Source: a virus | UHGV virus genome: UHGV-0105470 | Length of the DNA: 35,353 bases | Direction: 5' to 3' (one strand) | Shown here: positions 1 to 35,353 of the stretch, one piece after another | How positions within the stretch are numbered: the stretch's first letter is position 1 | Layout: the number at the start of each line of letters is the position of its first letter | Notes under the pieces: generated by a model | What the model was told of the DNA's origin: nothing | What the model saw: the letters and a program-made list of their open reading frames with translations, nothing else | Database searches by the model: none | Made by a program: the position numbers and the translations under genes

Positions 1-2351
<2,351 letters not shown>

Positions 2352-2352
<1 letters not shown>

Positions 2353-2591
2353 TACATTTTTCCTGCTCTTCTAAGTTCGTTGTAAGCAATTTCCTCTTTA
2401 TACGACCTCTGAATCTCAAGAAATTGTCTCAATGATAATAAATCAGAGAATGTCATAGCAAAGAGTTGGTCAAGTGTTTCTTTACACCCTTCCATACCAT
2501 AAATAGCAAGCACAAATTTCATCTCGTCTGCTTCTTCATAGGTTGCCTCTACAGCAGCATCAGTCAGTGGTGTCTGTAGAGTATTGCCCAT
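2352..2591 (-). CDS. tail assembly chaperone, frameshift-extension ORF (T-like part of a G/GT pair)
   Basis: 79-aa ORF in the -1 frame relative to 2594..2992, directly upstream of the tape measure gene (stop/start overlap TAATG); -1 frame is open back to the slippery site. Confidence 0.55.
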
Positions 2592-2593
2592 GT

Positions 2594-2992
2594 TTACTGA
2601 GAAGTTAGGCTTTTGAAAATGCTTGCTTCGAAAAAACTTCCGAAGTTTGCCTCCAGCGCAAATGCTAAGTAATCAATAAACTCGCCGTAGTTTGCTTGGA
2701 AGTACGTATCAATATTAAGTGGGAAGTCATCAACAGTTGCCCCTTGAAATAACAAGGTAGCCATTTCTTCAAGGTTAATTTCTTCAATTCTGTCAAAACA
2801 AGCTTCAACAAGTTCTTTAAATGGAACCATCGGTGCTTCTTTCTTATCTTTATCAGTCAGACTTGATAGCATCTGTGCAAATGTTGGAACAACAATTTTA
2901 CCCAACTTCATAGACATCTTAATACCATCTCTTGCCCCAAGCAGAACGATATTTACTTTCTTACCATTAATTACTCTAGATTCTGTTTTCAT
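2594..2992 (-). CDS. tail assembly chaperone (G-like)
   Basis: 132-aa ORF between tube and tape measure genes; contains slippery heptamer T_TTT_TTC about 16 codons before its stop. Confidence 0.6.
   Translation of the reverse strand: MKTESRVINGKKVNIVLLGARDGIKMSMKLGKIVVPTFAQMLSSLTDKDKKEAPMVPFKELVEACFDRIEEINLEEMATLLFQGATVDDFPLNIDTYFQANYGEFIDYLAFALEANFGSFFEASIFKSLTSQ
2630..2636 (-). other. candidate -1 programmed ribosomal frameshift site (T_TTT_TTC)
   Basis: Plus-strand gaaaaaa at 2630-2636 reads UUUUUUC on the coding strand in X_XXY_YYZ phase; the -1 frame then runs without stops into the 79-aa ORF. Confidence 0.5.
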
Positions 2993-3064
2993 TGTGATTC
3001 CTTAATACTTTAAAAGAAACAAAAAAGGGGAAGACCTTTTAAAGTCTCCCCCTTATAGGATTTA

Positions 3065-3511
3065 TTAAACACTTGACGCTGGAATTGTTGAAGTATAGTC
3101 TAGCTTCTCACAACCAAAAATCCAAGTTTTAGAGTTCTGGTCACGACCAAGTTCAATCTGTGGTAATTCCTGCAACCAAGCATTAATACCAGTTGCCAGA
3201 ACAGAGCCTGATGGGTCGTAGATTACGAAGTTAGAAGAGATATCTTCTTCAAGTTCCATATTGTCTTGTTTAGCTTGAATTGCAGAAAGCATCTGATTAG
3301 AGAGAGAAGTCTGCATTAGCTCAATCTCAATAGTACCTGTCTTGTCTGCATTTCTTGTCAGAGCAACCTGACCACCTGCACCTACAACTGGTGTGATAAG
3401 TGGTGATGTTCTCTGTAGACGTAAGAATGAGTCTGGAGCAAAGCCTTCAATAGCAATGCCATTCCAGCTACATACAACGTCTTTAGGGGAATATTGCTGA
3501 TACATAGCCAT
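3065..3511 (-). CDS. tail tube protein (contractile tail)
   Basis: 148-aa ORF directly downstream of the sheath gene, in P2-like order sheath-tube-chaperones-tape measure. Confidence 0.6.
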   Translation of the reverse strand: MAMYQQYSPKDVVCSWNGIAIEGFAPDSFLRLQRTSPLITPVVGAGGQVALTRNADKTGTIEIELMQTSLSNQMLSAIQAKQDNMELEEDISSNFVIYDPSGSVLATGINAWLQELPQIELGRDQNSKTWIFGCEKLDYTSTIPASSV

Positions 3512-3526
3512 TCCAATTTACCTCTA

Positions 3527-4879
3527 TTATTCGTAAGCCACTGTACCTTTCAAGTCAACATCCAAGATAGCCCCTGCTAAGATACCTGCGAAGGTAACAT
3601 CTTTCAGGATACGAGCTTTCTTGTCTGCCAAAGCAACTTGAGAGGCTTTAGGAACATTAACTGTGTAAGATGACAGGAAGTTTCTGTTGACTGCTCTTTG
3701 TAGAGAGGTTTCAATGACTTGACGAATACGGGTAATACCAGTATCATCATAAGTAATCTTACCACCCTTCTGGTTAATTAGCAAGTCTCTCAGAGAAGTT
3801 TTCAGGTCTGATTCCAACCAGTCAACACCACGGACGATATCAATCCATTCCCCACCAGAAGTAATCCCTCTACGAACCACTGGAACACCACCATCAAGGT
3901 CAATAAAGTTACAGTGACGTGCATCTAAAGCTGACTTCTGAATACTTGTCAGAGGTCTCTTATTAGCTGGCTGTAGAGAAGCAGCTACACCAGTTAGCTG
4001 AGCATTACCCCAAGCAATTGAACCTGCATCATATGGAGCACCATAAGCAATATATGCCATCTCTGGATAATCTTCTGCCGCTGTGTGATGCCACAAGCAA
4101 ACTGTGCGAGTATACATACTCTTAGCAAGCTGTGCTGGAACATCATTTGCACTGTTTAATTCTGTACCTTGTAGTGCTGCTACATCAGAGTTAGCTGTGA
4201 AGAAGATTTTCTTACGAGCCTGAATCTCAGAAGCCATTGCCAAAACAAACTGTTGAGTTCTGTCTTCTGCTGCAATGAAATACCAGTCGGTAGAATAAGC
4301 TTCAATAGCTGCCAGAGCAGTTGACGCTGTATCAGCAGTTGTGCTTGCAATAGACACAGTTTGTGCTGTAGTGGTTACCTTCACGAAATCATTGTCACCA
4401 GCTTTGGAGATGACCATTGTGGCAGAACCGTTGCTACCAGTAACATTGACTGAAACTTTATCTTTAATTGATTGGTCAGCTTCAATCTGTGTTTTAAACT
4501 GTTGTAATACATTCTCGGCAGTGTCTTCACCTTGTGAGGTGTACTGGAATGGTTGTGACATTCCCCCACCGACAGCTACAGTAATTGAGTAGTCTGTACT
4601 TTCGGTAACAGCATCAGGAATTGATACAGTATACTGCATAGCACGTCTACCAATATAAAGCTGAGTTACTTTAGGAGTCTGACTCCAAAGTTGTTTAGCA
4701 GCCTTATATGCAGCAGTATTCTCATCGAAATCTTCAGCAACTTCAGTTAAGGAAGTGTAGCCACGAACTCTTTCTTCAAAGTTATCTGTTGAAGCTAAGA
4801 ATAGTGGCAAACCAAAACCTTCTCTTGTAGTTCCTGCGGTGTTCAATGTAATATCTACATTAACAATTGGATTCCACAT
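3527..4879 (-). CDS. tail sheath protein
   Basis: 450-aa ORF preceding tube gene; size and gene order typical of contractile tail sheath. Confidence 0.65.
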   Translation of the reverse strand: MWNPIVNVDITLNTAGTTREGFGLPLFLASTDNFEERVRGYTSLTEVAEDFDENTAAYKAAKQLWSQTPKVTQLYIGRRAMQYTVSIPDAVTESTDYSITVAVGGGMSQPFQYTSQGEDTAENVLQQFKTQIEADQSIKDKVSVNVTGSNGSATMVISKAGDNDFVKVTTTAQTVSIASTTADTASTALAAIEAYSTDWYFIAAEDRTQQFVLAMASEIQARKKIFFTANSDVAALQGTELNSANDVPAQLAKSMYTRTVCLWHHTAAEDYPEMAYIAYGAPYDAGSIAWGNAQLTGVAASLQPANKRPLTSIQKSALDARHCNFIDLDGGVPVVRRGITSGGEWIDIVRGVDWLESDLKTSLRDLLINQKGGKITYDDTGITRIRQVIETSLQRAVNRNFLSSYTVNVPKASQVALADKKARILKDVTFAGILAGAILDVDLKGTVAYE

Positions 4880-5479
4880 TTATTTTACCCCTTTGGAGTC
4901 TACATCTAGATGGATAGTATATTCTGGTGGCTCTTGCCCTTCTTCATAAACCAACTCACCATCAACAATGACACGCTCAATAATACTTCCACGTTCATCT
5001 TTCAGGACTGAGTTTTTTACAAGAGTTACAACAAGAGGTGCAGAATTTTCGAAATCTGTATTGAGATAAGTATAGTCATTCGGGATTGCTCCAGTGTCTA
5101 GTACTGTAGCCCCTGTTTCTTCAAGGATTAAATCTCTGACTGAACTCATCTCTAATCGTTGTTTAAGCTCAAGCATAATACTGTGAGCACCTTTACCATT
5201 TACCGTAATTAATACAGGAATCTGAAAAGCAATTCTGTAGCAAACTACATCATCCTCAACAAACTTATCAAGAACCCAACCATAAGGTGTTGCAGCATCT
5301 TGACAGTATACGGTAATAAATGGCTGGTCAGGTTTTAAACCTTTGTCATTTGAGTTATCAGAAGGGTAAGCTCTAATTACATTTGGTCTATTATTCTTAT
5401 CACGAGCTAATCTGTGACCAATAACATCCACTAAGGTTCTAACTAGACCTTTTTCAAGTTCTGCTGTTTCTAACTGCAT
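4880..5479 (-). CDS. hypothetical protein (neck/tail completion candidate)
   Basis: 199-aa ORF between head and tail modules; ATG at 5479. Confidence 0.5.
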   Translation of the reverse strand: MQLETAELEKGLVRTLVDVIGHRLARDKNNRPNVIRAYPSDNSNDKGLKPDQPFITVYCQDAATPYGWVLDKFVEDDVVCYRIAFQIPVLITVNGKGAHSIMLELKQRLEMSSVRDLILEETGATVLDTGAIPNDYTYLNTDFENSAPLVVTLVKNSVLKDERGSIIERVIVDGELVYEEGQEPPEYTIHLDVDSKGVK

Positions 5480-5855
5480 TCATTTTATCCCTTCTAATAA
5501 TGATATATTCATAATGGGATGTATGGGCTAATTGCTGTGACCAATCCATAGTCATAAATACTTCATACTCATGACCATCAATCATAACAATGTCAGACTC
5601 ATTCCACTCTACATCGTCTGAAGTTCTAAGTTTATATGTAGTGTACAGGATTCTTGTATCGGTAAGTCTAATACCTTCCGGTAAAGCAATCTGTGTACCA
5701 TTCTTTACAGAACCTTTGATATATGGCTGGATATTACCTTTACAGTTAACCTCTACAATATCTTGTGAAGCTACCCAATCACCATCATCATTATAATAAC
5801 CGTCTTCAGAGACTTTACGCTTTACTACAAAGCTGTGTCTGTTTAAGAGTCTCAT
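5454..5855 (-). CDS. hypothetical protein (head-tail joining candidate)
   Basis: 133-aa ORF in the tightly packed structural operon. Confidence 0.5.
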   Translation of the reverse strand: MRLLNRHSFVVKRKVSEDGYYNDDGDWVASQDIVEVNCKGNIQPYIKGSVKNGTQIALPEGIRLTDTRILYTTYKLRTSDDVEWNESDIVMIDGHEYEVFMTMDWSQQLAHTSHYEYIIIRRDKMNAVRNSRT

Positions 5856-6334
5856 TTTTTAATACCCTTCTTAGTAGAAATTTTATAAGCAAGGTTATCC
5901 CTTAAGTCACCTGTCTCAACAAGAGGTGCATTAAAGCCTTTTTTCTTGACTGTGGAAGGTGCGTTAGGAGGGAGGATAGCAGAATTACCAAAACCTCTTT
6001 TAATCGCCTTTTGAGCATTCTTTGCAAATGCTTCTAAGGTATTTGAAGGGTCTGTGTTGAGACTGCTAAGTTGCTTATATAGATTCTTCTTAGTCTGCTC
6101 TAACAAGGTCTGTTTGTTTAGCATCATAGTGATTTCAAACAACCTACGATATACTTTACCAGAAGCTGAAGGAACCCCAATGACTTCTTGTAAATACATT
6201 AAAGCAGGATAAGAAAAACCAGAGCTATGTTGACCTTGTTCTTGAAAATACCCAACTTGAGCATTAGCCGTTTGCAAGTTCTTCATAGCCCCGACTAATT
6301 TTGCTCTAGCGGGGTGAATAACCCTTTTAACCAT
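5852..6334 (-). CDS. hypothetical protein (head-tail adaptor candidate)
   Basis: 160-aa ORF; overlapping start/stop with neighbours suggests translational coupling. Confidence 0.5.
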   Translation of the reverse strand: MVKRVIHPARAKLVGAMKNLQTANAQVGYFQEQGQHSSGFSYPALMYLQEVIGVPSASGKVYRRLFEITMMLNKQTLLEQTKKNLYKQLSSLNTDPSNTLEAFAKNAQKAIKRGFGNSAILPPNAPSTVKKKGFNAPLVETGDLRDNLAYKISTKKGIKK

Positions 6335-6783
6335 TATTCATCTCGCTCGATAATAAATACGCCATTAACACGGTTGCAGTAATCTCTGCCTTCGTATCTG
6401 GCAGCATCACCATATTCTGTGTATTTCTTGACAGAGCAAGGATTCTGACGACGCATATCAATGTCACACTGATTAATACCACCTACATAGGGTAGTCCTG
6501 AAACAGAGCTTTTAACAAGGTCGTCATAAACAGCTTTCAGAGATTTGAATCTGGAAGAGTTACGTAAATAAACACCACCAACCTTCTCATCTCCCATCTT
6601 GGCTACTTGAAAGAGTAAATATTTAAGAGCTTTGATGGCTGCTTTCTTTTCATCCTTTCCAGATTCTAGATAGAACCACTCTAGCACAGACTGCTCAATA
6701 AGAATCTCATCATTATTGGTGTCTGTGCAGAGGATTCTTACTCTATCAAGAGGGTTATTGGCTGGGTCGCCTGTATAACACAT
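6334..6783 (-). CDS. hypothetical protein (head completion candidate)
   Basis: 149-aa ORF immediately downstream of the major capsid gene. Confidence 0.5.
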   Translation of the reverse strand: MCYTGDPANNPLDRVRILCTDTNNDEILIEQSVLEWFYLESGKDEKKAAIKALKYLLFQVAKMGDEKVGGVYLRNSSRFKSLKAVYDDLVKSSVSGLPYVGGINQCDIDMRRQNPCSVKKYTEYGDAARYEGRDYCNRVNGVFIIERDE

Positions 6784-6804
6784 TCATAACCCTCCTTAAG
6801 AATA

Positions 6805-7908
6805 TTAGTCTTTGGCGTCAGCACGAACATCTACCAGCAACTGAGGACGAGTACAGTATGGCAGCATGTAAGAGTGAGCTTCAAAGTCAATACCTTCGTC
6901 ACGGTCTTTTTCGTATTCGAATACGTACAGTTCCTGACCAAGTGTGTTTGCATAACCCATCTTAGGACATGGACCATATGCAACTTCGAAGATGTTGTTA
7001 GCTTCACCAAGCATAGATACGTTAGGGAAAGCATGACCAACACCAACAGTTGCTGCTGCACCATCAATGCTCACCAGAGTGTGAACCTTACCACGCTTGT
7101 CTTTGAACTTACCGTTGTACTGGACAAACTTAACACCACCGTAGTAGAAAGTGTTCATATGAGCCTGAACGCCGTCAGTACCACCAGTTCTCAGAGAACC
7201 AGTAATCTGTTGCCAAGCCAGTGGGGTCTGCTGTGCAAGATAAGCGTCACGAATCTTAGGATGCTTAACCAGCTTGCTGAAGAATACACGGTCAACAACT
7301 ACGTGAATTTCTTCACCGTTGATTACAGTGCCAGTCTTAGCTTCGTCTTCCATGTGCATACGCAGTTCTTCAATAGAAGCGTCGATGTCAGCATTAGGGT
7401 TGTCAAGGTCGAAGTAAACAGTCTTCTTCTCAACGTCGAACTGCTTGTACAGGTCAGCGTACAGCGTACCACGAGCATCAACAACTTTACCCTTCAGAGC
7501 TTGCATAAACAGGAACTCACGAGTAATATCGAACTTGGTACGAATCTTCATCAGCTTCTTAGCACGTACTACAGCTTCAGTAGTCAGTTCGTTTGCAGTG
7601 CCTGGCTGACGTACACCCTGAATTTCATCAGGAGTGATGCTTTCAACTTCTTTGAAGTACATCATTGGGAAGCTGATTTGACGGACACGCTCAGGTGCGC
7701 TAGTCTCTGCTTTACGGCTATCACGGTCTACCGCATCAAGCAAGCTAACATCCCAATCAGTCAAGTCCATAAGGAAAGTAGTTTGGGTGATTGGTGCTGA
7801 ACGGAATAGACCTAAGTTGGAAATATACCCATAAGTATTTGGGATAGACTGGACTTCACCAGTCAGGTCAGCAAGGAAAAATCTGCTTTTTTCAGAATTA
7901 GTCAACAT
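6805..7908 (-). CDS. major capsid protein (lambda gpE-like)
   Basis: 367-aa ORF after protease and decoration genes; strong SD (GGAGA) before ATG; C-terminal region resembles lambda E-family capsid proteins from memory. Confidence 0.7.
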   Translation of the reverse strand: MLTNSEKSRFFLADLTGEVQSIPNTYGYISNLGLFRSAPITQTTFLMDLTDWDVSLLDAVDRDSRKAETSAPERVRQISFPMMYFKEVESITPDEIQGVRQPGTANELTTEAVVRAKKLMKIRTKFDITREFLFMQALKGKVVDARGTLYADLYKQFDVEKKTVYFDLDNPNADIDASIEELRMHMEDEAKTGTVINGEEIHVVVDRVFFSKLVKHPKIRDAYLAQQTPLAWQQITGSLRTGGTDGVQAHMNTFYYGGVKFVQYNGKFKDKRGKVHTLVSIDGAAATVGVGHAFPNVSMLGEANNIFEVAYGPCPKMGYANTLGQELYVFEYEKDRDEGIDFEAHSYMLPYCTRPQLLVDVRADAKD

Positions 7909-7941
7909 TGTAAAATTCTCCAGAATGTCTTATTATTGTTA

Positions 7942-8319
7942 TTACAGGCCAGTTGGTACGAAATCAATACCTTTAGCAGCCAGAGCTGTCTTGACTGCAT
8001 CAGCATCAACACCTGATTCAAGAGTAAGCAGGTCTTTTAGTTCTGCGTCACGGTAAATACCAACCACTTTCAACTGACCGTGGTAAGATAGTTGCAGGTC
8101 TGCATAAAAGTTAACGATACATACAGAATCAGCCTGAGCTTCTTCTCCTGCTGCAACTTTAGTACCATCTGCTTTCAGGACTTCACCTACACGGTATTCT
8201 GTTGAAGCAACTGGGGTGTACTCTTTACGAGAGTGGCCTGTTGGGGTAACCTGTTCCCAAAGAATGATATCATTCAGAGGTTCTCTTTTACCTAGCTTAG
8301 TAAAACCTTCATATGCCAT
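7942..8319 (-). CDS. head decoration protein (lambda gpD-like)
   Basis: 125-aa ORF between protease/scaffold and capsid genes, the canonical gpD position. Confidence 0.55.
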   Translation of the reverse strand: MAYEGFTKLGKREPLNDIILWEQVTPTGHSRKEYTPVASTEYRVGEVLKADGTKVAAGEEAQADSVCIVNFYADLQLSYHGQLKVVGIYRDAELKDLLTLESGVDADAVKTALAAKGIDFVPTGL

Positions 8320-8330
8320 TATTGTGTTCC

Positions 8331-9677
8331 TTATTTAATAAGAGATTTTAGAGCATTCTGGAGAGCCAGTTTGCGTTGTTCAGCGGTGTCTTCGGAAGCA
8401 TTCTTAGCTGGTTCTTTTTCTTCTTCAACCAAATCAGCTTCGCCGTCATTACCCACTTCTTCCATAGCGTTGGAATGTTCAAGAACAGCACCAGCAGTTT
8501 CTTTCAGCTTGGTAATTTCTGATTCTTTTTCTTCCATTGCAGAAGCATGGGACGCGATAGTTTCATTAAGTTTCTGGTTAGCACCTTCCATAGCATTCAT
8601 AAACAGAACACTCAGAGGGTTATCAAGACCAGCACCTAAAATAGTCGTTGCAGCTTCTTTTGCATCAAATCCAAAAGCTTCAGCAGAAGCAGAAATCTTA
8701 TTAGTCAAATCTGACAAAGCAGCTTCCTGTTCTTTAGCTTTCATTTGAGCAACCTGAAGACGCAAAGCTTCTAGTTCTTGCTTTTCTTGTTCAGTCATTT
8801 CTTCACCTGAATTGTTAACGTTTAAACTTACAGGAGCCTCTTCAGAACCTTGTAAGTAATTTAAGAAATCATCTTGAGACATGATTGAGTTAATTAAACC
8901 AAGTTCAAGAGCTTCCTGAGCAGAATAAACATTCGCCTCAGTATTCTTTACAGCTTCTTCAGAGAGATTACGAGATTCAGCTACAAAACCTGTAAAGGTT
9001 GCGTAGGTATCATTAATTCTCTTTTGAAGTCTTTCTTTGCTTTCTTCTGAAAGTGCTTGGAATGGTGAACCCATACCTTTAAACTCACCAGCTTTGATGA
9101 CGTTAATTGTTACGCCATTCTTTTCAAATGCCTTAGTTAATTCCTGATGAACCATGATTACACCGATAGAACCAACATCTGCATCTGGTGATGCAATAAT
9201 TTCTTCAGCAGAAGATGCAAGAGCATATGCAGCGGAACAAGCGAACTCATCTACATAAGCAATAATTTTCTTTTGGCCTCTTGAAGCCATAATGTGACGT
9301 GCTAATTCAAAGCAACCTGAAGCTTCACCACCACCAGAATCAATATGCAGAACAATAGTCTTAATTGACTCATCTGCTAGAGCTTCGTCAAAGCCTCTAC
9401 GTAAACCCTCATAAGAGCTTAAACCACCAGTACACATTGCATCAATGAATGTCATACGATGAGTTAAACCACCCATAATAGGGATAATAGCAATATCATC
9501 TTTTACTTTTAAAAGACTTCTTGCTTCACCTTTGGGTTTATCAAAGTTTACTGCTGCTTGGACATCACCCAGCAATCTGTTATTCACATAAGTTGCTGCT
9601 GAGTGAGCTAATGATTCAGTGGCTAGTAAAGGTTGGTTGAATAATCTATCAGCAAGTCTGAAGATATTCGAACTCAT
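8331..9677 (-). CDS. prohead protease, S49 (SppA/ClpP-like) family, with C-terminal scaffold-like domain
   Basis: HIDSGGGE and DEFACSAAYALAS...VGSIGV motifs typical of S49 peptidases; C-terminal 150 aa is charged and coiled-coil-like (QEKQELEALRLQVAQMKAKEQE). Confidence 0.8.
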   Translation of the reverse strand: MSSNIFRLADRLFNQPLLATESLAHSAATYVNNRLLGDVQAAVNFDKPKGEARSLLKVKDDIAIIPIMGGLTHRMTFIDAMCTGGLSSYEGLRRGFDEALADESIKTIVLHIDSGGGEASGCFELARHIMASRGQKKIIAYVDEFACSAAYALASSAEEIIASPDADVGSIGVIMVHQELTKAFEKNGVTINVIKAGEFKGMGSPFQALSEESKERLQKRINDTYATFTGFVAESRNLSEEAVKNTEANVYSAQEALELGLINSIMSQDDFLNYLQGSEEAPVSLNVNNSGEEMTEQEKQELEALRLQVAQMKAKEQEAALSDLTNKISASAEAFGFDAKEAATTILGAGLDNPLSVLFMNAMEGANQKLNETIASHASAMEEKESEITKLKETAGAVLEHSNAMEEVGNDGEADLVEEEKEPAKNASEDTAEQRKLALQNALKSLIK

Positions 9678-9688
9678 TTTTACTCACC

Positions 9689-10021
9689 CTATTTGTTTAA
9701 ATCTACAGAGACTGAAGAGATAACATAGATACCTTCTTCAGCGAAGAATTGAGGTTTGCTAAGAGCACCAGTTGCCACGCATTTATCGTTAGCATCCCAC
9801 AAGCTATAGTGTGAGACCGTTGCAGAAGCTGGAACAGTAATGCTAACTGTGTCTTCTGAGGCAATTAAGCCATTATCCGGTTCAGAAAAATAAATAGCCA
9901 CTGGCTGAGTAACCTTATTTGCTGTAGGGTCTGCCGTTGGGTCTACATTGTGTAAAATAATAGTCGTTGGGGTTAGCGTGGCGAGGATTTTATTCTTACC
10001 ATCAATAGTTAATGTTCCCAT
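9689..10021 (-). CDS. hypothetical protein
   Basis: 110-aa ORF in head module. Confidence 0.45.
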   Translation of the reverse strand: MGTLTIDGKNKILATLTPTTIILHNVDPTADPTANKVTQPVAIYFSEPDNGLIASEDTVSITVPASATVSHYSLWDANDKCVATGALSKPQFFAEEGIYVISSVSVDLNK

Positions 10022-10521
10022 TAATTAAACCTTACTTTTTGTTTAAGGACTGTTGAATGGTTACCAGATTCATCTACCACATTTACAATCATATCATATA
10101 CTTTACCTTTGACAAGTACTTTGTAATCATTTTGTGAAAAAATGTATTCAAGTCTGTTTGTTTCTTTATTAACTGTCATTGGAGATTGAAATGCAGTATC
10201 GAGGGTAATGAAAGCGGCTTCAATGCTATTAACATTGATACGTTTATTCTCGCAGTTATATAACTTTACACCCAAAAGGCATGAACTGTCAAATGGAATT
10301 TTAACAATCTCACTACAATTTCCTGAAATAAACGGTTTTCCACTCATTGGTGCATCAAGTAACCTGCAAATAGTGAAAACGTCAGAGATTCCACCATCAC
10401 TAACATAACCTGAAAGGCTGACCCTTGAGCCAGCCTCCACAGATAACTTGTCAGTGATGATAAGGACACCCCTATACGAATGCACTCGTGTAGCATTTGA
10501 AATAGAGATAACTTCAGCCAT
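10021..10521 (-). CDS. hypothetical protein
   Basis: 166-aa ORF downstream of portal gene. Confidence 0.45.
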   Translation of the reverse strand: MAEVISISNATRVHSYRGVLIITDKLSVEAGSRVSLSGYVSDGGISDVFTICRLLDAPMSGKPFISGNCSEIVKIPFDSSCLLGVKLYNCENKRINVNSIEAAFITLDTAFQSPMTVNKETNRLEYIFSQNDYKVLVKGKVYDMIVNVVDESGNHSTVLKQKVRFN

Positions 10522-11996
10522 TATTTATTTGCCTTATTTGCTGTGCTTGGGTCTTTCGCTGAAGGTGTCTTTGCAGTACCTTCTCCAGCGGTCTTATAAC
10601 CATCTCCTGAGCGGCTTTGGCTATTTGGAGAAAGCTTTTCAGATACTGGCTGAGACTCATCAGCAGGAGGAAGACCAATATGCTCTCTAAGTTTGTTAGA
10701 TAGCTCTTTGTCAACTTCCAAAGCACCTACTGCAACAGTCTTCTGAATATAAGAACCAATTGCTTCAAGGTCTGGAGTTTCGATATCATCATATGTGATT
10801 TGTACATGTTCTTCATCATCCCACATATTAAGAGCGTAAGTCTGTGCAACTAAATCACGGTTAATTACGTTCTTAATTTGCTTCAGCAGAATATCTACTG
10901 ACATTGCTAATAGGCTTGTCTTAGAATCTGCAAGAGAGAATGAACCATATTTTGACTGACCCATAGCAAGAACATCTGACATAAATGCCATCATAATTTG
11001 CTTGGAATATCTGTCAATGATAGAACCTGTATCGTATGCTTTAGCACCCTGTCTAGAAACTAATGAGAACTCAAAGATATCCTCTTTAGTATCTGGGTCG
11101 ATATATCTAGGCCAGATTAAACCTGCTCTGTCATTAGCAATCATGTCATTAACAACAGTTTTGCAGTATTGTACGAAAGCTTTCTTTTCAGGTTCTGCAT
11201 TTTCATCCAGATAGTCTGGTGGTAAACCAATCTTTGGCATACCTACTAAGTCTCTTGAAACACCAACAGCTTCATACTCTTCAATCTGTACTTTATATTT
11301 CCACGGTACATAAGCATTAAGTAATGGTGAACGACCTTCTGGATTTCCATATTCATCGTCATACTTAAATAGCATGAATTTAGCTCGTGGAAGTTTTCTT
11401 GTTAGAGGTCTTTCTCCAAGATTGATTGCTCCAGCAATATGTGAAACATTTCTCAGATTCTGTCTAACACCAGTAACTTTTCTAAAGTCTTCGTCAAAAT
11501 ACCACTTATCAAGTGTTGACTGGTTTCTGATTGGTAATTTAGCCCACCCAATTAGACCGTCATCAAATTTTGACTGGTACTTTCCTTTTTTACCCTGACG
11601 TTTCTTATAAACCTTTTCGTTAACACAGAACCCATAAGTGCAGAATGACATTACAGAGTTAATAAAATCTGCCCAATCATGCTCCATGTCATCCATTAAA
11701 GAATTAAAGAAGTCTGCTCTTTCAAGCATTTTAGGGTCTTGCTCTTTTCCCTTTGGAGGTACGAATCTCCAGTTGACTTTTCTGACAAACATCTTAATAA
11801 TATTTACAGATGCTGCTACAGCAGGGTCACGCATCATTAATTGGAAAGTTTTAATACTTTCAGGGAACCTTAGTGCCTGACGAGGTTCTTCATAGATTCT
11901 TCCATTCTTAACCTTCAGACCCAAAGAACCTACTTCACCCATTCTAAATGGTGGTAAGCTTTCTTGTGTTTCTGTAATATCTGCCATTCTTCTCAC
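10521..11996 (-). CDS. portal protein
   Basis: 491-aa ORF immediately downstream of the large terminase gene; acidic/Lys-rich C-terminus. Confidence 0.6.
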   Translation of the reverse strand: MRRMADITETQESLPPFRMGEVGSLGLKVKNGRIYEEPRQALRFPESIKTFQLMMRDPAVAASVNIIKMFVRKVNWRFVPPKGKEQDPKMLERADFFNSLMDDMEHDWADFINSVMSFCTYGFCVNEKVYKKRQGKKGKYQSKFDDGLIGWAKLPIRNQSTLDKWYFDEDFRKVTGVRQNLRNVSHIAGAINLGERPLTRKLPRAKFMLFKYDDEYGNPEGRSPLLNAYVPWKYKVQIEEYEAVGVSRDLVGMPKIGLPPDYLDENAEPEKKAFVQYCKTVVNDMIANDRAGLIWPRYIDPDTKEDIFEFSLVSRQGAKAYDTGSIIDRYSKQIMMAFMSDVLAMGQSKYGSFSLADSKTSLLAMSVDILLKQIKNVINRDLVAQTYALNMWDDEEHVQITYDDIETPDLEAIGSYIQKTVAVGALEVDKELSNKLREHIGLPPADESQPVSEKLSPNSQSRSGDGYKTAGEGTAKTPSAKDPSTANKANK

Positions 11997-12003
11997 CTAG
12001 CTA

Positions 12004-13620
12004 TCAACGTCTAAGCCCCTCATATGGGTTCCCTCTCACTAAGTCTGTGTGAGCGCCCATTGATGGTGGCTTGAATAATTTAACTTCGTTAAGACTGTTG
12101 AAAGCATCACTGGTAGCATCCACTTGGTCATCTTTAGTTTTACCATCACCACAAAAGCCTTCAAGTTCTTGGAAGTAAGCTTCGTTCCAACTACCTCTCA
12201 AGACTTTTACAAGTCCAGCTTCAGAAGCAGCAGAAAACCCCGCAAATCGGGTAACTTTATCTTTATTTGTTGGTTTAGCTCTTGCTCGATAACCTTTCTC
12301 GGCAAGTTTCCTGATGAGGGATGTTGCGTAGGATTTACCAGCAGCGCCTGGGTCTTGAGGGATAAAAATACCAGTTCGCTTACCGTCACTTTCAGCAGTC
12401 AAATTAATTTGTGTTTCGACTCCAGAGGGTCTATCTCTAAATCTTACTACATCAATGATATAATAGCAACCGTCTTTTTTAGATTTACCCATCTTAACAC
12501 CTGCTGTCCAGTCTGGATTAGGGTTAATCTCAGATGGTAAAGTTGCTGCTAAGTCCCATGCTCTGACATCGAATACATCCTCTGGGAGTGAATCAACAAT
12601 TTCACACCATTGTCTTTGCCAATAGTTTGAACCTTCTGCACGAGCCTTCCAGTTACCGAAACGAAGTCTTGCAACGTTTACAGGAGTGTTGTTTTCCAAC
12701 TTACCACGATATTTAGGTTCTAAGAAGTCAAGAATTGGGTTATCATCAATCGTACCAGAGATGAATGTATATGTTTGAGGAATCTCAAGAGGAAACATTT
12801 CGAGAATCTTGTCTCTCTCCCAATCAGAAACCATAACACCATCATTCATTACATACCAACGAATACGACCACATTTTTCAGAGTCTGGGTAACCTTCTTC
12901 ATCTAAGAATGGTTCTACCCAATCGTAAATAAAGTGGTCTCTGTCTGGGTTCATAGAAATCTTCATGTATGAATCACCTTCAGCCCCAGAACGTAAACGA
13001 GTCTGTAGGTATGAAATCTGTGAAGCAGAGAAGTGCGTACCTTCGTCAAAGTAAATAGCTGAGTATTCAATACCCTGATGACCTTCAGCGTGCTTTTCAA
13101 GTTCTAGATAGGTAAACTTGATAGTTGCCCCAGAAGGGAATGTGATAGTCATCTTCTGCTCGTGAGGAACCCCACCAAACTTACCAAATAGTTTCTTTGC
13201 AGCAGGCCACAAACCACCTTGTAACTGTGTTGTATTTCGACGGAAATAGACAGCATTATAGTTAGGGTCATCAATAAACCTTAAAGAGTCCATTAACAAT
13301 GCAGCCGTCTTACCAGCACCAGCAGCACCACCATAGAGAACCAAGTCGGCATTAGTATTTAAAAAGACCTCTTGAGAACCCGGCTGAGGGGCTACATAGT
13401 TCTTATCAGTCATTAATTTGAAGATAAGTCTAACTTGGTCTGGTGTGTATCTTAATAAAGTCAGAATTTGAGTTGGAAGGAATTTAGAGGGGTCTTTACC
13501 GAATGATTTGATAATTTCTTTTACTTCATCAGAAAGCCCCAACTCTCCAGCTAGGACTTTCCTAACATCTTCCACTCGCTTCTGCTTAACAGCATTTAAG
13601 TCCATTAAGCACCTCCGCAA
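12004..13620 (-). CDS. terminase large subunit
   Basis: 538-aa ORF with Walker A-like GGAAGAGKT near N-terminus, followed by portal gene. Confidence 0.8.
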   Translation of the reverse strand: MRRCLMDLNAVKQKRVEDVRKVLAGELGLSDEVKEIIKSFGKDPSKFLPTQILTLLRYTPDQVRLIFKLMTDKNYVAPQPGSQEVFLNTNADLVLYGGAAGAGKTAALLMDSLRFIDDPNYNAVYFRRNTTQLQGGLWPAAKKLFGKFGGVPHEQKMTITFPSGATIKFTYLELEKHAEGHQGIEYSAIYFDEGTHFSASQISYLQTRLRSGAEGDSYMKISMNPDRDHFIYDWVEPFLDEEGYPDSEKCGRIRWYVMNDGVMVSDWERDKILEMFPLEIPQTYTFISGTIDDNPILDFLEPKYRGKLENNTPVNVARLRFGNWKARAEGSNYWQRQWCEIVDSLPEDVFDVRAWDLAATLPSEINPNPDWTAGVKMGKSKKDGCYYIIDVVRFRDRPSGVETQINLTAESDGKRTGIFIPQDPGAAGKSYATSLIRKLAEKGYRARAKPTNKDKVTRFAGFSAASEAGLVKVLRGSWNEAYFQELEGFCGDGKTKDDQVDATSDAFNSLNEVKLFKPPSMGAHTDLVRGNPYEGLRR

Positions 13621-13626
13621 ATAGAA

Positions 13627-13827
13627 TTATTCAGAGTCTGTAGCAGTCTCTTCTGTCTTAACTTCGAACTTTGCATCAACAGCATCAAGAAGTGCATCCA
13701 TAGACGCTTCTTGAATATCAATACCTGTTGCTACAGATAATCTGTCTGCAATTGCCATGATAGTGTTCTGCATAAATTCTAGCTTCTTGTTAGCTTCGTA
13801 AAGTTCTTTATAAACGGTCTCGCTCAT
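13627..13827 (-). CDS. hypothetical small protein upstream of terminase (small terminase subunit not excluded)
   Basis: 66-aa ORF; SD GGAGAAAA before ATG at 13827. Confidence 0.4.
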   Translation of the reverse strand: MSETVYKELYEANKKLEFMQNTIMAIADRLSVATGIDIQEASMDALLDAVDAKFEVKTEETATDSE

Positions 13828-13863
13828 TATGTTTTCTCCAAATAGTTAACCACGTTTCCCCTT

Positions 13864-13887
13864 AAAAAAGACGGTACAGAGACCGTC
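13864..13887 (-). terminator. rho-independent terminator downstream of the tRNA array
   Basis: GACGGT-acagag-ACCGTC hairpin followed on the minus strand by a T6 run (plus aaaaaa 13864-13869). Confidence 0.55.
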
Positions 13888-14049
13888 AAGGAGAAACCAC
13901 AATGTACGTCAGAGACATACTGTATAAGGCTTCTTATAAAGTATAACTCTGTAAAAAAGCCCTGTCTAAAAATACTCTTCGGTAGCGAAAGGAAGAATAC
14001 TTATAGCAGGGCATTATTATTATTTTAATTGAGAGAGAGTAAAATAACT

Positions 14050-14125
14050 TGGAGAATCCGAAGGGACTCGAACCCTTATAGACCTGTTTTGCAGACAGGC
14101 ACATAGCCATTTCTGTCACGGATTC
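14050..14125 (-). tRNA. tRNA-Cys (GCA)
   Basis: Hand-folded cloverleaf: acceptor GAATCCG/CGGATTC, anticodon loop CTGCAAA, T-loop TTCGAGT, CCA encoded. Confidence 0.85.
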
Positions 14126-14129
14126 AAAT

Positions 14130-14222
14130 TGGAGGAAGATACCAGACTTGAACTGGTACACCGATTTCTCAGCTACTGGCAGTTTAGCAAACTGCTCCCT
14201 TACCTTTTAGGGTTAATCTTCC
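14130..14222 (-). tRNA. tRNA-Ser (GCT), class II
   Basis: 93 nt; acceptor GGAAGAT/ATCTTCC; anticodon stem GCAGT/ACTGC with loop TTGCTAA; long variable arm; T-arm ACCAG-TTCAAGT-CTGGT. Confidence 0.85.
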
Positions 14223-14223
14223 A

Positions 14224-14958
14224 TTATTTCTGTAATGCGTTCTTCATTTCTGGTGTTGCAATAGTATCAATTACACCAGTTTTACAAGCATCATCAAACC
14301 AGTCTGGTAAGATACCTGCTAAGAACCCATTGATATTCGTTTTAAGGTACTCTGCAATAAGGGCAGCTTCTTCTTCAATCATCTGCACAACTTCATCTGC
14401 ATAAGCTGTAATCTTCGAGATACCTTCATTAATCTTACTAACAGCTTGGTTAGCTAAATCAGAAACAGTATCAAGACCTTTATCAATAGCATCTTGTAAG
14501 TCACTTAATACATCATTAACACCGTCTAGTGCACTGTTAATTGTGTCAATAGCTTTTTGACCATACTCTGTAGCAACACCCATAATACCACTAAATGGTG
14601 TACAACCAACTTGCTCTCCTGCTGCACCCATAACATTGGAGTAGCCTTTTGCTACCTGCATACGTGAGGAAAACTCATCAATAGACTTTTGACCATAATC
14701 TGTCAATGTCTTAGTGGTTGATGTAGTGCTTGTCAGACTCGTTGTAAAGCTATTAAGCAGAGCTGTTGTAAGTCCAGCAGCAATGAGCTTATCCTTCATT
14801 GTAGGGTCTGTTACAGAGCTAATAGAGCTTACAAGTGATGTAGAGGCAGCCACGGTTCCACCTAGAACTGCTGCACCAGTAATAAGGGGATTAGAAAACC
14901 CTCTACCGGTTTTTAAGAGATTAAAAATCTCCTTACCTTGTTCTGTCATCTCTTTCAT
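14224..14958 (-). CDS. hypothetical protein (Ser/Thr-rich N-terminal half, helical acidic C-terminal half) embedded in tRNA array
   Basis: ORF-track start (GTG at 15021) overlaps tRNA-Phe; ATG at 14956-14958 with SD AAAGGTG is the likelier start. Confidence 0.55.
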   Translation of the reverse strand: MKEMTEQGKEIFNLLKTGRGFSNPLITGAAVLGGTVAASTSLVSSISSVTDPTMKDKLIAAGLTTALLNSFTTSLTSTTSTTKTLTDYGQKSIDEFSSRMQVAKGYSNVMGAAGEQVGCTPFSGIMGVATEYGQKAIDTINSALDGVNDVLSDLQDAIDKGLDTVSDLANQAVSKINEGISKITAYADEVVQMIEEEAALIAEYLKTNINGFLAGILPDWFDDACKTGVIDTIATPEMKNALQK

Positions 14959-14974
14959 TAAGCACCTTTGAAAT

Positions 14975-15051
14975 TGGTAGTCCAGTGGGATTTGAACCCT
15001 CTTCTCATGTTTTTCAGACACGCGCTTTAACCATATAAGCTACTTGGACTA
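14975..15051 (-). tRNA. tRNA-Phe (GAA)
   Basis: Anticodon stem CGTGT/ACATG with loop CTGAAAA; T-loop TTCAAAT; acceptor TAGTCCA/TGGACTA; exact ends ambiguous by 1 nt. Confidence 0.7.
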
Positions 15052-15056
15052 TAAAT

Positions 15057-15132
15057 TGGGGTGACCTACGGGATTTGAACCCGTATAGACCATGTTCACA
15101 GCATGGGTCATTACCTTTTATGATAAGGCCAC
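15057..15132 (-). tRNA. tRNA-His (GTG)
   Basis: D-stem TCAT/ATGA, anticodon stem CCATG/CATGG with loop CTGTGAA, C73 discriminator, CCA encoded. Confidence 0.85.
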
Positions 15133-15163
15133 ATTTAAGGACTCTCGTAAGAACCCTTAGAAG

Positions 15164-15239
15164 TGGCAGCGGCATAAGGATTTGAACCTTAATAAGACAG
15201 CTTCAGAGACTGTTGCATTGCCAGTTATGCTATACCGCT
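15164..15239 (-). tRNA. tRNA-Gln (CTG)
   Basis: D-stem GCAT/ATGC, anticodon loop CTCTGAA, T-arm TAAGG-TTCAAAT-CCTTA, G73. Confidence 0.8.
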
Positions 15240-15244
15240 AAATT

Positions 15245-15323
15245 TGGTACTCCATATCGGATTCGAACCGATACATAACACAGATTTTAAGTCTGGCCTC
15301 TCTGCCAATTGGAGTAATGGAGC
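15245..15323 (-). tRNA. tRNA-Leu (TAA)-like, atypical class-I architecture
   Basis: 79 nt; acceptor GCTCCAT/ATGGAGT; anticodon stem CCAGA/TCTGT with loop CTTAAAA; variable loop only 7 nt; A73; T-arm ATCGG-TTCGAAT-CCGAT. Confidence 0.55.
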
Positions 15324-15325
15324 AT

Positions 15326-15401
15326 TGGCGGGGGATGTTGGAATTGAACCAACTTCTTCGATTTCAAAGACCGAGGTTTTAACCTTGTAAACTAATCCCC
15401 T
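15326..15401 (-). tRNA. tRNA-Gln (TTG)
   Basis: Acceptor AGGGGAT/ATCCCCC with 1-72 mismatch, D-stem GTTT/AAAC, anticodon stem TCGGT/ATCGA with loop CTTTGAA, G73. Confidence 0.8.
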
Positions 15402-15409
15402 TTAAATCT

Positions 15410-15967
15410 TTACTTTCTTAGTGGATGAATAAAGAATGCCAACATAACTCTTTCCCTTGAGAATGCTCTTTCTTCTGGGACAACACTTTTAAGTTTCCAC
15501 CCAACATAAATTCTCCAGTAGAATTGCTTACCAAAGACTTTAATTGACGGGATAAAAGCGAATAATCCCCAAGCATTACTGTTCCACATTAGGAGATAAC
15601 CTGTCTGATTATCTTCAGGGTTAGAACTTACATTGATATTACCTTTCCACTTAGTAACATCTTTTACATCTCTTCCTAACACATGGTAAGAGAAGTTATA
15701 AGCTTTGTTTCTCCAGAGCCAACCAACTCTCTGCATATAGACACCAAGCTTACCAATCTTTCTAATCTTAGCCCATCGTTCGACATGACCTTTATCACCA
15801 TCAATTGGGTTGTCATATGTCTCCATCCATCTGAATCCAAAAGGGAGATGTCCTTTCTTCTCACTGTAGAATGGAACTACGAAAGGTGCTAAGATAACTG
15901 CTAAGATTGCTGCAAATGGCTCTAACAAAGCTAAGAAAATCCATGAAGCATACTTCAAATATCTCAT
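15410..15967 (-). CDS. hypothetical membrane protein embedded in tRNA array
   Basis: 185-aa ORF with hydrophobic N-terminus (WIFLALLEPFAAILAVILAPFVVPF); flanked by tRNA genes. Confidence 0.55.
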   Translation of the reverse strand: MRYLKYASWIFLALLEPFAAILAVILAPFVVPFYSEKKGHLPFGFRWMETYDNPIDGDKGHVERWAKIRKIGKLGVYMQRVGWLWRNKAYNFSYHVLGRDVKDVTKWKGNINVSSNPEDNQTGYLLMWNSNAWGLFAFIPSIKVFGKQFYWRIYVGWKLKSVVPEERAFSRERVMLAFFIHPLRK

Positions 15968-15986
15968 CTAAATAGCCTCTTTAAAT

Positions 15987-16062
15987 TGGCGCAGGATAAG
16001 GGATTCGAACCCCTATTAACAGCTTCGTAGACTGTTGCTCTATCCATTTGAACTAATCCTGC
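15987..16062 (-). tRNA. tRNA-Arg (ACG)
   Basis: Acceptor GCAGGAT/ATCCTGC, anticodon stem ACAGT/GCTGT with loop CTACGAA, T-loop TTCGAAT. Confidence 0.85.
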
Positions 16063-16067
16063 AAAAC

Positions 16068-16145
16068 TGGTGTTCCAAGACGGATTCGAACCGTCACTAA
16101 TACAAGGTTTGAGCTTGCATCCTCTGCCAATTGGGATACTGGAAC
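16068..16145 (-). tRNA. tRNA-Leu (CAA)-like, atypical class-I architecture
   Basis: 78 nt; acceptor GTTCCAG/TTGGAAC; anticodon stem GCAAG/CTTGT with loop CTCAAAC; 6-nt variable loop; A73; shares AATTGGCAG D-loop with 15245-15323. Confidence 0.55.
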
Positions 16146-16146
16146 A

Positions 16147-16222
16147 TGGTACTCACTAAAGGACTTGAACCTTTTTTCTTCATCTTGTAAGGGTGATGTT
16201 TTACCATATAAACTAAGCGAGT
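16147..16222 (-). tRNA. tRNA-Val (TAC)
   Basis: Acceptor ACTCGCT/AGTGAGT, D-stem GTTT/AAAC, anticodon loop CTTACAA, T-arm AAAGG-TTCAAGT-CCTTT. Confidence 0.85.
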
Positions 16223-16318
16223 ATGAAAGAGGTCTGAAGTTGTGCCGCTAACTCAACTCCGTGGAATTTGTTATGGTCTTCAGTTGACTCAAAGCGGTCT
16301 TTCACTTGACCTCTAAAT

Positions 16319-16394
16319 TGGTGCTCCCACAAGGATTCGAACCCTGATAAGTTGCTTACAAGGCAACCGTAATAGCCAATTATACGATAGGAGC
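16319..16394 (-). tRNA. tRNA-Thr (TGT)
   Basis: Acceptor GCTCCTA/TGGGAGC, anticodon stem GTTGC/GCAAC with loop CTTGTAA, T-loop TTCGAAT. Confidence 0.85.
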
Positions 16395-16401
16395 ATTAAT
16401 T

Positions 16402-16476
16402 TGGAGCATCCAGAGGGAATCGAACCCTCAACCTCAGTTTGGAAGACTGTAATTTTCCCGTTTAAACTATGGATGC
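16402..16476 (-). tRNA. tRNA-Gly (TCC)
   Basis: Acceptor GCATCCA/TGGATGC, anticodon loop CTTCCAA, T-arm GAGGG-TTCGATT-CCCTC. Confidence 0.8.
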
Positions 16477-16482
16477 ACTAAT

Positions 16483-16558
16483 TGGTGGAGTCACTGAGAA
16501 TTGAACTCAGTTCCCAAGTTTGCAAAACTCGAATTTTAACCATATAAACTATGACCCC
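16483..16558 (-). tRNA. tRNA-Ala (TGC)
   Basis: G3-U70 wobble in acceptor (Ala identity element), anticodon loop TTTGCAA, T-arm CTGAG-TTCAATT-CTCAG. Confidence 0.85.
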
Positions 16559-16564
16559 ATTGCT

Positions 16565-16640
16565 TGGTACAGGTGGAGGGAATTGAACCCATCGTCTTAC
16601 TGATTAAGAGTCAGCCGCATAACCATTTTGCTACACCTGC
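16565..16640 (-). tRNA. tRNA-Lys (CTT)
   Basis: Acceptor GCAGGTG/CACCTGT, anticodon stem GCTGA/TCAGT with loop CTCTTAA; T-stem only 3 clean bp. Confidence 0.7.
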
Positions 16641-16647
16641 ATTAATT

Positions 16648-16725
16648 TGGTAGGAGACAAGGGATTCGAACCCTCAAACACCAACTTCTAAGGATGGTAG
16701 GTTTACCAATTACCGTCAATCTCCC
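16648..16725 (-). tRNA. tRNA-Leu (TAG)-like, atypical class-I architecture
   Basis: 78 nt; acceptor GGGAGAT/GTCTCCT (two G-U); anticodon stem CCATC/GTTGG with loop CTTAGAA; 5-nt variable loop; A73. Confidence 0.5.
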
Positions 16726-16977
16726 ATTAAATCTTTTTAGAGAACTTCTAAGAACCTAAGCAACAAGGTTCCACAACAAGCTGTAATAACCTTAGAAGCC
16801 CTCTAAAAAGACCTAATTTGGTCTTTGCATAGTCTTGTTTAATCCGGTGACTAGAACCTTTGGAGAGCTTGATATATCTCTTCTCCGTGACACCTACTAG
16901 GTGCTTTATCAGTGTACGACAATACACGAGGGATAAACCGAAAATGCGAGCAAGCATGGACGGTGTAAATCTTATTA

Positions 16978-17067
16978 GGCGGTAAGTAAAGGAGTCGAAC
17001 CCTCACCGTATCTCTACAGTGGCAACAGTTTTCAAGACTGTTTGGCTGCCATTAGCCGCTACCTACC
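16978..17067 (-). tRNA. tRNA-Ser (TGA), class II
   Basis: 90 nt; acceptor GGTAGGT/ACTTACC; anticodon stem ACAGT/ACTGT with loop CTTGAAA; long variable arm; T-loop TTCGACT; 3' CCA not fully encoded. Confidence 0.8.
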
Positions 17068-17080
17068 CCTAATAAGATTT

Positions 17081-17163
17081 TGGCATGGGACGGAGGAGTT
17101 GAACCCCTTTGAAACGGTTTTGGAGGCCGTTGCTCATGCCTTAGAGTCTTAACATCGTCCCAT
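17081..17163 (-). tRNA. tRNA-Trp (CCA)-like, atypical 83 nt
   Basis: Acceptor ATGGGAC/GTCCCAT, Trp-type anticodon loop CTCCAAA, T-loop TTCAACT, G73 CCA; 5' half about 7 nt longer than canonical. Confidence 0.5.
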
Positions 17164-17305
17164 ACTGTAATTCGAAGCTTACCGTATTTTCACAACACTG
17201 TAAAGCCCCTTCTCAGATTATTTACATGTTCTGGAAAACATGAGATACAGACCACCTCCTTACACGGAGACCCGATAAGGTCGTCTAAGCAATCTGCTAA
17301 CTATT

Positions 17306-17382
17306 TGGCACACCCTACAGGATTCGAACCTGTAACTCAATGATTAGAAGTCATTTGCTCTGTCCAGTTGAACTAAGGGTGC
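17306..17382 (-). tRNA. tRNA-Arg (TCT)
   Basis: Acceptor GCACCCT/AGGGTGT, D-stem GTTC/GAGC, anticodon stem AATGA/TCATT with loop CTTCTAA. Confidence 0.85.
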
Positions 17383-17629
17383 ATTAATCTTTAAAAACTC
17401 TCTTAGAAAGCCCTTAAAGATGCCCACCTTATTAATCATACCGTGGGCTAGTACGCCAAATTCTTTGATGAGGGATTGGAAGACCTCACTGGTGTTTAGC
17501 CTATCAAGCTACTGCCAGAAAAACATTGTCGTTTGCATTTATTTTAAATTTGCAAAATAGACGCTACGCAACGAAAACTAAGGTTACTATAAAGTGGTCA
17601 CATCTAAATGTCAACAACTTTATTGAAAT

Positions 17630-17705
17630 TGGTACTGGTAGGTGGAATCGAACCACCGATGTTCCCTTATCAGGGGAGTGTTATAACCTTCTTAACTATA
17701 CCAGC
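17630..17705 (-). tRNA. tRNA-Ile (GAT)
   Basis: Acceptor GCTGGTA/TACCAGT, anticodon loop CTGATAA, T-arm GGTGG-TTCGATT-CCACC. Confidence 0.85.
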
Positions 17706-17706
17706 T

Positions 17707-17782
17707 TGGAGGTTCAGATGGGATTCGAACCCACATTCATAGGGCTTATGAGACCCTTGCATTACCTTATCTGCGACTGAAC
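17707..17782 (-). tRNA. tRNA-Met (CAT); elongator, initiator or Ile2 not distinguishable
   Basis: Acceptor GGTTCAG/CTGAACC, anticodon stem AGGGT/GCCCT with loop CTCATAA. Confidence 0.8.
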
Positions 17783-17787
17783 CATAT

Positions 17788-17863
17788 TGGTAGAAGTGGA
17801 GGGATTCGAACCCATCGCCTGTCAGATTAAAAGTCTGCCGCATCACCATTCTGCTACACTTCC
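17788..17863 (-). tRNA. tRNA-Lys (TTT)
   Basis: Acceptor GGAAGTG/CACTTCT, anticodon loop CTTTTAA; paralogous in sequence to the Lys (CTT) gene. Confidence 0.8.
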
Positions 17864-17869
17864 ATTAAA

Positions 17870-18009
17870 TTATCTTTGTAGATAAGCTACCCAGACTTGC
17901 TTAAGGTCTGTAGCGATGTGCCTTGTTGGGTTTAAATCTAGAATTTACCCTTTCACCCTTTGTGGTCGCATACTCACAGGTAAGCTTAATAACTTATCTA
18001 CAAAGATAA
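17870..18009. repeat. 16-17 bp inverted repeat pair (ttatctttgtagataag / cttatctacaaagataa) flanking about 105 bp
   Basis: Exact reverse-complement 16-mers at about 17870-17886 and 17993-18009 inside the tRNA array spacer. Confidence 0.6.
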
Positions 18010-18060
18010 TTACCAGACCGTTGTTTATCATCTTAAGTGCTACCATTACACCAACTCGAC

Positions 18061-18140
18061 ATCTGCCGAGTGAAGGAATCGAACCTTCGCCTTTTCTTTA
18101 CCGGAGAAATAGATTGTTTAAGTTTTGCTGTAAACGGTCT
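18061..18140 (-). pseudogene. tRNA remnant (intact T-arm, no pairing acceptor stem)
   Basis: T-arm GAAGG-TTCGATT-CCTTC and stem-loop TTTCT-CCGGTAA-AGAAA, but no 5' strand complementary to ACTCGGC and C at loop position 33. Confidence 0.35.
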
Positions 18141-18154
18141 TCTGTAAATTTGTT

Positions 18155-18235
18155 GAGCCAGACCAAGTTTTAAATTTTCAAAATTAAATTGGCTTTAAAT
18201 TTTAAGTAACTTGCTGAATTTGGTCTTCTGCTCCT
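18155..18235 (-). ncRNA. conserved spacer stem element in tRNA array (one of four copies)
   Basis: CCAGACC(R) ... (Y)GGTCTTCTG ends with compensatory R/Y covariation across copies at 18011-18145, 18155-18235, 18558-18625, 18714-18796. Confidence 0.4.
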
Positions 18236-18291
18236 TTAAAGAATACTCGTAAGAACCCTTTAAGGGAGGGGCTAAATAGCCCTCTCAAAAT

Positions 18292-18368
18292 TGGCGGTTA
18301 CGATGAGACTTGAACTCACATCATCTCCCGTGACAGGGGAGTATTTTATCCAGTTAAACTACATAACC
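18292..18368 (-). tRNA. tRNA-Asp (GTC)
   Basis: Acceptor GGTTATG/CGTAACC, anticodon stem CTCCC/GGGAG with loop CTGTCAC, T-loop TTCAAGT. Confidence 0.85.
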
Positions 18369-18374
18369 TTTATT

Positions 18375-18462
18375 TGGTGTGCCGTGTAGGAGTCGAACCT
18401 ACCGAGTCTCAATGACAAGGGATTTACAGTCCCCACCGCTACCATCTACGGGATAACGACAC
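18375..18462 (-). tRNA. tRNA-Tyr (GTA), class II
   Basis: 88 nt; acceptor GTGTCGT/ACGGCAC; anticodon stem GGGGA/TCCCT with loop CTGTAAA; long variable arm; T-arm GTAGG-TTCGACT-CCTAC. Confidence 0.8.
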
Positions 18463-18471
18463 ATTTAAATT

Positions 18472-18548
18472 TGGCGGTTAGTCAGGGATTCGAACCCTGT
18501 GCCATTCGCTTAACAGGCGACCGCACATACCTTATGTGCTTCCTAACC
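18472..18548 (-). tRNA. tRNA-Asn (GTT)
   Basis: D-stem GCAC/GTGC, anticodon loop CTGTTAA, T-arm CAGGG-TTCGAAT-CCCTG. Confidence 0.8.
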
Positions 18549-18628
18549 TTAATATATTGCCAGACCGTGTTTTTTTTTCTTTTATCCGCAAAAAGTAGTT
18601 TATTGCTGCATACGGTCTTCTGCAAAAT

Positions 18629-18705
18629 TGGAGGCGGGTGCAGGAGTCGAACCTGCCGATGCCATGCTAATGAGACATGTGAGACGCCCTTTCTCTATAC
18701 CCGCA
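18629..18705 (-). tRNA. tRNA with CAT anticodon (Met or Ile2), second copy
   Basis: Anticodon stem CATGT/GCATG with loop CTCATTA (pyrimidine at 37), T-arm GCAGG-TTCGACT-CCTGC, 1-72 mismatch. Confidence 0.6.
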
Positions 18706-18796
18706 ATTCTTAATGACCAGACCAAATCTCTTCTTTGTCCGATTTAGCTTCAGATGAATAAGATTAAGTTTGCTGTAATTGGTCTTCTGTCAAAAC

Positions 18797-18874
18797 TGGC
18801 GTTCCAGAAGGGATTTTAACCCTCAAATATCCACTTTGAAAGAGTGGTGACTATACCATTTTGTCTACTGGAAC
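18797..18874 (-). tRNA. tRNA-Glu (TTC)
   Basis: Acceptor GTTCCAG/CTGGAAC, anticodon stem CCACT/AGTGG with loop CTTTCAA; unusual T-loop TTAAAAT (A at position 56). Confidence 0.75.
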
Positions 18875-18881
18875 ATTAATT

Positions 18882-18958
18882 TGGTCTCTGTTGGAGGACT
18901 TGAACCTCCGGCCTTACCGCCCCAAACGGAACACTCTACCAAGCTGAGCTAAACAGAG
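18882..18958 (-). tRNA. tRNA-Pro (TGG)
   Basis: C1-G72 acceptor CTCTGTT/AACAGAG, D-stem GCTC/GAGT, anticodon loop TTTGGGG, T-arm GGAGG-TTCAAGT-CCTCC. Confidence 0.85.
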
Positions 18959-19082
18959 ATAAACTTTTCAAACTCTATGTAACCACTTTAACATTATTTT
19001 TTAGTGATTGTCAAGAACTTTTTTAAAATATTTTTCAGTATCTTAGAAAAGCTCTCATTTCGTTTCTATGTAGAACATATTA

Positions 19083-19112
19083 AAGGGTATCAAACACATT
19101 GTCAATACCCTT
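19083..19112. terminator. perfect 8-bp hairpin (AAGGGTAT-N14-ATACCCTT), possible terminator
   Basis: Inverted repeat followed by a T-rich tract on the plus strand; sits between the vWA gene 3' end and the tRNA array. Confidence 0.4.
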
Positions 19113-19123
19113 TTTAAAACTTT

Positions 19124-20538
19124 TTACCAGATATAACGGTCAACCATTACTGCTTTGAGCATTACGCTGATTGGGTCAAACTTCTCACCACCAAGCAGAG
19201 CTTTTAAAGTGGCTGGAGAGAACCCTGATACCATCGCTACACCATTATCCTTAACAGATACTTCGCAAGTACCATTACGGTTTGCTAAGTACCAGAATAC
19301 TAGTTGTGGCATTTCGTATCCAGCTTTTTTGTACTTACTCTGAATTGCTTCAAAGTTTGTACGACCATTTGCACCATCAACCTGATTAAACTCCATATCA
19401 GAGAAGATAATAAGCTTACTTGGCATATCTTTCTGAGTCAAGTTGTTTCTCTTACCTATCTCAAGAATACGGTCAAAGCTGCTTGTAAGTTAGTTGAACC
19501 ATATTCAACATGACGCATTACCTGACGATGACGGTTTCGTAAATCACCACTCAGTTCAATGAAATGAGGGTTTGTTGAATAGACCATTAACTCATCTTTA
19601 AAGCAACCTGTATTGCGTTCTGCTACATACAAGGCAAGTGATACACCAATATCAAGGGCAGTGATTGAACCAAGATTCACCCAAGACATTGAGCTTGAAA
19701 CATCAGTCATACACAAGATGTTCTCACCTTCTGCCATCCAGTTTGGTAGTGCTTTCCACTGCTCATTAGCAACATCTGCATTACCATGCTTGATAGACTT
19801 AATCACATCGTATGGGTAGACAGCACCAGCATTAATCTTAGCCTCACCTTTTGATAAGGACTCAATGTAAGCTTTGTAGCGTTCTCCATCTTTGCGGTTA
19901 AAGAGCTTTTGGTAACGTGCAGCAGCAAGAGACGGAATCTTACTGTAATCAATCTTACCAAACTCATTAGCAGAGATTTTTTGCTCAACCGTATCAGACA
20001 GTGCAGATAACAGTGTGCGGTATTCTTTCTCGCTTAAGTTTGCAAACTTACAGAAACGTTTTACAAACTGTTTGTGTCGTGGTTTTACTCGTGGTAACCA
20101 CTTGGCTGCTAAACCTGCTGTCTCAGGGTCTAGTAATGCTGCTTCTAAATGCTTAAAGGCATCTGTCTCAAAACGAGTACCTACGAAGATTTTGAAGTCA
20201 TCAAAACGACCAAGTTCTGCAATCTTATCCATAATACGAAGAAACTGTGTAGGCTCTAAAACTTTATCTTCGATTGCTTGAAGTAAAACAGTTCTGAAGG
20301 CTTTACGCTCACCCATACCTTCTCGTACATCTCGCATGTGAAGCAAAATACGAACTGCAACATCAACATCCTCACGCAAAGCTTTGTAGAACAAGTCTGG
20401 TAAGATTTCTACATTGCTACGGCTTGAACCAGCAGCTTTGTAAAAGTCCACAAGAGCAGACATTGATGAAGTATGGTTTACAGCACCATTTTCAGTTCGA
20501 CCTGCATGAAGGTGCGCATGTTTAAATAATTCGCTCAT
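19124..20538 (-). pseudogene. vWA-domain protein gene (Ro60/TROVE-like?) interrupted by a frameshift
   Basis: ORF 19456..20538 carries MIDAS motif DVSSS and ends ...GSTNLQAALTVFLR*; ORF 19124..19441 in a different frame carries the downstream vWA motif LIIFSDMEF; the two frames overlap at 19456-19492. Confidence 0.6.
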
Positions 20539-20619
20539 ATTTTACTCTCTTCTCTCATTTGTTGTTTGATGTGACAGACTTTAGAGCAACTTTGTAGAGT
20601 CTGTCAACACCTTTTAAAA

Positions 20620-20991
20620 TTATTTTTTGAGAGTCGCTACAGCAGAGAACGTTGGTTTGTTATCTGTCTGTGGTTGACCACCATTATCAGGAGTCTTCTT
20701 AGTGTCTGCTGCAAGTGCTTTCATCTCACCTGCTGAGTGAGTAAAGATAGTTTTACCGACCTCAATCATACTCTTGATGGTTACATCGTCTGTGTTTAAC
20801 CCGAACTCTGCAAGCTTAGCAGCATCCCTTGTAACAATCGCCTCAAACAGCTTTGCAGCAAACTCAGCAGAATTATCAATGGTCAGTTGAGCTTTTACGA
20901 GTGAGCTTTTGTTACGAGAGCCTTTTGGTCTTCCAGATGGGTTTCCAGATTGGCCTTTTTTAAACTGGCCTTTGTTTGTTCTGTTTTTCAT
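20620..20991 (-). CDS. hypothetical basic protein with N-terminal GNPxGRPKG motif
   Basis: 123-aa ORF; N-terminus NKGQFKKGQSGNPSGRPKGSRNK is a motif recurrent in small phage DNA-binding/packaging-associated proteins (recalled, not searched). Confidence 0.55.
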   Translation of the reverse strand: MKNRTNKGQFKKGQSGNPSGRPKGSRNKSSLVKAQLTIDNSAEFAAKLFEAIVTRDAAKLAEFGLNTDDVTIKSMIEVGKTIFTHSAGEMKALAADTKKTPDNGGQPQTDNKPTFSAVATLKK

Positions 20992-21240
20992 TGGTATGCC
21001 TCTTATAAGACCTCTTAAAAGGCTTTTAAGATAAAAGATAGATATCCAGAAAGATATCTGTTTAAATAGCCTTTTTAGAGGAACCTTTTAAGTTATCTTC
21101 TAAGTATTTATAAGCCTACACCTTGTCAAGTACTTTGTCAACAACTTTTTTAACTTGCAATAGTTCTTGACTTGTTGTATGGATTACTGTACCATCTTAC
21201 TTAAAGCTGTAGGTCTGCCTTGTTCTACAAAGGAGACTTA
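20992..21240. promoter_or_regulatory. divergent intergenic control region
   Basis: Between divergently oriented genes; contains TTGTCA/TTGACT hexamers, palindrome AGATATC-cagaaa-GATATCT and several CTTNNAAG motifs. Confidence 0.4.
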
Positions 21241-21402
21241 ATGAGAAAATCAAACAACCCGAAGAAAGGTAAAAATACCAATCACTGTAAGGAATCAAAA
21301 AGGGTAGAGTTACTCTACTATTCATCCTCTGAAATTGGTCTGTACCTGTTCTTTCAAAATTACAGAAGACAAGAGGATTATCTATGTGTAGTTCCCAATT
21401 AG
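21241..21402 (+). CDS. hypothetical small basic protein
   Basis: ATG at 21241 preceded by AAGGAGA; shorter than the ORF-track 21220 start. Confidence 0.4.
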   Translation: MRKSNNPKKGKNTNHCKESKRVELLYYSSSEIGLYLFFQNYRRQEDYLCVVPN

Positions 21403-21629
21403 AAATCGCAGATATTATAGATTTATATAAGACTGCAAAGAGTCATGGCTATATAACCTCAATTGGAAAGAATAGTCACTACGATGCTTTGACTGGAATG
21501 TATTTCAGGGCAATGGCTCAATCTAGTGAACAACACTTAATGGTTTCTTCCAGTGAGTTTACTTCGTTTCTCTATTGCAGCAAAATCATAAATCGCAGGA
21601 GAACTGAAAATGTTAACAGTAAGTTTTAA
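21384..21629 (+). CDS. hypothetical protein
   Basis: 81-aa ORF overlapping both neighbours by about 20 nt. Confidence 0.35.
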   Translation: MCSSQLEIADIIDLYKTAKSHGYITSIGKNSHYDALTGMYFRAMAQSSEQHLMVSSSEFTSFLYCSKIINRRRTENVNSKF

Positions 21630-22200
21630 TTATAATAGTGATGGCTCTGTATCAATTAATTCACCATATGCAAATGACCTATTGAAAGCGCTAGTTAATC
21701 AGTGTGATAGAGGTCTTCACTATGTCCCAAATTCTTTCAAGCAGAAGACTATTGCCAATAACCTGATGCGTGTGACGGTTACGACATCAAACCCAAACTA
21801 TGACATTGATAGTGAAAGTCCTTACTCTTTAGTGGCTCTTGGAGAATGCAGTCAATTTAAACTTGTATGCCACGACTCAGAAACATTTCTTAAGGTATTT
21901 TCCAACCTTATTCACAATAACAAGTATGGATATGTTGATGGTAGTGTTAACTTCTATCCAGCAAACTATACCTGTCTATTGATTGATAATATGAGAAACA
22001 GCAAGCAAGAGCCTACAGAAATTTCATTTGATGTGAACTCTAGTCCAGACGCAGAAACAAGTAATAACTTCGATATGAGTTACGCGCTATCACTCAGCAA
22101 GAAATCCGAGTTCATTGATTATGTCAATGGATTTGGTTTTAAGTTTGACGAGAGCATGAATCTCAAAAAACTTAAGAACCTACTTAAGACCAAAGCTTAA
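21610..22200 (+). CDS. hypothetical protein
   Basis: 196-aa ORF preceded by GGAG-like SD (aggagaactgaaaATG). Confidence 0.6.
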   Translation: MLTVSFNYNSDGSVSINSPYANDLLKALVNQCDRGLHYVPNSFKQKTIANNLMRVTVTTSNPNYDIDSESPYSLVALGECSQFKLVCHDSETFLKVFSNLIHNNKYGYVDGSVNFYPANYTCLLIDNMRNSKQEPTEISFDVNSSPDAETSNNFDMSYALSLSKKSEFIDYVNGFGFKFDESMNLKKLKNLLKTKA

Positions 22201-22247
22201 GTATAAACAGGGGCTGATGCCCCTTTATCTGTTTATAAGGATATTTA

Positions 22248-22619
22248 ATGAAGGCTAAGAGTGCAAAAGACTTTTATTGCTTCCTACAATCCTATATCCA
22301 CTCCGTGGAGAATGGTGAAAGATACAATCTTAACGATGTTATTGCATCACCTTTAACATGGAGAATGAGTAAATGGCCTGAAGAGGATATTACACCAACT
22401 GCCGAACAACCCACCTATAACCCAGAAATTAAACTCCCAGATTCAGATAAGTTACTATACCCAATGTTCCACATTGTCGGGCTTGGTACGTTTATCATGG
22501 ATATCCAGTATGTAATTGGTAAGGGTTATAAAGTTGAAGGTATTGTTGTTAGTGATGTGTCTCCACAACATAAAGGCTATTTTAGATTAAACGCACGTTT
22601 AGAGGCTAAAAAGAAATGA
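22248..22619 (+). CDS. hypothetical protein, paralog of the N-terminal domain of the next gene
   Basis: 123 aa; shares YxxF..F..G...V..GxRY.....Y.EAI.PLTY...WPEADI pattern with residues 1-120 of 22616..23746; stop overlaps next start (ATGA). Confidence 0.6.
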   Translation: MKAKSAKDFYCFLQSYIHSVENGERYNLNDVIASPLTWRMSKWPEEDITPTAEQPTYNPEIKLPDSDKLLYPMFHIVGLGTFIMDIQYVIGKGYKVEGIVVSDVSPQHKGYFRLNARLEAKKK

Positions 22620-23746
22620 TTAAAGCAAAGACTTACCCAGACTTCAAAGAATTTGTAAGGGGTTTCATTGCAAATGTAAAGGCTGGTAAGAGATATGATT
22701 TTAGAACATATCAAGAAGCTATTTTACCACTTACCTATAGTTCATATTGGCCTGAAGCTGATATCGCAGAAGTTGAGAAGTTTGACTACAAACCAGACTA
22801 CAAAGTACCTTTTAGTGATGATTTGCTTTACAGCATCGGTGCTCAAAGGAGAACTTCTGACTTCTTCATGGATTTACAATATGCAATTATCAATGGTAAA
22901 GACGTTGATACAGTGTATTGTGAATGGTTGGCAAGAGTTAAGCCGTTCTCAATGTTGAATGCTAAGTTGAAGGATGCCATTAAGCCACCAGTAATTACTC
23001 AGCAACCGACAAACCAAACAGTCAATGAAGGTGGAGCACTTACCCTAAGTGTTCTCGCAACTAATGCCACTGGGTATCAATGGAAGAAGGATGGCGAGAA
23101 TATCTCCAGTGCCACATCTGCAACCTATACAAAACAATCTGTAGTACCTTCTGACGCTGGTTCATACACTTGTGTTGTGACTGGTGCTGGTGGTTCTGTT
23201 ACTTCTAACCCTGCAACTATCACGGTAAAGGCTTTGCCAGTTATCACTCAGCAACCAGCAAATCAAGAAATCACTGAAGGTGAGACCTTAACGCTGAATG
23301 TTGTGGCAACTGGTGCAACAGGTTACCAGTGGAAGAAAGGTGAGGAAGTCATCCCAGACGCAACTGCTGCAACTTACACCAAAGAAGGTGCAACTGCTGC
23401 TGATGCAGGAAGCTACACTTGTGTTGTGACTGGTGCTGGTGGTTCTGTTACTTCTAACCCTGCAACTATCACGGTAAAGGCTTTGCCAGTTATCACTCAG
23501 CAACCAGCAAATCAAGAAATCACTGAAGGTGAGACCTTAACGCTGAATGTTGTGGCAACTGGTGCAACAGGTTACCAGTGGAAGAAAGGTGAGGAAGTCA
23601 TCCCAGACGCAACTGCTGCAACTTACACCAAAGAAGGTGCAACTGCTGCTGATGCAGGAAGCTACACTTGTGTTGTGACTGGTGCTGGTGGTTCTGTTAC
23701 TTCTAATGCGGCAACAGTTACAGTTAACCCAGCAGGGGAGGCATAA
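22616..23746 (+). CDS. protein with N-terminal domain plus three tandem Ig-like domains
   Basis: 376 aa; three 83-aa repeats with the Ig-type pattern GYQWKK(D/G)(G/E)E...AGSYTCVVTGAGGSVTSN; stop overlaps lysozyme start. Confidence 0.7.
   Translation: MIKAKTYPDFKEFVRGFIANVKAGKRYDFRTYQEAILPLTYSSYWPEADIAEVEKFDYKPDYKVPFSDDLLYSIGAQRRTSDFFMDLQYAIINGKDVDTVYCEWLARVKPFSMLNAKLKDAIKPPVITQQPTNQTVNEGGALTLSVLATNATGYQWKKDGENISSATSATYTKQSVVPSDAGSYTCVVTGAGGSVTSNPATITVKALPVITQQPANQEITEGETLTLNVVATGATGYQWKKGEEVIPDATAATYTKEGATAADAGSYTCVVTGAGGSVTSNPATITVKALPVITQQPANQEITEGETLTLNVVATGATGYQWKKGEEVIPDATAATYTKEGATAADAGSYTCVVTGAGGSVTSNAATVTVNPAGEA
23166..23706 (+). repeat. perfect tandem duplication, 249-bp unit (about 2.2 copies), encoding Ig-like domains 2 and 3
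   Basis: Sequence at x and x+249 matched in every block compared by eye from about 23166 to 23457; a diverged copy precedes at about 22990. Confidence 0.85.
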
Positions 23747-24210
23747 TGCAACTCTCAAGAAAAGGTTTAGAAGCCATTAAGTTCTTTGAAGGTCTGAAGT
23801 TAGAGGCTTACAAAGACTCTGCCGGAATCCCAACAATTGGGTATGGTACAATCCGTATTGACGGAAAACCTGTTAAGATGGGTATGAAAATCACGGCTGA
23901 ACAAGCTGAACAGTATCTTCTTGCAGATGTTGAAAAGTTTGTTGCAGCAGTGAACAAAGCTATCAATGTTCCTACTTCTCAGAATGAGTTCGATGCTCTT
24001 GTAAGTGAAACATACAACATCGGTATTACAGCTATGCAGGATTCTACATTTATCAAGCGCCACAATGCTGGTAATAAGGTAGGTTGTGCAGAAGCTATGC
24101 AGTGGTGGAACAAGGTTACAGTCAAAGGTCAGAAGGTCACTTCAAACGGTCTGAAAAATAGACGAAGAATGGAAGCTGACATTTATCTTGACAGTGTATA
24201 TCCAAAGTAA
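23746..24210 (+). CDS. endolysin, GH24 lysozyme (T4 e / lambda R-like)
   Basis: N-terminal FFEGLKLEAYKDSAGIPTIGYG matches the T4 lysozyme catalytic region (Glu, Asp, Thr); 154 aa single domain. Confidence 0.9.
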   Translation: MQLSRKGLEAIKFFEGLKLEAYKDSAGIPTIGYGTIRIDGKPVKMGMKITAEQAEQYLLADVEKFVAAVNKAINVPTSQNEFDALVSETYNIGITAMQDSTFIKRHNAGNKVGCAEAMQWWNKVTVKGQKVTSNGLKNRRRMEADIYLDSVYPK

Positions 24211-24219
24211 TATCTTCAT

Positions 24220-24243
24220 AGGCTCCTTCGGGAGCCTTTTTTA
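24220..24243 (+). terminator. rho-independent terminator after lysozyme gene
   Basis: AGGCTCC-ttcg-GGAGCCT hairpin followed by T6. Confidence 0.75.
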
Positions 24244-24261
24244 TTTTCTAAGGAGAAAACT

Positions 24262-24660
24262 ATGAAACTTTGGGCTAGTGACTTTGGGACTTTTAAGTAC
24301 ACTCGTAACGGTTCACTTGTACGCATCATTGGAAACAATGTAGTTTCAAGAGGCGACAAGGTGTATACACGGTTTACTGTAGAGCTTGTTGAACTGTCAC
24401 CTATTGAGTCTGTGAACAATGGCATGTTCAAGTTTGAGACTTACAATGTCAATGAGCATGGACAATTCAATCCTCTTGGTGAAAGTGGACTTGATATTAT
24501 TTCAGAGCACCCATTGACAAAAGAGCAACTTGCAGGTTACTATAAAACTGTTCTGGAAAGGCAGTTAGCAACACATGAACAAGAAGCTAACTACCATTTA
24601 CAGCATTGCGAAACTTTAAGAGCAAAAATCGAACAAGCAGAGAGAGGTTTTTATGAATAA
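24262..24660 (+). CDS. hypothetical protein
   Basis: 132-aa ORF with SD AAGGAGAAAA before ATG. Confidence 0.6.
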   Translation: MKLWASDFGTFKYTRNGSLVRIIGNNVVSRGDKVYTRFTVELVELSPIESVNNGMFKFETYNVNEHGQFNPLGESGLDIISEHPLTKEQLAGYYKTVLERQLATHEQEANYHLQHCETLRAKIEQAERGFYE

Positions 24661-25048
24661 TAACAGTCATATCCACGTTAAAGTTGATGTCAGTCGTTAC
24701 AGCGAAAATGAGGAACTAGACCTGCAAGATGCTCTTCTCTTTGAGAAGAATGGTAATCTCCATTTGCATTTTGAAGGTACAAACACATATCTCCACAGAT
24801 GCCGAGATGATGCAGATGGTTGCCCTGTTTTTGCTTGGTATAATTTAGAGTTTCCACTTTACGCAATCCATTATCCAGATGGTGGAGAAGACTGGACAAC
24901 TCAATCAATCTTTGATGAGCTTAACGGTATTCCGGTTGAGCAGGAAGAACAAGAGCCTGTTGAGCTTACCTTCACCTTCGTCAAAGAAGAAACGGTTGGT
25001 GATTTGTCAGTAACTGAAGCTATTCAGGTAACACAGGTCATTCGCTAA
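24653..25048 (+). CDS. hypothetical protein
   Basis: 131-aa ORF overlapping upstream stop. Confidence 0.55.
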   Translation: MNNNSHIHVKVDVSRYSENEELDLQDALLFEKNGNLHLHFEGTNTYLHRCRDDADGCPVFAWYNLEFPLYAIHYPDGGEDWTTQSIFDELNGIPVEQEEQEPVELTFTFVKEETVGDLSVTEAIQVTQVIR

Positions 25049-25341
25049 TGAGTAAAGTACAGGTTATTTTCCCTATTTGTGACTTCTCACTAGAACGTGA
25101 ACTTGACCTGTACGAAGAAATTACTGACGAAATCATCTGGTCTGTTGTAGAAGAGGCTATCAAGAAGTTGTATGGTGGCCTCTTAAACCCATCAAGTAAA
25201 AAGCTTAATACCAAACAAGTAGCTGATACGTACACGTCATATGATGCCTACAACAAACCTTTTGAGAACACCTGCTTTGACCTTATGGTAGGTAATAATA
25301 AAGTCAACTATTTCTTCGTCAGAGAGTTTAACGATGAGTAA
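25048..25341 (+). CDS. hypothetical protein
   Basis: 97-aa ORF, start overlaps upstream stop. Confidence 0.55.
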   Translation: MSKVQVIFPICDFSLERELDLYEEITDEIIWSVVEEAIKKLYGGLLNPSSKKLNTKQVADTYTSYDAYNKPFENTCFDLMVGNNKVNYFFVREFNDE

Positions 25342-25678
25342 GCTCCATGTCACAGTGTACAAAAACTTCTCAGATATCAAAGAGTCTTTAACAAATAAGC
25401 TTGACTTACAACGTAAAAGACTCTTTTTAATGTACGACATAGACAACTACAACCATCCTAAAGAGTTTAACTACAAAGATGGTACAAAGGTCGTTGAATT
25501 TGAAGATTCTGTAACGGTGTATGTCAAGCATGACTTACCAGCAAAGTACATAGGGATGTTAGAGTATTACATATTCAAACATACTGGTATGCGTGGTGAA
25601 TCTGTTAAGATATCTTCTATAGAAGTTTTTGAGAAACCTAACACACAACTTAAAAAGTATTTAATGAGGAAACTGTAA
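25334..25678 (+). CDS. hypothetical protein
   Basis: 114-aa ORF. Confidence 0.55.
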   Translation: MSKLHVTVYKNFSDIKESLTNKLDLQRKRLFLMYDIDNYNHPKEFNYKDGTKVVEFEDSVTVYVKHDLPAKYIGMLEYYIFKHTGMRGESVKISSIEVFEKPNTQLKKYLMRKL

Positions 25679-26259
25679 TGTCCGAAGAGCAACAGAATAT
25701 TACTCCACAAGTAACACTGGTACAACATTTTGGAAATATTGAAGGTTGTGTTGCACTTTTTCAACCAAGCATCAACTCTCCTGCAAAAGTCTGTAAGTTG
25801 ACTATGAATGTCAACAACATTAGTGTTTGTCTTGTTGAGGAAGTTCAGTACTTCAAGTTTAATGACAGAGAAGTTGATGCTGCACTTTTGAAGTATCGAG
25901 CAAATCTCGAAAAAGACATTGACCATAAAGAACTTGTAACACTGTTCGGTGACCTTCACAAGCTTCTTGAAAAGGTTATGAAGCGCACATACTACATGAA
26001 CAATGGTTCAATTATCACCACTCTGATTTCACCATGTATCTCAGAGCCAATCCTGACTGATGAAGGTGGGTACTATGTTGTAGCATCAGCAGATTCTGAC
26101 TGGTGGATGAAAAATACAGCACTGAAGACAGTAATTGAAGCCATTCGTGAGCATATCCCTTCATTCAGCCCGTGGAAAGGCAAAGGTGATGACTTCATCG
26201 CACTGTTGAGTGAAGAGAGTAACAAGAGAAGCGCATTACTGCCTAAAAAATACTCTTGA
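25678..26259 (+). CDS. hypothetical protein
   Basis: 193-aa ORF, start overlaps upstream stop (TAATG). Confidence 0.55.
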   Translation: MSEEQQNITPQVTLVQHFGNIEGCVALFQPSINSPAKVCKLTMNVNNISVCLVEEVQYFKFNDREVDAALLKYRANLEKDIDHKELVTLFGDLHKLLEKVMKRTYYMNNGSIITTLISPCISEPILTDEGGYYVVASADSDWWMKNTALKTVIEAIREHIPSFSPWKGKGDDFIALLSEESNKRSALLPKKYS

Positions 26260-26343
26260 CCGAATATACAATGTTAACTATGATGGGAGCTATCGAGAGG
26301 TAGTTCCCTTTTTTAGTTTCTTAAGAAGATGCGTGGTGAAAGA

Positions 26344-26562
26344 ATGAAAAAACTAACTACAGTTGAAGATTACTACAAGCTGTCCCTATTAGAACAATAT
26401 CGTAGAAGTCAGAATATCAGAAAATGCTATGGTAAACACGCTGAAGGTGACTTTTACCGTTGCTACGATGCAGATTTAAAAGGTGTAACACCTAGAGGGA
26501 AAGTCCTGCAAAGACTTGTTGACCTTGAGTGGAACAAACGATTGAGAGAGGTTGGAAAATGA
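26344..26562 (+). CDS. hypothetical small basic protein
   Basis: ATG at 26344 (MKKLTTV...) preceded by GGTGAAAGA; chosen over ORF-track start 26329. Confidence 0.5.
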   Translation: MKKLTTVEDYYKLSLLEQYRRSQNIRKCYGKHAEGDFYRCYDADLKGVTPRGKVLQRLVDLEWNKRLREVGK

Positions 26563-27062
26563 TTTACGAAGAAAGATATAAGATAGATTATCAGGATACT
26601 CGCCATCATACTTCTTTGAGAGTAACCAAACCAAATGGGGATACTGGTATCATAGCACATTTTGGTGGTGATTATTGGTACGGTACAGGTTGCTTTGAAG
26701 GCTACACTCAAGAATACCTGAAAGCTTTCTACAGAGACTTTACAAATGACTACAACAGGGTTGTTGACGAAAAGAATAAGTGCATTAAGCATGAACACCA
26801 TGCCAGAGGTTGTTTAAGTACGGTAATGGTACTGGCATTTTTCCTAGCAACATTACTGGCAGTATCAGCAATCAGTTCCATAGCTCAAGACTTAACCATT
26901 ACACAGATTACTGCAAAGGTATATGATGTTTGGTACTTGTATGCTGTCCCTTTAATTGGTATCATCATCTCACTACTAAGATTCAGAGTTCATAAGAAAC
27001 GACTTAAGGACTCGGAGATTAAACTTGAAGAGGTAAGTAAAGAATGCAACCTACAATTATAG
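26559..27062 (+). CDS. hypothetical membrane protein (two predicted TM helices)
   Basis: ATG at 26559 preceded by GAGAGAGG; hydrophobic segments VMVLAFFLATLLAVSAISSIA and VWYLYAVPLIGIIISLL. Confidence 0.55.
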   Translation: MIYEERYKIDYQDTRHHTSLRVTKPNGDTGIIAHFGGDYWYGTGCFEGYTQEYLKAFYRDFTNDYNRVVDEKNKCIKHEHHARGCLSTVMVLAFFLATLLAVSAISSIAQDLTITQITAKVYDVWYLYAVPLIGIIISLLRFRVHKKRLKDSEIKLEEVSKECNLQL

Positions 27063-27142
27063 CTGTATGTGTTCGTTTTGCAATCGCTGAAATGATTAAC
27101 AAGGCAATCTTGAAAGATGCCTATGGAGAGACTAAGCAATGA
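27044..27142 (+). CDS. possible small ORF (32 aa)
   Basis: ATG at 27044, stop overlaps next ATG (ATGA); below ORF-track size cut-off. Confidence 0.3.
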   Translation: MQPTIIAVCVRFAIAEMINKAILKDAYGETKQ

Positions 27143-27363
27143 TTAAGACACCTGTACCAATTTTTGGATTTCCTTCTATTGAAGAATTTAAAGTTTATCT
27201 TGACAAAAACTTCTACAATGAGCAGCCTGTTACTTTGCTGAAGAGTGACTTATCAGAGCTTCTTGATATGGTTATCAAGGCAACTTCTGAGAAGGAACCT
27301 GAGCAGAAAGCTGAGAAGAAGACTAGTAAGAAATCCGATAAGAAGACTGAAAAGTCTGAGTAG
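27139..27363 (+). CDS. hypothetical protein with Lys/Glu-rich tail
   Basis: 74-aa ORF. Confidence 0.5.
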   Translation: MIKTPVPIFGFPSIEEFKVYLDKNFYNEQPVTLLKSDLSELLDMVIKATSEKEPEQKAEKKTSKKSDKKTEKSE

Positions 27364-27369
27364 TAGCTT

Positions 27370-27394
27370 AAGGGGTTACTTGATAGCCCCTTTG
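27370..27394 (+). terminator. possible terminator hairpin
   Basis: AAGGGG-N11-CCCCTT stem-loop after stop of 27139..27363; weak T tract. Confidence 0.4.
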
Positions 27395-27416
27395 TAGAAA
27401 CTTAGAGGGTAGCGAA

Positions 27417-27839
27417 ATGAAAGAGCTTATTGGTAAAAGATTGACAGTTTACTGCTCTAAAACAAAGAAACCACTCACTTCTGTGAAGGTCTTTGATGTT
27501 GACGACACTGGTGTAGAGTATCCAATCCAATGCACAATACTTAACCCATTTAGTGCAGATGATATGGATTTTAAAGAGTGTGAAGTGATATCTTTTAATG
27601 CTGATGGGTATTGGAGAGGTAAGTTAAACAAGCAATCAGAAGATTTTGATATGCGAATACTTATCAATGAAGGCTATATCGGTGTAAAAGATATCCTTGT
27701 AGAAGCCTATGAAGAAGGTATAATAGATGTTGTGCATGATGTTGAAGAAGCTTTAAAGCTCATTATGCCACATTTAGAATCTGGGAAGCTGACTTTAGAG
27801 ATGCTTAATAGGGTTATTCGGAGAGCTTATGAAAATTAA
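27417..27839 (+). CDS. hypothetical protein
   Basis: 140-aa ORF with SD (gagggtagcgaaATG). Confidence 0.6.
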   Translation: MKELIGKRLTVYCSKTKKPLTSVKVFDVDDTGVEYPIQCTILNPFSADDMDFKECEVISFNADGYWRGKLNKQSEDFDMRILINEGYIGVKDILVEAYEEGIIDVVHDVEEALKLIMPHLESGKLTLEMLNRVIRRAYEN

Positions 27840-28293
27840 AGAAGTCGTTCAAAAAGCCATGCTTAACAATTCAACTAAACATGAAATGTACATAGAGATT
27901 TGTGATAAGCTGAATTGTTCAAGACATGCTGCTAAGGTTCTTGTAAGTTGCTTTATCTGGGAATGCTCAGAGGCTTATATGCAACATGTAGCTTTTGATA
28001 GTTCTCACTTACTAGGTGATGTAGAAGCTGGTGAGAAACTGAAAGAACCTGAGATGAAAACAGTTCCTAAAGTTGGTAATGTATACCCTCTTAAAGACTT
28101 CAAGACTGGAAAGATTGTTGCAAAAGGTGTAGTAGAATCTGTTTATCACGATGGTAAATACTTACTTAAAATATTTGAGTATGATAGCAGATATACACAC
28201 TTGTGTGGTCTTACATTCTTAGTAACAGAAGAAGACCTCATTAAGAACAACGATAACAAGTTTGCTGTTCCAGATTACCAAGTTTTACGATAA
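27829..28293 (+). CDS. hypothetical protein
   Basis: 154-aa ORF overlapping upstream gene end. Confidence 0.55.
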   Translation: MKIKEVVQKAMLNNSTKHEMYIEICDKLNCSRHAAKVLVSCFIWECSEAYMQHVAFDSSHLLGDVEAGEKLKEPEMKTVPKVGNVYPLKDFKTGKIVAKGVVESVYHDGKYLLKIFEYDSRYTHLCGLTFLVTEEDLIKNNDNKFAVPDYQVLR

Positions 28294-28306
28294 TGGTGTG
28301 ATAGAT

Positions 28307-28855
28307 ATGAAAAAAGATAACTTAAAAGAAGTTGAAGGCAACTACCTAGTCCTTGACTGGAATGATATTCGGGAAGCACTCTCCGAAGAAAGCCTTGACA
28401 TACTAGAGCAACTTATCTTCTCAGTACGTCATACCAGAGGTATTGTAAACGGTAAAGAGCCATTAGAAGGAATCTTTGTAGAGAAGTCTTATCCGTTCTA
28501 TGAAGACACTTTGCAGAAAGTTAAAATGTACTTTAGACAGAAGAACCGTAAAGTGGTCACTATGGTGTCTCTTGGTGGTCAGAGCATGTCTGTGATGGAA
28601 GATATCAACCCTAAGAGACCGAGTAAAGGTGTTTGTATAAAAATCACAGGGCATGAAGAGTACATCTCAGTGGATGACTTTAGTGCATTCTGTAATGGTT
28701 CTGCTGTATTTAATGGGTTCCACTATGATATCCGAGTGTACCCAATCAAGGGAGATGATATCATGATGCAGATATTCGATAACAACAATGGATTCACTCA
28801 TTTTTATCAGACAACCAAGTCATCACTGAAGACAGTTCTGGAAACACTGATTTAA
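28307..28855 (+). CDS. hypothetical protein
   Basis: ATG at 28307 (MKKDNLKEV...) preferred over ORF-track start 28262, which overlaps the upstream gene. Confidence 0.55.
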   Translation: MKKDNLKEVEGNYLVLDWNDIREALSEESLDILEQLIFSVRHTRGIVNGKEPLEGIFVEKSYPFYEDTLQKVKMYFRQKNRKVVTMVSLGGQSMSVMEDINPKRPSKGVCIKITGHEEYISVDDFSAFCNGSAVFNGFHYDIRVYPIKGDDIMMQIFDNNNGFTHFYQTTKSSLKTVLETLI

Positions 28856-28865
28856 AATATCTTAA

Positions 28866-28890
28866 GAGCCTCCTTAATTGGGGGCTTTTT
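28866..28890 (+). terminator. rho-independent terminator ending the plus-strand block
   Basis: AGCCTCC-ttaatt-GGGGGCT hairpin followed by T5. Confidence 0.6.
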
Positions 28891-28949
28891 AATTTTTATA
28901 AAATTTTATCGGTTGTTCCAACCTCTGGGTCACCATCATATGTGAATAA

Positions 28950-29760
28950 AATATCTACCCTTCTTAACATCCTTCTTAAGCTTACTCTCTATATATAGTT
29001 ATATAGTACTATATAGTATCTTAGTATCTATCTAGTGGTCTTAATAGCCCCTCTGTATAGCCCTTCTAAACACTCTTCTAACAAGCCTTCTTAACAGCCT
29101 ATACAATCACCTTAACCATCTCTCTATACCCTCTTAGAAGCCCCTATACACCTCTTAATCTTTAGGTTATCTGTGTTACTTAACAGTAACCCATTATGTC
29201 AACTATGTTACCCTCTATAGGTGTTCACTAGGTATTACTAAGCCTCTATATAGACTGTTTTAACAAACTTAACAGGAATATCTTTACAGACCTTATCTCA
29301 CAAGGTCTAACACGGTAATAACAAGGTATCTTATAAGCCTGTTTATGCCTGTATTTTTAAAAGACTGTCTAGGTAATTATTCAGAATTTTAAAATTTTTA
29401 TAAAAATAGGACTATCAAGTCATTTTTTAGGGTCTTTGAAGGAACTCAAAAATATCTGTAGAAGATGTATATCTGCTTGGTAGCCCTTAACACCCCTGTA
29501 ACATCCCCTTTGCAGAATTTTAAAATATCCTTAACAATCTCTTAACAGCTACTACATCTTCTTAACATCTCTTCAGAGGTCTTAACAGATTCTTAACAGG
29601 ACTAACAAGGGCTTAACAAGTTCTTAACAGTCGATACATGGTCTTTATAGTCTCTTAACAGATGACTAACAAGAGCTAACAAGTTAATTTTTAAGAGTTA
29701 TTTTGTTAAGATAATTAACAAGTTCCTAACAAGTGTCTAATCTTTTAACAAGCTATTAAC
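28950..29760. repeat. iteron-like array of short direct repeats (CTTAACAG / CTAACAAG / TTAACAAG family)
   Basis: More than 20 copies of an 8-9 bp motif, many at about 10-11 bp spacing (densest 29530-29760); an AT-rich TATATAGT triple repeat at about 28984-29010; no ORF of 60 aa or more across 28856-30477. Confidence 0.7.
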
Positions 29761-29779
29761 ACGGTCACTATCTCTTTCT

Positions 29780-30440
29780 TATCGTTCCCTTTCCCTCTTA
29801 GTGACTCTTTAAACATACCTCTTAAAAGTTCTCTATAGCTCCTTGTAAGCTCTTTTAAGCCTCTTCCTAGTATCTACCACTCAACTGTATGGATAGCTCT
29901 TTATAGGGCTTTACAGGAGCTTTTAAGGCTATGTCAAAGGCTCTTACAAGGTTTTTACGTGGTATTAACAGAGATTTAACAAGGGGCTAACAAGTGCCTT
30001 AAAAGTGTAACTATGTAGGGATTGTTAAGAAATTGTTAAGGGGGCTAGTATTTACGTAACTTTTAAACCACTTTGAAGCAACTTTATAGCCCCTATAACA
30101 TACTTTTAAGACACTAACAAGCCATTTATAGATATTCACAAGGAACTAACGAGATGATAAAGCTTACACCCTTATAAGATTCTTTTAAGCCTCTATAAAG
30201 CCCTGTAAAGAGCTTTTTAAGGTGAGTTAATGCAATCCCTTAAGTTAGGTTGATAAGGCTGTTATAGAGCTTTATAGAGCGTTTAAATGGGCCATCCCCT
30301 TTTCTGGGGTTATTGGCTTATATTTAAGTTGATTTGATAAAAGGTTATAGAGTAAGCTATAGAGTTATTGCTTTTTAAGGTCTTGTAAGATTCTGGAAAG
30401 GAAAGGGAAAGGGTTGTATAGGATTCAATAAGACGTAAAA
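29780..30440. repeat. large imperfect palindrome rich in CTTNNAAG and CTCTATAG-type motifs
   Basis: ccctttccct...ctctatagc near 29786-29840 mirrors gctatagag...gggaaaggg near 30385-30415; many motifs occur in both orientations. Confidence 0.6.
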
Positions 30441-30477
30441 AAGCCCCTATGAAAAGGAGCTTTGAAGGTATCTGGGG

Positions 30478-30612
30478 CTATTTAGCCCCGTTTTCTGATT
30501 TGGTGATTGTTGCAAAATGTACACCATTACAACGAAATTCATAGGTGTCTTTAACAGGCTTTGACATAACACTATTTGAACGAATGAAGTTGATAGCTTT
30601 GAACTTGTTCAT
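30478..30612 (-). CDS. possible small ORF (44 aa) downstream of cassette 1
   Basis: ATG at 30610-30612 directly follows the conserved leader/SD; followed by GGGGCTA-tt-TAGCCCC hairpin. Confidence 0.4.
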   Translation of the reverse strand: MNKFKAINFIRSNSVMSKPVKDTYEFRCNGVHFATITKSENGAK

Positions 30613-30700
30613 TTTTTGAATCTCCTAGTTTAAGGACTTTACTTAGTGGGGAGGTTATCCCTCCCGTTGATTAGTAATTTACTTGTTTTGATATCTGATT
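30613..30700 (-). promoter_or_regulatory. promoter-leader cassette 1 (variant A)
   Basis: Minus strand: TTGCAA-N17-TAAATT, GC-rich hairpin, conserved leader CCACTAAGTAAAGTCCTTAAACTAGGAGATTCAAAAAATG. Confidence 0.6.
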
Positions 30701-30833
30701 GCAAGCAATTTTTTAAGTTTATCTATAAAGAATCTTTTAAGTTAATCCCTTTTAGATAAACCCCCTCGAACAAAGTTACCAATGTCAAGGGGCATTGTCA
30801 ACACTTTTTTAAAAGTTTTTTGTAAGTTATTGA

Positions 30834-31175
30834 TTAACTGATGAATATTTTTTCAGGTTTTACATAGCTGATACGCTGACTTTTTAGCAAGTCATCCCAG
30901 ATTATTGCCGCAATATGAGAATAACCAGACTCACGCAAGAGCTTCATTGCTTTACATCTCGTTTCAAATCTGGTTGCGTAGTACTCACTATTCAAAACAG
31001 TTTTCTTCCCTTCGTTATCTGTATGGATAATCTGCATTACTTGAAAGGGGCTGACATCCTCGCCTTTGTTCCATTGCTCAAAGTATTTTAGGCACTGCAT
31101 AGGTGACATCTTATCGCTTACTTGAGTTGACCAAGATGCGCCAGCTTTATCGGTAATTACGGTTACATAAGCCAT
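30834..31175 (-). CDS. hypothetical protein
   Basis: 113-aa ORF; ATG at 31175 directly follows cassette 2. Confidence 0.6.
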   Translation of the reverse strand: MAYVTVITDKAGASWSTQVSDKMSPMQCLKYFEQWNKGEDVSPFQVMQIIHTDNEGKKTVLNSEYYATRFETRCKAMKLLRESGYSHIAAIIWDDLLKSQRISYVKPEKIFIS

Positions 31176-31262
31176 TTTTGAATCTCCAGTTTAGGATTTT
31201 ATTTAGTGGGGAAGGTCATCCCCTCCCCGTTGATTGACAATTTACAGATTTTTATCAGGCTT
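31176..31262 (-). promoter_or_regulatory. promoter-leader cassette 2 (variant A)
   Basis: TAGACA-N17-TAAATT, hairpin GGGGAGGGGATGACCTTCCCC, conserved leader with GGAG. Confidence 0.6.
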
Positions 31263-31264
31263 GT

Positions 31265-31498
31265 CTAGTCTTTTTCAATGATAATTTCATACTGACCATC
31301 TACACTGTCAAAATAGATACCGTCTTCATCTTCTGTCTTAAAGTAACACTGAATATCATCACTTGCGGGATAGTCTTGTCTCGCTATCTGGCAAACTTGA
31401 ATAGCATTTTCTTTACTTCCTGTAAACTCTTCAAGCCCTTTAAAATCGCATGAATGACCATTACATATAGAAAGGATAAGATAAATGGTTGTAAGCAT
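31265..31498 (-). CDS. hypothetical small secreted/lipoprotein-like protein
   Basis: 77-aa ORF; hydrophobic N-terminus MLTTIYLILSICNG with Cys; own upstream hairpin CCCCT-aca-AGGGG, no shared cassette. Confidence 0.5.
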   Translation of the reverse strand: MLTTIYLILSICNGHSCDFKGLEEFTGSKENAIQVCQIARQDYPASDDIQCYFKTEDEDGIYFDSVDGQYEIIIEKD

Positions 31499-31564
31499 GA
31501 TTTAAGCCTCTTAAAAGCCCCTACAAGGGGCTGAATAGTGTTTATAATGTGATTGCATAGGTTT

Positions 31565-32107
31565 TTAGAAAAAGCTCTTTAAATCCTCTTCTGCGATGTT
31601 TCCTGTTAGTGTATCCATGATGTCACAAAAAACCTGAATACTGTCCGATTGTTGAACACTTTTAGCAAGTAGTTCTAATGTCTCATCAAGATAATTCATA
31701 TTTGGGTTATCCAGTGAAGGAAGACAAAAAGGCGAATACATAGCATTAAATTCAGTGATGTAAACCTTTTTAATCCAATTTAAATCGAAATATTCTGTAA
31801 AACTTGCCACGCTCGACATATTATCACAAGAATAATCATCGTTTAGCTCATCTTCTGGAGTCTCAAGTTCCAAGATAACAATGTTTTGAGTTTTCATCTG
31901 AAAAGCTGCGGTAATAGTGGCATTGCCCAGAGCCTGTTGGATACCTTCAGAGACTATTCCTTCCTCATCGTCACCATAGATTTTATTTTCTGGATAAACG
32001 TAAAAATTTCCATCCATATCCGAACAATTCCATGCGCCTGATGGTTTATCACCGTTATTAATCAGGTTGATAAAGTTTTCTTGAGTAGTACCGTGAAAGC
32101 ATTTCAT
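31565..32107 (-). CDS. hypothetical protein with N-terminal MKCFHGT motif (ADP-ribosyltransferase/KptA-like fold is a weak guess)
   Basis: 180-aa ORF; ATG at 32107 follows cassette 3; acidic C-terminal half. Confidence 0.55.
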   Translation of the reverse strand: MKCFHGTTQENFINLINNGDKPSGAWNCSDMDGNFYVYPENKIYGDDEEGIVSEGIQQALGNATITAAFQMKTQNIVILELETPEDELNDDYSCDNMSSVASFTEYFDLNWIKKVYITEFNAMYSPFCLPSLDNPNMNYLDETLELLAKSVQQSDSIQVFCDIMDTLTGNIAEEDLKSFF

Positions 32108-32199
32108 TTTAGAATCTCCTAGTTTAAGGACTTTATTTAGTGGTAAAGCTCTTTATCTGGGGCTTAAGATATCAACTTTTAAGCCCCTTGTAAAGTACT
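32108..32199 (-). promoter_or_regulatory. promoter-leader cassette 3 (variant B, palindrome brackets -10)
   Basis: Minus strand: TTTACA-N17-TATCTT with inverted repeat GGGGCTTAA-N11-TTAAGCCCC spanning spacer and -10; conserved leader follows. Confidence 0.55.
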
Positions 32200-32403
32200 T
32201 TATCGGTTATTTTTGACAACTTTTAAAACTGCAAGATAACCTAAGCAATAAGAGTCACCGAAGAGAGTTCTACCCATGAAAGAATCCTCTTTGATATCCT
32301 TTGCAGTGACAGTTTTTTCTACGCCGTGAAAAAGAACTATATCGCCAACTTTGATATCTTTGATATGAGTAGTTTCAATGTTTAAACCGTTAATAATAGC
32401 CAT
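32200..32403 (-). CDS. hypothetical protein
   Basis: 67-aa ORF; ATG at 32403 follows cassette 4. Confidence 0.55.
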   Translation of the reverse strand: MAIINGLNIETTHIKDIKVGDIVLFHGVEKTVTAKDIKEDSFMGRTLFGDSYCLGYLAVLKVVKNNR

Positions 32404-32506
32404 TTTAGAATCTCCTAGTTTAAGGACTTTGTTTAGTGGGGAAGTTCATTCCCTCCCCGTTGATTAGTAATTTACTTGTTTTAAAAACCAAAATCAAGAA
32501 AAATTT
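32404..32506 (-). promoter_or_regulatory. promoter-leader cassette 4 (variant A)
   Basis: TTGATT-N17-TAAATT, hairpin GGGGAGGGAATGAACTTCCCC, conserved leader. Confidence 0.6.
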
Positions 32507-32911
32507 TCAGAGTTCTGCGTAAATTGCGTCGCAGATATCACGAAAATCGTGATTTGTTAAATTACGTTGCAACCATGTTGCGAAAAAGTCAGCGATTGCA
32601 AAATTTGCGTCATACTCGACAGATAGCCACACTTTAACAGCAAAACGAAACATTTTTAAATCAAGCTCTTTATTCATTACCTTTGATTTGCCTAACATGT
32701 CGGCCATTTCATATTGTGCACCGTCTAGCGTGATACCTGCTGCAACGTCAGCCAATGAGTTTTTTACGTTTTCAACGTCTAAGATAACACTTTGAATCTT
32801 CCCAATAATGTTGTACAAAGTTTCATCCGGTGCTGCTGATGTGATAACATTAATCCGGTTAACGGTCAAACGTGCTTTTAAGATAGATAACTCACGATTA
32901 TTAATAGCCAT
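32507..32911 (-). CDS. hypothetical protein
   Basis: 134-aa ORF; ATG follows cassette 5. Confidence 0.6.
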   Translation of the reverse strand: MAINNRELSILKARLTVNRINVITSAAPDETLYNIIGKIQSVILDVENVKNSLADVAAGITLDGAQYEMADMLGKSKVMNKELDLKMFRFAVKVWLSVEYDANFAIADFFATWLQRNLTNHDFRDICDAIYAEL

Positions 32912-32996
32912 TTTTGAATCTCCAATTTAGGATTTAGTGGTAAAGCTCTTTATCTGGGGCTTACTGTACAGACTTATAAGCCCCTTGTAAAGTACT
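32912..32996 (-). promoter_or_regulatory. promoter-leader cassette 5 (variant B)
   Basis: TTTACA-N17-TACAGT within GGGGCTTA...TAAGCCCC palindrome; conserved leader slightly diverged (CTAAATCCTAAATTGGAGATTC). Confidence 0.5.
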
Positions 32997-33269
32997 TTAT
33001 GCTAAATGCAGCTTTTTGCCTTTTACTATGATGTAACTTGATGCGCTATTGCCGCATACATCTTGATAAATTCTACGCAAACGGCCTTCGTAGTATACTT
33101 TCCAGCTAGTTGGAATCTTTTTCCCGTATCCGGTAGCAGTTTTTTGGAATCCTGCAAGTTGCCAATCCAAAATGTGCTGTTCAGCTTGTAAATCCTCGAA
33201 GTGCATTACACCGTTCACATAGTGGCGTAGGGTTACGTTTAAGGTGCGACCGTTGTTAGTAGTGTACAT
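32997..33269 (-). CDS. hypothetical protein
   Basis: ATG at 33267-33269 (MYTTNNGRTL...) sits right after the conserved leader/SD; ORF-track N-terminal extension to 33311 would overlap the leader. Confidence 0.55.
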   Translation of the reverse strand: MYTTNNGRTLNVTLRHYVNGVMHFEDLQAEQHILDWQLAGFQKTATGYGKKIPTSWKVYYEGRLRRIYQDVCGNSASSYIIVKGKKLHLA

Positions 33270-33300
33270 TTTTGAATCTCCTAGTTTAAGGACTTTATTT
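33270..33300 (-). promoter_or_regulatory. cassette 6, truncated (conserved leader/SD only)
   Basis: catttttgaatctcctagtttaaggactttatttt on plus strand; upstream part replaced by the 3' end of the 52-aa ORF. Confidence 0.45.
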
Positions 33301-33453
33301 TGACAGTTCACTAATTAAGACATCAAAGATTATATCATTATCTGCTACAGTTGCAACACCAGTGATATAATCAATTTCTAAGATAACAACAACTTTCGTA
33401 CATAAACCGTCATCTATATCATTCCAGACAACTTTATCACCTGCACAAAACAT
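33295..33453 (-). CDS. possible small ORF (52 aa)
   Basis: ATG at 33451-33453 follows cassette 7; below ORF-track size cut-off. Confidence 0.45.
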   Translation of the reverse strand: MFCAGDKVVWNDIDDGLCTKVVVILEIDYITGVATVADNDIIFDVLISELSK

Positions 33454-33544
33454 TTTTAGAATCTCCTAGTTTAAGGACTTTATTTAGTGGGGAAGGTCAT
33501 CCCCTCCCCGTTGATGTGTAATTTAACCTATCTAAAAATCAGTG
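33454..33544 (-). promoter_or_regulatory. promoter-leader cassette 7 (variant A)
   Basis: Perfect TTGACA-N17-TAAATT, hairpin GGGGAGGGGATGACCTTCCCC, conserved leader. Confidence 0.65.
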
Positions 33545-33877
33545 TCAAACACTTTGTTTTCGTTTGCTCAATTCTTGAACAATTACAGCGTGATAGTCTT
33601 TCAAGTCACTGATGTTTAAAGCATTTATCAGAGAATTATAATCATCAACTAACTGGAAATCATCTTTGAAGATGTCACTTATCTGATAGGTTTTCACTTT
33701 ATATCTGAAGCTCATCTCTAGCCGCTTTATTTGCTCATCACTTAAACGCCCTAGAAAGCTCTCTACAAGGTTATTGCTAACTTGATGTGTGATTGCCTTA
33801 TTTGCTAGATTATAGGCTTTATATGCCTTATATAGCGCGAAAATGGCAATGATTGCAGTGATACCAGTCATTAACAT
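33545..33877 (-). CDS. hypothetical membrane protein
   Basis: 110 aa; N-terminal TM helix MLMTGITAIIAIFALY; SD AGAGGAAA; start overlaps upstream stop. Confidence 0.6.
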   Translation of the reverse strand: MLMTGITAIIAIFALYKAYKAYNLANKAITHQVSNNLVESFLGRLSDEQIKRLEMSFRYKVKTYQISDIFKDDFQLVDDYNSLINALNISDLKDYHAVIVQELSKRKQSV

Positions 33878-34167
33878 GGTGTTTCCTCTTTACGTGATAC
33901 TTTGCCATTTACAGTTATCTCATAGGATTCTAATAAATCGCTTTTAGACTTTACAGGACTTTTAAAAGTATCATCATAAACATTAATTTGCAATACAGGC
34001 TTTTTATACTCCCTGCAACTATTCCATAAGCAAATCACTACACGACGGCCTTTTATTTTGCCGTGTAACCATTCCATAACATCATGACTATTCCTTGATG
34101 TCTCTATAAAATCAATTTTGTTGAGTAATTTGCTAAGGTTTTCCCTAACTTTATTTGATAATTTCAT
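33871..34167 (-). CDS. hypothetical protein
   Basis: 98-aa ORF; ATG at 34167 follows cassette 8. Confidence 0.6.
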   Translation of the reverse strand: MKLSNKVRENLSKLLNKIDFIETSRNSHDVMEWLHGKIKGRRVVICLWNSCREYKKPVLQINVYDDTFKSPVKSKSDLLESYEITVNGKVSRKEETPC

Positions 34168-34258
34168 TTTTGAATCTCCTAGTTTAAGGGTTAATTTGAT
34201 AAAGCTCTTTATCTGGGGCTATCATATCCGCTTGTTAGCCCCGTGTAAAGAAATCTAT
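34168..34258 (-). promoter_or_regulatory. promoter-leader cassette 8 (variant B)
   Basis: TTTACA-N17-TATGAT bracketed by GGGGCTA...TAGCCCC; conserved leader. Confidence 0.55.
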
Positions 34259-34687
34259 TTAGTTCTTAAAGATATTCATCACTGAATCTTTTAATGCTTC
34301 CAAGCGTTCTAATACTTCAGATTCTGCGTCTGCGTTGTTCACTTCCTCTTTTAGTCTGTCATCTAAATCATCGCCGTCACTGTAGCACCAATCGAAAGCA
34401 TAACCAATATAAAAACTCTCTAAAACCGTGCTACCGTTTGCATCTACAACTTTCGCGGCGATGTTATATTCTGAAGCCTCTAAATCTCTTTCTAGTTCTT
34501 TCTGTAAGCTGATGTAAGCCTCTTTCGATGGATTTTCCCGGCCTTGTTTTGCATAGTCAATTGAAAGCTGTTTAAGGCTGTAATGTAAAGGAATTGCATA
34601 TTTAAATCCATTACGCTGACAGTTGGGGTTTTTAATAGTCACACCGCCTTGATGGTCATCTGTAAACTTCCAATTATCAAGAAACAA
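34259..34687 (-). CDS. hypothetical acidic protein (first gene of the minus-strand array)
   Basis: 142-aa ORF; only a TTG start at 34687 and no obvious SD, so N-terminus is uncertain. Confidence 0.45.
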   Translation of the reverse strand: MFLDNWKFTDDHQGGVTIKNPNCQRNGFKYAIPLHYSLKQLSIDYAKQGRENPSKEAYISLQKELERDLEASEYNIAAKVVDANGSTVLESFYIGYAFDWCYSDGDDLDDRLKEEVNNADAESEVLERLEALKDSVMNIFKN

Positions 34688-35072
34688 AGTTGTTTTTCAT
34701 TAATTGCAATCTATAAATGCAAGTTCCGTTTATAGTTTGTTCCAGTGCACAATCAGTTTAGTATCAATTAATGGCAAGTTTACTGTCAATCAGAAAGAAA
34801 TTTGTTGTTAATAGATGAGTTGCTATATACCTGTTCTCATACGTGCGGCATTAGCTATTTCTTTGTTTTTGAATGCCATAAAAAACTTTTCTGTTTATAA
34901 TAAATCTAAATACAGACTGGGGTAAAGAACTAAGGGAGGGGCGTTTTGTTTATAAAATAATGCAAATAATTAGTATGTAATTTCCTCTGTATAATACTTT
35001 ATTTCCTTTTTTAACGAATGGTAAATTTGGATATTATACATTTGTGGAAAGTCTTTAAGAGAGAGGTGATAA

Positions 35073-35353
35073 ATGCAAAACAACAAAAACAAAGAAACGT
35101 TAGAGATATATGTCTTAGGTGACGATTTCAAGTATTATGAGAATCTGAAGTATCTTCCTTTGACTTCTTATCCTTCTAATAATCAATCAGCTTTGATTAT
35201 ATATTGTTTAGGTGGAAAGGCCAAAATTACAGTGCATGAAGATGTACATTGGATACAACCGGAGGAATTGATTATATTATTACCCGGACAATTTGTCTCA
35301 TTTAGTGAGCCAAGTGAAGATTTCTCGACCGTTACGATGGTTATATCTACTTC
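35073..35353 (+). CDS. partial CDS (N-terminal 93 aa), possible AraC-type regulator sensor domain
   Basis: ATG at 35073 preceded by GAGAGGTGA; open to window end; pattern LEIYVLGDD...IIYCLGGKAKITVHEDVHWIQPEELIILLPGQFVSFSEPSEDF resembles AraC-family N-terminal domains (memory only). Confidence 0.45.
   Translation, partial: MQNNKNKETLEIYVLGDDFKYYENLKYLPLTSYPSNNQSALIIYCLGGKAKITVHEDVHWIQPEELIILLPGQFVSFSEPSEDFSTVTMVIST

Follow-up and report, generated by a model that had tools for sequence, protein, structure and literature searches.

Genes and signals at the locus

The window, that is the whole 35,353-nucleotide stretch of the virus genome UHGV-0105470 analysed here, contains between positions 2,352 and 2,992 two small overlapping reading frames of its minus strand. 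The 1.4 kb surrounding this site is 98–98.6% identical to many Felixounavirus genomes, from phages of E. coli, Shigella and Salmonella, and 295 phage records were matched by the 1.4-kb region. [quoted passage not shown] The late genes are carried by the minus strand, in the order sheath, tube, hairpin, G, −1 ORF and tape measure. The names follow those used for lambda, G being the first small ORF, T the segment read in the −1 frame and GT the fusion of the two; the G/GT type of tail assembly chaperone, with its programmed −1 frameshift, was reportedly treated by Xu, Hendrix and Duda in 2004. The features of the region are collected in Table 1.

Table 1. Position and basis of assignment of the features in the tail region of the window
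Feature	Position	Strand	Basis or detail
Tail sheath, 450 aa	3527..4879	−	PHROG 205 'tail sheath', E=6e-124; Pfam DUF3383
Tail tube protein, 148 aa	3065..3511	−	Pfam PF11681 (KPP10_Orf10), PHROG 280
Intrinsic-terminator-like hairpin, tube/G intergenic	3025..3054	−	13-bp stem, then T-rich tail (TTTTGTTTCT)
Ribosome binding site of G, AAGGA, 6 nt before ATG	2999..3003	−	anti-SD duplex −6.1 kcal/mol
G, tail assembly chaperone, zero-frame product, 132 aa	2594..2992	−	Pfam and PHROG
Internal SD-like GGAGG, candidate frameshift stimulator	2650..2654	−	13 nt upstream of the heptamer
Slippery heptamer T_TTT_TTC, X_XXY_YYZ phase	2630..2636	−	phase verified
Dual-coding overlap	2594..2629	−	frame 0: last 11 G codons and stop; frame −1: first 12 T codons
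T segment, 92 codons in the −1 frame after the slip	2352..2630	−	PHROG 4963
Predicted GT fusion coding region, 213 aa after −1 slip	2352..2992	−	derived translation
Tape measure protein, 747 aa	109..2352	−	Pfam PF20155 TMP_3, E=4e-16; PHROG 4036, 1518 bits

The presence of the sheath gene indicates that the tail is contractile, and the assignment of the tube protein is supported by the placement of its gene after that of the sheath. By analogy with gpV of lambda, the T segment presumably binds the tube protein. The contractile-tail setting, which the original prediction had singled out, is therefore present, but it is not a notable one, the same arrangement being found in the myophage P2 at TTTTTTG (PMC3091744, PMC5009743). 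The hairpin between the tube gene and G is a strong one and would leave the chaperone and tape measure genes less transcribed than those of the sheath and tube; in phage Meda the equivalent element is annotated as a terminator.

G begins with the ATG at 2992 and ends with the TAA at 2596-2594. Its product matches Pfam PF21822 (Phage_TAC_15; E=1.2e-19, 71.5 bits against a gathering score of 22) over residues 9–124 of 132, and PHROG 1613 'tail assembly chaperone' over the full length (E=8e-49). The anti-SD duplex of its ribosome binding site is comparable to those of the sheath, tube and tape measure genes. The T segment takes in the ORF 2352-2591, which most records list as a separate gene, and whose 79-aa product matches PHROG 4963 'tail assembly chaperone' over the full length (E=3e-55) and has no Pfam match. 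Both ORFs thus belong to chaperone families and lie between the tube and tape measure genes, as in the G/GT type of gene pair, and their description as a tail assembly chaperone pair was correct. No solved structure related by sequence was found for the chaperone proteins, and a single-sequence AlphaFold2 prediction of the fusion gave no usable model (pLDDT 33).

The ORF coordinates and the heptamer position first proposed all proved right on the minus strand. The heptamer is made of codons 120-121 of G and the last base of codon 119, the zero frame reading GGA AGT TTT TTC GAA, so that the X_XXY_YYZ phase claimed for it within the ORF holds (AG[T TTT TTC]). Its distance from the stop had been overestimated at about 16 codons; the actual value is 12, TTC being codon 121 of 132 with 11 sense codons left. 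After a slip the reading would restart at C2630 (CGA AGC AAG ...) and meets no stop through the ATG at 2591 as far as the TAA at 2354-2352, whose final A also opens the tape measure ATG (TAATG, position 2352). A stop-free passage into the second ORF and an end on the tape measure start, here a one-base overlap, had both been foreseen, as had the fusion frame itself, the length of which is exactly 213 aa rather than about 210 (121 residues of G and 92 from the −1 frame). Across the heptamer the −1 frame has 106 codons free of stops, beginning 36 nt upstream of it, and the +1 frame only 14. The −1 ORF thus overlaps the 3' end of G. The high nucleotide conservation of the overlap is due to its coding in both frames.

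The residues that precede the Met at 2591 in the −1 frame are RSKHFQKPNFSVN. The predicted diagnostic tryptic peptide of GT, HFQKPNFSVNMGNTLQTPLTDAAVEATYEEADEMK, begins upstream of that ATG, and the predicted GluC peptide across the G/T junction is ANFGSFFRSKHFQKPNFSVNMGNTLQTPLTDAAVE.

The slippery site and its flanking elements in relatives

The relatives taken from GenBank covered Mooglevirus (74–81% amino acid identity to G), Yersinia phage P778 (51%), Pectobacterium phage Wc4 (44%), Erwinia phage phiEa21-4 (41%) and the Vequintavirinae phages CR8 and Av-05 (28–29%). All of them carry an in-phase TTTTTTC close to the 3' end of G, and behind it a −1 ORF of 96–130 codons that reaches the tape measure start or stops beside it. 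A scan of IMG/VR with the alignment of G proteins gave 80 loci, and clustering of the IMG/VR and GenBank sequences at 70% identity left 28 lineages with a GC content of 35–65%. Since the scan pattern included the peptide S/C-F-F, relatives without that motif were not retrievable.

Within this set T_TTT_TTY is invariant at synonymous positions (28/28 lineages), so that the homologues keep the slippery site, with the proviso that the retrieval pattern itself contained S/C-F-F. The Ser or Cys codon that precedes the two Phe codons has T as its third base throughout (AGT, TCT or TGT, never AGC, TCC, TCA or TCG), and the first Phe codon is TTT in every lineage. Local codon usage predicts frequencies of about 0.38 for a T-ending Ser/Cys codon and about 0.48 for TTT; the joint probability would be about 1e-23 for independent lineages, a significance which is overstated by their shared ancestry. 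The Asn codon three positions upstream is AAC or AAT in a ratio of 15:13, and the Phe/Tyr codons vary freely; the nearby synonymous sites are therefore saturated, and the slippery positions are frozen. The −1 extension measures 76–116 codons in all 28 lineages, against 0–69 for the +1 extension. The conservation at synonymous positions settles, at the level of sequence comparison, that the site is more than chance. As in other G/GT-type loci, a conserved canonical heptamer thus lies inside the overlap of the two frames.

The second element is the GGAGG upstream of the heptamer, formed by the coding-strand codons CTG GAG GCA. Its anti-SD duplex (−9.3 kcal/mol) is within the top 2.3% of locus positions in the window. 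The Glu codon that makes up the element is GAG in 23 of the 28 lineages, the background being 0.40 overall and 0.31 when the next base is G, which is the case here; the excess corresponds to P of about 1e-8 to 1e-9 (Poisson-binomial about 2e-9), in which the independence of related lineages is overstated. Pairing with the 3' end of 16S rRNA falls in the top 5% of locus positions, real ribosome binding sites included, in 17/28 lineages, and in several distant lineages the element is extended to GGAGGTGA, 10 nt upstream of the heptamer. It is absent in phiEa21-4, P778, L040 and CR8, and for this reason it is not essential and could be at most a modulator of the rate.

In E. coli, an SD-like sequence located 6–17 nt before the slippery site is recognised as able to stimulate −1 frameshifting, and U_UU.U_UU.C ranks with the motifs that shift efficiently (PMC4066793). 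With its 13-nt gap the GGAGG falls inside this range, as in dnaX/IS3-type sites, and a role as a dnaX-style stimulator is plausible on the grounds of sequence and spacing. It may be suggested, though only tentatively and at somewhat less than even chances, that the signal is a two-part cassette, GAGG-N13-U_UUU_UUY, the GAGG half of which would be a conserved stimulator so far undescribed for phage tail chaperones. The most strongly conserved peptide motif of this large chaperone family is E-[AV]-N-[FY]-x-S-F-F, which holds four of the eight invariant residues of the alignment, and it might be conserved largely for encoding the RNA signal and less for the needs of the protein. No report of an SD-like element at this locus was found, and the paper dealing with the Andersonviridae frameshift (PMC12846349) does not mention one.

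A stimulatory structure downstream of the heptamer, which had been proposed as something to look for, was sought by folding of the windows +1..+60, +90 and +130, by a search for duplexes between the 30 nt after the heptamer and +45..+200 at 32 loci, and by RNAalifold; nothing conserved emerged from the folding z-scores, the duplexes or the consensus. The +1..+60 folds of eight relatives were no better than dinucleotide shuffles (z −1.5 to +1.7), and for the +1..+130 window a z of about −3 was obtained only in the Felix/Moogle clade of these eight. No pairing was conserved family-wide at the 32 loci, and RNAalifold of 14 sequences gave neither a downstream consensus structure nor covariation or compensatory changes. 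A hairpin or pseudoknot 5–9 nt past the heptamer, as in dnaX/IS3-type sites, is thus not conserved here. Rfam returned nothing at the frameshift site, its two weak sub-threshold matches lying over the terminator hairpin only.

Some individual structures were also noted. A long-range pairing of +3..+17 with +108..+125 occurs in the Felixounavirus and Mooglevirus clades only and is marginal (z −1.5 to −2.2); in the window (2506-2627, minus strand) it joins GCAAGCAUUUUCA (15 nt after the heptamer) with UGAAAUUUGUGCUUGC, about 105 nt downstream. A hairpin at +49..+83 was rejected as too far downstream for a stimulator. The weak 6-bp hairpin at 2656-2640 (minus strand), which contains the GGAGG and was flagged by the terminator scan, was likewise set aside, as it is not conserved in other clades; terminator-like matches in the region are at chance level (5 found, 3.8 expected).

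Proposed production of the fusion protein

A G/GT programmed −1 ribosomal frameshift at T_TTT_TTC is, with high confidence, the best explanation of the locus. A first alternative is transcriptional slippage, in which an additional U inserted by RNA polymerase at the U6 run would give rise to the identical 213-aa protein. The site is a homopolymeric T run of 6–8 nt, the protein would not tell the two routes apart, and U7 runs are avoided in E. coli genes partly on account of slippage (PMC4066793). However, 20 of the 28 lineages have a run of exactly 6 nt; seven others have one more T, and a single lineage has 8 nt. The C-capped 6-nt form is the minimum for the re-pairing of tandem tRNAs, and selection has not lengthened it. 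Efficient polymerase slippage usually needs runs of about 8–9 or more. A conserved SD-like element at dnaX-like spacing, moreover, makes sense only for a ribosomal mechanism. The short T run and the SD-like element together favour the ribosomal route, and the polymerase as the source of the shift is considered very improbable.

The two ORFs could also be ordinary genes, the 79-aa protein being started at the ATG at 2591, perhaps by termination and reinitiation, and the heptamer being incidental. This is how most GenBank records present them, with two CDSs; in this clade only 2 nt separate the ATG from the G stop, which would suit translational coupling, and in-phase heptamers are common in the window. 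The ATG is not preceded by an SD sequence, however: the best anti-SD duplex upstream of it has +0.6 kcal/mol, compared with −5.1 to −8.0 kcal/mol for the sheath, tube, G and tape measure genes. Moreover, Mooglevirus, P778, Wc4, phiEa21-4 and most metagenomic relatives lack this start or have it elsewhere, yet the domain which it would open is conserved. Of 29 sequences, five have no Met at all in the −1-frame segment, and in most of the others the first Met comes 29–75 residues in, within the conserved part. The T segment is homologous family-wide, with the motifs CKET...SYKEE in the Felix-like clade and W-S-L-D-D...L-D-M elsewhere. From a domain that is conserved without a conserved start it is concluded that the expression of T needs the frameshift. 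The −1 ORF thus lacks initiation signals of its own, as in G/GT-type pairs. Separate genes would not need a heptamer invariant at synonymous positions in 28/28 lineages, nor a −1 frame which is always open back to that heptamer, and two independent genes are regarded as still less probable than a slipping polymerase. Some free T may possibly arise by reinitiation, which would leave the conserved heptamer unexplained.

The frequency of heptamers in the window can be stated more closely, since 48 of the X_XXY_YYZ type occur in phase in its 53 ORFs; in this AT-rich genome the heptamer alone is weak evidence. Only the one in G precedes a long −1 ORF, of 92 codons and extending 242 nt past the zero-frame stop. 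The runner-up, T_TTT_TTA in the ORF 13934-14161 (minus strand) with a −1 extension of 41 codons, is spurious, that ORF overlapping tRNA-Cys and tRNA-Ser. A chance heptamer beside an unrelated small ORF, with no fusion made, might be thought of in view of these 48 occurrences, but it is hardly credible, given the unique −1 extension of the G heptamer and the chaperone families of both ORFs, and is effectively refuted by the comparative data.

The window also carries a cluster of 26 tRNA genes (14050-18958, minus strand). It includes a phage tRNA-Phe(GAA) at 14975-15050, which reads both codons of the slippery site.

The reading of the pair as a G/GT-type −1 frameshift, put forward in the original prediction, was thus borne out by the gene order, the protein families, the conservation of the heptamer and the want of a ribosome binding site or conserved start in the second ORF. 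Under programmed ribosomal frameshifting most ribosomes would read G to its stop and yield the 132-aa protein, and a minority would slip with UUU-UUC (codons 120-121) in the P and A sites. Both tRNA-Phe(GAA) would slide back by one base on U_UUU_UUC and re-pair with UUU-UUU, and translation of 92 codons in the −1 frame would then complete the 213-aa GT. The slip is probably aided by pairing of the GGAGG with 16S rRNA, as in dnaX, and RNA structure downstream is apparently not involved. By analogy with G/GT of lambda and E/E+E' of P2, G and the G part of GT would coat the tape measure protein and the T part would recruit the tube protein; neither G nor GT would be expected in the virion.

Relation to known systems and to public annotation

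The frameshift is already known, having been annotated and published for close relatives, and its site is real and strongly conserved. Three of the 60 relatives' records listed contain two CDSs over G, the second as a two-piece join, namely those of Mushroom (RefSeq NC_041923), Meda and Maleficent. For Mushroom, Meda and Maleficent/Michonne, the fusions derived by a slip at T_TTT_TTC agree at every residue with the deposited join-CDS proteins, which are AJF40599.1/YP_009600435.1 for Salmonella phage Mushroom, AXY86324.1 for Meda, and a third protein common to AKU44019.1, ALA06885.1, AYR00813.1 and YP_009177317.1 for the Citrobacter phages Michonne/Maleficent. The fusion of Moogle (YP_009145710.1, 212 aa) belongs to the same protein cluster. 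The exact 213-aa fusion of the window was absent from the protein collection in an exact-sequence look-up, most records having two separate CDSs annotated; it is one residue apart from that of Mushroom (S5 instead of F5). With these Felix O1-like phages the window shares orthologous genes, the same heptamer and the same slip codon, and there is no substantive difference.

[quoted passage not shown] In December 2025 a paper dealing with Pseudomonas phage Adele described a −1 frameshift conserved in 159 Vandenendeviridae genomes, in which GTTTTT is invariant, and reported the same motif at this locus in 231 Andersonviridae genomes (PMC12846349). In the literature on Felix O1-like phages no experimental detection of the fusion was found, annotations and reports all being predictive, nor were proteomic or genetic data on G/GT in this lineage; in the cryo-EM paper on Bas63 the word 'chaperone' occurs in the reference list only and chaperones are not discussed, as would fit, though not prove, products that are absent from the virion.

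G-T frameshifting is widely conserved in long-tailed phages, the myophage P2 included (PMC5009743), and P2 and its relatives frameshift at TTTTTTG without a hairpin (PMC3091744). The locus resembles E/E+E' of P2 in that, in a myophage, a small chaperone gene separates the tube gene from that of the tape measure, with a −1 slip on a T-rich heptamer near the 3' end and no downstream hairpin; it differs in that the P2 products are smaller, 91 and 142 aa, and the P2 heptamer ends in G and not in C. A Pfam scan at E up to 0.1, which returned PF21822 and one chance match only, gave no homology to gpE of P2, so that the mechanism is P2-like and the protein is not a member of the P2 gpE family. No SD-like element is known upstream of the P2 site. 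With G/GT of lambda the gene position, a −1 slip near the end of G and a minor fusion product are shared, and also the presumed roles, with G attaching to the tape measure and T to the subunit of the tail tube (PMC5009743). Lambda, in contrast, is a siphophage, its G_GGA_AAG is decoded by tRNA-Lys, and no sequence similarity is detectable. The likeness to dnaX and IS3 lies in the canonical heptamer with an internal SD-like stimulator about 10–14 nt upstream, here a candidate at 13 nt, whereas the downstream hairpin or pseudoknot also used in those systems has no conserved counterpart.

The labels in the public records are inconsistent. The proteins of this locus are called 'head closure protein' in phage VpaE1_ev108 and the SUT_S phages, and in Sf13 the protein at this locus is labelled 'putative tape measure protein'. 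The records of phiEa21-4 and Wc4 have no annotation for the −1 part, which in CR8 and Av-05 stands as a separate hypothetical ORF. A copy of the 132-aa chaperone is filed under Staphylococcus hyicus (WP_252560994.1, on a 47.6-kb contig), most likely owing to contamination of the assembly by a Felix O1-like phage.

The analysis has little discovery value, confirming a textbook case of recoding in phages that have been well sampled, and the only item that may be new, a modest refinement, is the conserved upstream SD-like element as a candidate stimulator. The annotation stands to gain more directly. Most records of Felix O1-like phages, Kolesnikvirus and Vequintavirinae present two genes, leave the second part unannotated or use the name 'head closure protein', and the conserved cassette offers a simple rule by which the fusion can be annotated. 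The SD-like element, if it is functional, would make a small addition to what is known of how chaperone frameshifts are tuned without downstream structures.

What the first reader, a model, noticed from the sequence alone, without database searches (positions are those of the whole stretch)
14050..18958. Large minus-strand tRNA array (about 27 genes) with embedded protein genes
About 27 tRNA genes plus one remnant on one strand: Cys, Ser x2, Phe, His, Gln x2, Arg x2, Val, Thr, Gly, Ala, Lys x2, Ile, Met/CAT x2, Asp, Tyr, Asn, Glu, Pro, a Trp-like gene and three Leu-like genes. Most encode CCA. Two protein genes (14224-14958 and membrane protein 15410-15967) sit inside the array, and a terminator follows it at 13864-13887. 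Arrays of this size are characteristic of large virulent phages that remodel host translation.
Basis: partly seen in the sequence, partly recalled or inferred. Interest (0 to 1): 0.55.

Follow-up and report, generated by a model that had tools for sequence, protein, structure and literature searches.

The report
Phage tRNA array with Y-RNAs
This is the well-known tRNA gene cluster of a Felix O1-like phage, but its "empty" spacers hold four unannotated small RNAs that look like partner (Y) RNAs of the Ro60-like protein encoded just upstream.

Summary
ARAGORN finds 26 tRNA genes, all on the minus strand, at exactly 14050-18958, and none elsewhere in the window. 25 of the 26 encode CCA. The two embedded protein genes and the terminator are real. 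The window is a Felixounavirus (96-97% identical to many E. coli and Salmonella phages), so the array itself is already known and annotated.

Three things go beyond existing annotation:
- **Trp-like gene (17081-17163).** Tools miss it, but it is conserved with compensatory changes in three genera and carries tRNA-Trp identity marks. With it, the set covers all 20 amino acids.
- **The "remnant" and three repeats (18011-18789).** Each has a basal stem, the motif UUNCAGCAA and, in one copy, a permuted tRNA-like domain like YrlA Y RNAs.
- **Link to the upstream gene.** In 76 unrelated phage contigs this family sits beside, and on the strand of, DUF2828 genes. The upstream DUF2828 gene (19124-20538, frameshifted here) has a Ro60 fold.

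The short copies match, feature by feature, the Class I RNAs of Dictyostelium. This link is unproven.

Verdict: an ordinary array with a new variant of a Ro60/Y-RNA module inside it.

The parts
18882..18958 (-). tRNA-Pro (UGG), first gene of the array
   Evidence: ARAGORN; Rfam tRNA 55.3 bits
18797..18874 (-). tRNA-Glu (UUC)
18715..18789 (-). Short Y-like RNA, copy 1: CAGAAGACCAA-UUACAGCAA...UUGGUCUGG
   Evidence: Model R2 41.4 bits, E 2.6e-5. Fold. Syntenic copies in Mooglevirus and Suspvirus.
18629..18705 (-). Atypical tRNA with CAU anticodon: U at position 37, and an irregular acceptor or 3' end
   Evidence: ARAGORN. No Rfam tRNA hit. Orthologue called by tRNAscan-SE in Sf16.
18558..18622 (-). 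Short Y-like RNA, copy 2
   Evidence: R2 32.7 bits, E 2e-3. Rfam Dicty_Class_I_RNA 22 bits, below threshold.
18472..18548 (-). tRNA-Asn (GUU)
18375..18462 (-). tRNA-Tyr (GUA), class II
18292..18368 (-). tRNA-Asp (GUC)
18156..18230 (-). Short Y-like RNA, copy 3
   Evidence: R2 37.8 bits, E 1.7e-4. Fold.
18011..18144 (-). Order: basal stem AGACCGU/ACGGUCU, UUUACAGCAA, V hairpin, T arm, closed acceptor-like stem ACUCGGC-AGAU-GUCGAGU, D arm.
   Evidence: R1 78.5 bits, E 1e-13. Structure. Covariation. Present but not annotated as an RNA in 246+ phage records.
17788..17863 (-). tRNA-Lys (UUU)
17707..17783 (-). tRNA with CAU anticodon (Met or Ile2, not decided), U73
17630..17705 (-). tRNA-Ile (GAU)
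17586..17614 (-). Internal sigma-70-like promoter, TTGACA-17-TATAGT (11 of 12 matches)
   Evidence: A consensus match only.
17306..17382 (-). tRNA-Arg (UCU)
17081..17163 (-). Non-canonical tRNA-Trp-like gene: 83 nt, A1-U72, G73, CCA end, loop CUCCAAA, about 7 extra nt before the D stem
   Evidence: Compensatory changes across three genera. Not called by ARAGORN. Rfam 23 bits.
16978..17067 (-). tRNA-Ser (UGA), the only gene without an encoded CCA
16648..16725 (-). tRNA-Leu (UAG) with short variable arm, A73
16565..16640 (-). tRNA-Lys (CUU)
16483..16558 (-). tRNA-Ala (UGC)
16402..16476 (-). tRNA-Gly (UCC)
16319..16394 (-). tRNA-Thr (UGU)
16147..16222 (-). tRNA-Val (UAC)
16068..16145 (-). tRNA-Leu (CAA) with short variable arm, A73
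15987..16062 (-). tRNA-Arg (ACG)
15410..15967 (-). Embedded gene: 185-aa DUF7338 protein with an N-terminal membrane segment
15326..15401 (-). tRNA-Gln (UUG)
15245..15323 (-). tRNA-Leu (UAA) with short variable arm, A73
15164..15239 (-). tRNA-Gln (CUG)
15057..15132 (-). tRNA-His (GUG)
14975..15050 (-). tRNA-Phe (GAA)
14224..14958 (-). Embedded gene: 244-aa DUF7217 protein (phrog_2114), function unknown
14130..14222 (-). tRNA-Ser (GCU)
14050..14125 (-). tRNA-Cys (GCA), last gene of the array
13953..14012 (-). Long GC-closed hairpin followed by UUUUUU: likely first terminator of the array
   Evidence: z = -6.8
13864..13887 (-).
18985..19105 (-). Two tandem sigma-70-like promoters upstream of tRNA-Pro: TTGACA-17-TAATAT and TTGACA-18-TAAAGT with TG
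   Evidence: Consensus matches only.
19124..20538 (-). Ro60-fold gene (DUF2828 + DUF7788/vWA). Split here into 360-aa and 105-aa ORFs by loss of one T in a T4 run at about 19477.

Best explanation
**What it is.** The region is the RNA-gene operon of a Felix O1-like (Felixounavirus) virulent phage.

**Transcription and processing (inferred).** It is probably transcribed from two promoters upstream of tRNA-Pro and one internal promoter. It probably ends at two tandem terminators after tRNA-Cys. The host tRNA-processing enzymes would then cut it up.

**The tRNAs.** It supplies 26 tRNAs plus a structurally odd tRNA-Trp-like RNA. Together these are a nearly complete decoding set for all 20 amino acids. 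The set is built around U34 anticodons, which suit the phage's A/U-ending codons. The likely role (inferred) is to keep phage translation efficient and independent of the host tRNA pool. That would help when host tRNAs are poorly matched, run down or cut by anticodon-nuclease defences.

**The small RNAs.** Four small RNAs of a different kind are interleaved in the first part of the operon. Three are short (about 65-75 nt). One is long (134 nt) and carries a permuted tRNA-like domain in the order T arm, closed acceptor stem, D arm. All share a basal stem and the motif UUNCAGCAA.

**Their likely partner (inferred).** They are most likely Y-RNA-type partners of the Ro60-fold protein encoded immediately upstream. 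By analogy with bacterial and phage Ro60/Y-RNA particles, the RNP would bind or gate structured or damaged RNAs and could recruit or restrain host exoribonucleases such as PNPase.

**Shown versus inferred.** Shown: the genes, their structures, their conservation, the co-location with the Ro60-like gene, and the protein fold. Inferred: transcription units, processing, protein-RNA binding, and any role in translation or anti-defence.

**Confidence by part.** About 0.99 that this is the known Felixounavirus tRNA array. About 0.75 that the four spacer elements are partner RNAs of the Ro60-like protein.
For: **tRNA array**
- 26 ARAGORN genes lie on one strand at 14050-18958. 23 exceed the Rfam gathering score and 2 are class II tRNAs.
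- 25 of 26 encode CCA.
- The region is 96-97% identical to annotated Felixounavirus arrays. The literature reports 17-23 tRNAs per Felixounavirus genome (PMC8300805).
- Codons cognate to the phage tRNAs are enriched in phage ORFs relative to E. coli genes. AGA is 46% versus 2% of Arg codons, and CUA, UUA, CCA, ACA, UCA, GCA and GUA are all raised. Mean log2 enrichment is +0.48 versus -0.42, with one-sided p = 0.04.

**Trp-like gene**
- It has A1-U72, G73, a CCA end and the loop CUCCAAA, as in E. coli trpT.
- Compensatory changes occur across three genera in the anticodon stem (AACGG/CCGUU versus GUAAG/CUUAC) and the D stem (CUC/GAG versus CAC/GUG).

**Y-like RNAs**
- CAGAAGACC occurs four times in the window. 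All four are on the minus strand at 18144-18789, and each is paired with a downstream GGUCUGG.
- A scanner for permuted tRNA-like modules found such modules beside DUF2828 genes in unrelated contigs.
- All 16 collected modules have a 7-bp basal stem with no mismatch (14 all Watson-Crick, 2 with one G-U), of differing sequence, and a [A/C/U]NC[A/C]GCA match (consensus UUNCAGCAA) next to it. The scanner did not select for the stem.
- Model R1 gives 130 hits, and model R2 gives 85. Every hit is on the strand of the DUF2828 gene. There are none in 50 kb of E. coli control DNA.
- 44 of 76 loci have a full-model R1 hit within 600 nt of the gene, and 40 of 76 have an R2 hit within 600 nt. This includes 22 of 42 loci with no tRNA gene at all.
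- On 25 long forms, 95.8% of cells are paired, against 37-46% when partners are slid. 20 of 22 pairs show changes on both sides.
- The same layout of three short copies plus one long copy is found in Mooglevirus and Suspvirus, and the acceptor-like stem covaries there.
- Rfam YrlA matches long forms in other loci at 35-38 bits, E 1e-6 to 2e-4.

**Protein**
- The AlphaFold model has pLDDT 89.
- The ten best PDB matches are all Ro60/TROVE proteins over the full length, TM 0.5-0.65, E 3e-8 to 1e-6.
- PhageMaP found the Bas63 orthologue gp130 to be Ro60-like and to counter the ppl defence. Its authors guessed that Y RNAs hide in the tRNA stretch (PMC11482910).
- Thermus phage phiLo Ro60 binds phage Y-like RNAs and host PNPase (PMC12135203).
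Against: - There are no expression, processing or binding data for any of these RNAs.
- The window's long element gets no Rfam YrlA hit even at E <= 10. Relatives stay below YrlA's gathering score of 69.
- The YrlA Ro-binding motif GNCGAAN0-1G is absent and is replaced by a different motif.
- The protein matches no TROVE model or Ro60 chain by sequence. Only the fold matches.
- In this window the Ro60-like gene is frameshifted. Either the RNP is not needed here or the read has an error.
- Two of the window's short copies are orthologues of L003 sequences used to build R2, so their scores are not independent.
- The codon-usage test is modest (p = 0.04) and used a 50-kb sample of host genes.
- Bas63 tRNA genes were mostly non-essential on laboratory hosts.
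Confidence: 0.78

Rival explanations
1. The four spacer elements are not functional RNAs. They would be decayed tRNA copies, or repeated hairpins left by duplication or by homing-endonuclease traffic. At most they would serve as spacers or processing and terminator hairpins of the tRNA precursor.
For: - They lie in the long, indel-prone spacers of the array.
- A related phage (Sf16) has an HNH homing endonuclease gene in a neighbouring spacer.
- Folding z-scores of the single elements are weak, -1.3 to -1.8.
- Rfam's tRNA model sees the long element only as a partial tRNA of 22-23 bits.
Against: - The same family, with covarying stems and an invariant motif, lies next to DUF2828 genes in dozens of unrelated phage contigs. 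These include 22 loci with no tRNA gene.
- The T-then-acceptor-then-D order with a 4-nt closing loop cannot arise by simple decay of a tRNA gene.
- The acceptor-like stem keeps pairing through compensatory changes between genera.
- All four copies are syntenic in three genera.
Confidence: 0.08
2. The small RNAs are real but do not work through the Ro60-like protein. They could be decoys or sponges for host tRNA-directed enzymes such as anticodon nucleases, RNase P, CCA-adding or modification enzymes. They could also be regulators of array processing, and merely co-inherited with the neighbouring gene.
For: - The long form mimics the tRNA elbow and acceptor stem.
- In some loci the acceptor-like loop begins with NCCA.
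- The Ro60-like gene is broken in this window and truncated in several relatives, while the RNAs are kept.
Against: - The tight, strand-specific placement within 600 nt of the DUF2828 gene, in loci without tRNAs, points to a protein-RNA pair.
- Short forms have no tRNA-like part at all, yet keep the stem and motif.
- Every studied Ro60 has adjacent partner Y RNAs.
Confidence: 0.12
3. The main job of the tRNA array is not codon matching. It would be insurance against host defence: replacing host tRNAs cut by anticodon nucleases or retron- and PARIS-type systems, or degraded after host shut-off.
For: - The set covers all 20 amino acids, including codons that are not enriched in the phage, such as GAA, AAA, GAC and UUC. 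Pure codon compensation does not require this.
- The adjacent Ro60-like gene counters a defence system in Bas63, and that paper cites phage tRNAs as counter-defence.
- Bas63 tRNAs are dispensable on laboratory hosts, as expected for conditional functions.
Against: - No anticodon-loop comparison with host tRNAs was made across the set. The few pairs compared are simply 48-64% identical overall.
- Every 4- and 6-codon box is served by the tRNA for the codon that the phage over-uses, which fits codon matching.
- The two roles are not exclusive.
Confidence: 0.35

Closest known systems
tRNA gene clusters of Felixounavirus / Ounavirinae (Felix O1, Bas63, fjerdesal, Sf16) and, more loosely, of T4 and T5
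   Same: - Same genes in the same order, 96-97% identical to many records.
- Same position downstream of the DUF2828 gene and upstream of the large terminase gene.
- Same embedded DUF7217 and DUF7338 genes.
   Different: Nothing material. Counts differ by tool: 17-23 by tRNAscan-SE in the literature, 26 by ARAGORN here. Depositors have not annotated the Trp-like gene in the three relatives' records inspected, nor the long Y-like element in the records listed.
Ro60 (Rsr) with YrlA-type Y RNAs of bacteria and phages (Salmonella, Mycobacterium, mycobacteriophages, Thermus phage phiLo)
   Same: - A ring-shaped Ro60-fold protein with a vWA domain, encoded next to its small RNAs.
- RNA ends paired in a stem.
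- One RNA per locus carries a tRNA-like domain in the order V, T, acceptor-like stem, D.
- Shorter partner RNAs without that domain also exist, as with YrlB.
- Rfam YrlA gives sub-threshold matches.
   Different: - The protein belongs to Pfam DUF2828/DUF7788, not TROVE, and has no sequence-level match to Ro60.
- The conserved RNA motif is UUNCAGCAA directly after the 5' stem strand, flanked by AAG...CUG, not GNCGAAN0-1G or CGAA.
- In Ounavirinae the RNAs are embedded inside a tRNA operon.
Class I RNAs of dictyostelid social amoebas (Rfam RF01414)
   Same: Published features (PMC7919456) all recur in the phage short forms:
- Length of 42-65 nt.
- Start AAG.
- A short covarying stem joining the two ends.
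- An 11-nt motif, ...CUUACAGCAA, next to the 5' stem strand.
- A variable middle.
- End CUGU.

Among 4227 Rfam families, RF01414 is the best match at four of these elements, at 30.8, 25.4 and 22.0 bits on short forms and 12.8 bits on the window's long form.
   Different: - All scores are below the gathering score of 41.5.
- The Dictyostelium RNAs are nuclear-encoded with their own promoter element.
- Their one proven partner is an RRM protein (Rnp1A), not a Ro60-like protein.
- I could not check whether dictyostelids encode a DUF2828 protein.

Membership tests
Phage tRNA gene array (Felixounavirus type) | Many closely spaced, co-oriented genes that fold as tRNAs | tested here: met
   26 by ARAGORN, all on the minus strand, with gaps mostly of 1-9 nt. 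23 are above the Rfam gathering score.
Phage tRNA gene array (Felixounavirus type) | Located in a phage genome, syntenic with the arrays of the genus | tested here: met
   100% coverage at 96-97% identity to Felixounavirus records with the same annotated tRNAs. Terminase and DUF2828 genes flank it.
Phage tRNA gene array (Felixounavirus type) | tRNAs are expressed, processed and aminoacylated during infection | not testable with these tools
   Only promoter- and terminator-like sites and encoded CCA ends were seen.
Ro60 / TROVE protein | HEAT-repeat ring plus C-terminal vWA domain (Ro60 fold) | tested here: met
   AlphaFold model of the intact orthologue has pLDDT 89. The ten best PDB matches are all Ro60/TROVE over the full length, TM 0.5-0.65.
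Ro60 / TROVE protein | Sequence membership of the Pfam TROVE family, or similarity to solved Ro60 chains | tested here: not met
   Pfam gives only DUF2828 and DUF7788, even at E <= 10. phmmer against PDB gives no Ro60 hit.
YrlA-type Y RNA | Gene lies next to, and on the strand of, a Ro60 gene | tested here: met
   The four window copies lie 335-1113 nt downstream of the gene on its strand. 44 of 76 other loci have a copy within 600 nt.
YrlA-type Y RNA | 5' and 3' ends pair in a stem | tested here: met
   7-bp basal stem, 98% paired, with all 7 pairs showing changes on both sides across 25 sequences.
YrlA-type Y RNA | tRNA-like domain in the order V, T arm, acceptor-like stem-loop, D arm | tested here: met
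   Window 18011-18144. T, acceptor-like and D helices are 90-100% paired with compensatory changes. The three short copies lack it, as YrlB does.
YrlA-type Y RNA | Conserved 5' motif GNCGAAN0-1G (Ro60 contact) | tested here: not met
   The motif is absent. The conserved motif is UUNCAGCAA, with AAG and CUG flanks.
YrlA-type Y RNA | Reaches the gathering score of Rfam RF02553 | tested here: not met
   No hit for the window element. 34.8-38.0 bits against a threshold of 69 for relatives in L020 and L075.
YrlA-type Y RNA | Binds Ro60 in vivo or in vitro | not testable with these tools
   No data available.
Dictyostelid Class I RNA | About 42-65 nt; AAG start; short covarying terminal stem; 11-nt motif next to the 5' strand; CUGU end | tested here: met
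   The phage short-form alignment shows (W)AAG, a 7-bp stem, nUUACAGCAAA, and CUG(N). Lengths are 56-76 nt, compared with PMC7919456. The window copies end CUGG and are 65-75 nt.
Dictyostelid Class I RNA | Reaches the gathering score of Rfam RF01414 | tested here: not met
   Best scores are 30.8, 25.4 and 22.0 bits against a threshold of 41.5.
Dictyostelid Class I RNA | Common descent, or a shared protein partner (a DUF2828 protein in Dictyostelia) | not tested
   The AFDB library was unavailable. Avesson et al. 2011, which lists the pulled-down proteins, is not held.
tRNA-Trp | CCA anticodon in a 7-nt loop, G73, A1-U72, and a canonical cloverleaf | tested here: inconclusive
   Loop CUCCAAA, G73, A1-U72 and a CCA end are present and conserved with covariation. 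However, 31-39 is a C-A mismatch and about 7 extra nt precede a 3-bp D stem. ARAGORN and Rfam do not call it.

The most novel reading that the evidence does not exclude
The short RNAs in the array spacers belong to a widespread phage RNA family that partners DUF2828-type Ro60-like proteins. This family would be homologous to the Class I RNAs of Dictyostelium, which have been thought unique to social amoebas and have no known mechanism. If so, Class I RNAs are a kind of Y RNA and their missing partner is a Ro60-like (DUF2828) protein. A Ro60-like RNP distinct from classical Ro60/Y RNA would then span phages and eukaryotes.
Probability: 0.3. Interest if true: 0.8.

Novelty: new variant of a known kind. 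Interest (0 to 1): 0.45.

Why it matters
The tRNA array itself adds nothing new. It is annotated in hundreds of Felix O1-like genomes.

What matters is what lies in its spacers. A published preprint noted that the upstream protein of phage Bas63 looks like Ro60 and counters a bacterial defence system. Its authors guessed that partner Y RNAs might be hidden among the tRNA genes. Here those RNAs are located. They are not any of the annotated tRNAs but four unannotated elements.

The same RNA family accompanies DUF2828 genes across many unrelated phages. This gives:
- concrete RNAs to test for binding, for PNPase recruitment and for the anti-defence phenotype;
- a covariance model for annotating them elsewhere;
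- a possible handle on the long-unexplained Class I RNAs of Dictyostelium.

The work also flags a conserved, tool-invisible tRNA-Trp-like gene. With it, the phage would carry a tRNA for every amino acid. Short-armed leucine tRNAs are flagged as well.

Tried and rejected
- **Rfam on the array.** Rfam at E <= 1 over 13000-20000, and at E <= 10 on sub-regions, gave no family at gathering score other than tRNA. Weak tmRNA and permuted-tmRNA hits at 17383-17688 (14-29 bits) overlap tRNA-Ile and were dismissed as chance.
- **Relaxed ARAGORN on the Trp-like region.** It gave only an implausible 96-nt 'Pyl' fold, so the tool does not support a canonical tRNA there. Conservation evidence was used instead.
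- **Sequence search of the Ro60-like protein against PDB.** No relevant hit. Only the fold comparison worked.
- **Unavailable resources.** Foldseek against AFDB, to look for a Dictyostelium DUF2828 protein, was not available. The supplement of Chen et al. 2014 listing phage YrlA RNAs, the 2020 Annual Review and Avesson et al. 2011 are not held.
- **Embedded proteins.** A tblastn search looked for the DUF7217 and DUF7338 proteins in other DUF2828 loci. They occur only in Felixounavirus, so they are not part of the Ro60/RNA module.
- **Dimeric-tRNA artefacts.** Weak R1 hits in the window at 15276-15392, 16017-16127 and 16351-16462 span two adjacent tRNAs. They were discarded as the known dimeric-tRNA artefact.
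- **CAGAAGACC repeats as terminators or REP-like repeats.** This reading was rejected because of the cross-lineage conservation next to DUF2828 genes.

Full report
**1. The observation**

ARAGORN finds 26 tRNA genes in the 35,353-base window. All are on the minus strand.

Rfam's tRNA model scores 23 of them above its gathering score. The class II Ser(UGA) and Tyr genes are matched best by the related tRNA-Sec model. One CAT gene (18629-18705) gets no Rfam hit, and only 16 bits to tRNA-Sec in a smaller search. It has U at position 37 and an ambiguous acceptor end. Its orthologue is called by tRNAscan-SE in phage Sf16.

25 of the 26 genes encode CCA. Ser(UGA) does not. Most neighbours are 1-9 nt apart. 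Eleven larger gaps of 31-752 nt remain, and two of them hold protein genes.

The ORFs 14224-14958 and 15410-15967 are conserved genes of Pfam families DUF7217 and DUF7338. The second has an N-terminal membrane segment. A stronger hairpin plus U6 precedes it at 14012-13953, with z = -6.8.

**2. Where the window comes from**

The 5.3-kb region matches 397 phage records. 236 of them cover at least 80% of it. The best are 96-97% identical and belong to Felixounavirus (Ounavirinae), the Felix O1-like virulent myoviruses of E. coli, Salmonella and Shigella. Their records annotate the same tRNAs in the same order, between the large terminase gene and a 'vWFA protein' gene. A comparative paper reports 17-23 tRNAs per Felixounavirus genome (PMC8300805).

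**3. How the array is built**

The three best sigma-70-like sites in 13500-19500 are all on the minus strand:
- Two are in tandem, 19105-19077 and 19014-18985, just upstream of tRNA-Pro.
- One is internal at 17614-17586, matching 11 of 12 consensus positions.

These are consensus matches only. The total number of sites is no higher than in shuffled sequence.

The anticodon set can read every sense codon except UGG and CGG, by standard wobble rules (my own reasoning). It is built on U34 anticodons for every four-codon box.

I compared codon use in 41 window ORFs with 39 E. coli K-12 genes. The phage strongly prefers exactly those A-ending codons:
- AGA makes up 46% of Arg codons, against 2% in the host sample.
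- CUA, UUA, CCA, ACA, UCA, GCA and GUA are all raised.
- Codons with a cognate phage tRNA are enriched overall: mean log2 +0.48 versus -0.42, one-sided Mann-Whitney p = 0.04.

The set also includes tRNAs for codons that are not enriched. This suggests general independence from the host tRNA pool rather than codon matching alone.

**4. Unusual tRNAs**

*The Trp-like gene (17081-17163, 83 nt).*
- It has a 7-8-bp acceptor stem with A1-U72, discriminator G73, an encoded CCA and the loop CUCCAAA. E. coli trpT, fetched for comparison, shows the same features.
- About 7 extra nucleotides precede a 3-bp D stem, and 31-39 is a C-A mismatch. This explains why ARAGORN misses it, even at relaxed thresholds, and why Rfam gives only 23 bits.
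- It is conserved in Felixounavirus, Suspvirus and Mooglevirus. Four of the five anticodon-stem pairs are exchanged compensatorily (AACGG/CCGUU versus GUAAG/CUUAC). One D-stem pair is also exchanged, and the loop is invariant.
- It is therefore under selection as a structured RNA, and probably serves as the 27th tRNA. Charging is untested.

*The three Leu tRNAs.* They are 78-79 nt long. They share the D arm of E. coli tRNA-Leu and have A73, but their variable arm is cut to 6-8 nt. Similar short Leu tRNAs occur in three other phage lineages of the sample. It is established that E. coli LeuRS relies on A73 and D-arm tertiary features rather than the long arm (my own knowledge, not tested here). 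They may therefore still accept leucine.

**5. The spacers hold a second kind of RNA**

The word CAGAAGACC occurs four times in the window. All four are on the minus strand between 18144 and 18789. Each is followed 66-125 nt later by GGUCUGG. Each pair folds into the same base:
- a 4-bp outer helix whose sequence differs between copies;
- a 3 x 1 internal loop;
- a 7-8-bp helix;
- directly after the 5' strand, the motif UUACAGCAA or a close variant.

The copy at 18011-18144 encloses a permuted tRNA-like module. In order, it has a small hairpin, a T arm (GAAGGUUCGAUUCCUUC), a 7-bp acceptor-like stem closed by a 4-nt loop (ACUCGGC-AGAU-GUCGAGU) and a D arm. This is the order described for YrlA-type bacterial Y RNAs (PMC4201824).

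**6. The family is conserved and tied to the upstream gene**

I fetched 80 IMG/VR loci that encode homologues of the upstream protein. A simple scanner for 'T arm, closed acceptor stem, D arm' found such modules beside the gene in many unrelated loci.

All 16 collected modules also had features the scanner did not ask for:
- a 7-bp basal stem with no mismatch (14 all Watson-Crick, 2 with one G-U), of differing sequence;
- the motif next to its 5' strand;
- an A-rich run before the 3' strand, and YUG after it.

*Model R1.* A covariance model of the long form gave 130 hits at E <= 0.1 in 1.29 Mb searched on both strands. Every hit was on the strand of the protein gene. 59 of 76 loci had a full-model hit, and 44 had one within 600 nt of the gene.

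*Covariation.* On 25 long forms, 95.8% of cells are paired, against 37-46% when partners are slid. 20 of 22 pairs show changes on both sides. The covariation score is 0.80, against 0.19 in shuffles (0 of 500 reach it).

*Model R2.* A second model, of the short form, gave 85 hits, again all on the gene's strand, and none in 50 kb of E. coli DNA. Further results:
- 53 of 82 hits in the loci lie within 600 nt of the gene.
- 22 of 42 loci with no tRNA gene still have one there. The link is therefore to the protein gene, not to tRNA arrays.
- The window's three short copies score 41.4, 37.8 and 32.7 bits. Two have orthologues in the seed alignment, so these scores are not fully independent.

*Synteny and annotation.* The same layout of three short copies plus one long copy is kept in Mooglevirus and Suspvirus, with compensatory change in the acceptor-like stem. 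The long copy is present in at least 246 phage records, including Felix O1. In the 30 records listed it is either unannotated or covered by a 'hypothetical protein' (one row spans neighbouring tRNA genes).

*Rfam.* No family reaches threshold on these elements. YrlA (RF02553) matches long forms in two other loci at 35-38 bits, E 1e-6 to 2e-4, against a gathering score of 69.

**7. The upstream protein**

The gene at 19124-20538 belongs to Pfam DUF2828 plus DUF7788, and to PHROG 850 'RNA-binding protein'. In this window, loss of one T from a T4 run at about 19477 splits it. Relatives have an intact 471-aa protein. Truncated versions also exist in other records.

It matches no solved structure by sequence. 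An AlphaFold model of the 97%-identical intact orthologue has pLDDT 89 and pTM 0.89. Its ten best PDB matches are all Ro60/TROVE proteins over the full length. They include frog and human Ro60, Deinococcus Rsr and Thermus phage phiLo Ro60, with E 3e-8 to 1e-6 and TM 0.5-0.65. Lower matches cover only the vWA domain.

*Prior literature.*
- The PhageMaP preprint noted that Bas63 gp130, the same gene in another Felixounavirus, resembles Ro60 and counters the ppl defence. [quoted passage not shown]
- Phage Ro60 with Y-like RNAs is known from mycobacteriophages and others.
- Thermus phage phiLo Ro60 binds two such RNAs and host PNPase (PMC12135203).

**8. Most likely mechanism, and rivals**

*Shown:* the genes, folds, covariation, synteny and protein fold.

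*Inferred:*
- The operon is transcribed as long precursors, and host RNase P and 3' processing release the tRNAs. The Y-like RNAs lie between tRNAs (copy 1 between Glu and CAU, copy 2 between CAU and Asn), so the same cuts would free them.
- The RNAs bind the Ro60-like ring through the stem and motif.
- The particle acts on structured or damaged RNA, or on host exoribonucleases, as in known Ro60 systems. This possibly serves counter-defence.

*Rivals:*
- Inert repeats or tRNA debris. This is unlikely given section 6.
- Real RNAs that act without the protein, for example as tRNA-enzyme decoys. This is possible, and the broken gene here mildly favours it.
- For the tRNAs, defence insurance rather than codon matching. 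The two are not exclusive.

**9. A further resemblance**

Among all Rfam families, the one that repeatedly matches the short forms best is Dicty_Class_I_RNA. It scores 30.8 bits (E 0.001), 25.4 and 22.0 bits on short forms, and 12.8 bits on the window's long form. All are below the gathering score of 41.5.

The published description of Class I RNAs is: 42-65 nt, start AAG, a short covarying stem joining the ends, an 11-nt motif (consensus ...CUUACAGCAA) next to the 5' strand, a variable middle, and end CUGU. They were said to be absent outside Dictyostelia (PMC7919456). This fits the phage short-form consensus, (W)AAG-stem-nUUACAGCAAA...stem-CUG(N), feature by feature.

I could not test whether dictyostelids have a DUF2828 protein, or whether one was among the proteins pulled down with a Class I RNA. 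This remains a lead and not a finding.

**10. Verdict**

The finding as written is correct and ordinary: a known Felixounavirus tRNA array. Three points add value:
- The Trp-like gene is probably real.
- The 'remnant' and three neighbouring repeats are a Y-RNA-like family.
- This family, together with the DUF2828 Ro60-like gene, forms a variant of the Ro60/Y-RNA system that is widespread in phages and not in Rfam.

It fails two defining tests of YrlA membership, the motif and the model score. I therefore describe it as working like, but not being a member of, the YrlA family.

Noticed in passing
window 19477 (within 19124-20538, minus strand): The Ro60-like DUF2828 gene is split into 360-aa and 105-aa ORFs by loss of one T in a TTTT run, relative to four intact relatives. 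This is either a sequencing error or a real inactivation. Other Felixounavirus records also carry truncated versions (218-423 aa).
   Followed up: partly
window 15245-15323, 16068-16145, 16648-16725 (minus strand): All three Leu-anticodon tRNAs are only 78-79 nt long. They have the D arm of E. coli tRNA-Leu and A73, but the long variable arm is reduced to 6-8 nt. Similar short Leu tRNAs occur in loci L008, L024 and L056, while other phage loci keep 83-87-nt Leu tRNAs.
   Followed up: partly
window 17869-18010 (minus strand): A 142-nt element closed by a 23-bp stem, with three internal hairpins, lies between the long Y-like RNA and tRNA-Lys(UUU). Folding energy is -47 kcal/mol, z = -6.45. It matches no Rfam family and its function is unknown.
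   Followed up: no
window 18248-18262 and 15144-15158 (minus strand): The 15-mer AAGGGTTCTTACGAG recurs in two inter-tRNA spacers and forms small hairpins. A looser variant seems to lie near 17400. These could be processing signals.
   Followed up: no
window 16223-16318 (minus strand): The 96-nt spacer between tRNA-Thr and tRNA-Val folds into a long imperfect hairpin, -26.8 kcal/mol, z = -3.05. It is unexplained.
   Followed up: no
window 17383-17629 (minus strand): A 247-nt spacer holds the strongest promoter-like site of the region (TTGACA-17-TATAGT). About 190 nt of non-coding sequence follow it before tRNA-Arg(UCU). By eye, part of that sequence looks like a degraded tRNA.
   Followed up: no
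L087 2459-2806 (Shigella phage Sf16): An HNH homing endonuclease gene sits in the spacer after tRNA-Arg(UCU) in this relative. The long spacers of the array may therefore be scars or landing sites of mobile endonuclease genes.
   Followed up: no
L069 11843-11901, L081 7700-7758, L040 11563-11618, L086 1505-1630: In several long-form RNAs the loop closing the acceptor-like stem begins with a discriminator base plus CCA. This looks like a permuted tRNA gene, so RNase P and 3' trimming could split these RNAs into two pieces. The window's copy (loop AGAU) lacks this.
   Followed up: no
L074 3231, L075 4374, L028 20038, L079 14760, L081 7793: ARAGORN labels tRNAs in these unrelated DUF2828-bearing phage contigs as 'Stop' or 'Pyl'. 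These labels denote anticodons complementary to stop codons, so they are possible suppressor tRNAs and a hint of stop-codon recoding.
   Followed up: no
L023 15696-15922: A group I intron (Rfam RF00028, 71.5 bits, above threshold) lies about 4 kb downstream of the DUF2828 gene in this unrelated phage contig.
   Followed up: no
window 16978-17067 (minus strand): tRNA-Ser(UGA) is the only gene of the array without an encoded CCA (it ends GCC-U). It would need the host CCA-adding enzyme.
   Followed up: no

Follow-up and report, generated by a model that had tools for sequence, protein, structure and literature searches.

Textbooks and current reviews regard the long variable arm as invariant in tRNA-Leu except in animal mitochondria, and a review of natural noncanonical tRNAs lists Leu as class II and does not mention phages (PMC7609411). 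The identity set of Escherichia coli LeuRS consists of A73, A15:U48, G18G19, A20a, and the D/T-loop tertiary pairs; this enzyme can dispense with the arm and the anticodon, and it still charges and edits a minimal tRNA-Leu without an arm (PMC9976931). Such minimalist E. coli tRNA-Leu molecules without a variable arm (Larkin et al. 2002 and, by SELEX, Asahara et al. 1998, summarized in PMC9976931) are aminoacylated and edited if A73 and the D/T-loop tertiary pairs are intact, but they are laboratory constructs, whereas the phage genes described here are natural, conserved, and covarying. The tRNA-Leu(UUR) and tRNA-Leu(CUN) of animal mitochondria are also natural tRNAs without a long arm, served by a bacterial-type LeuRS that relies mainly on A73 and A14, and human mitochondrial tRNA-Leu(UUR) is a natural armless substrate recognized via these two nucleotides (PMC9976931). 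These organellar tRNAs, however, are highly divergent and have weak cores, while the phage tRNAs have a canonical bacterial elbow and D-loop and would serve an ordinary cytoplasmic bacterial LeuRS. Another comparable case is T5 tRNA-Tyr, a phage-encoded tRNA of the class II family with a variable region unlike that of the host, carried in a large array by a virulent coliphage. Its arm is kept but changed and its antidefense role was demonstrated by experiment, whereas here the arm is absent and a link to defense would be hypothetical.

The DNA analyzed here (the window) is a 35,353-nucleotide viral stretch, UHGV virus genome UHGV-0105470. The phage that carries the tRNA array is a Felixounavirus (Felix O1-like). 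The array, its three Leu genes, and its class II controls are as follows:

14050..18958, minus strand, array of 26 tRNA genes of 19 isotypes (ARAGORN, Rfam)
15245..15323, minus strand, tRNA-Leu(UAA), 76 nt plus CCA (ARAGORN; Rfam, 47.5 bits)
16068..16145, minus strand, tRNA-Leu(CAA), 75 nt plus CCA (ARAGORN; Rfam, 44.0 bits)
16648..16725, minus strand, tRNA-Leu(UAG), 75 nt plus CCA (ARAGORN; Rfam, 40.0 bits)
14130-14222, minus strand, tRNA-Ser(gct), 93 nt, class II control with the extra arm present (ARAGORN)
16978-17067, minus strand, tRNA-Ser(tga), 90 nt, class II control with the extra arm present (ARAGORN)
18375-18462, minus strand, tRNA-Tyr(gta), 88 nt, class II control with the extra arm present (ARAGORN)

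The initial annotation had proposed that the three Leu tRNAs lack the long arm, and ARAGORN returned the same coordinates and anticodons on the minus strand. The lengths of 79, 78, and 78 nt (TAA, CAA, and TAG genes) include the encoded CCA, without which the tRNAs are 75 to 76 nt. Variable regions of 5 to 7 nt, previously read from hand-made folds, were recovered in the ARAGORN cloverleaves and by fixed-anchor segmentation as GUUAUGU (7 nt), AUUAGU (6 nt), and UGUUU (5 nt). No stem is possible in any of them, and they fall short of class II, for which the variable region is at least 10 nt long and bears an extra stem-loop. In overall size, the three tRNAs belong to class I. Canonical class I tRNAs have a variable loop of 4 to 5 nt and a 4-bp D-stem; Leu(UAA) and Leu(CAA) instead have 7 and 6 nt and a D-arm with a 3-bp stem and an 11-nt loop, and among the three only Leu(UAG) has a 5-nt variable loop. 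The Ser and Tyr tRNAs of the array are long-armed as claimed, with extra stems of 4 to 5 bp in the ARAGORN folds, and a canonical class II tRNA-Leu is absent from the whole window, also under relaxed ARAGORN thresholds. The isotypes and anticodons of the three genes thus stand, with no hidden arm.

GenBank annotates these genes as tRNA-Leu already; for the window alone the result is modest, namely, three annotated genes of a structural type that has seemingly gone unremarked. The anticodons UAA, CAA, and UAG (NAG or YAA) lie in 7-nt loops with U33, and A73 is present in all three genes. The acceptor and T stems are fully paired and the conserved nucleotides are intact, so that none of the genes reads outright as a pseudogene, although some GenBank records label the UAG gene "tRNA-pseudo/tRNA-OTHER." Such labels are a consequence of the compact plan, for which annotation pipelines sometimes return "pseudo" or "OTHER." The UAA, CAA, and UAG genes align to the entire Rfam RF00005 model, with scores of 47.5, 44.0, and 40.0 bits against a gathering score of 29; every other short-variable-loop tRNA that RF00005 called in the array scored higher.

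The segmentation of Leu(UAA) was done on the identical copy in VpaE1. The tRNA has a 7-bp acceptor stem with G1.U72, followed by U8 and A9, a D-arm with a 3-bp stem (CUC/GAG) and an 11-nt loop (CAAUUGGCAGA), an anticodon stem of 4 bp plus a C27.U43 mismatch with the loop CUUAAAA, the T-arm AUCGG-UUCGAAU-CCGAU, and A73. The gene has 273 matching phage records, 216 of them with 100% identity, despite 90 to 99% identity of the flanking region. Leu(CAA) is a paralogue of this gene with the same type of D-arm (stem UCC/GGA) and, as the initial annotation had pointed out, the same D-loop, CAAUUGGCAGA. It has G1:C72, A73, and the anticodon loop CUCAAAC, and its variable region AUUAGU counts 6 nt, or 5 if U26:A44 is taken as paired. 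Minimum free energy (MFE) folds came near the cloverleaf for Leu(CAA) only, with the D-arm not recovered, and z-scores ranged from −0.8 to −2.2. MFE folding is a weak test of the cloverleaf, and we therefore relied on covariation.

Leu(UAG) has G1.U72, A73, the loop CUUAGAA, and a U30.U40 mismatch in the anticodon stem, which makes it the second of the three genes, after Leu(UAA), with a mismatch in this stem. Its D-arm differs from that of the other two. The D region, UGACGGUAAUUGGUAAACCUA, has 1 nt more than that of the T5-like homologues, and the register of the D-stem is therefore ambiguous: either GGU/ACC with a 3-nt spacer (9-nt loop) or ACG/CCU with a C.C mismatch. Compact homologues with ∼84% identity occur in T5-like phages, Seunavirus, and Pectobacterium phages. 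Within Felixounavirus, the anticodon stem is CCAUC/GUUGG, UCUCG/CGAGA, or CCUCG/CGAGG, and it is fully compensated in VpaE1 and Si3.

A73, A14, A15:U48, G18G19, and A20a are all kept in the three tRNAs. The identity-bearing D-loops are CAAUUGGCAGA (UAA and CAA) and UAAUUGGUAA (UAG), the variable regions end in U, and the T-loop UUCGAAU is compatible with G18:U55, G19:C56, and U54:A58. For comparison, the sequences of E. coli leuZ, leuX, leuW, and leuV were taken by genome coordinate. The first three of these (UAA, CAA, and UAG) share with the phage tRNAs the anticodons, A73, U8/A14, A15:U48, G18G19, A20a, the T-loop type, and the encoded CCA. With Leu(UAA) and Leu(CAA), they also share the Leu-type D-arm, that is, a 3-bp stem and an 11-nt loop (N-AAUYGGYAGA) at a fixed 13 nt from the anticodon loop. 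In size, however, leuZ, leuX, and leuW are 85 to 87 nt, and their variable regions, like that of leuV, are 13 to 15 nt, compared with 5 to 7 unpaired nucleotides in the phage tRNAs; ARAGORN finds a paired arm in leuZ and leuW but not in leuX. The phage tRNAs further differ from the host's by C13 in place of G13, by G1.U72 in two of three, and in the flanks of the anticodon loop, with C32 as well as C38 in Leu(CAA) and A37 instead of the host's G37 in Leu(UAG). Because of these last two differences, host modification may also differ. A blastn search with the 79-nt Leu(UAA) against 28 Gb of E. coli genomes gave nothing at E ≤ 10, which is uninformative for such a short query. Judged by their sequences, the three genes are bacterial tRNA-Leu bodies without the extra arm. 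When the Sf14 homologues of the three genes were scored with the tRNAscan-SE isotype models, Leu ranked top for all of them, with Leu(UAG) at 67.4 for Leu versus 65.7 for Ile2 and 63.4 for Lys.

Compact tRNA-Leu genes are present in T5-like, Seunavirus, Lactobacillus, Myxococcus, Xanthomonas, Aeromonas, and Streptomyces phages and also in Erwinia, Synechococcus, and Pectobacterium phages; named carriers are SP15, phage 5, BF23, SalP219, Bacchae, Mx1, X1, and AhSzw-1. Scans of IMG/VR with a compact-only and a class-II-only pattern gave at least 120 matches each. We measured the viral and bacterial shares with one length-neutral Leu-type pattern applied to viral contigs and to bacterial genomes, and 36% of the viral pattern matches were compact versus 2.4% of the bacterial ones (P = 4 × 10−11; odds ratio, 22). 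Compact Leu tRNAs are frequent among phages of many hosts but infrequent among bacteria. Among the class II isotypes, it is Leu that specifically loses the arm: across 238 viral loci, short forms made up 3 of 140 Ser and 1 of 69 Tyr tRNAs but 172 of 333 Leu tRNAs, the last figure being inflated by the selection of loci. T5 itself was rejected as a carrier, as its Leu(UAG) measures 85 nt, 13 of them in the variable region. The only experimental record found, a note on amber suppression by T5 tRNA-Leu(UAG), was set aside as functional support, since it concerns this long-armed version and is not transferable; the compact-Leu records of SP15, phage 5, and BF23 held no functional notes.

Compact tRNA-Leu is also native to two Mycobacteriales chromosomes, those of Mycobacterium sp. 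OTB74 and Hoyosella, where it occurs as a lone gene. We rejected a prophage origin for both, as the flanks encode a sigma factor, oxidases, and a periplasmic binding protein, and no integrase or phage genes flank either gene. The three genes are thus not this phage's own oddity, as the initial annotation could be read to imply, but belong to a widespread phage design that is native in some Mycobacteriales. The compact Leu tRNAs of other phages and of Mycobacteriales are 74 nt long, with a 5-nt variable loop ending in U, A73, and a Leu-type D-arm; compared with them, the window's UAA and CAA tRNAs have slightly longer variable loops (7 and 6 nt) and the UAG tRNA has a 1-nt insertion in the D region.

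The nucleotides and stems of this family are strongly conserved. Nonredundant compact viral Leu tRNAs have A73 in 95 of 97 cases, A14 in 97 of 97, and U48 in 96 of 97, and A15:U48 is kept in 84 of 85 compact viral relatives. Across 85 nonredundant viral copies, 98.7% of the cells of the compact cloverleaf were paired, versus 61.5% in shuffled and 34 to 47% in slid controls. The covariation score of these copies was 0.99 (0.23 when shuffled and at most 0.17 when slid), and both sides had changed at 19 of 21 stem pairs.

Together, these data suggest that the three genes probably encode working compact Leu tRNAs that the host LeuRS would charge. Most likely, they would be transcribed along with the other array genes and processed to maturity by host enzymes. 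Because LeuRS recognizes A73 together with the D/T-loop elbow (A15:U48, G18G19, A20a) and depends on neither arm nor anticodon, it would be expected to charge them. In translation, the UAA tRNA would decode UUA and UUG, the CAA tRNA UUG, and the UAG tRNA CUA and possibly other CUN codons; these codons are far more frequent in the AT-rich phage than in its host. Per 1,000 codons, the phage uses UUA 2.1 times, CUA 2.4 times, CUU 2.5 times, and CUG 0.2 times as often as E. coli, and the anticodons match codons that the phage overuses. The window's genes probably belong to compact lineages of long standing, in circulation among phages whose hosts span many bacterial phyla. Recognition by SerRS uses the extra arm, as does recognition by bacterial TyrRS, whereas recognition by LeuRS does not, which would explain why the arm can be lost from Leu only. 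Charging could still come at a cost: in complexes of bacterial LeuRS, base 47h of the arm is contacted by an arginine of the C-terminal domain (Arg811 in E. coli, Arg921 in M. tuberculosis) that aids catalysis and editing (PMC3561953), and armless tRNAs may therefore be poorer substrates. For Leu(UAG), the irregular D-arm, the narrow isotype margin of the Sf14 homologue, and the pseudo-tRNA labels weigh against a working tRNA.

The initial annotation had left a choice between compact Leu tRNAs and tRNA-like RNAs with another role. We consider it improbable that the three RNAs act outside translation, as tRNA-like decoys, regulators, or decaying pseudogenes with a Leu-like anticodon. This would fit their low Rfam ranking among the short-variable-loop tRNAs that RF00005 called in the array, the "tRNA-pseudo/tRNA-OTHER" labels, the anticodon-stem mismatches and weak MFE folds, and the stable tRNA-like RNAs of unknown function encoded by T5-like phages. 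However, the acceptor and T stems are fully paired, the CCA is encoded, the tRNAs retain U33, a canonical T-loop, and all nucleotides of the LeuRS identity set, the stems carry compensatory substitutions, Leu(UAA) is almost perfectly conserved in more than 200 genomes, and the anticodons fit overused phage codons; decay would not keep A73, A15:U48, and A20a across phyla. Of the two options, compact Leu tRNAs is the one with good in silico support, given the identity set, the D-arm in two of three genes, the compensatory changes in Leu(UAG), the covariation of the family, the Sf14 isotypes, and the codon usage. It is more improbable still that another synthetase charges the armless tRNAs, with UUA, UUG, or CUA partly recoded during infection. 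Yeast mitochondria do have UAG-anticodon tRNAs charged with Thr or Ala (PMC7609411), and the Sf14 Leu(UAG) scores are close for Leu, Ile2, Lys, and Arg. Against this, elements of other synthetases are not evident (there is no G3:U70 and no long arm with G73 for SerRS), the anticodon, on which most other synthetases rely, is Leu specific here, and A73 with A15:U48, G18G19, and A20a is the Leu set, with Leu the top isotype for all three.

If the tRNAs carry leucine, arm loss may have been tolerated, or it may have been selected, for example, as an escape from enzymes that grip class II arms. We think it rather unlikely that the loss is an adaptation, in which a handle is removed for host defense nucleases or nucleotidyltransferases that recognize class II tRNAs, or for a phage-induced attack on host tRNA-Leu, and phage translation continues while host tRNA-Leu is inactivated. 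There is a precedent for defenses that cleave the arm, as retron-Eco7 and Septu cut the variable arm of E. coli tRNA-Tyr, and T5 tRNA-Tyr resists retron-Eco7 through its distinctive variable loop (PMC13096335, PMC11555353). The strong enrichment of compact Leu in viruses over bacteria (odds ratio, 22) points the same way, and the anticodon loops of the CAA and UAG tRNAs are unlike those of the host, a type of difference that has been linked to the evasion of nucleases (PMC12482277). Yet two recent papers on tRNases make no mention of Leu, many phages carry class II beside compact Leu (Wc4, SalP219, and X1 keep both) and T5 has the long form only, some Mycobacteriales have compact Leu natively, and tolerated loss explains the Leu specificity equally well. 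AbiEii and MenT3 show an apparent preference for class II tRNAs, but we know of no defense system that targets tRNA-Leu through its arm. That arm loss is a recurrent selected phage strategy, hiding tRNA-Leu from enzymes, of the host or of rivals, by which the arm is gripped or cut, is accordingly a tentative proposal that we do not favor; phages would shed the arm from Leu because LeuRS alone among the class II synthetases does not need it. If it were true, it would point to an undiscovered class of tRNA-Leu-directed immunity and to natural LeuRS substrates shaped unlike the host's.

We found no description of armless phage tRNA-Leu in the literature searched, which included the Felix O1 genome paper, the Sf14 tRNA study, reviews of tRNA identity and noncanonical tRNAs, and the PARIS and OLD papers. 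Against the textbook view of a fixed arm, the armless form is a natural design that is widespread and conserved and that shows covariation. If leucylated, it would bear out in nature the prediction that LeuRS biochemistry had made with engineered minimal tRNAs. Phage and host tRNAs also differ here in structure for one isotype specifically, which is the kind of signature to look for in immune evasion, given the arm-cleaving defenses that act on tRNA-Tyr. The compact tRNAs may offer natural scaffolds for Leu suppressor tRNAs.

With the three Leu genes, the array had been expected to cover all 20 amino acids. By ARAGORN and Rfam it covers 19 isotypes instead, with no tRNA-Trp called by either. 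A relaxed ARAGORN call of "tRNA-Pyl(cta)" at 17082-17177 was rejected as a hidden class II tRNA: it folds poorly, is better matched by a Trp-like register, and does not represent a Leu tRNA. The sole Trp candidate in the array is a noncanonical Trp-like element at ∼17083-17165, assembled by eye only.

The window belongs to a Felix O1-like myovirus (Felixounavirus, Ounavirinae). In a sequence search, region 15100-16900 matched 310 phage records at 80 to 99% identity, mainly Escherichia, Salmonella, Shigella, and Citrobacter phages, many of them annotated with "tRNA-Leu (x3)." ARAGORN called 26 tRNA genes at 14050-18958 on the minus strand, and the coordinates and anticodons (TAA, CAA, and TAG) of its Leu calls were identical to those of the initial annotation. 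The suggestion that the array covers all 20 amino acids did not hold, as ARAGORN and Rfam give 19 isotypes, in agreement with the study of the closely related phage Sf14. The three Leu genes, each called by ARAGORN and matched end to end by the general Rfam tRNA model, are as follows.

15245-15323, minus strand: tRNA-Leu(taa), 47.5 bits
16068-16145, minus strand: tRNA-Leu(caa), 44.0 bits
16648-16725, minus strand: tRNA-Leu(tag), 40.0 bits

All three exceed the RF00005 gathering score (29), and they score lowest among the short-variable-loop tRNAs of the array called by this model. Leu(UAG) is flagged as pseudo or OTHER by some annotation pipelines in GenBank records, probably because of its irregular D-arm. 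The genes are 78 to 79 nt long including the encoded CCA, which makes the tRNA bodies 75 to 76 nt.

Variable regions were measured from the ARAGORN cloverleaves and from a segmentation that used the anticodon loop and the T-loop as anchors. They are GUUAUGU (7 nt) in Leu(UAA), AUUAGU (6 nt) in Leu(CAA), and UGUUU (5 nt) in Leu(UAG), and none can form a stem. Both approaches concur with the hand-folded proposal that these tRNAs lack the class II long arm and have variable loops of 5 to 7 nt (here called compact). By the same procedure, the variable regions of Escherichia coli K-12 leuZ (UAA; 87 nt), leuX (CAA; 85 nt), leuW (UAG; 85 nt), and leuV (CAG; 87 nt) measure 13 to 15 nt. The serine and tyrosine tRNAs of the array are long, as had been noted, with real extra arms in the ARAGORN folds (Ser(gct), 93 nt; Ser(tga), 90 nt; Tyr(gta), 88 nt). 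Likewise recovered were A73 in all three Leu tRNAs and the D-loop CAAUUGGCAGA common to Leu(UAA) and Leu(CAA). The D-arm of these two (CUC or UCC, then CAAUUGGCAGA, then GAG or GGA) is exactly like that of E. coli tRNA-Leu, with its 3-bp stem and 11-nt loop (N-AAUYGGUAGA); they are therefore tRNA-Leu bodies minus the arm, not class I tRNAs given a Leu anticodon. T5-like homologues of Leu(UAG) have the standard Leu D-arm (AUG-GAAUUGGCAUA-CAU), whereas a 1-nt insertion in the D region of Ounavirinae Leu(UAG) makes the D-stem register ambiguous. Two of the three genes each have one anticodon-stem mismatch.

At the top of the acceptor stem, two of the three (15245-15323 and 16648-16725) have a G1.U72 wobble, as do 42 of 85 nonredundant compact viral Leu tRNAs (column 1 with column 73 of their gap-free alignment), while the four E. 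coli genes have G1:C72. The anticodon loop of Leu(UAG) is CUUAGAA, versus UUUAGGU in host leuW; with A37 in place of G37, the m1G37 site seems absent. At position 38, Leu(CAA) has C (loop CUCAAAC) and host leuX has A. The Sf14 study describes the same anticodon-loop differences and ties such changes to nuclease evasion (PMC12482277).

SerRS and bacterial TyrRS recognize their tRNAs via the arm, but LeuRS does not. A tRNA identity review likewise describes the arm as used by SerRS and not by LeuRS, and summarizes SELEX work in which A15-U48, G18G19, and A20a were essential for LeuRS activity, which was uncorrelated with arm sequence or folding (PMC9976931). All of these essential elements are present in the three window Leu tRNAs. 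For the Sf14 homologues, tRNAscan-SE isotype scores rank Leu first (TAA, 60.2; CAA, 49.1; TAG, 67.4), narrowly so for TAG (Ile2, 65.7) (PMC12482277). In LeuRS-tRNA complexes, a C-terminal-domain arginine touches arm base 47h, and its mutation reduces catalytic efficiency and editing (PMC3561953); armless tRNAs may therefore be somewhat poorer LeuRS substrates.

Of 273 matching records, 216 have Leu(UAA) at 100% identity, although the region around it is only 90 to 99% identical. Leu(UAG) has several alleles in Felixounavirus, whose anticodon stems are wholly different yet complementary: CCAUC/GUUGG in the window, UCUCG/CGAGA in VpaE1 and ASO1B, and CCUCG/CGAGG in Si3. For covariation, compact Leu tRNAs were drawn from 238 IMG/VR loci and the retrieved phages; only those of 74 nt were kept, and clustering below 88% identity left 85 that aligned without gaps. 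Standard pairs occupied 98.7% of the cells of the compact cloverleaf, compared with 61.5% in column shuffles and 34 to 47% with slid partners. Both sides change in 19 of the 21 pairs, and the covariation score was 0.99 (shuffled, 0.23; slid, ≤0.17). Prefiltering used only acceptor-stem pairing and A35, so no bias enters the remaining helices except through the detection criteria of ARAGORN itself. A15:U48 is kept in 84 of the 85. Minimum free energy folding of the three window sequences gave z-scores of −0.8 to −2.2, with only Leu(CAA) near the cloverleaf.

Compact Leu tRNAs with a Leu-type D-arm, a 5-nt variable loop with a final U, and A73 also occur in the following phages, in all of which the Ser and Tyr tRNAs are long.

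Compact Leu tRNAs in other phages
T5-like phage SP15: compact UAA and UAG, 77 nt including CCA
Phages 5 and BF23: compact Leu tRNAs
Seunavirus SalP219: compact UAG, plus class II UAA
Pectobacterium phage Wc4: compact UAG, plus 87-nt UAA
Lactobacillus phage Bacchae: UAG, UAA, and CAA, each compact
Myxococcus phage Mx1: compact UAA and CAA
Xanthomonas phage X1: compact CAG, plus class II UAG
Aeromonas phage AhSzw-1: compact CAA and UAA

Phage T5 itself has a long tRNA-Leu(UAG) (locus L381, 7625-7709; 85 nt) with a 13-nt variable region and a poorly paired arm; its record notes convertibility to an amber suppressor. The compact Leu(UAG) of SP15 (locus L005, 8997-9073), phage 5, and BF23 looks unrelated to it and lies near the same Ala/Ser neighbors, which looks like a natural long/compact swap within Tequintavirus. 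Separately, Salmonella phages FG1m (locus L012, 4999-5076) and Si3 (locus L015) carry chimeras from recombination between the Leu(caa) and Leu(taa) paralogues, with the intervening genes deleted. In FG1m the breakpoint falls within the T-loop, so that a CAA anticodon is followed by the 3′ end of the UAA gene; in Si3 it falls within the D-loop, and the 5′ end of the CAA gene precedes a UAA anticodon. Six of seven acceptor-stem positions still pair.

Since the spacing from AATTGG to the anticodon loop is a constant 13 nt, a single length-neutral pattern (AATTGG-N13-YTNAR-N{15,33}-GGTTCRA) could be used for both length classes. Among the matches listed, IMG/VR (first 80 entries) gave 32 compact, 3 intermediate, and 54 class II tRNAs (36% compact), and GTDB (one genome per species; 120 loci) gave 3, 1, and 119 (2.4% compact; odds ratio, 22; P = 4 × 10−11 by Fisher's test). 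These percentages are sample ratios, not census figures: they cover the matches listed, and the pattern requires AATTGG in the D-loop and GGTTCRA in the T-arm. Short Ser (3/140) and Tyr (1/69) tRNAs were rare among the 238 viral loci listed, and arm loss is therefore specific to Leu.

One of the three compact GTDB matches listed has a Phe anticodon. The two genuine ones, both lone chromosomal genes with GC-rich stems and 5-nt variable loops, are tRNA-Leu(UAA) of Mycobacterium sp. OTB74 (locus L278, 8356-8430) and tRNA-Leu(CAA) of Hoyosella sp. (locus L327, 807-883). Their flanking genes encode a sigma factor, a CMD-family protein, a multicopper oxidase, and a periplasmic binding protein, with no integrase among them. 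Some Mycobacteriales appear to use armless tRNA-Leu natively, against the rule that bacterial tRNA-Leu is class II only. Their D-arm (UA-GCC-CAAUUGGCAGA-GGC-A) is nearly that of the Myxococcus, Lactobacillus, and Felix O1-like phage versions, and 204 records contain gap-free, tRNA-Leu-annotated homologues of the Mycobacterium gene; these come from Streptomyces, Erwinia, Mycobacterium, Vibrio, Synechococcus, Pseudomonas, Bacillus, Lactobacillus, and Enterococcus phages. In a comparison that masked the variable region, the nearest neighbor was another compact tRNA for 96 of 124 viral compact Leu tRNAs and a class II tRNA for about a fifth. The data would fit a few old compact lineages spread among phages, plus occasional independent arm losses. 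There are two main D-loop families, a C13 type (CAAUUGGYAGA), absent from the common class II D-loops of our viral and bacterial samples, and an "AUA" type (GAAUUGGYAUA), rare in bacteria.

The simplest view is that arm loss is tolerated, the arm being the only large part of tRNA-Leu that LeuRS does not need. Arm loss could instead be adaptive, making tRNA-Leu invisible to arm-directed enzymes aimed at Leu: retron-Eco7 and Septu cut E. coli tRNA-Tyr in the variable arm, T5 tRNA-Tyr evades retron-Eco7 via a different variable loop (PMC13096335, PMC11555353), and the abortive-infection toxin AbiEii seemingly prefers class II tRNAs (preprint). We consider this unlikely, as no Leu-directed defense system is known, many phages keep both long and compact Leu tRNAs, T5 has a long form alone, and some Mycobacteriales appear to use the compact one natively. 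Leu codon usage was compared between 36 long ORFs of the window (G+C, 38.8%) and 41 annotated E. coli K-12 genes.

Leu codons per 1000
Window: UUA 21.8, CUU 23.2, CUA 10.0, UUG 10.4, CUC 5.4, CUG 11.3
E. coli K-12: UUA 10.2, CUU 9.3, CUA 4.1, UUG 10.2, CUC 8.7, CUG 57.0

UUA, CUA, and CUU are enriched 2.1- to 2.5-fold in the window and CUG is depleted fivefold. The three anticodons cover the codons that the phage overuses, presumably a case of classical codon compensation, as already proposed for Leu(UUA) in the Felix O1 genome paper (PMC3185647).

Hundreds of GenBank records carry annotations of the Leu genes, and the compact phage 5/BF23 sequence has been public since about 2004. In the full-text literature, with older T5/BF23 tRNA papers in subscription journals outside its scope, we found no mention of the missing arm; neither the Felix O1 genome paper (PMC3185647), the 2025 Sf14 study (PMC12482277), the identity review (PMC9976931), nor a review of natural noncanonical tRNAs (PMC7609411), in which the word "phage" has zero occurrences, remarks on it. 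What we describe is a familiar function, that of tRNA-Leu, in a structural class unrecognized for bacterial-type systems, a prior mention being possible.

The array holds two further elements.

~17083-17165, minus strand: unannotated tRNA-like element between tRNA-Arg(tct) and tRNA-Ser(tga), read by eye
~15410-15965, minus strand: ORF of roughly 185 codons (MRYLKYASWIFLALLEPFAAILAV...), flanked by tRNA-Arg(acg) and tRNA-Gln(ttg)

By eye, the tRNA-like element has acceptor stem AUGGGAC/GUCCCAU (A1:U72), G73, CCA, D-stem UGUU/AGCA, an oversized 16-nt D-loop, and a 4-bp T-arm. Its anticodon loop, CUCCAAA (anticodon CCA, Trp), is presumably identical to that of E. coli tRNA-Trp. Default ARAGORN missed the element, a relaxed run miscalled it "tRNA-Pyl(cta)," and the Rfam tRNA-Sec model gave only 23 bits. 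It is 95 to 98% conserved in other Felixounaviruses. This noncanonical element, the sole Trp candidate, may represent the tRNA-Trp that the array otherwise lacks, or a gene that has decayed. The ORF apparently encodes a membrane protein and is annotated as hypothetical in related phages.

What the first reader, a model, noticed from the sequence alone, without database searches (positions are those of the whole stretch)
17081..18140. Atypical 83-nt Trp-like tRNA and a tRNA remnant
17081-17163 has a perfect acceptor stem, a Trp-type anticodon loop CTCCAAA and a normal T-arm, but its 5' half is about 7 nt too long for a standard D-arm. About 18061-18140 retains a T-arm and a stem-loop but has no pairing acceptor stem. 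These may be degenerating genes or tRNA-derived RNAs with another role.
Basis: seen in the sequence. Interest (0 to 1): 0.4.

Follow-up and report, generated by a model that had tools for sequence, protein, structure and literature searches.

The report
Odd tRNA-Trp and phage Y RNAs
In a Felix O1-like phage, one flagged locus is a conserved but oddly shaped tryptophan tRNA that gene finders miss, and the other is part of a tRNA-mimicking "Y RNA", one of four encoded just downstream of the phage's Ro60-like anti-defence protein, whose RNA partners had only been guessed at.

Summary
The window comes from a Felixounavirus. Its minus-strand array holds 26 tRNAs for 19 amino acids and lacks only Trp.

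Locus 1 (17081-17163, minus) is a real, selected cloverleaf. Across 11 distinct sequences from about five phage lineages, 99.5% of cells pair and 8 of 19 pairs show compensatory changes. The CCA anticodon, G73 and the encoded CCA end are invariant. It also has an invariant 10-nt acceptor-to-D connector (normally 2 nt) and a never-paired 31·39 position, giving a 9-nt loop. ARAGORN, Rfam and GenBank records all miss it. The best reading is an atypical functional tRNA-Trp.

Locus 2 is not a remnant. It is the 5' two-thirds of a 138-nt RNA (18010-18147, minus). This RNA has a stem-bulge-stem closing a circularly permuted tRNA-like module (V hairpin, T arm, loop-capped acceptor hairpin, D arm), which is the YrlA Y-RNA layout. 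Three shorter paralogues lie nearby. Immediately upstream on the same strand is a gene whose predicted fold matches Ro60. It is the orthologue by synteny of Bas63 gp130 and is frameshifted in this window.

A model built from these RNAs finds homologues beside a Ro60-like gene in a distant phage, and Rfam's YrlA model weakly hits one of those.

Verdict: new variants of known kinds. RNA-protein binding and tRNA charging are untested.

The parts
17081..17163 (-). Atypical tRNA-Trp(CCA) gene, 83 nt: acceptor AUGGGAC/GUCCCAU, G73, encoded CCA
   Evidence: Sequence. Fold. Alignment A1 of 11 distinct sequences. Covariation: 99.5% paired, 8/19 pairs changed on both sides, slid controls 0. Not called by ARAGORN or Rfam tRNA.
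17147..17156 (-). Invariant 10-nt connector GAUGUUAAGA between the acceptor stem and the 3-bp D stem (canonical tRNAs have 2 nt)
   Evidence: Invariant in all 11 distinct sequences, including Yersinia and Pectobacterium phages that are only ~76-77% identical overall. A possible 3-bp pseudoknot with the 3' end of the D loop is always pairable but varies on one side only.
17113..17131 (-). Anticodon arm: 5-bp helix AACGG/CCGUU (standard positions 26-30/40-44) with a 9-nt loop CCUCCAAAA; anticodon CCA at 17121-17123
   Evidence: 4 of 5 pairs change on both sides. The 31·39 position is C·A or C·C in every sequence. UCCAA is invariant.
18010..18147 (-). Y RNA-like element A (YrlA-like), 138 nt: helix 1 UUAC/GUAA, internal loop AGA/G, helix 2 AGACCGU/ACGGUCU, UUACAGCAA motif, V hairpin, T arm, capped acceptor hairpin, D arm
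   Evidence: MFE fold. RNAalifold consensus on 14 distinct sequences. Pair counts 99.5%. CM R1 scores 164 bits here and 61-62 bits on distant homologues.
18054..18071 (-). Acceptor-like (AS) hairpin ACUCGGC-AGAU-GUCGAGU, 7 bp, closed by a loop, no CCA
   Evidence: 3 pairs with double-sided changes. There are three stem versions with different caps: AGAU (or AGGU/AGAG), UACG, and GCCAAACA.
18072..18088 (-). T arm GAAGG-UUCGAUU-CCUUC of element A
   Evidence: Invariant in 14 distinct sequences. Partial Rfam tRNA hit, 22-24 bits.
18037..18051 (-). D arm GUGU-AAUGGUA-GCAC of element A, preceded by UG in the position of tRNA residues 8-9
18093..18109 (-). V (anticodon-arm-like) hairpin UUUCU-CCGGUAA-AGAAA. 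The loop is not conserved, so it is not an anticodon.
   Evidence: This hairpin is the source of the 'tRNA-Thr-GGT' tRNAscan-SE annotation in MZ726792 and the tRNA-Thr in OQ174504.
18155..18233 (-). Y-like element B (79 nt): GAGC-AGA-AGACCAA...UUGGUCU-G-GCUC, AUUCAGCAA motif, no tRNA-like module
18557..18625 (-). Y-like element C (69 nt): UUGC-AGA-AGACCGU...ACGGUCU-G-GCAA
   Evidence: CM R1 45.3 bits, E 6e-8. Helix 1 is UUGC/GCAA or UUAC/GUAA in relatives, a compensatory change.
18714..18792 (-). Y-like element D (79 nt): UGAC-AGA-AGACCAA...UUGGUCU-G-GUCA
   Evidence: CM R1 44.3 bits, E 1e-7.
19124..20538 (-). Ro60-like gene (Pfam DUF2828 + DUF7788/vWA; orthologue of FelixO1 gp42 and, by synteny, of Bas63 gp130). 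In this window it is split into 360-aa and 105-aa ORFs by a 1-nt deletion in a T run near 19478.
   Evidence: AlphaFold model of a 97%-identical full-length relative: pLDDT 87.6, pTM 0.88. Foldseek top 12 PDB hits are all Ro60/Rsr/TROVE. Synteny with bas63_0130.

Best explanation
The two loci are two different, functional, tRNA-related genes in the minus-strand tRNA array of a Felix O1-like phage.

(1) 17081-17163 encodes the phage's tRNA-Trp. It keeps what bacterial TrpRS reads: the CCA anticodon, G73, and an A1-U72 or G1-C72 first pair. It has an encoded CCA end like its neighbours. I infer that RNase P and 3' trimming cut it from the array transcript, that it is charged with Trp, and that it is used in translation. 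Its shape is non-standard: an invariant 10-nt GAUGUUAAGA connector replaces the usual 2 nt before a 3-bp D stem, and the anticodon helix is shifted so that 31·39 never pairs, leaving a 9-nt loop. This explains why gene finders skip it. The role of the invariant insert is unknown. It may be a tertiary or recognition element, or a way to escape a host factor that targets tRNA-Trp.

(2) 18061-18140 is part of a 138-nt Y RNA-like RNA (18010-18147). Its 5' and 3' ends pair into helix 1 - AGA/G internal loop - helix 2, next to a conserved UUACAGCAA motif. The interior is a tRNA mimic in permuted order: V hairpin, T arm, loop-capped acceptor hairpin, D arm. This is the YrlA layout. Three shorter paralogues (B, C, D) share the closing module.

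All four lie 0.3-1.1 kb downstream, on the same strand, of a Ro60-fold gene. That gene is the orthologue by synteny of Bas63 gp130, which has been reported to counter the Ppl defence. I infer three further steps: tRNA-processing enzymes release the RNAs from the array transcript; the closing module binds the Ro60-like ring; and the tRNA-like module of element A recruits or occupies a tRNA-recognising partner, as proposed for bacterial Ro60-Y RNA particles that tether PNPase.

Shown here: the sequences, structures, covariation, paralogy, synteny and protein fold. Inferred: expression, processing, RNA-protein binding, aminoacylation and biological role.
For: Source and array. The window is 95-96% identical to Felixounavirus genomes. 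ARAGORN finds 26 tRNAs for 19 amino acids and no Trp. The FelixO1 genome paper never mentions Trp, and Bas63 annotates no tRNA-Trp.

Locus 1.
- Covariation in all four helices: 8 of 19 pairs change on both sides, 99.5% of cells pair, and slid controls give 0.
- The anticodon, G73, the CCA end and the 10-nt connector are invariant.
- It keeps the same position between tRNA-Arg(UCU) and tRNA-Ser(UGA) in Yersinia phage P778.
- The Trp identity rules come from the review PMC9976931.

Locus 2.
- The MFE fold is a permuted cloverleaf. RNAalifold independently gives helix 1, helix 2, T arm, AS hairpin and D arm.
- The AS hairpin covaries at 3 pairs.
- There are four copies of CAGAAGACCNNNUNCAGCAA against 0.04 expected by chance.
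- Helix 1 differs but stays paired between paralogues and covaries between orthologues, and P778 has a fully compensated helix 2, GGACUGU/ACAGUCC.
- The YrlA module order and the 'within 4 kb, same strand as Ro60' rule are from Chen et al. 2014.

Partner gene. It is intact at 471 aa in relatives. The AlphaFold model has pLDDT 87.6. The top 12 PDB matches are Ro60/Rsr/TROVE, with E down to 9.5e-8 and TM up to 0.65. The PhageMaP preprint reports that Bas63 gp130 is Ro60-like and counters Ppl, and it only speculates about Y RNAs.

Generality. CM R1, built only from Ounavirinae copies, finds full-length homologues (61-62 bits, E about 1e-11) in the 690 nt between a 49%-identical Ro60-like gene and a tRNA array in a distant 143-kb contig. 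Rfam YrlA hits one of these at 40.9 bits, E 1.5e-7.
Against: There is no expression, processing, binding or charging data for either RNA.

Locus 1. No tool calls it a tRNA. A 10-nt connector is absent from the review of non-canonical tRNAs that I read, where known deviations shorten the connector to 1 or 0 nt. The residue after the acceptor stem is G, not the near-universal U8. A 9-nt anticodon loop could impair or alter decoding, so it may be charged but not used normally, or it may be a mimic.

Locus 2. The Rfam YrlA model gives no hit on the window copy even at E<=10. The proposed Ro-binding motif GNCGAAN0-1G is absent; the sequence here is RCAGAAGAC. The T arm, D arm and closing stems are invariant among orthologues of element A, so their support comes from paralogues and distant homologues only.

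Partner protein. It has no sequence-level similarity to Ro60 or to Pfam TROVE, and its gene is frameshifted in this window. CM R1 found nothing near the DUF2828 gene of Vibrio phage phi-pp2, or in the part of Arno18 that I fetched.
Confidence: 0.68

Rival explanations
1. Elements A-D are not Ro60 partners. They are processing or punctuation signals of the polycistronic tRNA transcript, such as stable hairpins or RNase III/E/P sites that define tRNA ends or protect spacers. On this view the tRNA-like module of A serves only as an extra RNase P site, and the adjacency to the Ro60-like gene is incidental.
For: All four elements sit in spacers between tRNAs, which fits release by tRNA processing. 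Other spacers are also closed by long inverted repeats, and one such repeat flanks tRNA-Ser. The GNCGAA motif is absent and Rfam YrlA gives no hit. M. smegmatis YrlA is itself an RNase P substrate.
Against: The same RNA family recurs next to a Ro60-like gene, and before the first tRNA, in a phage whose Ro60-like protein is only 49% identical. The internal loop and the UUACAGCAA motif are invariant while the flanking helices covary, which is typical of a protein-binding site. A processing signal would not need intact D and T arms with a capped acceptor stem. Most tRNA junctions in the array have no such element.
Confidence: 0.15
2. Locus 1 is not a decoding tRNA. It is a tRNA-Trp mimic, for example a decoy for a host tRNA-Trp-targeting nuclease or another ligand of the Ro60-like particle. 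Alternatively it is charged but decodes abnormally (frameshift or near-cognate reading) because of its 9-nt loop.
For: It has a 10-nt invariant connector, lacks U8, never pairs at 31·39 and has a 9-nt loop. No tRNA model accepts it. The PhageMaP authors suspected that some 'tRNAs' of this array are Y RNAs. The review I read notes that a natural enlarged (8-nt) anticodon loop accompanies codon reassignment.
Against: Free 5' and 3' ends with an encoded G73-CCA, an invariant U33-CCA-A37 core, and the fact that Trp is the only amino acid missing from the array all fit an aminoacylated adaptor. A mimic would not need to preserve an anticodon. A 31·39 mismatch on its own is tolerable in tRNAs (my own knowledge).
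Confidence: 0.2
3. Both loci are decaying tRNA pseudogenes or remnants.
For: Both fail standard tRNA detection. Elements B-D look like element A with the tRNA-like core deleted.
Against: Both show compensatory substitutions and invariant functional positions across genera, and syntenic conservation as far as Yersinia phage P778. Pseudogenes would accumulate stem-breaking changes, yet 99.5% of cells remain paired.
Confidence: 0.03
4. Locus 2 is a genuine circularly permuted or intron-containing tRNA gene that matures into tRNA-Thr(GGU), as tRNAscan-SE-based annotations imply.
For: MZ726792 annotates a 129-nt tRNA-Thr-GGT here and OQ174504 a tRNA-Thr. The Mooglevirus copies have G-CCA right after the acceptor 3' strand.
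Against: The 'anticodon' loop is not conserved: it reads CCGGUAA, CUGGUAA, a 6-nt CGGUAA, CUAUGAA, and ACUUUCA or AUUUUCA. The acceptor cap varies and lacks CCA in Felixounavirus, Suspvirus and Sf13-type copies. In some lineages the stem is 6 bp with a UACG tetraloop. As far as I know, no BHB splicing or ligation pathway operates in these hosts. The array already has tRNA-Thr(UGU).
Confidence: 0.03

Closest known systems
YrlA-type bacterial and phage Y RNAs (Rfam RF02553; Chen et al. 2014, PMC4201824)
   Same: The 5' and 3' ends pair into a bulged stem. The interior is a tRNA mimic in the order V hairpin, T arm, loop-capped acceptor-like hairpin, D arm. There are several paralogous Y RNAs per genome, only some with the tRNA-like module. 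They are encoded within 4 kb of, and on the same strand as, a Ro60-type gene. A 7-bp acceptor hairpin also occurs in M. smegmatis YrlA.
   Different: The GNCGAAN0-1G / CGAA motif is absent. The conserved elements here are an AGA/G internal loop and UUACAGCAA. RF02553 gives no hit on the window copy, and a distant homologue scores only 40.9 bits against a gathering score of 69. The genes are interspersed in a tRNA array. The partner protein belongs to Pfam DUF2828/DUF7788, not TROVE.
Ro60 / Rsr / TROVE proteins, including Thermus phage phiLo phiRo60 with Yrl1/Yrl2 (PMC12135203) and Bas63 gp130 (bioRxiv 10.1101/2024.10.10.617714)
   Same: The predicted alpha-helical-repeat plus vWA fold matches Ro60 over its full length. 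The gene is phage-encoded and next to candidate Y RNAs. The Bas63 orthologue was already called Ro60-like and shown to be an anti-Ppl counter-defence gene.
   Different: There is no detectable sequence similarity to Ro60. The protein is shorter (471 aa against about 500-540). For Bas63 the RNA partners were only guessed to hide among the annotated tRNAs. The candidates found here lie in unannotated spacers.
Canonical bacterial tRNA-Trp (E. coli trpT type)
   Same: CCA anticodon, G73, A1-U72, anticodon loop CUCCAAA, GAGC 3' D-stem strand, 5-nt variable loop, UUCRAnU T loop and an encoded CCA. The comparison with the E. coli sequence is from memory. The identity rules are from PMC9976931.
   Different: The connector is 10 nt instead of U8-N9. 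The D stem is 3 bp. Position 31·39 is C·A or C·C instead of U-A, and 26-44 forms a Watson-Crick pair. The first T-stem pair is A·C.
Circularly permuted tRNA genes (Cyanidioschyzon merolae) and two-piece (permuted) tmRNA genes
   Same: In gene order the T arm and acceptor 3' strand come before the acceptor 5' strand and D arm.
   Different: There is no evidence for circularisation or cleavage into a mature adaptor. There is no conserved anticodon, no G3·U70 and no conserved CCA. The element is closed by a long protein-site-like stem.

Membership tests
tRNA (Rfam RF00005 / ARAGORN cloverleaf) - locus 1 | Scores above the family threshold or is called by a tRNA finder | tested here: not met
   No RF00005 hit even at E<=10. 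The best hit is tRNA-Sec at 23 bits against a gathering score of 47. ARAGORN is silent at default settings and at thresholds of 90, 80 and 70%.
tRNA - locus 1 | Four-helix cloverleaf maintained by selection | tested here: met
   99.5% paired, 8/19 pairs with double-sided changes, at least one in each helix, slid controls 0.
tRNA - locus 1 | 2-nt connector (U8, N9), 3-4-bp D stem, 7-11-nt D loop | tested here: not met
   10-nt invariant connector GAUGUUAAGA; 3-bp D stem CUC/GAG covarying with CAC/GUG; 8-10-nt loop with GG.
tRNA - locus 1 | 5-bp anticodon stem (27-31/39-43) with a 7-nt loop | tested here: not met
   Position 31·39 is C·A or C·C in all 11 sequences, while 26-44 is a covarying Watson-Crick pair. 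The result is a 5-bp helix with a 9-nt loop.
tRNA-Trp identity (bacterial TrpRS) | C34 C35 A36, G73, first acceptor pair | tested here: met
   CCA and G73 are invariant. The first pair is A1-U72, G1·U72 or G1-C72. Rules from PMC9976931. This is sequence-level only.
tRNA-Trp | Aminoacylation with Trp and use on the ribosome | not testable with these tools
   Needs acid-gel Northern blots, in vitro charging or genetics.
YrlA / bacterial Y RNA - locus 2 | Encoded within ~4 kb of a Ro60 orthologue, same strand | tested here: met
   Elements D, C, B and A begin 0.33, 0.50, 0.89 and 0.98 kb downstream of the Ro60-fold gene end (19124), all on the minus strand. The same arrangement is seen in L109.
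YrlA / bacterial Y RNA - locus 2 | 5' and 3' ends form a bulged stem | tested here: met
   Helix 1 (4 bp) - AGA/G - helix 2 (7 bp). Helix 1 covaries between paralogues and orthologues, and helix 2 is fully compensated in P778.
YrlA / bacterial Y RNA - locus 2 | tRNA-like domain in the order V, T, AS, D | tested here: met
   The AS hairpin has 3 covarying pairs. The T loop UUCGAUU and D loop AAUGGUA carry the G18G19/T54-C56-type residues.
YrlA / bacterial Y RNA - locus 2 | GNCGAAN0-1G (CGAA) motif near the 5' end | tested here: not met
   The 5' strand reads (U/G)(U/A/G)(A/G)C-AGA-AGACC. P778 has GC-ACA-GGACU.
YrlA (Rfam RF02553) | Covariance-model score at or above 69 bits | tested here: not met
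   No hit at E<=10 on 18000-18150. The distant homologue L109 7707-7815 scores 40.9 bits, E 1.5e-7, full length.
Y RNA | Physical binding to the Ro60-type protein | not testable with these tools
   Needs RIP/CLIP or EMSA with the gp130 orthologue.
Ro60 / TROVE protein (partner gene 19124-20538) | Alpha-helical-repeat ring plus vWA fold | tested here: met
   AlphaFold pLDDT 87.6, pTM 0.88. The Foldseek top 12 PDB hits are all Ro60/Rsr/TROVE, E 1e-7 to 3e-6, and the next hits are isolated vWA domains at E>4e-3.
Ro60 / TROVE protein | Sequence-profile membership (Pfam TROVE, or HMMER sequence/profile match to solved Ro60 chains in the PDB) | tested here: not met
   Only DUF2828 and DUF7788 hit. 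No Ro60 hit by phmmer or hmmsearch against the PDB. PHROG 850 is named 'RNA-binding protein'.
Circularly permuted tRNA gene | Conserved anticodon and maturation to an aminoacylatable tRNA | tested here: not met
   The loop of the V hairpin and the acceptor cap vary between lineages, and there is no conserved CCA.

The most novel reading that the evidence does not exclude
The tRNA array of Felix O1-like phages may be an integrated RNA toolkit for taking over or protecting translation. It would comprise a divergent Ro60-like ring (DUF2828, >2,000 homologues found by one search) loaded with a new Y RNA class that shares UUACAGCAA, a structurally re-engineered tRNA-Trp, and a tmRNA-like tag RNA. 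In this reading the invariant insert and 9-nt loop of the tRNA-Trp either make it resistant to a host tRNA-targeting defence or change its decoding. The Ro60-like/Y RNP would guard, repair or gate phage tRNAs, and that activity would be what defeats the Ppl system.
Probability: 0.12. Interest if true: 0.85.

Novelty: new variant of a known kind. Interest (0 to 1): 0.62.

Why it matters
Bas63 gp130, a Ro60-like protein of this phage genus, was reported to neutralise the Ppl defence system, but its RNA partners were unknown. They were guessed to be among the annotated tRNAs. This analysis gives exact coordinates, structures and conserved motifs for four candidate Y RNAs in unannotated spacers. 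It also shows the same RNA-protein pairing in a distant phage. Binding, structural and counter-defence experiments can therefore be designed directly.

The analysis also links the large DUF2828/DUF7788 family to Ro60 and to a Y RNA class that the current Rfam model misses.

Separately, it shows that these phages encode tRNAs for all 20 amino acids. The tRNA-Trp has a 10-nt acceptor-D connector, which is not among the non-canonical tRNAs in the review I read. That makes it relevant both to tRNA structural limits and to phage genome annotation, where this gene is uniformly absent and the Y RNA is sometimes mis-called tRNA-Thr or covered by small 'hypothetical protein' ORFs.

Tried and rejected
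- Relaxed ARAGORN runs (90, 80 and 70% thresholds, intron mode) never gave tRNA-Trp. They gave only spurious calls such as a 96-nt 'tRNA-Pyl' and intron-containing chimeras.
- An alternative D stem UGUU/AGCA for locus 1 is rejected. It loses a pair in Mooglevirus, whereas CUC/GAG covaries with CAC/GUG.
- An 8/4 tRNA-Sec-like fold was considered because of the tRNA-Sec hit, but the anticodon is CCA and there is no long variable arm.
- A 3-bp pseudoknot between the connector and the D loop is always pairable but shows only one-sided changes, so it remains undecided.
- The inner helix CUUA/UAAG in the MFE fold of element A is not conserved and was dropped.
- Scanning IMG/VR for the 15-mer GGGACGATGTTAAGA gave mostly chance hits in coding DNA (a WDDVK peptide). 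The real homologues are restricted to Ounavirinae-like phages.
- Sequence and profile searches of the Ro60-like protein against the PDB found nothing. Only the fold comparison worked.
- A literature search for DUF2828 found only incidental mentions.
- CM R1 found no element near the DUF2828 gene of Vibrio phage phi-pp2, or in the part of Arno18 that I fetched. The association is therefore not shown to be universal.
- A K-turn reading of the AGA/G loop was rejected by inspection, because there are no tandem G·A pairs.
- A tmRNA tRNA-like-domain reading of element A was rejected, because there is no G3·U70 and no conserved CCA.
Full report
SOURCE AND CONTEXT. The window (35,353 nt, 38.8% G+C) is 95-96% identical over the tested 2 kb to many Felixounavirus genomes, that is, FelixO1-like myophages of E. 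coli, Salmonella and Shigella. ARAGORN finds 26 tRNA genes on the minus strand between 14050 and 18958, and Rfam confirms 24 of them at the gathering threshold. Together they cover 19 amino acids; only Trp is missing. The neighbour checked (tRNA-Arg, 17306-17382) encodes its CCA end, and ARAGORN spans generally run 3 nt past the Rfam spans at the 3' end.

LOCUS 1, 17081-17163 (MINUS STRAND). The RNA reads AUGGGAC-GAUGUUAAGA-CUC-UAAGGCAU-GAG-C-AACGG-CCUCCAAAA-CCGUU-UCAAA-GGGG-UUCAACU-CCUC-C-GUCCCAU-G-CCA. ARAGORN does not call it at default or relaxed thresholds. The Rfam tRNA model gives nothing, and tRNA-Sec reaches only 23 bits.

None of the GenBank records I inspected annotates a tRNA here. 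The FelixO1 genome paper lists 22 tRNAs and never mentions Trp.

BLAST finds the element in 236 phage records. After collapsing, there are 11 distinct sequences from Felixounavirus, Suspvirus, Mooglevirus, Yersinia phage P778 and Pectobacterium phage Arno18. On the cloverleaf, 99.5% of cells are standard pairs and 8 of 19 pairs show changes on both sides. Each of the four helices has at least one such pair. No shuffle reaches the observed covariation, and structures slid by 1-3 columns show none. Examples:
- acceptor pairs 1-72 and 2-71: AU/UA to GC/CG
- D stem: CUC/GAG to CAC/GUG
- anticodon helix: AACGG/CCGUU to GUAAG/CUUAC and GUAGG/CCUAC
- T stem: G-C to U-A

The invariant features are the U-CCA-A core of the anticodon loop, G73, the CCA end and the whole connector GAUGUUAAGA. 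In bacteria the Trp identity set is the anticodon, the G73 discriminator and the first acceptor pair, and A1-U72 is the E. coli tRNA-Trp pair (review PMC9976931). The element keeps its place between tRNA-Arg(UCU) and tRNA-Ser(UGA) in P778.

Two features are outside the tRNA norm. First, the connector is 10 nt rather than 2. The review of non-canonical tRNAs that I read lists only shortened connectors. Second, 31·39 is C·A or C·C in every sequence while 26-44 is a covarying Watson-Crick pair, so the helix is shifted and the loop has 9 nt. Three connector bases (AUG) can always pair with the 3' end of the D loop (CAU or UGU). That would form a pseudoknot, but only one-sided changes are seen, so it stays a hint.

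I conclude that this is a selected gene. It is most likely the phage's tRNA-Trp, with an unusual D-side architecture. Charging and decoding are inferred, not shown.

LOCUS 2, 18061-18140. On the minus strand this stretch holds a 5' stem strand, a 5-bp hairpin with a 7-nt loop (18093-18109), a perfect T arm (18072-18088) and ACUCGGC. The partner GUCGAGU follows after a 4-nt cap at 18054-18060. Next come UG and a D arm, GUGU-AAUGGUA-GCAC (18037-18051). Finally the 3' strand pairs with the 5' end. The element therefore spans 18010-18147 and is a cloverleaf in circularly permuted order.

It occurs in 252 phage records, giving 14 distinct sequences. RNAalifold independently predicts five helices: helix 1 (UUAC/GUAA), helix 2 (AGACCGU/ACGGUCU), the T arm, the capped acceptor hairpin and the D arm. 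Pair counts give 99.5% paired, with three acceptor-hairpin pairs changed on both sides (U-A, A-U and C-G at one position). The caps are AGAU, UACG or GCCAAACA.

The T arm, D arm and closing helices do not vary among these orthologues, so those counts say nothing about them. The loop of the first hairpin varies (CCGGUAA, CUGGUAA, a 6-nt version, CUAUGAA, ACUUUCA), so it is not an anticodon. The 'tRNA-Thr-GGT' given by tRNAscan-SE in two records is an artefact.

A FAMILY OF FOUR. The 5' motif CAGAAGACCNNNUNCAGCAA occurs four times on the minus strand, starting at 18144, 18230, 18622 and 18789, against 0.04 expected by chance. Each copy is the 5' side of a stem - internal loop - stem module of the form h1-AGA-AGACCNN...NNGGUCU-G-h1'. 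Helix 1 is UUAC/GUAA in A, GAGC/GCUC in B, UUGC/GCAA in C and UGAC/GUCA in D.

Across relatives, helix 1 of C switches between UUGC/GCAA and UUAC/GUAA. Single changes elsewhere give G·U pairs. In P778 the module reads GC-ACA-GGACUGU...ACAGUCC-A-GC, with helix 2 fully compensated. Only element A carries the tRNA-like core. B, C and D are 69-79 nt.

THE NEIGHBOURING GENE. Immediately upstream on the same strand, an ORF at 19456-20538 hits Pfam DUF2828 and DUF7788. A 105-aa ORF at 19124-19441 continues the vWA-like part. In phage dune and in FelixO1 the gene is intact at 471 aa and is named 'vWFA protein' or 'RNA-binding protein'. It falls in PHROG 850, 'RNA-binding protein'. The window copy has a 1-nt deletion in a T run near 19478, and I cannot tell whether this is real or a sequencing error.

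Sequence and profile searches find no Ro60 in the PDB. An AlphaFold model of a 97%-identical full-length relative was built on 34 homologues and has pLDDT 87.6 and pTM 0.88. Its 12 best Foldseek matches in the PDB are all Ro60/Rsr/TROVE structures. They include Xenopus and human Ro60, D. radiodurans Rsr and Thermus phage phiLo Ro60, with E from 9.5e-8 to 2.8e-6, probability 1.00, full-length alignment and TM up to 0.65. The next matches are isolated vWA domains at E above 4e-3.

In Bas63 (phage JohannRWettstein) the first tRNA of the array is bas63_0131, so the gene upstream is g130. The PhageMaP preprint reports that gp130 is structurally like Ro60 and counters the Ppl defence. [quoted passage not shown] I found no later paper.

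COMPARISON WITH Y RNAs. Chen et al. 2014 describe YrlA RNAs as follows: a 5' strand carrying GNCGAAN0-1G, a less conserved V hairpin, a T hairpin, a non-conserved acceptor-like (AS) hairpin, a D hairpin and a 3' strand. They are encoded within 4 kb of Ro60 and on the same strand, and they occur in bacteria and in 22 phages. M. smegmatis YrlA, which has a 7-bp AS stem, is cut by RNase P and receives CCA. Thermus phage phiLo Ro60 binds two adjacent Y-like RNAs and host PNPase.

Element A has this module order and genomic context. It lacks the CGAA motif, and the Rfam YrlA model does not hit it even at E<=10.

To test homology more widely, I built a covariance model (R1) from the 14 Ounavirinae sequences only. 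The search results were:
- element A: 164 bits
- paralogues C and D: about 45 bits
- two P778 elements: about 30 bits, E about 2e-4
- full-length hits of 61-62 bits (E about 1e-11) and 25.8 bits in a 143-kb metagenomic phage contig (L109) and a second contig (L110)

In L109 and L110 these hits lie in the 690 nt between a 49%-identical DUF2828 gene and the first tRNA of an array on the same strand. Those copies show T arm, 7-bp capped hairpin, UA, then a canonical D arm (GCUCAGUUUGGUAGAGC), and they share UUACAGCAA. Rfam's YrlA model hits one of them full-length at 40.9 bits, E 1.5e-7, which is below the gathering score of 69. The window element is thus linked to YrlA through an intermediate. 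By Rfam's criterion it is not itself a member.

MECHANISM (INFERRED). The array transcript is cut by the host tRNA-processing enzymes, which frees the spacer RNAs. Their paired ends would make them stable. The invariant AGA/G loop and UUACAGCAA, flanked by covarying helices, are the likely protein-contact site for the Ro60-like ring. The tRNA-like module of A would engage a tRNA-recognising partner. The RNP would then act in RNA turnover or protection during infection, and this may underlie the reported anti-Ppl effect. None of these steps is shown here.

RIVALS. I considered four rivals and score them separately: spacer-processing signals unrelated to Ro60, a non-decoding tRNA-Trp mimic, pseudogenes, and a true permuted tRNA-Thr. 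The last two are contradicted by the conservation pattern.

LIMITS. R1 found nothing near the DUF2828 gene of Vibrio phage phi-pp2 or in the part of Arno18 that I fetched. The V hairpin was not tested formally, because the alignment is out of register between lineages. E-values from R1 are rough.

NOVELTY AND SCORE. Y RNAs next to phage Ro60 genes are a known kind, and the Ro60-like nature of gp130 has been published as a preprint. Four things are new here:
- the identification, structure and family of the RNAs
- their difference from YrlA in motif, in tRNA-array setting and in having a DUF2828 partner
- their recurrence in a distant phage
- a tRNA-Trp with a 10-nt connector that completes a 20-amino-acid set

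I rate this as a new variant of a known kind, with interest 0.62.

Noticed in passing
window 17501-17536 (minus), with a promoter-like site at 17586-17614 (minus): The spacer between tRNA-Ile and tRNA-Arg(UCU) carries TTGACA-N17-TATAGT and then a tmRNA-like tag frame, GCA AAC GAC AAU GUU UUU CUG GCA GUA GCU UGA UAG (ANDNVFLAVA**). The frame has no in-frame start codon. From memory, its first 9 nt and its length of 10 codons match the E. coli ssrA tag. It is conserved in three genera, with only a synonymous change, a stop-to-stop change and one V-to-A change. Rfam tmRNA_permuted scores 29 bits (E 0.0016) but borrows the neighbouring tRNA-Ile as its tRNA-like domain; I found no tRNA-like domain of its own. 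The Moogle and Mushroom genome announcements mention a tmRNA/ssrA; I read the Moogle one, which reports an ARAGORN call.
   Followed up: partly
L111 3001-3120 (E. coli NZ_AP022095.1 1503135-1503254): About 120 nt of that tmRNA-like spacer (query positions 85-209) match at about 81% identity in 339 E. coli genomes, mostly on plasmids. In the one case I inspected, the match lies in an unannotated gap of a lambdoid prophage between the antiterminator and holin genes.
   Followed up: partly
window 18561-18617 and 18014-18139; L109 7534-7592 and 7619-7670: The short stem-bulge-stem RNAs repeatedly get weak hits to Rfam Dicty_Class_I_RNA (13-27 bits, best E 0.01). Both have a terminal stem followed by the motif UUACAGCAA and end in ..CUG. 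I did not resolve whether this is chance or a real link.
   Followed up: no
window 16967-16979 and 17068-17080: A perfect 13-nt inverted repeat (AAATCTTATTAGG / CCTAATAAGATTT) flanks and slightly overlaps tRNA-Ser(UGA). It would extend the acceptor stem in the precursor. The upstream arm begins right after the CCA of the tRNA-Trp.
   Followed up: no
window 17868-18011 and 16726-16817: Two other array spacers are closed by long inverted repeats: 22 nt at 95% complementarity around a 100-nt interior, directly downstream of Y-like element A, and 27 nt at 85%. These may be further structured spacer RNAs.
   Followed up: no
L008 (Yersinia phage P778) 917-1607 and 727-832: P778 has two more orphan T arms. 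One RNA has a 7-bp acceptor stem with free ends (GCGGGUG/CACCUGC), a D arm, a T arm and a ~110-nt extended arm in place of the anticodon arm. It also has a Y-like element with a T arm but a degenerate AS/D region. The GenBank record annotates none of the 22 tRNAs that ARAGORN finds and instead lists small ORFs.
   Followed up: partly
window ~19478 (gene 19124-20538, minus): The Ro60-like gene carries a 1-nt deletion in a TTTT run relative to dune and FelixO1. Truncated versions (218, 244, 333 and 423 aa) also occur among close homologues, including two named phage isolates (Barry, EcSzw_1). This suggests the gene is often disrupted or mis-sequenced.
   Followed up: partly
L112 949-1223 (Bas63), L002 1376-1504 (ASO1B): Annotation artefacts lie over the Y-like RNAs. 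In Bas63, two opposite-strand 'hypothetical protein' ORFs (bas63_0137 and bas63_0138) lie in the spacer that holds them. ASO1B and REP5 annotate a 129-nt 'tRNA-Thr-GGT' there.
   Followed up: yes
GU169904.1 (Staphylococcus phage SA1) 58766-59911: A 147-kb record labelled as a Staphylococcus phage contains FelixO1-like tRNA-array sequence at 96-98% identity to the window, and a Campylobacter-labelled record also matches. These are probably chimeric or mislabelled records.
   Followed up: no
L109 11393-12652: The distant phage contig that carries the Ro60-like gene, the Y-like RNAs and the tRNA array also encodes an OrfB_IS605/Cas12f-like (TnpB-type) protein about 1 kb beyond the array.
   Followed up: no

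What the first reader, a model, noticed from the sequence alone, without database searches (positions are those of the whole stretch)
18011..18796. Four tRNA-spacer elements with compensatory covariation in a long-range stem
Four spacers (18011-18145, 18155-18235, 18558-18625, 18714-18796) start with CCAGACC(G/A) and end with (C/T)GGTCTTCTG. Where the 5' arm has G the 3' arm has C (ACGGTCT), and where it has A the 3' arm has T (TTGGTCT), which preserves a 6-7 bp stem (AGACCR / YGGTCT) across a variable 45-115 nt interior. Covariation points to selection on an RNA or DNA structure, possibly a pre-tRNA processing signal or small ncRNA; one copy encloses a tRNA remnant.
Basis: seen in the sequence. 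Interest (0 to 1): 0.6.

Follow-up and report, generated by a model that had tools for sequence, protein, structure and literature searches.

The report
Phage Y-like RNAs beside Ro60-like gene
The four repeated "spacers" in this Felix O1-type phage tRNA cluster are most likely small non-coding RNAs (one a tRNA mimic) that partner with a Ro60-like RNA-binding protein encoded just upstream, and the same RNA-protein pairing recurs in many unrelated phages.

Summary
On the minus (tRNA) strand, four elements (18013-18144, 18158-18230, 18560-18622, 18717-18789) share the layout 5'-AGACCRW / 3 nt / CAGCAA ... WYGGTCT-G-3'. A 7-bp closing stem differs at two base pairs between copies, both compensated.

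E1 has the module order of bacterial YrlA Y RNAs: closing stem, hairpin, T arm, closed 7-bp "acceptor" hairpin, D arm. Its helices covary across phage genera.

The same [7-bp stem][3 nt]CAGCAA...[complement] elements, with quite different stem sequences, lie next to homologous Ro60-like genes on the same strand. This holds in 41 of 75 distant viral contigs, and 11 of 12 checked have no tRNA genes nearby.

No Rfam family matches. The canonical Ro60-binding motif (GNCGAA) is absent and CAGCAA takes its place.

A 2024 preprint noted the Ro60-like fold in Bas63 and guessed that some "tRNAs" were Y RNAs, but identified none.

Verdict: a new variant of the Y RNA kind. Binding and expression are untested.

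The parts
18013..18144 (-). E1, the long tRNA-mimic Y-like RNA. Closing stem 18140-18134 with 18021-18015; CAGCAA 18130-18125; anticodon-arm-like hairpin 18109-18093; T arm 18088-18072 (GAAGG-TTCGATT-CCTTC); closed 7-bp acceptor-like hairpin 18071-18054; D arm 18051-18037 (GTGT-AATGGTA-GCAC); trailing G 18014.
   Evidence: Sequence. The MFE fold gives exactly these five helices. Orthologues are aligned. CM R1 scores 162.6 bits. Covariation is counted. Rfam sees only a sub-threshold partial tRNA at 18071-18121 (22 bits against a cut-off of 29).
18158..18230 (-). E2, a short Y-like RNA. Closing stem 18226-18220 (AGACCAA) with 18166-18160 (TTGGTCT); CAGCAA 18216-18211; A/U-rich interior.
18560..18622 (-). 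E3, a short Y-like RNA. Closing stem 18618-18612 (AGACCGT) with 18568-18562 (ACGGTCT); CAGCAA 18608-18603. By eye, a conserved U-run/CGG/A-run segment in the interior could form a hairpin.
   Evidence: CM R1 scores 40.5 bits.
18717..18789 (-). E4, a short Y-like RNA. Closing stem 18785-18779 (AGACCAA) with 18725-18719 (TTGGTCT); CAGCAA 18775-18770; interior 5-bp/7-nt-loop hairpin TCTGA-AGCTAAA-TCGGA.
   Evidence: CM R1 scores 36.4 bits.
19124..20538 (-). Ro60-like protein gene (Pfam DUF2828 + DUF7788), the proposed protein partner. In this window a 1-nt deletion at about 19477 splits it into two ORFs (20538-19456 and 19441-19124).
18985..19014 (-). Sigma-70-like promoter match (TTGACA-18-TAAAGT with TG) upstream of tRNA-Pro. 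Likely start of the transcript that carries tRNA-Pro...E4...E3...E2, E1...tRNA-Ile. A second match lies at 19105-19077.
   Evidence: consensus match only. No minus-strand terminator match lies between it and 17630.

Best explanation
E1-E4 are genes for Y RNA-like non-coding RNAs that partner with the phage's Ro60-like protein, encoded 335-1110 nt upstream on the same strand.

Inferred pathway:
1. The elements are transcribed with the first block of phage tRNAs from promoter(s) just after the Ro-like gene.
2. They are released by the nucleases that process the flanking tRNAs.
3. Each folds into a 7-bp stem formed by its two ends. Next to the stem lies a single-stranded CAGCAA (3 nt after the 5' arm), and an unpaired G follows the 3' arm.
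4. This invariant stem/CAGCAA/G platform is the proposed protein-binding site. It would be the counterpart of the GGUCCGA or GNCGAA site of canonical Y RNAs.
5. The variable interior is the effector module. In E1 it is a circularly permuted tRNA mimic (anticodon-arm-like hairpin, T arm, closed 7-bp acceptor hairpin, D arm), as in bacterial YrlA. In E2-E4 it is short and A/U-rich, as in YrlB.
6. By analogy with Ro60-Y RNA-PNPase complexes, the RNAs would gate or tether the ring-shaped protein to host RNA-handling enzymes or tRNA-binding factors. This may be part of the counter-defence phenotype reported for Bas63 gp130.

Shown here: the element anatomy, conservation and covariation, the Ro60 fold of the neighbouring protein, and the genomic association across distant phages.

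Inferred, not shown: transcription and processing, binding, and downstream function.

For: 2. E1 has the YrlA module order: 5' strand, V hairpin, T arm, non-conserved closed AS hairpin, D arm, 3' strand. Like YrlA genes, it lies within 4 kb of the Ro60 gene on the same strand (PMC4201824).

3. Covariation on 28 CM-aligned elements from 11 loci: 97.6% of cells paired against 67.9% when shuffled and about 40% when slid. 24 of 28 pairs show double changes, and 0 of 500 shuffles reach that. The AS hairpin changes completely between lineages, for example ACTCGGC/GTCGAGT, ACCCTTC/GAAGGGT, TTCCCCG/CGGGGAA and TCAGGTC/GACTTGA.

4. The closing stem differs between phages and copies but always pairs: AGACCGT, GGACTGT, AGACTCT, AGAAGCT, AGTAGCT, AGGTTCC and others.

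5. Association in 75 IMG/VR loci with 38-47% identical Ro-like genes. There are 55 strict-pattern hits on the same strand within 700 nt of the gene (41 loci), against 3 on the opposite strand. Of the CAGCAA sites there, 43.8% have a perfect 7-bp closing stem, against 5.5% on the opposite strand (Fisher p = 6e-18).

6. The association holds without tRNA genes nearby (11 of 12 loci).

7. In 8 closer loci, 17 hits fall within 4 kb downstream against 0.46 expected.

8. An independent preprint notes the Ro60-like fold of Bas63 gp130 and its position upstream of the tRNAs, and speculates about Y RNAs (PMC11482910). Bas63 is 99% identical to the window across E1 and E2.
Against: - There are no expression, end-mapping or binding data.
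- The closing stem is only 7 bp, shorter than canonical Y RNA stems.
- The canonical Ro60-binding motifs are absent, and no Rfam model matches.
- The protein matches Ro60 by fold only. Pfam TROVE, NCBIfam and PDB sequence searches give nothing.
- The covariation alignment was fitted to the model's structure.
- Within orthologous sets the closing stem does not vary.
- 34 of 75 distant loci, and Vibrio phage phi-pp2, show no strict-pattern element near the gene.
- In this window the Ro-like gene is frameshifted.
Confidence: 0.75

Rival explanations
1. The elements are cis-acting binding or regulatory sites for the Ro60-like protein within mRNA or precursor transcripts, for example for autoregulation or transcript protection, rather than released stand-alone small RNAs.
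For: In many distant loci an element begins only 25-40 nt after the stop codon, or about 100-300 nt before the start, of the Ro-like gene, so it would lie in that gene's UTRs. No independent promoter or terminator is predicted for individual elements in the window.
Against: In the window the elements are separated from the gene by promoter-like sites and by tRNAs that must be excised. There are several copies with different effector interiors, including complete tRNA mimics. That fits trans-acting RNAs such as YrlA and YrlB (PMC4201824).
Confidence: 0.1
2. The elements are structured spacers that guide or insulate processing of the polycistronic pre-tRNA and are unrelated to the Ro-like protein.
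For: All four lie between tRNA genes on the tRNA strand and are probably co-transcribed with them. tRNA-like shapes can attract RNase P.
Against: The same family occurs beside Ro-like genes in contigs with no tRNA within 4.5 kb (11 of 12). Most tRNA junctions in this cluster (6-10 nt spacers) have no such element. Enrichment follows the Ro-like gene and its strand.
Confidence: 0.05
3. The elements are decaying tRNA pseudogenes or duplicated junk, and the stem is kept by common descent of recent duplicates.
For: E1 contains tRNA-derived arms. tRNAscan-SE has called a 129-nt 'tRNA-Thr-GGT' across E2 and E1 in one relative. The anticodon-like loop is degenerate.
Against: The termini, T arm and D arm are invariant across three genera while interiors drift. 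Helices change sequence with full compensation. The same architecture with unrelated stem sequences occurs in phages whose proteins are only about 40% identical.
Confidence: 0.03
4. The elements are miniature mobile elements with terminal inverted repeats, or homing-endonuclease target scars.
For: The ends are inverted repeats. Felix O1-type tRNA regions carry several HNH endonuclease genes.
Against: The copies are syntenic across genera and are not dispersed elsewhere in the 35-kb window. There are no target-site duplications. The 'TIRs' are 7 nt and differ between phages while staying complementary, which is a constraint at the RNA level.
Confidence: 0.02

Closest known systems
Bacterial and phage YrlA/YrlB Y RNAs bound by Ro60 (Rsr) (Chen et al. 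2014, PMC4201824)
   Same: Both are encoded within a few kb of a Ro60-fold protein on the same strand. The 5' and 3' ends pair. There are several paralogues per locus. One paralogue (E1) carries a tRNA-like domain in the same permuted order: V hairpin, T arm, closed acceptor-like hairpin that is not conserved in sequence, D arm. The others are short, like YrlB.
   Different: The conserved motif is CAGCAA placed 3 nt after a 7-bp stem, not GNCGAAN0-1G or GGUCCGA. The stem is much shorter. The protein is a DUF2828/DUF7788 family member detectable as Ro60 only by structure. The genes are embedded in a tRNA operon. No Rfam model matches them.
Thermus phage phiLo Ro60 with Yrl1/Yrl2 (PMC12135203; PDB 9KOP, 9L5Y)
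   Different: The phiLo RNAs lie upstream of the gene and were recognised by a CGAA motif in an internal bulge. Binding and PNPase recruitment were shown experimentally there; nothing comparable is shown here.
Bas63 (Felixounavirus) gp130 (PhageMaP preprint, PMC11482910)
   Same: It is the same gene family and the same genomic position. The authors noted the Ro60-like fold, the location directly upstream of the tRNAs, and a counter-defence phenotype against 'ppl'.
   Different: They only speculated that some annotated tRNA genes might be Y RNAs. The candidates found here are un-annotated spacers, not the annotated tRNAs.
Circularly permuted tRNA genes (Cyanidioschyzon merolae) and two-piece (permuted) tmRNA
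   Same: The E1 tRNA-like module has its 3' half before its 5' half, and the acceptor ends are joined by a short loop.
   Different: The anticodon-like loop is not conserved: C33, a 6-nt loop, or changed triplets in relatives. There is no encoded CCA. An extra closing stem and the CAGCAA motif are present. The Rfam permuted-tmRNA model gives only a sub-threshold hit elsewhere in the cluster.

Membership tests
Y RNA (YrlA/YrlB type) | Encoded close to (<4 kb) and on the same strand as a Ro60 orthologue | tested here: met
   E4-E1 lie 335-1110 nt downstream of the Ro-like gene stop (19124) on the minus strand. The same holds in 41 of 75 distant loci within 700 nt.
Y RNA (YrlA/YrlB type) | Partner protein has the Ro60 architecture (TROVE HEAT-repeat ring + vWA domain) | tested here: met
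Y RNA (YrlA/YrlB type) | 5' and 3' ends base-pair into a stem that closes a large internal loop or effector module | tested here: met
   A 7-bp stem appears in every MFE fold. It covaries between paralogues and phages: 99.5% of cells paired, and all 7 pairs show double changes. It is shorter than canonical Y stems.
Y RNA (YrlA/YrlB type) | Conserved Ro60-binding sequence (GGUCCGA bulged helix, or GNCGAAN0-1G near the 5' end) | tested here: not met
   Neither motif is present at the 5' side of E1-E4. A GGCGAAG in window E1 lies in the variable region/T stem and is not conserved in FelixO1, SUSP1 or M719. The conserved motif is CAGCAA instead.
Y RNA (YrlA/YrlB type) | tRNA-like domain with T arm, closed acceptor-like stem and D arm in at least one paralogue | tested here: met
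   E1 has T arm GAAGG-TTCGATT-CCTTC, a 7-bp AS hairpin and D arm GTGT-AATGGTA-GCAC. Equivalent long members occur in L133-L136 and in IMG/VR loci.
Y RNA (YrlA/YrlB type) | Physically bound by the Ro60 protein; stable small RNA in vivo | not testable with these tools
   No RNA-seq, RIP or EMSA data are available here.
Any Rfam 15 family (including Y RNA models) | Covariance-model score at or above the gathering threshold | tested here: not met
   Only a partial tRNA hit (22 bits, below 29) falls inside E1. Nothing else hits E1-E4 at E<=10. Eight distant loci gave only tRNA hits at gathering thresholds; one of these (L168 4253-4324) lies inside a stem/CAGCAA element whose interior is a non-permuted tRNA body.
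tRNA gene | Cloverleaf with open acceptor stem in canonical order and a 7-nt anticodon loop | tested here: not met
   ARAGORN calls none of E1-E4. E1 is permuted with a closed acceptor hairpin, and its anticodon-like loop is not conserved.
Pre-tRNA processing signal / tRNA-operon spacer element | Occurrence tied to tRNA gene junctions | tested here: not met
   11 of 12 distant loci carrying the element next to the Ro-like gene have no tRNA gene within 4.5 kb.
MITE-like mobile element | Dispersed copies with terminal inverted repeats and target-site duplications; presence/absence polymorphism | tested here: not met
   There are only four copies, all in one place and syntenic across genera. No flanking direct repeats are seen.

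The most novel reading that the evidence does not exclude
DUF2828/DUF7788 proteins and stem/CAGCAA RNAs together form a large, so far undescribed phage ribonucleoprotein family. It would be a divergent branch of Ro60-Y RNA particles with its own RNA recognition code and interchangeable effector modules, often tRNA mimics that are permuted or not. Phages would use it to subvert host RNA decay, tRNA-targeting immunity or other defences such as 'ppl'. In Felix O1-type phages the RNAs are produced by piggy-backing on tRNA-operon processing.
Probability: 0.55. Interest if true: 0.8.

Novelty: new variant of a known kind. Interest (0 to 1): 0.7.

Why it matters
Ro60-Y RNA particles are well studied in animals and a few bacteria, but their roles in phages are barely explored.

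- **Candidate RNA partners.** This analysis gives concrete candidates, with exact coordinates and a simple recognisable signature, for a Ro60-like protein family. That family has at least 2,536 homologues at E<=1e-5 in the protein search and is currently annotated only as DUF2828 or 'RNA-binding protein'.
- **A testable hypothesis.** It turns a published speculation (Bas63 gp130, a counter-defence gene) into a directly testable one: do E1-E4 bind gp130, and are they needed for its phenotype?
- **A different recognition motif.** CAGCAA next to a short stem, rather than GGUCCGA or GNCGAA, would broaden what counts as a Y RNA.
- **Annotation errors explained.** It accounts for the spurious small ORFs and the 129-nt 'tRNA-Thr' calls in Felix O1-type phage genomes.

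Tried and rejected
- **Rfam.** Scans of the cluster, of the 0.8-kb region at E<=10, and of eight distant loci matched no family for the elements as such; the only hits inside an element were tRNA-model matches to tRNA-like interiors.
- **Promoter reading.** TTGACA/TTTACA/TTTGCA lies just 5' of three copies. I rejected this because that sequence is the generic CCA-AWTTT tRNA trailer, the -10 regions are poor, and it leaves the conserved 3' arm unexplained. The promoter scan finds no site at the elements.
- **Coding.** Only short antisense or overlapping ORFs are present, and these also overlap tRNA genes. Interior indels are not multiples of three.
- **IMG/VR scan with the Felix-specific 5' motif.** It returned mostly single chance matches. 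Only Felix-like contigs had four.
- **RNAalifold on orthologous sets of E2, E3 and E4.** It recovered only the closing stem, with no covariation within orthologues. The internal hairpins are A/U-rich and remain weakly supported.
- **Sequence-level links of the protein to Ro60.** PDB phmmer, NCBIfam and Pfam at E<=10 all failed. Only the structure comparison worked.
- **Vibrio phage phi-pp2 (L131).** No stem/CAGCAA element lies near its DUF2828 gene.
- **E1 as a decoding permuted tRNA-Thr(GGU).** I consider this unlikely because the anticodon loop is not conserved.
- **Two Wolin-lab reviews.** They were not available in the library.
Full report
**Context.** The window comes from a Felix O1-type myovirus (Felixounavirus). 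The 1.1-kb region around the finding is 96-98% identical to many Escherichia and Salmonella phages, including FelixO1. ARAGORN finds 26 tRNA genes, all on the minus strand, between 14050 and 18958. The finding has to be read on the minus strand.

**Observation.** On the minus strand the four spacers read as follows:
- E4 (18789-18717): cagaAGACCAAttaCAGCAA...TTGGTCTgg
- E3 (18622-18560): cagaAGACCGTatgCAGCAA...ACGGTCTgg
- E2 (18230-18158): cagaAGACCAAattCAGCAA...TTGGTCTgg
- E1 (18144-18013): cagaAGACCGTttaCAGCAA...ACGGTCTgg

Exact AGAAGACCR and exact YGGTCTGG occur on the minus strand only at these four places (YGGTCTGG has one further exact match, on the plus strand at 13436). The closing stem is 7 bp. 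Two of its pairs differ between the E1/E3 type and the E2/E4 type, and both changes are compensated. Every single-sequence MFE fold closes this stem. It was incomplete in three respects: the strand, the invariant CAGCAA exactly 3 nt after the 5' arm, and the unpaired G after the 3' arm.

**Conservation.** About 250 phage records hold the E1-E2 stretch. I extracted the elements from FelixO1, ASO1B, phiSUSP1 (Suspvirus), Michonne, HP1, Sf18 and Henu11 (Mooglevirus), pEC-M719 and several IMG/VR contigs.
- Most loci retain all four elements at syntenic positions, and every copy recovered has identical termini.
- Interiors diverge strongly. For example, E3 of the window and E3 of FelixO1 are barely alignable inside. 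The indels are not multiples of three.
- Within orthologous sets the closing stem is invariant. RNAalifold finds only that stem there.

**E1 is a permuted tRNA mimic, not a remnant.** Its modules, 5' to 3', are:
1. closing-stem 5' arm
2. CAGCAA
3. a 15-nt linker
4. a 5-bp/7-nt-loop hairpin (TTTCT-CCGGTAA-AGAAA)
5. 4 nt
6. a canonical T arm (GAAGG-TTCGATT-CCTTC)
7. a 7-bp hairpin (ACTCGGC-AGAT-GTCGAGT)
8. TG
9. a canonical D arm (GTGT-AATGGTA-GCAC)
10. a 15-nt linker
11. closing-stem 3' arm

The MFE fold gives exactly this arrangement. This is a tRNA cloverleaf that has been circularly permuted. The acceptor ends are joined by a loop, and new ends are opened between the D arm and the anticodon arm.

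Across genera the T arm, D arm and termini are invariant. The acceptor-like hairpin changes sequence completely but stays paired: ACTCGGC/GTCGAGT, ACACGTT/GGCGTGT, ACCCTTC/GAAGGGT. The anticodon-like loop is not conserved. It has C33 in the window, 6 nt in FelixO1, GAU in Henu11 and CAA in M719. That argues against a decoding role.

ARAGORN does not call E1. Rfam's tRNA model gives only 22 bits, below the cut-off of 29, over the hairpin and T arm. In one relative tRNAscan-SE produced a 129-nt 'tRNA-Thr-GGT' spanning parts of E2 and E1. I regard that as an artefact.

**The neighbouring gene.** Immediately upstream of the tRNA cluster on the same strand lies a gene of about 471 codons (19124-20538). 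RefSeq calls it 'RNA-binding protein' in FelixO1. Pfam sees only DUF2828 and DUF7788. NCBIfam and PDB sequence searches give nothing.

I modelled a homologue 98% identical to the FelixO1 protein using a 38-sequence alignment. The model has pLDDT 89 and pTM 0.89.
- Foldseek against the PDB returns Ro60/TROVE proteins as the top 12 hits, all at full length: Xenopus and human Ro60, D. radiodurans Rsr, and Thermus phage phiLo Ro60 (E 3e-8 to 3e-6, TM up to 0.66).

The gene therefore encodes a Ro60-fold protein, a HEAT ring plus a vWA domain.

**Link to Y RNAs.** Chen et al. 2014 (PMC4201824) describe bacterial and phage Y RNAs as follows.
- They are encoded within 4 kb of Ro60 on the same strand.
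- YrlA has the order: 5' strand with a Ro60-binding motif, V hairpin, T arm, AS hairpin (not conserved in sequence, corresponding to a closed acceptor stem), D arm, 3' strand.
- The shorter YrlB shares only the binding motif.

E1 reproduces the YrlA order exactly, and E2-E4 resemble YrlB. The difference is the motif. GNCGAAN0-1G and GGUCCGA are absent, and CAGCAA next to a short stem is what all copies share.

**Test in more distant phages.** I fetched neighbourhoods of Ro-like homologues at 47-63% identity. I then scanned for a strict pattern: 7 nt, then 3 nt, then CAGCAA, then 20-150 nt, then the 7-nt complement.
- 17 hits fall within 4 kb downstream on the gene's strand in 8 loci, against 0.46 expected from dinucleotide shuffles (maximum 2).
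- Only one hit lies elsewhere on that strand, and none on the opposite strand.
- The stems are different sequences in each phage and copy: GGACTGT/ACAGTCC, AGACTAT/GTAGTCT, AGTGTCT/GGACACT, AGACTCT/AGAGTCT, AGAAGAA/TTCTTCT, AGAAGCT/AGCTTCT, AGTAGCT/AGCTACT, AGAAGGT/ACCTTCT, AGAAGCA/TGCTTCT.
- Several elements carry T arm, AS hairpin and D arm modules.

A covariance model built from the Ounavirinae E1 alignment recovers such long members at 50-83 bits in those loci. On the 28-sequence model-fitted alignment:
- 97.6% of cells pair, against 67.9% in shuffles and about 40% when partners are slid.
- 24 of 28 pairs show changes on both sides, and 0 of 500 shuffles reach that.
- All 7 closing-stem pairs and all 7 AS pairs show double changes.

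The caveat is that this alignment is fitted to the model's structure.

**Wider association.** Among 75 IMG/VR loci with Ro-like genes only 38-47% identical to the query protein:
- 55 strict-pattern elements lie on the gene's strand within 700 nt of the gene, in 41 loci, often starting 25-40 nt after the stop codon. Only 3 lie on the opposite strand in the same zones.
- A test that does not presuppose pairing gives the same answer. Of 121 CAGCAA hexamers near the gene on its strand, 43.8% have a perfect 7-bp closing stem. Of 237 on the opposite strand, 5.5% do (Fisher p = 6e-18).
- The family consensus is 5'-A-G-R-N-U-N-N / n-U-w / CAGCAA ... N-N-A-N-Y-C-U / G-3'.
- 11 of 12 such loci have no tRNA gene within 4.5 kb. 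The element goes with the Ro-like gene, not with tRNA clusters.
- Rfam finds only tRNAs in eight of these loci at gathering thresholds.

**Transcription context (inferred).** Sigma-70-like matches on the minus strand lie at 19105-19077 and 19014-18985, between the Ro-like gene and tRNA-Pro, and at 17614-17586. No minus-strand terminator match lies within this stretch. E1-E4 are therefore probably part of one precursor running from tRNA-Pro to tRNA-Ile, released by tRNA-processing nucleases. The acceptor-like hairpin of E1 is 7 bp, as it is in most of the long members recovered from distant phages. According to Chen et al., this is the feature that makes M. smegmatis YrlA an RNase P substrate. 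Cleavage in that loop is possible but untested.

**Literature.**
- The PhageMaP preprint (PMC11482910) reports three things about Bas63 gp130: it is structurally similar to Ro60, it lies directly upstream of the tRNA stretch, and it counters the 'ppl' defence system. Bas63 is phage JohannRWettstein, 99% identical to the window across E1 and E2. [quoted passage not shown]
- Thermus phage phiLo Ro60 binds two adjacent Y-like RNAs and host PNPase (PMC12135203).
- Searches for DUF2828, Felixounavirus+Ro60, Ro60-like+phage+tRNA, and Y RNA+phage+TROVE found no description of these elements.

**Conclusion.** The best-supported reading is that E1-E4 are Y RNA-like genes for a divergent, phage-borne Ro60 family. 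They work like Y RNAs and share the YrlA/YrlB architecture. They fail the sequence-motif criterion and match no Rfam model, so I class them as a new variant of a known kind rather than members of the described YrlA family.

The genomic, structural and covariation evidence is strong. Transcription, processing, binding and function remain inferred. Rival readings are weaker:
- cis-regulatory protein-binding sites (about 0.1)
- tRNA-processing spacers (about 0.05)
- pseudogenes (about 0.03)
- mobile elements (about 0.02)

Noticed in passing
window 19477-19478 (minus-strand gene 19124-20538): The Ro60-like gene carries a 1-nt deletion in a T run (TTTT to TTT on the coding strand) relative to FelixO1. 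This splits it into ORFs of 360 and 105 aa. None of 180 related phage records shares the deletion; the best hits are 99.2% identical with a 122-nt span against the 121-nt query. It is either a sequencing error or a very recent inactivation.
   Followed up: partly
window 17866-18012 (minus strand), between E1 and tRNA-Lys(ttt): A further structured element of about 145 nt is closed by a 22-bp long-range stem (arms 17868-17889 and 17990-18011). Inside is a hairpin CAGAC-CTTAAGCAA-GTCTG. Both helices show compensatory changes between Felixounavirus and Suspvirus/Mooglevirus. It lacks the stem/3-nt/CAGCAA signature. It could be another ncRNA of the same locus.
   Followed up: partly
window 18236-18290, also 15134-15158 and 17390-17414: A repeated 24-25-nt motif (TTTAAGGACTCTCGTAAGAACCCT-like on the + strand) sits in three spacers of the tRNA cluster. 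At 18236-18290 it is part of two adjacent hairpins between tRNA-Asp and E2.
   Followed up: no
window 16967-16979 / 17068-17080 and 16726-16752 / 16791-16817: A perfect 13-nt inverted repeat brackets tRNA-Ser(tga) exactly. Next to tRNA-Leu(tag) lies a 27-nt inverted repeat with 85% complementary arms and a 38-nt interior. These may be processing stems or further structured spacers.
   Followed up: no
L002 1705-1833 (phage ASO1B), equivalent to window ~18064-18192: The deposited annotation has a 129-nt 'tRNA-Thr-GGT' from tRNAscan-SE. It starts inside E2 and ends at the acceptor-like 3' strand of E1. It is most likely a mis-call caused by E1's tRNA-like arms. Other records annotate small 'hypothetical proteins' over E1 and E2.
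   Followed up: partly
L001 2103-2171 (FelixO1), between tRNA-Asn and tRNA-Tyr: FelixO1 and several Salmonella phages carry an insertion of about 62 nt here (GGAGAGAAGCGATTGCTCACCGATTTGTAAGGTGCAAGTCCTTAGCC...). It is absent from the window.
   Followed up: no
L168 4234-4334: In one distant contig a stem/CAGCAA element encloses a non-permuted tRNA body. D arm, anticodon arm and T arm are present (Rfam tRNA, 52.9 bits at 4253-4324), and the closing stem takes the place of the acceptor stem. The tRNA-like effector module therefore comes in both permuted and non-permuted forms.
   Followed up: partly
L130 ~9010-9160 and ~9350-9395 (Yersinia phage vB_YenM_P778): Further tRNA-like pieces lie in a 690-nt gap of that phage's tRNA cluster. 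They have T arms GAGGGTTCGATTCCCTC and TTGGGTTCGATTCCCTA, and one has a matching 7-bp acceptor pairing around an insert of about 100 nt. ARAGORN calls none of them.
   Followed up: no
window 20620-20991 (minus strand): A DUF5681 gene sits directly upstream of the Ro60-like gene here and in the Ounavirinae-like loci L130 and L132-L134. It is absent from the 143-149-kb contigs L135 and L136. It may be a lineage-specific companion gene.
   Followed up: no

What the first reader, a model, noticed from the sequence alone, without database searches (positions are those of the whole stretch)
19124..20538. Frameshifted vWA-domain (possibly Ro60/TROVE-like) gene beside the tRNA array
ORF 19456..20538 has the MIDAS motif (CMTDVSSSM) and ends ...GSTNLQAALTVFLR*. 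The vWA domain continues in another frame in ORF 19124..19441 (...LIIFSDMEF...), and the two frames overlap within 19456-19492 with no homopolymer at the junction. The gene is therefore a pseudogene, carries an assembly error, or needs recoding. Ro60-type TROVE-vWA proteins bind tRNA-like Y RNAs, and this gene sits next to a tRNA array containing atypical tRNA-like RNAs. The TROVE assignment of the N-terminal 260 aa is from memory only.
Basis: partly seen in the sequence, partly recalled or inferred. Interest (0 to 1): 0.6.

Follow-up and report, generated by a model that had tools for sequence, protein, structure and literature searches.

The report
Broken phage Ro60-like gene, Y-like RNAs
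A FelixO1-type phage gene for a ring-shaped, Ro60-like RNA-binding protein (orthologue of a published anti-defence protein) is cut in two by loss of one T from a TTTT run, and beside it, here and in many distant phages, lies an apparently undescribed family of small RNAs that look like its partners.

Summary
The two ORFs exist as described (minus strand, 20538..19456 and 19441..19124). The break is a one-base deletion in a homopolymer: the window has TTT at 19475-19477, and every sequenced relative examined has TTTT and one intact 471-aa ORF. The same broken allele occurs in JGI, ENA and Logan assemblies, one at 57x coverage. It is therefore probably a real frameshift, not an assembler artefact; recoding is very unlikely.

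New here: the tRNA array holds four paralogous RNA elements. Each has a covarying terminal helix, a conserved C-A-G-C-A-A motif and an invariant G after the helix. One (18147-18010) carries a circularly permuted tRNA-like module in the same arm order as bacterial YrlA Y RNAs.

Covariance models find the family beside distant homologues (33-47% identity). All 224 reported model matches lie on the gene's strand, mostly within 500 nt, and this repeated in a held-out set. No Rfam family matches. Protein-RNA binding is inferred, not shown.

The parts
19124..20538 (-). Frameshifted orthologue of Bas63 gp130: a Ro60-like protein with a HEAT-repeat ring plus a vWA/MIDAS domain (Pfam DUF2828 + DUF7788). 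It is 1415 nt here and 1416 nt in relatives.
19456..20538 (-). ORF1, 360 aa: native residues 1-354 (the whole HEAT/TROVE-like part and the first half of the vWA domain, including D279-x-S281-x-S283 and T349), then 6 out-of-frame residues and TAG.
   Evidence: The exact product is found on 8-11 public contigs.
19475..19477 (-). Site of the lesion: a T3 run (AAA on the + strand) where all relatives have T4. A one-base deletion puts the rest of the gene in the -1 frame.
   Evidence: Alignment A1.
19124..19441 (-). ORF2: the C-terminal half of the vWA domain (residues 367-471 of the intact protein, including MIDAS residue D381 in SDMEF). Possible starts are TTG at 19441 or ATG at 19426 (gene callers use the ATG, giving 100 aa). 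No evidence that it is translated.
20578..20607 (-). Sigma-70-like promoter match (TTGACA-18-TAAAGT, 10 of 12) upstream of the gene.
   Evidence: This is a consensus match only, and the total number of such sites is not above the shuffled expectation.
18985..19105 (-). Two sigma-70-like promoter matches (19105-19077 and 19014-18985, 10 of 12 each) between the gene and the first tRNA. The first lies inside a 12-bp hairpin.
18010..18147 (-). Long-form Y-like RNA candidate, 138 nt. In order:
- outer helix TTAC/GTAA;
- internal loop AGA/G;
- terminal helix AGACCGT/ACGGTCT;
- spacer TTA, then CAGCAA;
- anticodon-like hairpin;
- T arm GAAGG-TTCGATT-CCTTC;
- closed 7-bp acceptor stem ACTCGGC-AGAT-GTCGAGT;
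- D arm GTGT-AATGGTA-GCAC.
It is a circularly permuted tRNA-like module, about 1 kb downstream of the gene on the same strand.
   Evidence: R1 match at 18026-18113, 41.1 bits, E 5.8e-7. Conserved in 12 Felixounavirus loci.
18155..18233 (-). Short-form element, 79 nt: outer helix GAGC/GCTC, AGACCAA/TTGGTCT helix, ATT-CAGCAA, no tRNA-like module.
18557..18625 (-). Short-form element, 69 nt, filling the spacer between tRNA-Met and tRNA-Asn: outer helix TTGC/GCAA, AGACCGT/ACGGTCT helix, ATG-CAGCAA.
   Evidence: Weak R2 match at 18557-18622 (21.5 bits, E 0.61).
18714..18792 (-). Short-form element, 79 nt, filling the spacer between tRNA-Glu and tRNA-Met: outer helix TGAC/GTCA, AGACCAA/TTGGTCT helix, TTA-CAGCAA.
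14050..18958 (-). Array of 26 tRNA genes, co-oriented with the gene. It hosts the four elements above.

Best explanation
The locus encodes the Felixounavirus orthologue of Bas63 gp130. This is a roughly 53-kDa protein with the Ro60 architecture: an N-terminal HEAT-repeat (TROVE-type) ring and a C-terminal vWA domain with a complete MIDAS site.

In this phage lineage one T has been lost from a TTTT run at 19475-19477. Translation therefore ends after residue 354, and the second half of the vWA domain, including MIDAS residue D381, falls in another frame.

**Shown**
- The identity of the gene.
- The position and nature of the lesion.
- The Ro60-like fold, on a confident model of a 98%-identical intact homologue.
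- Reproducibility of the allele across independent assembly pipelines.

**Inferred**
- The allele is a real, recent loss-of-function or split-gene mutation. This is tolerable because the gene is conditionally dispensable.

**From a preprint, not tested here**
- Bas63 gp130 is needed only against the Ppl defence, and gp130 alone rescues T7 on a Ppl host.

**How the intact system most likely works (inferred by analogy and comparative genomics)**
- The ring protein binds small RNAs encoded next to it on the same strand. These RNAs are defined by a terminal helix, a 3-nt spacer, a C-A-G-C-A-A motif and a G after the helix.
- Some of the RNAs carry a permuted tRNA-like module, as bacterial YrlA does.
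- The resulting Ro60/Y-RNA-like particle would act on host RNA-handling or defence factors. Known models are Rsr-Y RNA-PNPase and the Thermus phage Ro60 that attenuates PNPase.
- In the window the four RNA elements are intact while the protein gene is broken.
For: **Lesion**
- Alignment A1 shows T3 in the window and T4 in relatives.
- The interval is 1415 nt against 1416 nt, with intact 471-aa CDSs in Ro111lw, CL1, HY02, UAB_Phi87, Bas63, EF202P1 and ECP2307.
- None of 60 listed records shares the deletion.
- There is no other stop or indel; the repaired product is 461/471 identical to Bas63 gp130.

**Reality of the allele**
- The exact junction is present in an IMG/VR contig that is 100% identical to the window over 11.1 kb.
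- The exact 360-aa product is on 8-11 contigs from JGI/IMG, Logan and ENA. These include a SPAdes contig at 57.5x coverage, a MEGAHIT contig of 85.6 kb and a third scaffold.
- Those contigs differ from the window by an unrelated 1-nt indel at about 16874.

**Fold**
- AlphaFold2 model: pLDDT 88, pTM 0.88.
- Foldseek: the top 10 PDB hits are all Ro60, Rsr or TROVE.
- MIDAS residues D279, S281, S283, T349 and D381 are invariant in 60 homologues.

**Function of the orthologue**
- Preprint PMC11482910.

**RNA partners**
- Four paralogous elements in the window have covarying helices.
- Among 75 IMG/VR homologue loci (38-47% protein identity), there are 60 filtered CM hits in 41 loci. Of these, 35 lie within 500 nt of the gene, where only 6.4% of flanking DNA lies. 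Fourteen of the 41 loci have no tRNA at all.
- All 95 R1 hits and all 56 R2 hits are on the gene's strand.
- Helix covariation: 99% of cells paired and all 7 pairs with double changes in 50 sequences.
- The tRNA Levitt-pair equivalent covaries (C:G in 8, U:A in 4 of 14) although it was not used for selection.
- Held-out replication in 80 bacterial and MAG loci: all 73 hits are on the gene's strand, and 27 loci have a filtered hit within 400 nt upstream.
- The arm order (V or anticodon-like, then T, closed acceptor, D) and the same-strand proximity match the published description of YrlA (PMC4201824).
Against: **Against the fold and family assignment**
- No TROVE sequence signal.

**Against a real allele**
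- No reads were seen. The assemblies carrying the allele may derive from one biological sample, so a systematic platform error at this run is not formally excluded.
- A second window-lineage homopolymer contraction sits at 21607.

**Against the RNA-partner model**
- No experiment links the RNA elements to the protein.
- gp130 alone protects T7, which has neither these RNAs nor tRNAs, against Ppl. A phage-encoded RNA is therefore not strictly required for that activity.
- The conserved motif (CAGCAA) differs from the Ro60-binding motif of known Y RNAs (GNCGAAN0-1G or GGUCCGA).
- No Rfam Y-RNA family matches.
- About a third to a half of homologue loci show no element at the thresholds used.
- The seed sequences were selected for pairing, so part of the covariation statistics is circular.
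- The three short forms in the window score weakly with the models.
Confidence: 0.78

Rival explanations
1. The frameshift is a sequencing or assembly error. The phage really has TTTT and makes the full 471-aa protein.
For: - The lesion is a one-base contraction of a homopolymer.
- It is absent from every isolate genome examined.
- Another homopolymer contraction specific to this lineage lies at 21607.
- The window differs from near-identical ENA contigs by a 1-nt indel at about 16874, which shows that single-base indel differences between assemblies do occur.
Against: - The identical allele is in assemblies made by different pipelines and assemblers (JGI/IMG, Logan, ENA SPAdes, MEGAHIT). One has 57.5x coverage.
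- A T4 run is short for systematic miscalling.
- Gene callers in those assemblies also find the split.
Confidence: 0.17
2. Programmed recoding: a -1 ribosomal frameshift or transcriptional slippage at the T run restores the full-length protein.
For: The shift needed is -1, and it would occur at or near a T run followed by an in-frame stop 17 nt downstream.
Against: - There is no X XXY YYZ slippery heptamer in GCA GCT TTG ACC.
- T3 is far below the run length known to support polymerase slippage (general knowledge).
- More than 80 relatives encode the protein in one frame, so there is no conserved recoding signal.
Confidence: 0.02
3. The allele is real but not null. The two fragments (residues 1-354 and about 367 or 372 to 471) are both made and reassemble into a working split vWA domain. 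Alternatively, the HEAT-ring fragment alone keeps RNA binding.
For: - ORF2 has possible starts (TTG at 19441, ATG at 19426) 14-30 nt after the ORF1 stop, which is compatible with re-initiation. Gene callers predict a 100-aa product.
- There are no further disabling mutations in either part.
- The whole HEAT part is in ORF1.
Against: - The cut falls inside the vWA fold, between MIDAS residues T349 and D381.
- Twelve or more residues are lost.
- No strong ribosome-binding site precedes ORF2.
- The absence of decay is equally expected for a recent null mutation.
Confidence: 0.1
4. The conserved helix-CAGCAA elements are not partners of the protein. They could instead be cis-acting signals (leader or operator, RNase processing sites, transcript-stability hairpins) or degenerate tRNA relics that travel with accessory-gene regions.
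For: - In many prophage-like loci the element sits 13-250 nt upstream of the gene's start codon, sometimes abutting the ribosome-binding site, like a leader.
- In the window, two short forms exactly fill tRNA-sized spacers between tRNAs.
- gp130 works in T7 without them.
Against: - A pure leader does not explain copies downstream of the gene, tandem arrays (five in L080) or copies kilobases away inside tRNA arrays.
- Nor does it explain the tRNA-like module with a covarying tertiary pair.
- An autoregulatory operator bound by the protein would still make the RNA a ligand of the protein.
Confidence: 0.25
5. The protein is a generic vWA/MIDAS protein-interaction module with an unrelated helical N-terminal domain. 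The Ro60 resemblance would then be superficial.
For: - There is no TROVE Pfam hit, and sequence identity to Ro60 is 13-16%.
- Helical-repeat domains can align by chance.
Against: - The three best PDB cluster representatives are all Ro60-family proteins.
- The domain order is the same.
- Adjacent tRNA-like RNAs parallel the rsr-yrlA arrangement.
Confidence: 0.05

Closest known systems
Bas63 (Escherichia phage JohannRWettstein, MZ501086) gp130, a counter of the Ppl defence (PhageMaP preprint, PMC11482910)
   Same: - Orthologue: 98% identity over 471 aa after repair.
- Same position: preceded by a DUF5681 gene and followed by the tRNA-Pro/Glu/Met... array.
- The same four RNA elements are present.
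- The preprint already notes Ro60-like structure and suggests that some 'tRNAs' may be Y RNAs.
   Different: - The window copy is frameshifted; Bas63's is intact.
- The preprint names no specific RNA. The candidates found here are inter-tRNA elements, not the annotated tRNAs.
Ro60/Rsr (TROVE + vWA) with Y RNAs (YrlA, YrlB, Yrn1) of bacteria and mycobacteriophages
   Same: - Protein: a HEAT ring plus a vWA/MIDAS domain in the same order.
- RNAs are encoded within a few kb on the same strand, often upstream, and often in several paralogues.
- Each RNA has a stem formed by its 5' and 3' ends with a conserved motif near the 5' strand.
- One class has a tRNA-like module with T arm, closed acceptor-like stem and D arm in that order, and a covarying 15:48 pair. 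A shorter class lacks it.
   Different: - No TROVE sequence-model match; the family is Pfam DUF2828+DUF7788.
- The conserved RNA motif is N-U-N-CAGCAA after a 7-bp helix plus a 3' G, not GNCGAAN0-1G.
- No Rfam hit.
- The window's long form also keeps an anticodon-like hairpin.
- No binding data.
Thermus phage phiLo Ro60 with Yrl1/Yrl2 (PMC12135203; PDB 9l5y, 9kop)
   Same: - Y-like RNAs are encoded next to the gene.
- A proposed role against host RNA decay or defence.
   Different: - phiLo Ro60 is a recognised TROVE protein.
- Its RNAs were picked by a CGAA motif and have no tRNA-like module described.
- Its target shown in vitro is PNPase. Here the only functional datum is anti-Ppl activity of the orthologue.
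Pfam DUF2828 (PF11443) / DUF7788 (PF25043); PHROG 850 'RNA-binding protein'
   Same: The repaired protein matches all three well above threshold. The family has thousands of phage members.
   Different: These are names without a tested function. No associated RNA is recorded for them in the libraries searched.
Circularly permuted tRNA genes and other tRNA-like ncRNAs (tmRNA, including two-piece forms)
   Same: - The T arm and 3' acceptor strand precede the 5' acceptor strand and D arm.
- Some distant copies carry N-CCA in the closing loop.
- tmRNA genes lie near several homologues.
   Different: - The ends are locked in a conserved extra helix with the CAGCAA motif.
- There is no evidence of processing to a functional tRNA.
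- There is no tag reading frame.

Membership tests
Ro60 / Rsr (TROVE-vWA) protein family | Toroidal HEAT-repeat (TROVE) domain followed by a vWA domain, as seen in solved Ro60 structures | tested here: met
   [not shown]
Ro60 / Rsr (TROVE-vWA) protein family | Match to the TROVE sequence family (Pfam PF05731) or detectable sequence homology to Ro60 | tested here: not met
   Pfam at E<=1 returns only DUF7788, DUF2828 and a weak VWA_2 match. phmmer and a 60-sequence profile against PDB sequences find no Ro60. NCBIfam returns nothing relevant.
Ro60 / Rsr (TROVE-vWA) protein family | Complete MIDAS motif (DxSxS ... T ... D) in the vWA domain | tested here: met
   D279, S281, S283, T349 and D381 are invariant in 60 homologues. 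In the window the first four lie in ORF1 and D381 lies in ORF2.
Ro60 / Rsr (TROVE-vWA) protein family | Binds Y RNA on the ring's outer surface and single-stranded RNA ends in the central hole | not testable with these tools
   This needs EMSA, CLIP or a structure of a complex.
Bacterial/phage Y RNA (YrlA-type) | Encoded within about 4 kb of the Ro60-type gene on the same strand | tested here: met
   - Window: the long form lies 979 nt downstream on the same strand.
- IMG/VR loci: 35 of 60 filtered hits lie within 500 nt, and all hits are on the gene's strand.
- Held-out loci: 27 of 80 have a filtered hit within 400 nt upstream, and all hits are on the gene's strand.
Bacterial/phage Y RNA (YrlA-type) | tRNA-like module with T arm, closed acceptor-like stem-loop and D arm in that order, with tRNA-type tertiary pairs | tested here: met
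   - Window 18088-18037 reads GAAGG-TTCGATT-CCTTC / ACTCGGC-AGAT-GTCGAGT / GTGT-AATGGTA-GCAC.
- Thirteen further long forms were found in distant loci.
- 99% of cells are paired and 21 of 23 pairs show double changes (on seeds selected for pairing).
- The 15:48 equivalent covaries, C:G in 8 and U:A in 4 of 14, without having been selected for.
Bacterial/phage Y RNA (YrlA-type) | Ro60-binding motif GNCGAAN0-1G (or GGUCCGA) near the 5' end | tested here: not met
   The conserved 5' motif is C-A/C-G-C-A-A, three nucleotides after the helix (C15, G17, C18 and A19 invariant in 50 sequences). The Felixounavirus copies have AGAAG just before the helix, which resembles CGAAG only loosely.
Bacterial/phage Y RNA (YrlA-type) | Match to a curated Y-RNA covariance model | tested here: not met
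   Rfam 15 gives no hit other than tRNA-type models on the window (E<=1 over 13500-21500 and E<=10 over 17850-18300). The same holds for seven of the best distant loci at gathering score. I could not verify which Y-RNA families Rfam 15 holds.
Pfam DUF2828 + DUF7788 (PHROG 850) | Scores above the curated cut-offs for both domains in this order | tested here: met
Programmed -1 frameshift genes | Slippery heptamer X XXY YYZ, a downstream stimulator, and conservation of the two-frame arrangement in relatives | tested here: not met
   The junction GCAGCTTTGACCG has no such heptamer. Relatives have a single frame.

The most novel reading that the evidence does not exclude
The DUF2828/DUF7788 proteins, which have thousands of members in phages and prophages, together with the helix-NUN-CAGCAA-...-helix-G RNAs encoded beside them, would form a second, sequence-divergent Ro60/Y-RNA-type ribonucleoprotein class that is widespread in phages.

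Its RNAs would come in short forms and in tRNA-mimicking long forms, often embedded in phage tRNA arrays. The particle would be an anti-defence or RNA-surveillance device, with Ppl as one target.

The window would then be a natural protein-null, RNA-intact variant of that system.
Probability: 0.5. Interest if true: 0.8.

Novelty: new variant of a known kind. Interest (0 to 1): 0.6.

Why it matters
**The frameshift alone is minor.**
- It is a probable natural knock-out of a conditionally dispensable anti-defence gene.
- It also warns annotators that two 'hypothetical proteins' here are really one broken gene.

**The context matters more.**
- A large phage protein family, known only as DUF2828 or 'RNA-binding protein', has the Ro60 fold.
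- Across very distant lineages it is linked to a conserved, covarying small-RNA family that no Rfam model matched, some members of which mimic tRNA.
- The 2024 preprint made only a loose suggestion that 'some tRNAs may be Y RNAs'. This work gives specific candidate RNAs with coordinates, motifs and mutations to test.
- It extends the Ro60/Y-RNA paradigm to common enterobacterial phages that are easy to manipulate (FelixO1, Bas63).
- It links that paradigm to phage tRNA arrays and to counter-defence.

Tried and rejected
**Searches that found nothing**
- Pfam TROVE, NCBIfam, and PDB sequence searches with a single sequence and with a 60-sequence profile: no Ro60 signal.
- Rfam Y-RNA or any other family on the window and on seven distant loci: only tRNA, tmRNA and group I intron hits.
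- Literature search for DUF2828: only incidental plant and tardigrade mentions.
- The preprint was searched for phenotypes of g129, g137 and g138, which overlap or adjoin the RNA region: nothing.

**Methods that had to be tightened or replaced**
- A relaxed scan for a T arm, closed acceptor and D arm (6 of 7 pairs) was too noisy. Only 7-of-7 hits outside called tRNAs were kept.
- Several top R1 hits are junctions of adjacent tRNAs, a false-positive class also described by Chen et al. They were removed by filtering on tRNA overlap, the motif and the helix.
- MAFFT on full-length elements misaligned the variable loops (A3). Loop-trimmed seeds were therefore used to build the models. The seeds are edited sequences; the searches ran on real DNA.
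- The first gap-folding script timed out.

**Hypotheses considered and rejected**
- -1 frameshifting or transcriptional slippage: rejected on sequence grounds.
- Read-through of the TAG by a possible suppressor-like tRNA: it would not restore the frame.
Full report
**1. What the window is**

The region matches 252 phage records at 80-99% identity. Nearly all are Felixounavirus (FelixO1-like) phages of Escherichia, Salmonella, Shigella and Citrobacter. ARAGORN finds 26 tRNA genes at 14050-18958, all on the minus strand, and Rfam agrees.

**2. The observation**

- On the minus strand, ORF 20538..19456 encodes 360 aa, with CMTDVSSSM, ending ...GSTNLQAALTVFLR*.
- ORF 19441..19124 encodes 105 aa, starts at TTG and contains LIIFSDMEF. 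Both ORFs exist as described.
- The interval is 1415 nt. Seven annotated relatives, Bas63 among them, carry one 1416-nt CDS of 471 aa at the same place. It is named variously 'hypothetical', 'vWFA protein', 'DUF2828 family protein' or 'RNA-binding protein'.
- An alignment of the junction shows a single difference that matters. The window reads GCAGC-TTT-GACC where all relatives read TTTT (A1). The run is at window 19475-19477.
- Inserting one T restores a 471-aa protein that is 461/471 identical to Bas63 gp130, with no other defect.
- ORF1 would give residues 1-354 plus LTVFLR. ORF2 corresponds to residues 367-471, or 372-471 from the ATG at 19426.

**3. Error or real allele?**

- None of the 60 listed phage records matching an 81-nt junction query shares the deletion.
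- The exact T3 junction is in one IMG/VR contig that is 100% identical to the window over 11.1 kb.
- The exact 360-aa product is recorded on 8-11 contigs from three collections: JGI/IMG, Logan and ENA.
- These include a SPAdes contig with 57.5x coverage, a MEGAHIT contig of 85.6 kb and a third scaffold of 85.6 kb.
- Over 7 kb these contigs differ from the window only by a 1-nt indel at about 16874.
- The allele is therefore not an artefact of one assembler, and it is most simply a real frameshift in a natural phage lineage.
- I could not see reads, and the assemblies may share one biological source, so a residual chance of systematic error remains.
- A comparison with three relatives found only one other lineage-specific frameshifting indel in coding DNA. 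It is A5 to A4 at 21607, at the very end of a small ORF.
- Recoding is very unlikely. There is no slippery heptamer, T3 is too short for slippage, and the relatives need no recoding.

**4. What the protein is**

- The repaired protein matches Pfam DUF7788 (E 2e-43) and DUF2828 (E 9e-30), plus VWA_2 weakly. TROVE is not matched.
- PHROG 850 'RNA-binding protein' matches end to end.
- Sequence searches of the PDB find nothing, even with a 60-member profile.
- The family is large: 2893 proteins at E<=1e-5 among the 8000 candidates scored.
- In 60 diverse members the MIDAS residues D279, S281, S283, T349 and D381 are invariant, as are many arginines in the N-terminal half.
- An AlphaFold2 model of P0001 (98% identical, intact) is confident: pLDDT 88, pTM 0.88.
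- Foldseek puts ten Ro60/Rsr/TROVE chains first, at E 6e-8 to 2e-6 and full length, and only then isolated vWA domains.
- The protein therefore has the Ro60 architecture, but it is not a member of the TROVE sequence family as currently modelled.

**5. What is already known**

- Bas63 gene 130 is the orthologue, with the same neighbours.
- A 2024 preprint (PMC11482910) reports that deleting g130 cripples Bas63 only on a host carrying the Ppl defence (an ATPase plus a PHP domain).
- The same preprint reports that gp130 alone, from a plasmid or inserted in T7, restores T7 plaquing on that host.
- It also notes that gp130 resembles Ro60 structurally and lies upstream of the tRNAs, and it speculates that some tRNA genes might be Y RNAs.
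- TROVE proteins in jumbo phages, and a Thermus phage Ro60 that binds two adjacent Y-like RNAs and attenuates PNPase, are also published.

**6. Link to tRNA arrays**

I fetched 75 IMG/VR loci encoding homologues of 38-47% identity.
- 37 have a tRNA or tmRNA within the flank, and 24 have four or more tRNAs.
- 19 have a tRNA within 1 kb.
- All 318 tRNAs are on the gene's strand.

**7. A conserved RNA family beside the gene**

Folding the inter-tRNA gaps of the window showed four paralogous elements on the minus strand: 18792-18714, 18625-18557, 18233-18155 and 18147-18010. Each has these features:
- an outer 4-bp helix that covaries between copies (TGAC/GTCA, TTGC/GCAA, GAGC/GCTC, TTAC/GTAA);
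- a small internal loop;
- a 7-bp helix (AGACCAA/TTGGTCT or AGACCGT/ACGGTCT);
- a 3-nt spacer followed by CAGCAA.

The fourth element encloses a complete but circularly permuted tRNA-like domain. In order it has an anticodon-like hairpin, a canonical T arm, a 7-bp acceptor stem closed by a 4-nt loop, and a D arm with GG. This is the arm order described for bacterial YrlA Y RNAs, which lie within 4 kb of rsr on the same strand (PMC4201824). All four elements are conserved in 12 Felixounavirus loci.

**8. The family in distant phages**

- A strict scan for a T arm, a 7-of-7 closed acceptor stem and a D arm found such modules in a dozen distant loci. All are on the gene's strand and outside called tRNAs. 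A mononucleotide shuffle of 1.5 Mb gave three hits.
- Every one of these modules is bracketed by a 6-9-bp helix of unrelated sequence and has C(A/C)GCA(A) three nucleotides after the 5' strand.
- A covariance model (R1) was built from 14 loop-trimmed seeds. Against 1.34 Mb it gave 95 hits at E<=0.1, all on the gene's strand.
- Many of those hits are short forms of 40-85 nt: helix, NUN-CAGCAA, an A-rich loop, helix, then G.
- After removing hits that overlap tRNAs or lack the motif, 60 hits remain in 41 of 75 loci.
- 35 of the 60 lie within 500 nt of the gene, where only 6.4% of the flanking DNA lies.
- 14 of those 41 loci have no tRNA at all.
- A core alignment of 50 elements has invariant C, G, C and A in the motif and an invariant G after the 3' strand. 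99% of helix cells are paired, and all seven pairs show double changes.
- The core model R2 gave 56 hits at E<=1, again all on the gene's strand, and these hits add eight more loci.
- The equivalent of the tRNA 15:48 Levitt pair covaries (C:G in 8, U:A in 4 of 14). It played no part in the selection.

**9. Held-out test**

Eighty loci from bacterial genomes and MAGs, with homologues of 33-42% identity that were never used for model building, were searched.
- R2 gave 27 hits and R1 gave 46, all on the gene's strand.
- After the same filtering, 41 hits remain in 32 loci.
- 27 loci have a hit within 400 nt. All are upstream of the gene, and all are followed by the conserved G.
- Some unfiltered R1 hits are tRNA-tRNA junctions, a known false-positive class.

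**10. Is the RNA family known?**

Rfam 15 gives nothing but tRNA, tmRNA and group I intron matches. This holds for the window and for seven of the best distant loci. Literature searches found no description. I cannot exclude a description in papers outside the held library.

**11. Interpretation**

*Shown:*
- a Ro60-fold gene, broken by a one-base deletion that is reproducible across assemblies;
- a strand-specific, covarying RNA family tightly linked to this gene family across very distant lineages, with a YrlA-like tRNA-mimic in its long forms.

*Inferred:*
- the RNAs are ligands of the protein, analogous to Y RNAs;
- the particle acts on host RNA-handling or defence proteins.

*Against a strict requirement for the RNAs:*
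- gp130 alone protects T7 from Ppl;
- the motif differs from known Ro60-binding motifs.

A cis-regulatory or processing role for the elements is the main rival. It fits the upstream copies, but it does not fit the downstream copies, the tandem arrays, the distant copies inside tRNA arrays or the tRNA-like modules.

**12. Verdict**

- The finding as written is correct in substance and modest in itself: a probable natural knock-out of a gene whose Ro60-like nature is already in a preprint.
- The surrounding RNA family raises the interest. It makes the Ro60/Y-RNA analogy concrete and testable in tractable coliphages.

Noticed in passing
window 21607-21610 (+ strand): A second lineage-specific homopolymer contraction: AAAA here against AAAAA in three relatives. 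It lies in the last codons of the small ORF 21384..21629, just before the ATG (21610) of the next gene. The small protein becomes 81 aa instead of 77. The ENA contigs of the same phage also call an 81-aa product.
   Followed up: partly
window 17165-17082 (- strand): An atypical tRNA-like element not called by ARAGORN.
- It has a 10-bp acceptor-like stem (GUAUGGGACG/CGUCCCAUGC), then CA (reading ...GCCA), and a T-arm-like hairpin (GGGGUUCAACUCC).
- An internal loop contains CUCUAAG.
- It gives a weak Rfam tRNA-Sec match (23 bits, E 0.57).
- Its fold z-score is -3.0.
   Followed up: partly
window 16223-16318 and 16726-16977, 17383-17629 (- strand): Other inter-tRNA gaps fold much better than shuffled sequences (z -3.9, -3.7 and -3.5). 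The region 17504-17688 gives a sub-threshold Rfam 'permuted tmRNA' match (29 bits, E 0.006). None contains the CAGCAA element.
   Followed up: no
window ~16874: The window has GATA-TATC where three otherwise identical ENA contigs, and three relatives, have GATAATATC. This 1-nt indel in non-coding DNA distinguishes the window's assembly from the ENA ones.
   Followed up: partly
window 18354 (tRNA-Asp, 18292-18368): tRNA-Asp is one base shorter than in three relatives; an A is missing in the D-loop region.
   Followed up: no
window 22988-23787: There is a repetitive Ig-like-domain gene. The public assemblies of the same phage differ here in repeat number or placement (secondary BLAST pieces at 79-90% identity). 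The region is therefore assembly-sensitive.
   Followed up: no
window 19113-19082 (- strand): A 12-bp hairpin (AAAGGGTAT...ATACCCTTT) immediately after the gene's stop codon encloses the -35 hexamer of a strong promoter-like site for the tRNA array.
   Followed up: no
L038, L040, L045, L057 (12619-13092), L060, L062, L033: Several distant phages encode a tmRNA 1-7 kb downstream of their DUF2828-type gene, on the same strand. ARAGORN missed the one in L057, but Rfam found it.
   Followed up: no
L037 1824-1862, L050 11563-11618, L080 11843-11900 and 14527-14582: In some distant long-form elements the loop closing the acceptor stem reads N-CCA plus a few bases. RNase P cleavage would therefore leave a CCA-ended 3' half, as reported for M. 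smegmatis YrlA.
   Followed up: partly
L080 11383-12113: Five elements in tandem (three short, two long) directly follow the gene's stop codon.
   Followed up: partly
L167 3786-3873, L149 1138-1252, L159 1408-1524: In some held-out loci the helix-CAGCAA frame encloses a sequence that ARAGORN calls an ordinary tRNA. The apical module of the family seems to be variable.
   Followed up: no
cluster of P0001 (P0131 397 aa; also P0009 423 aa, P0012 403 aa, P0015 333 aa): Other shortened versions of the same protein occur in public Felixounavirus assemblies, so truncation of this gene may be recurrent. They were not examined.
   Followed up: no
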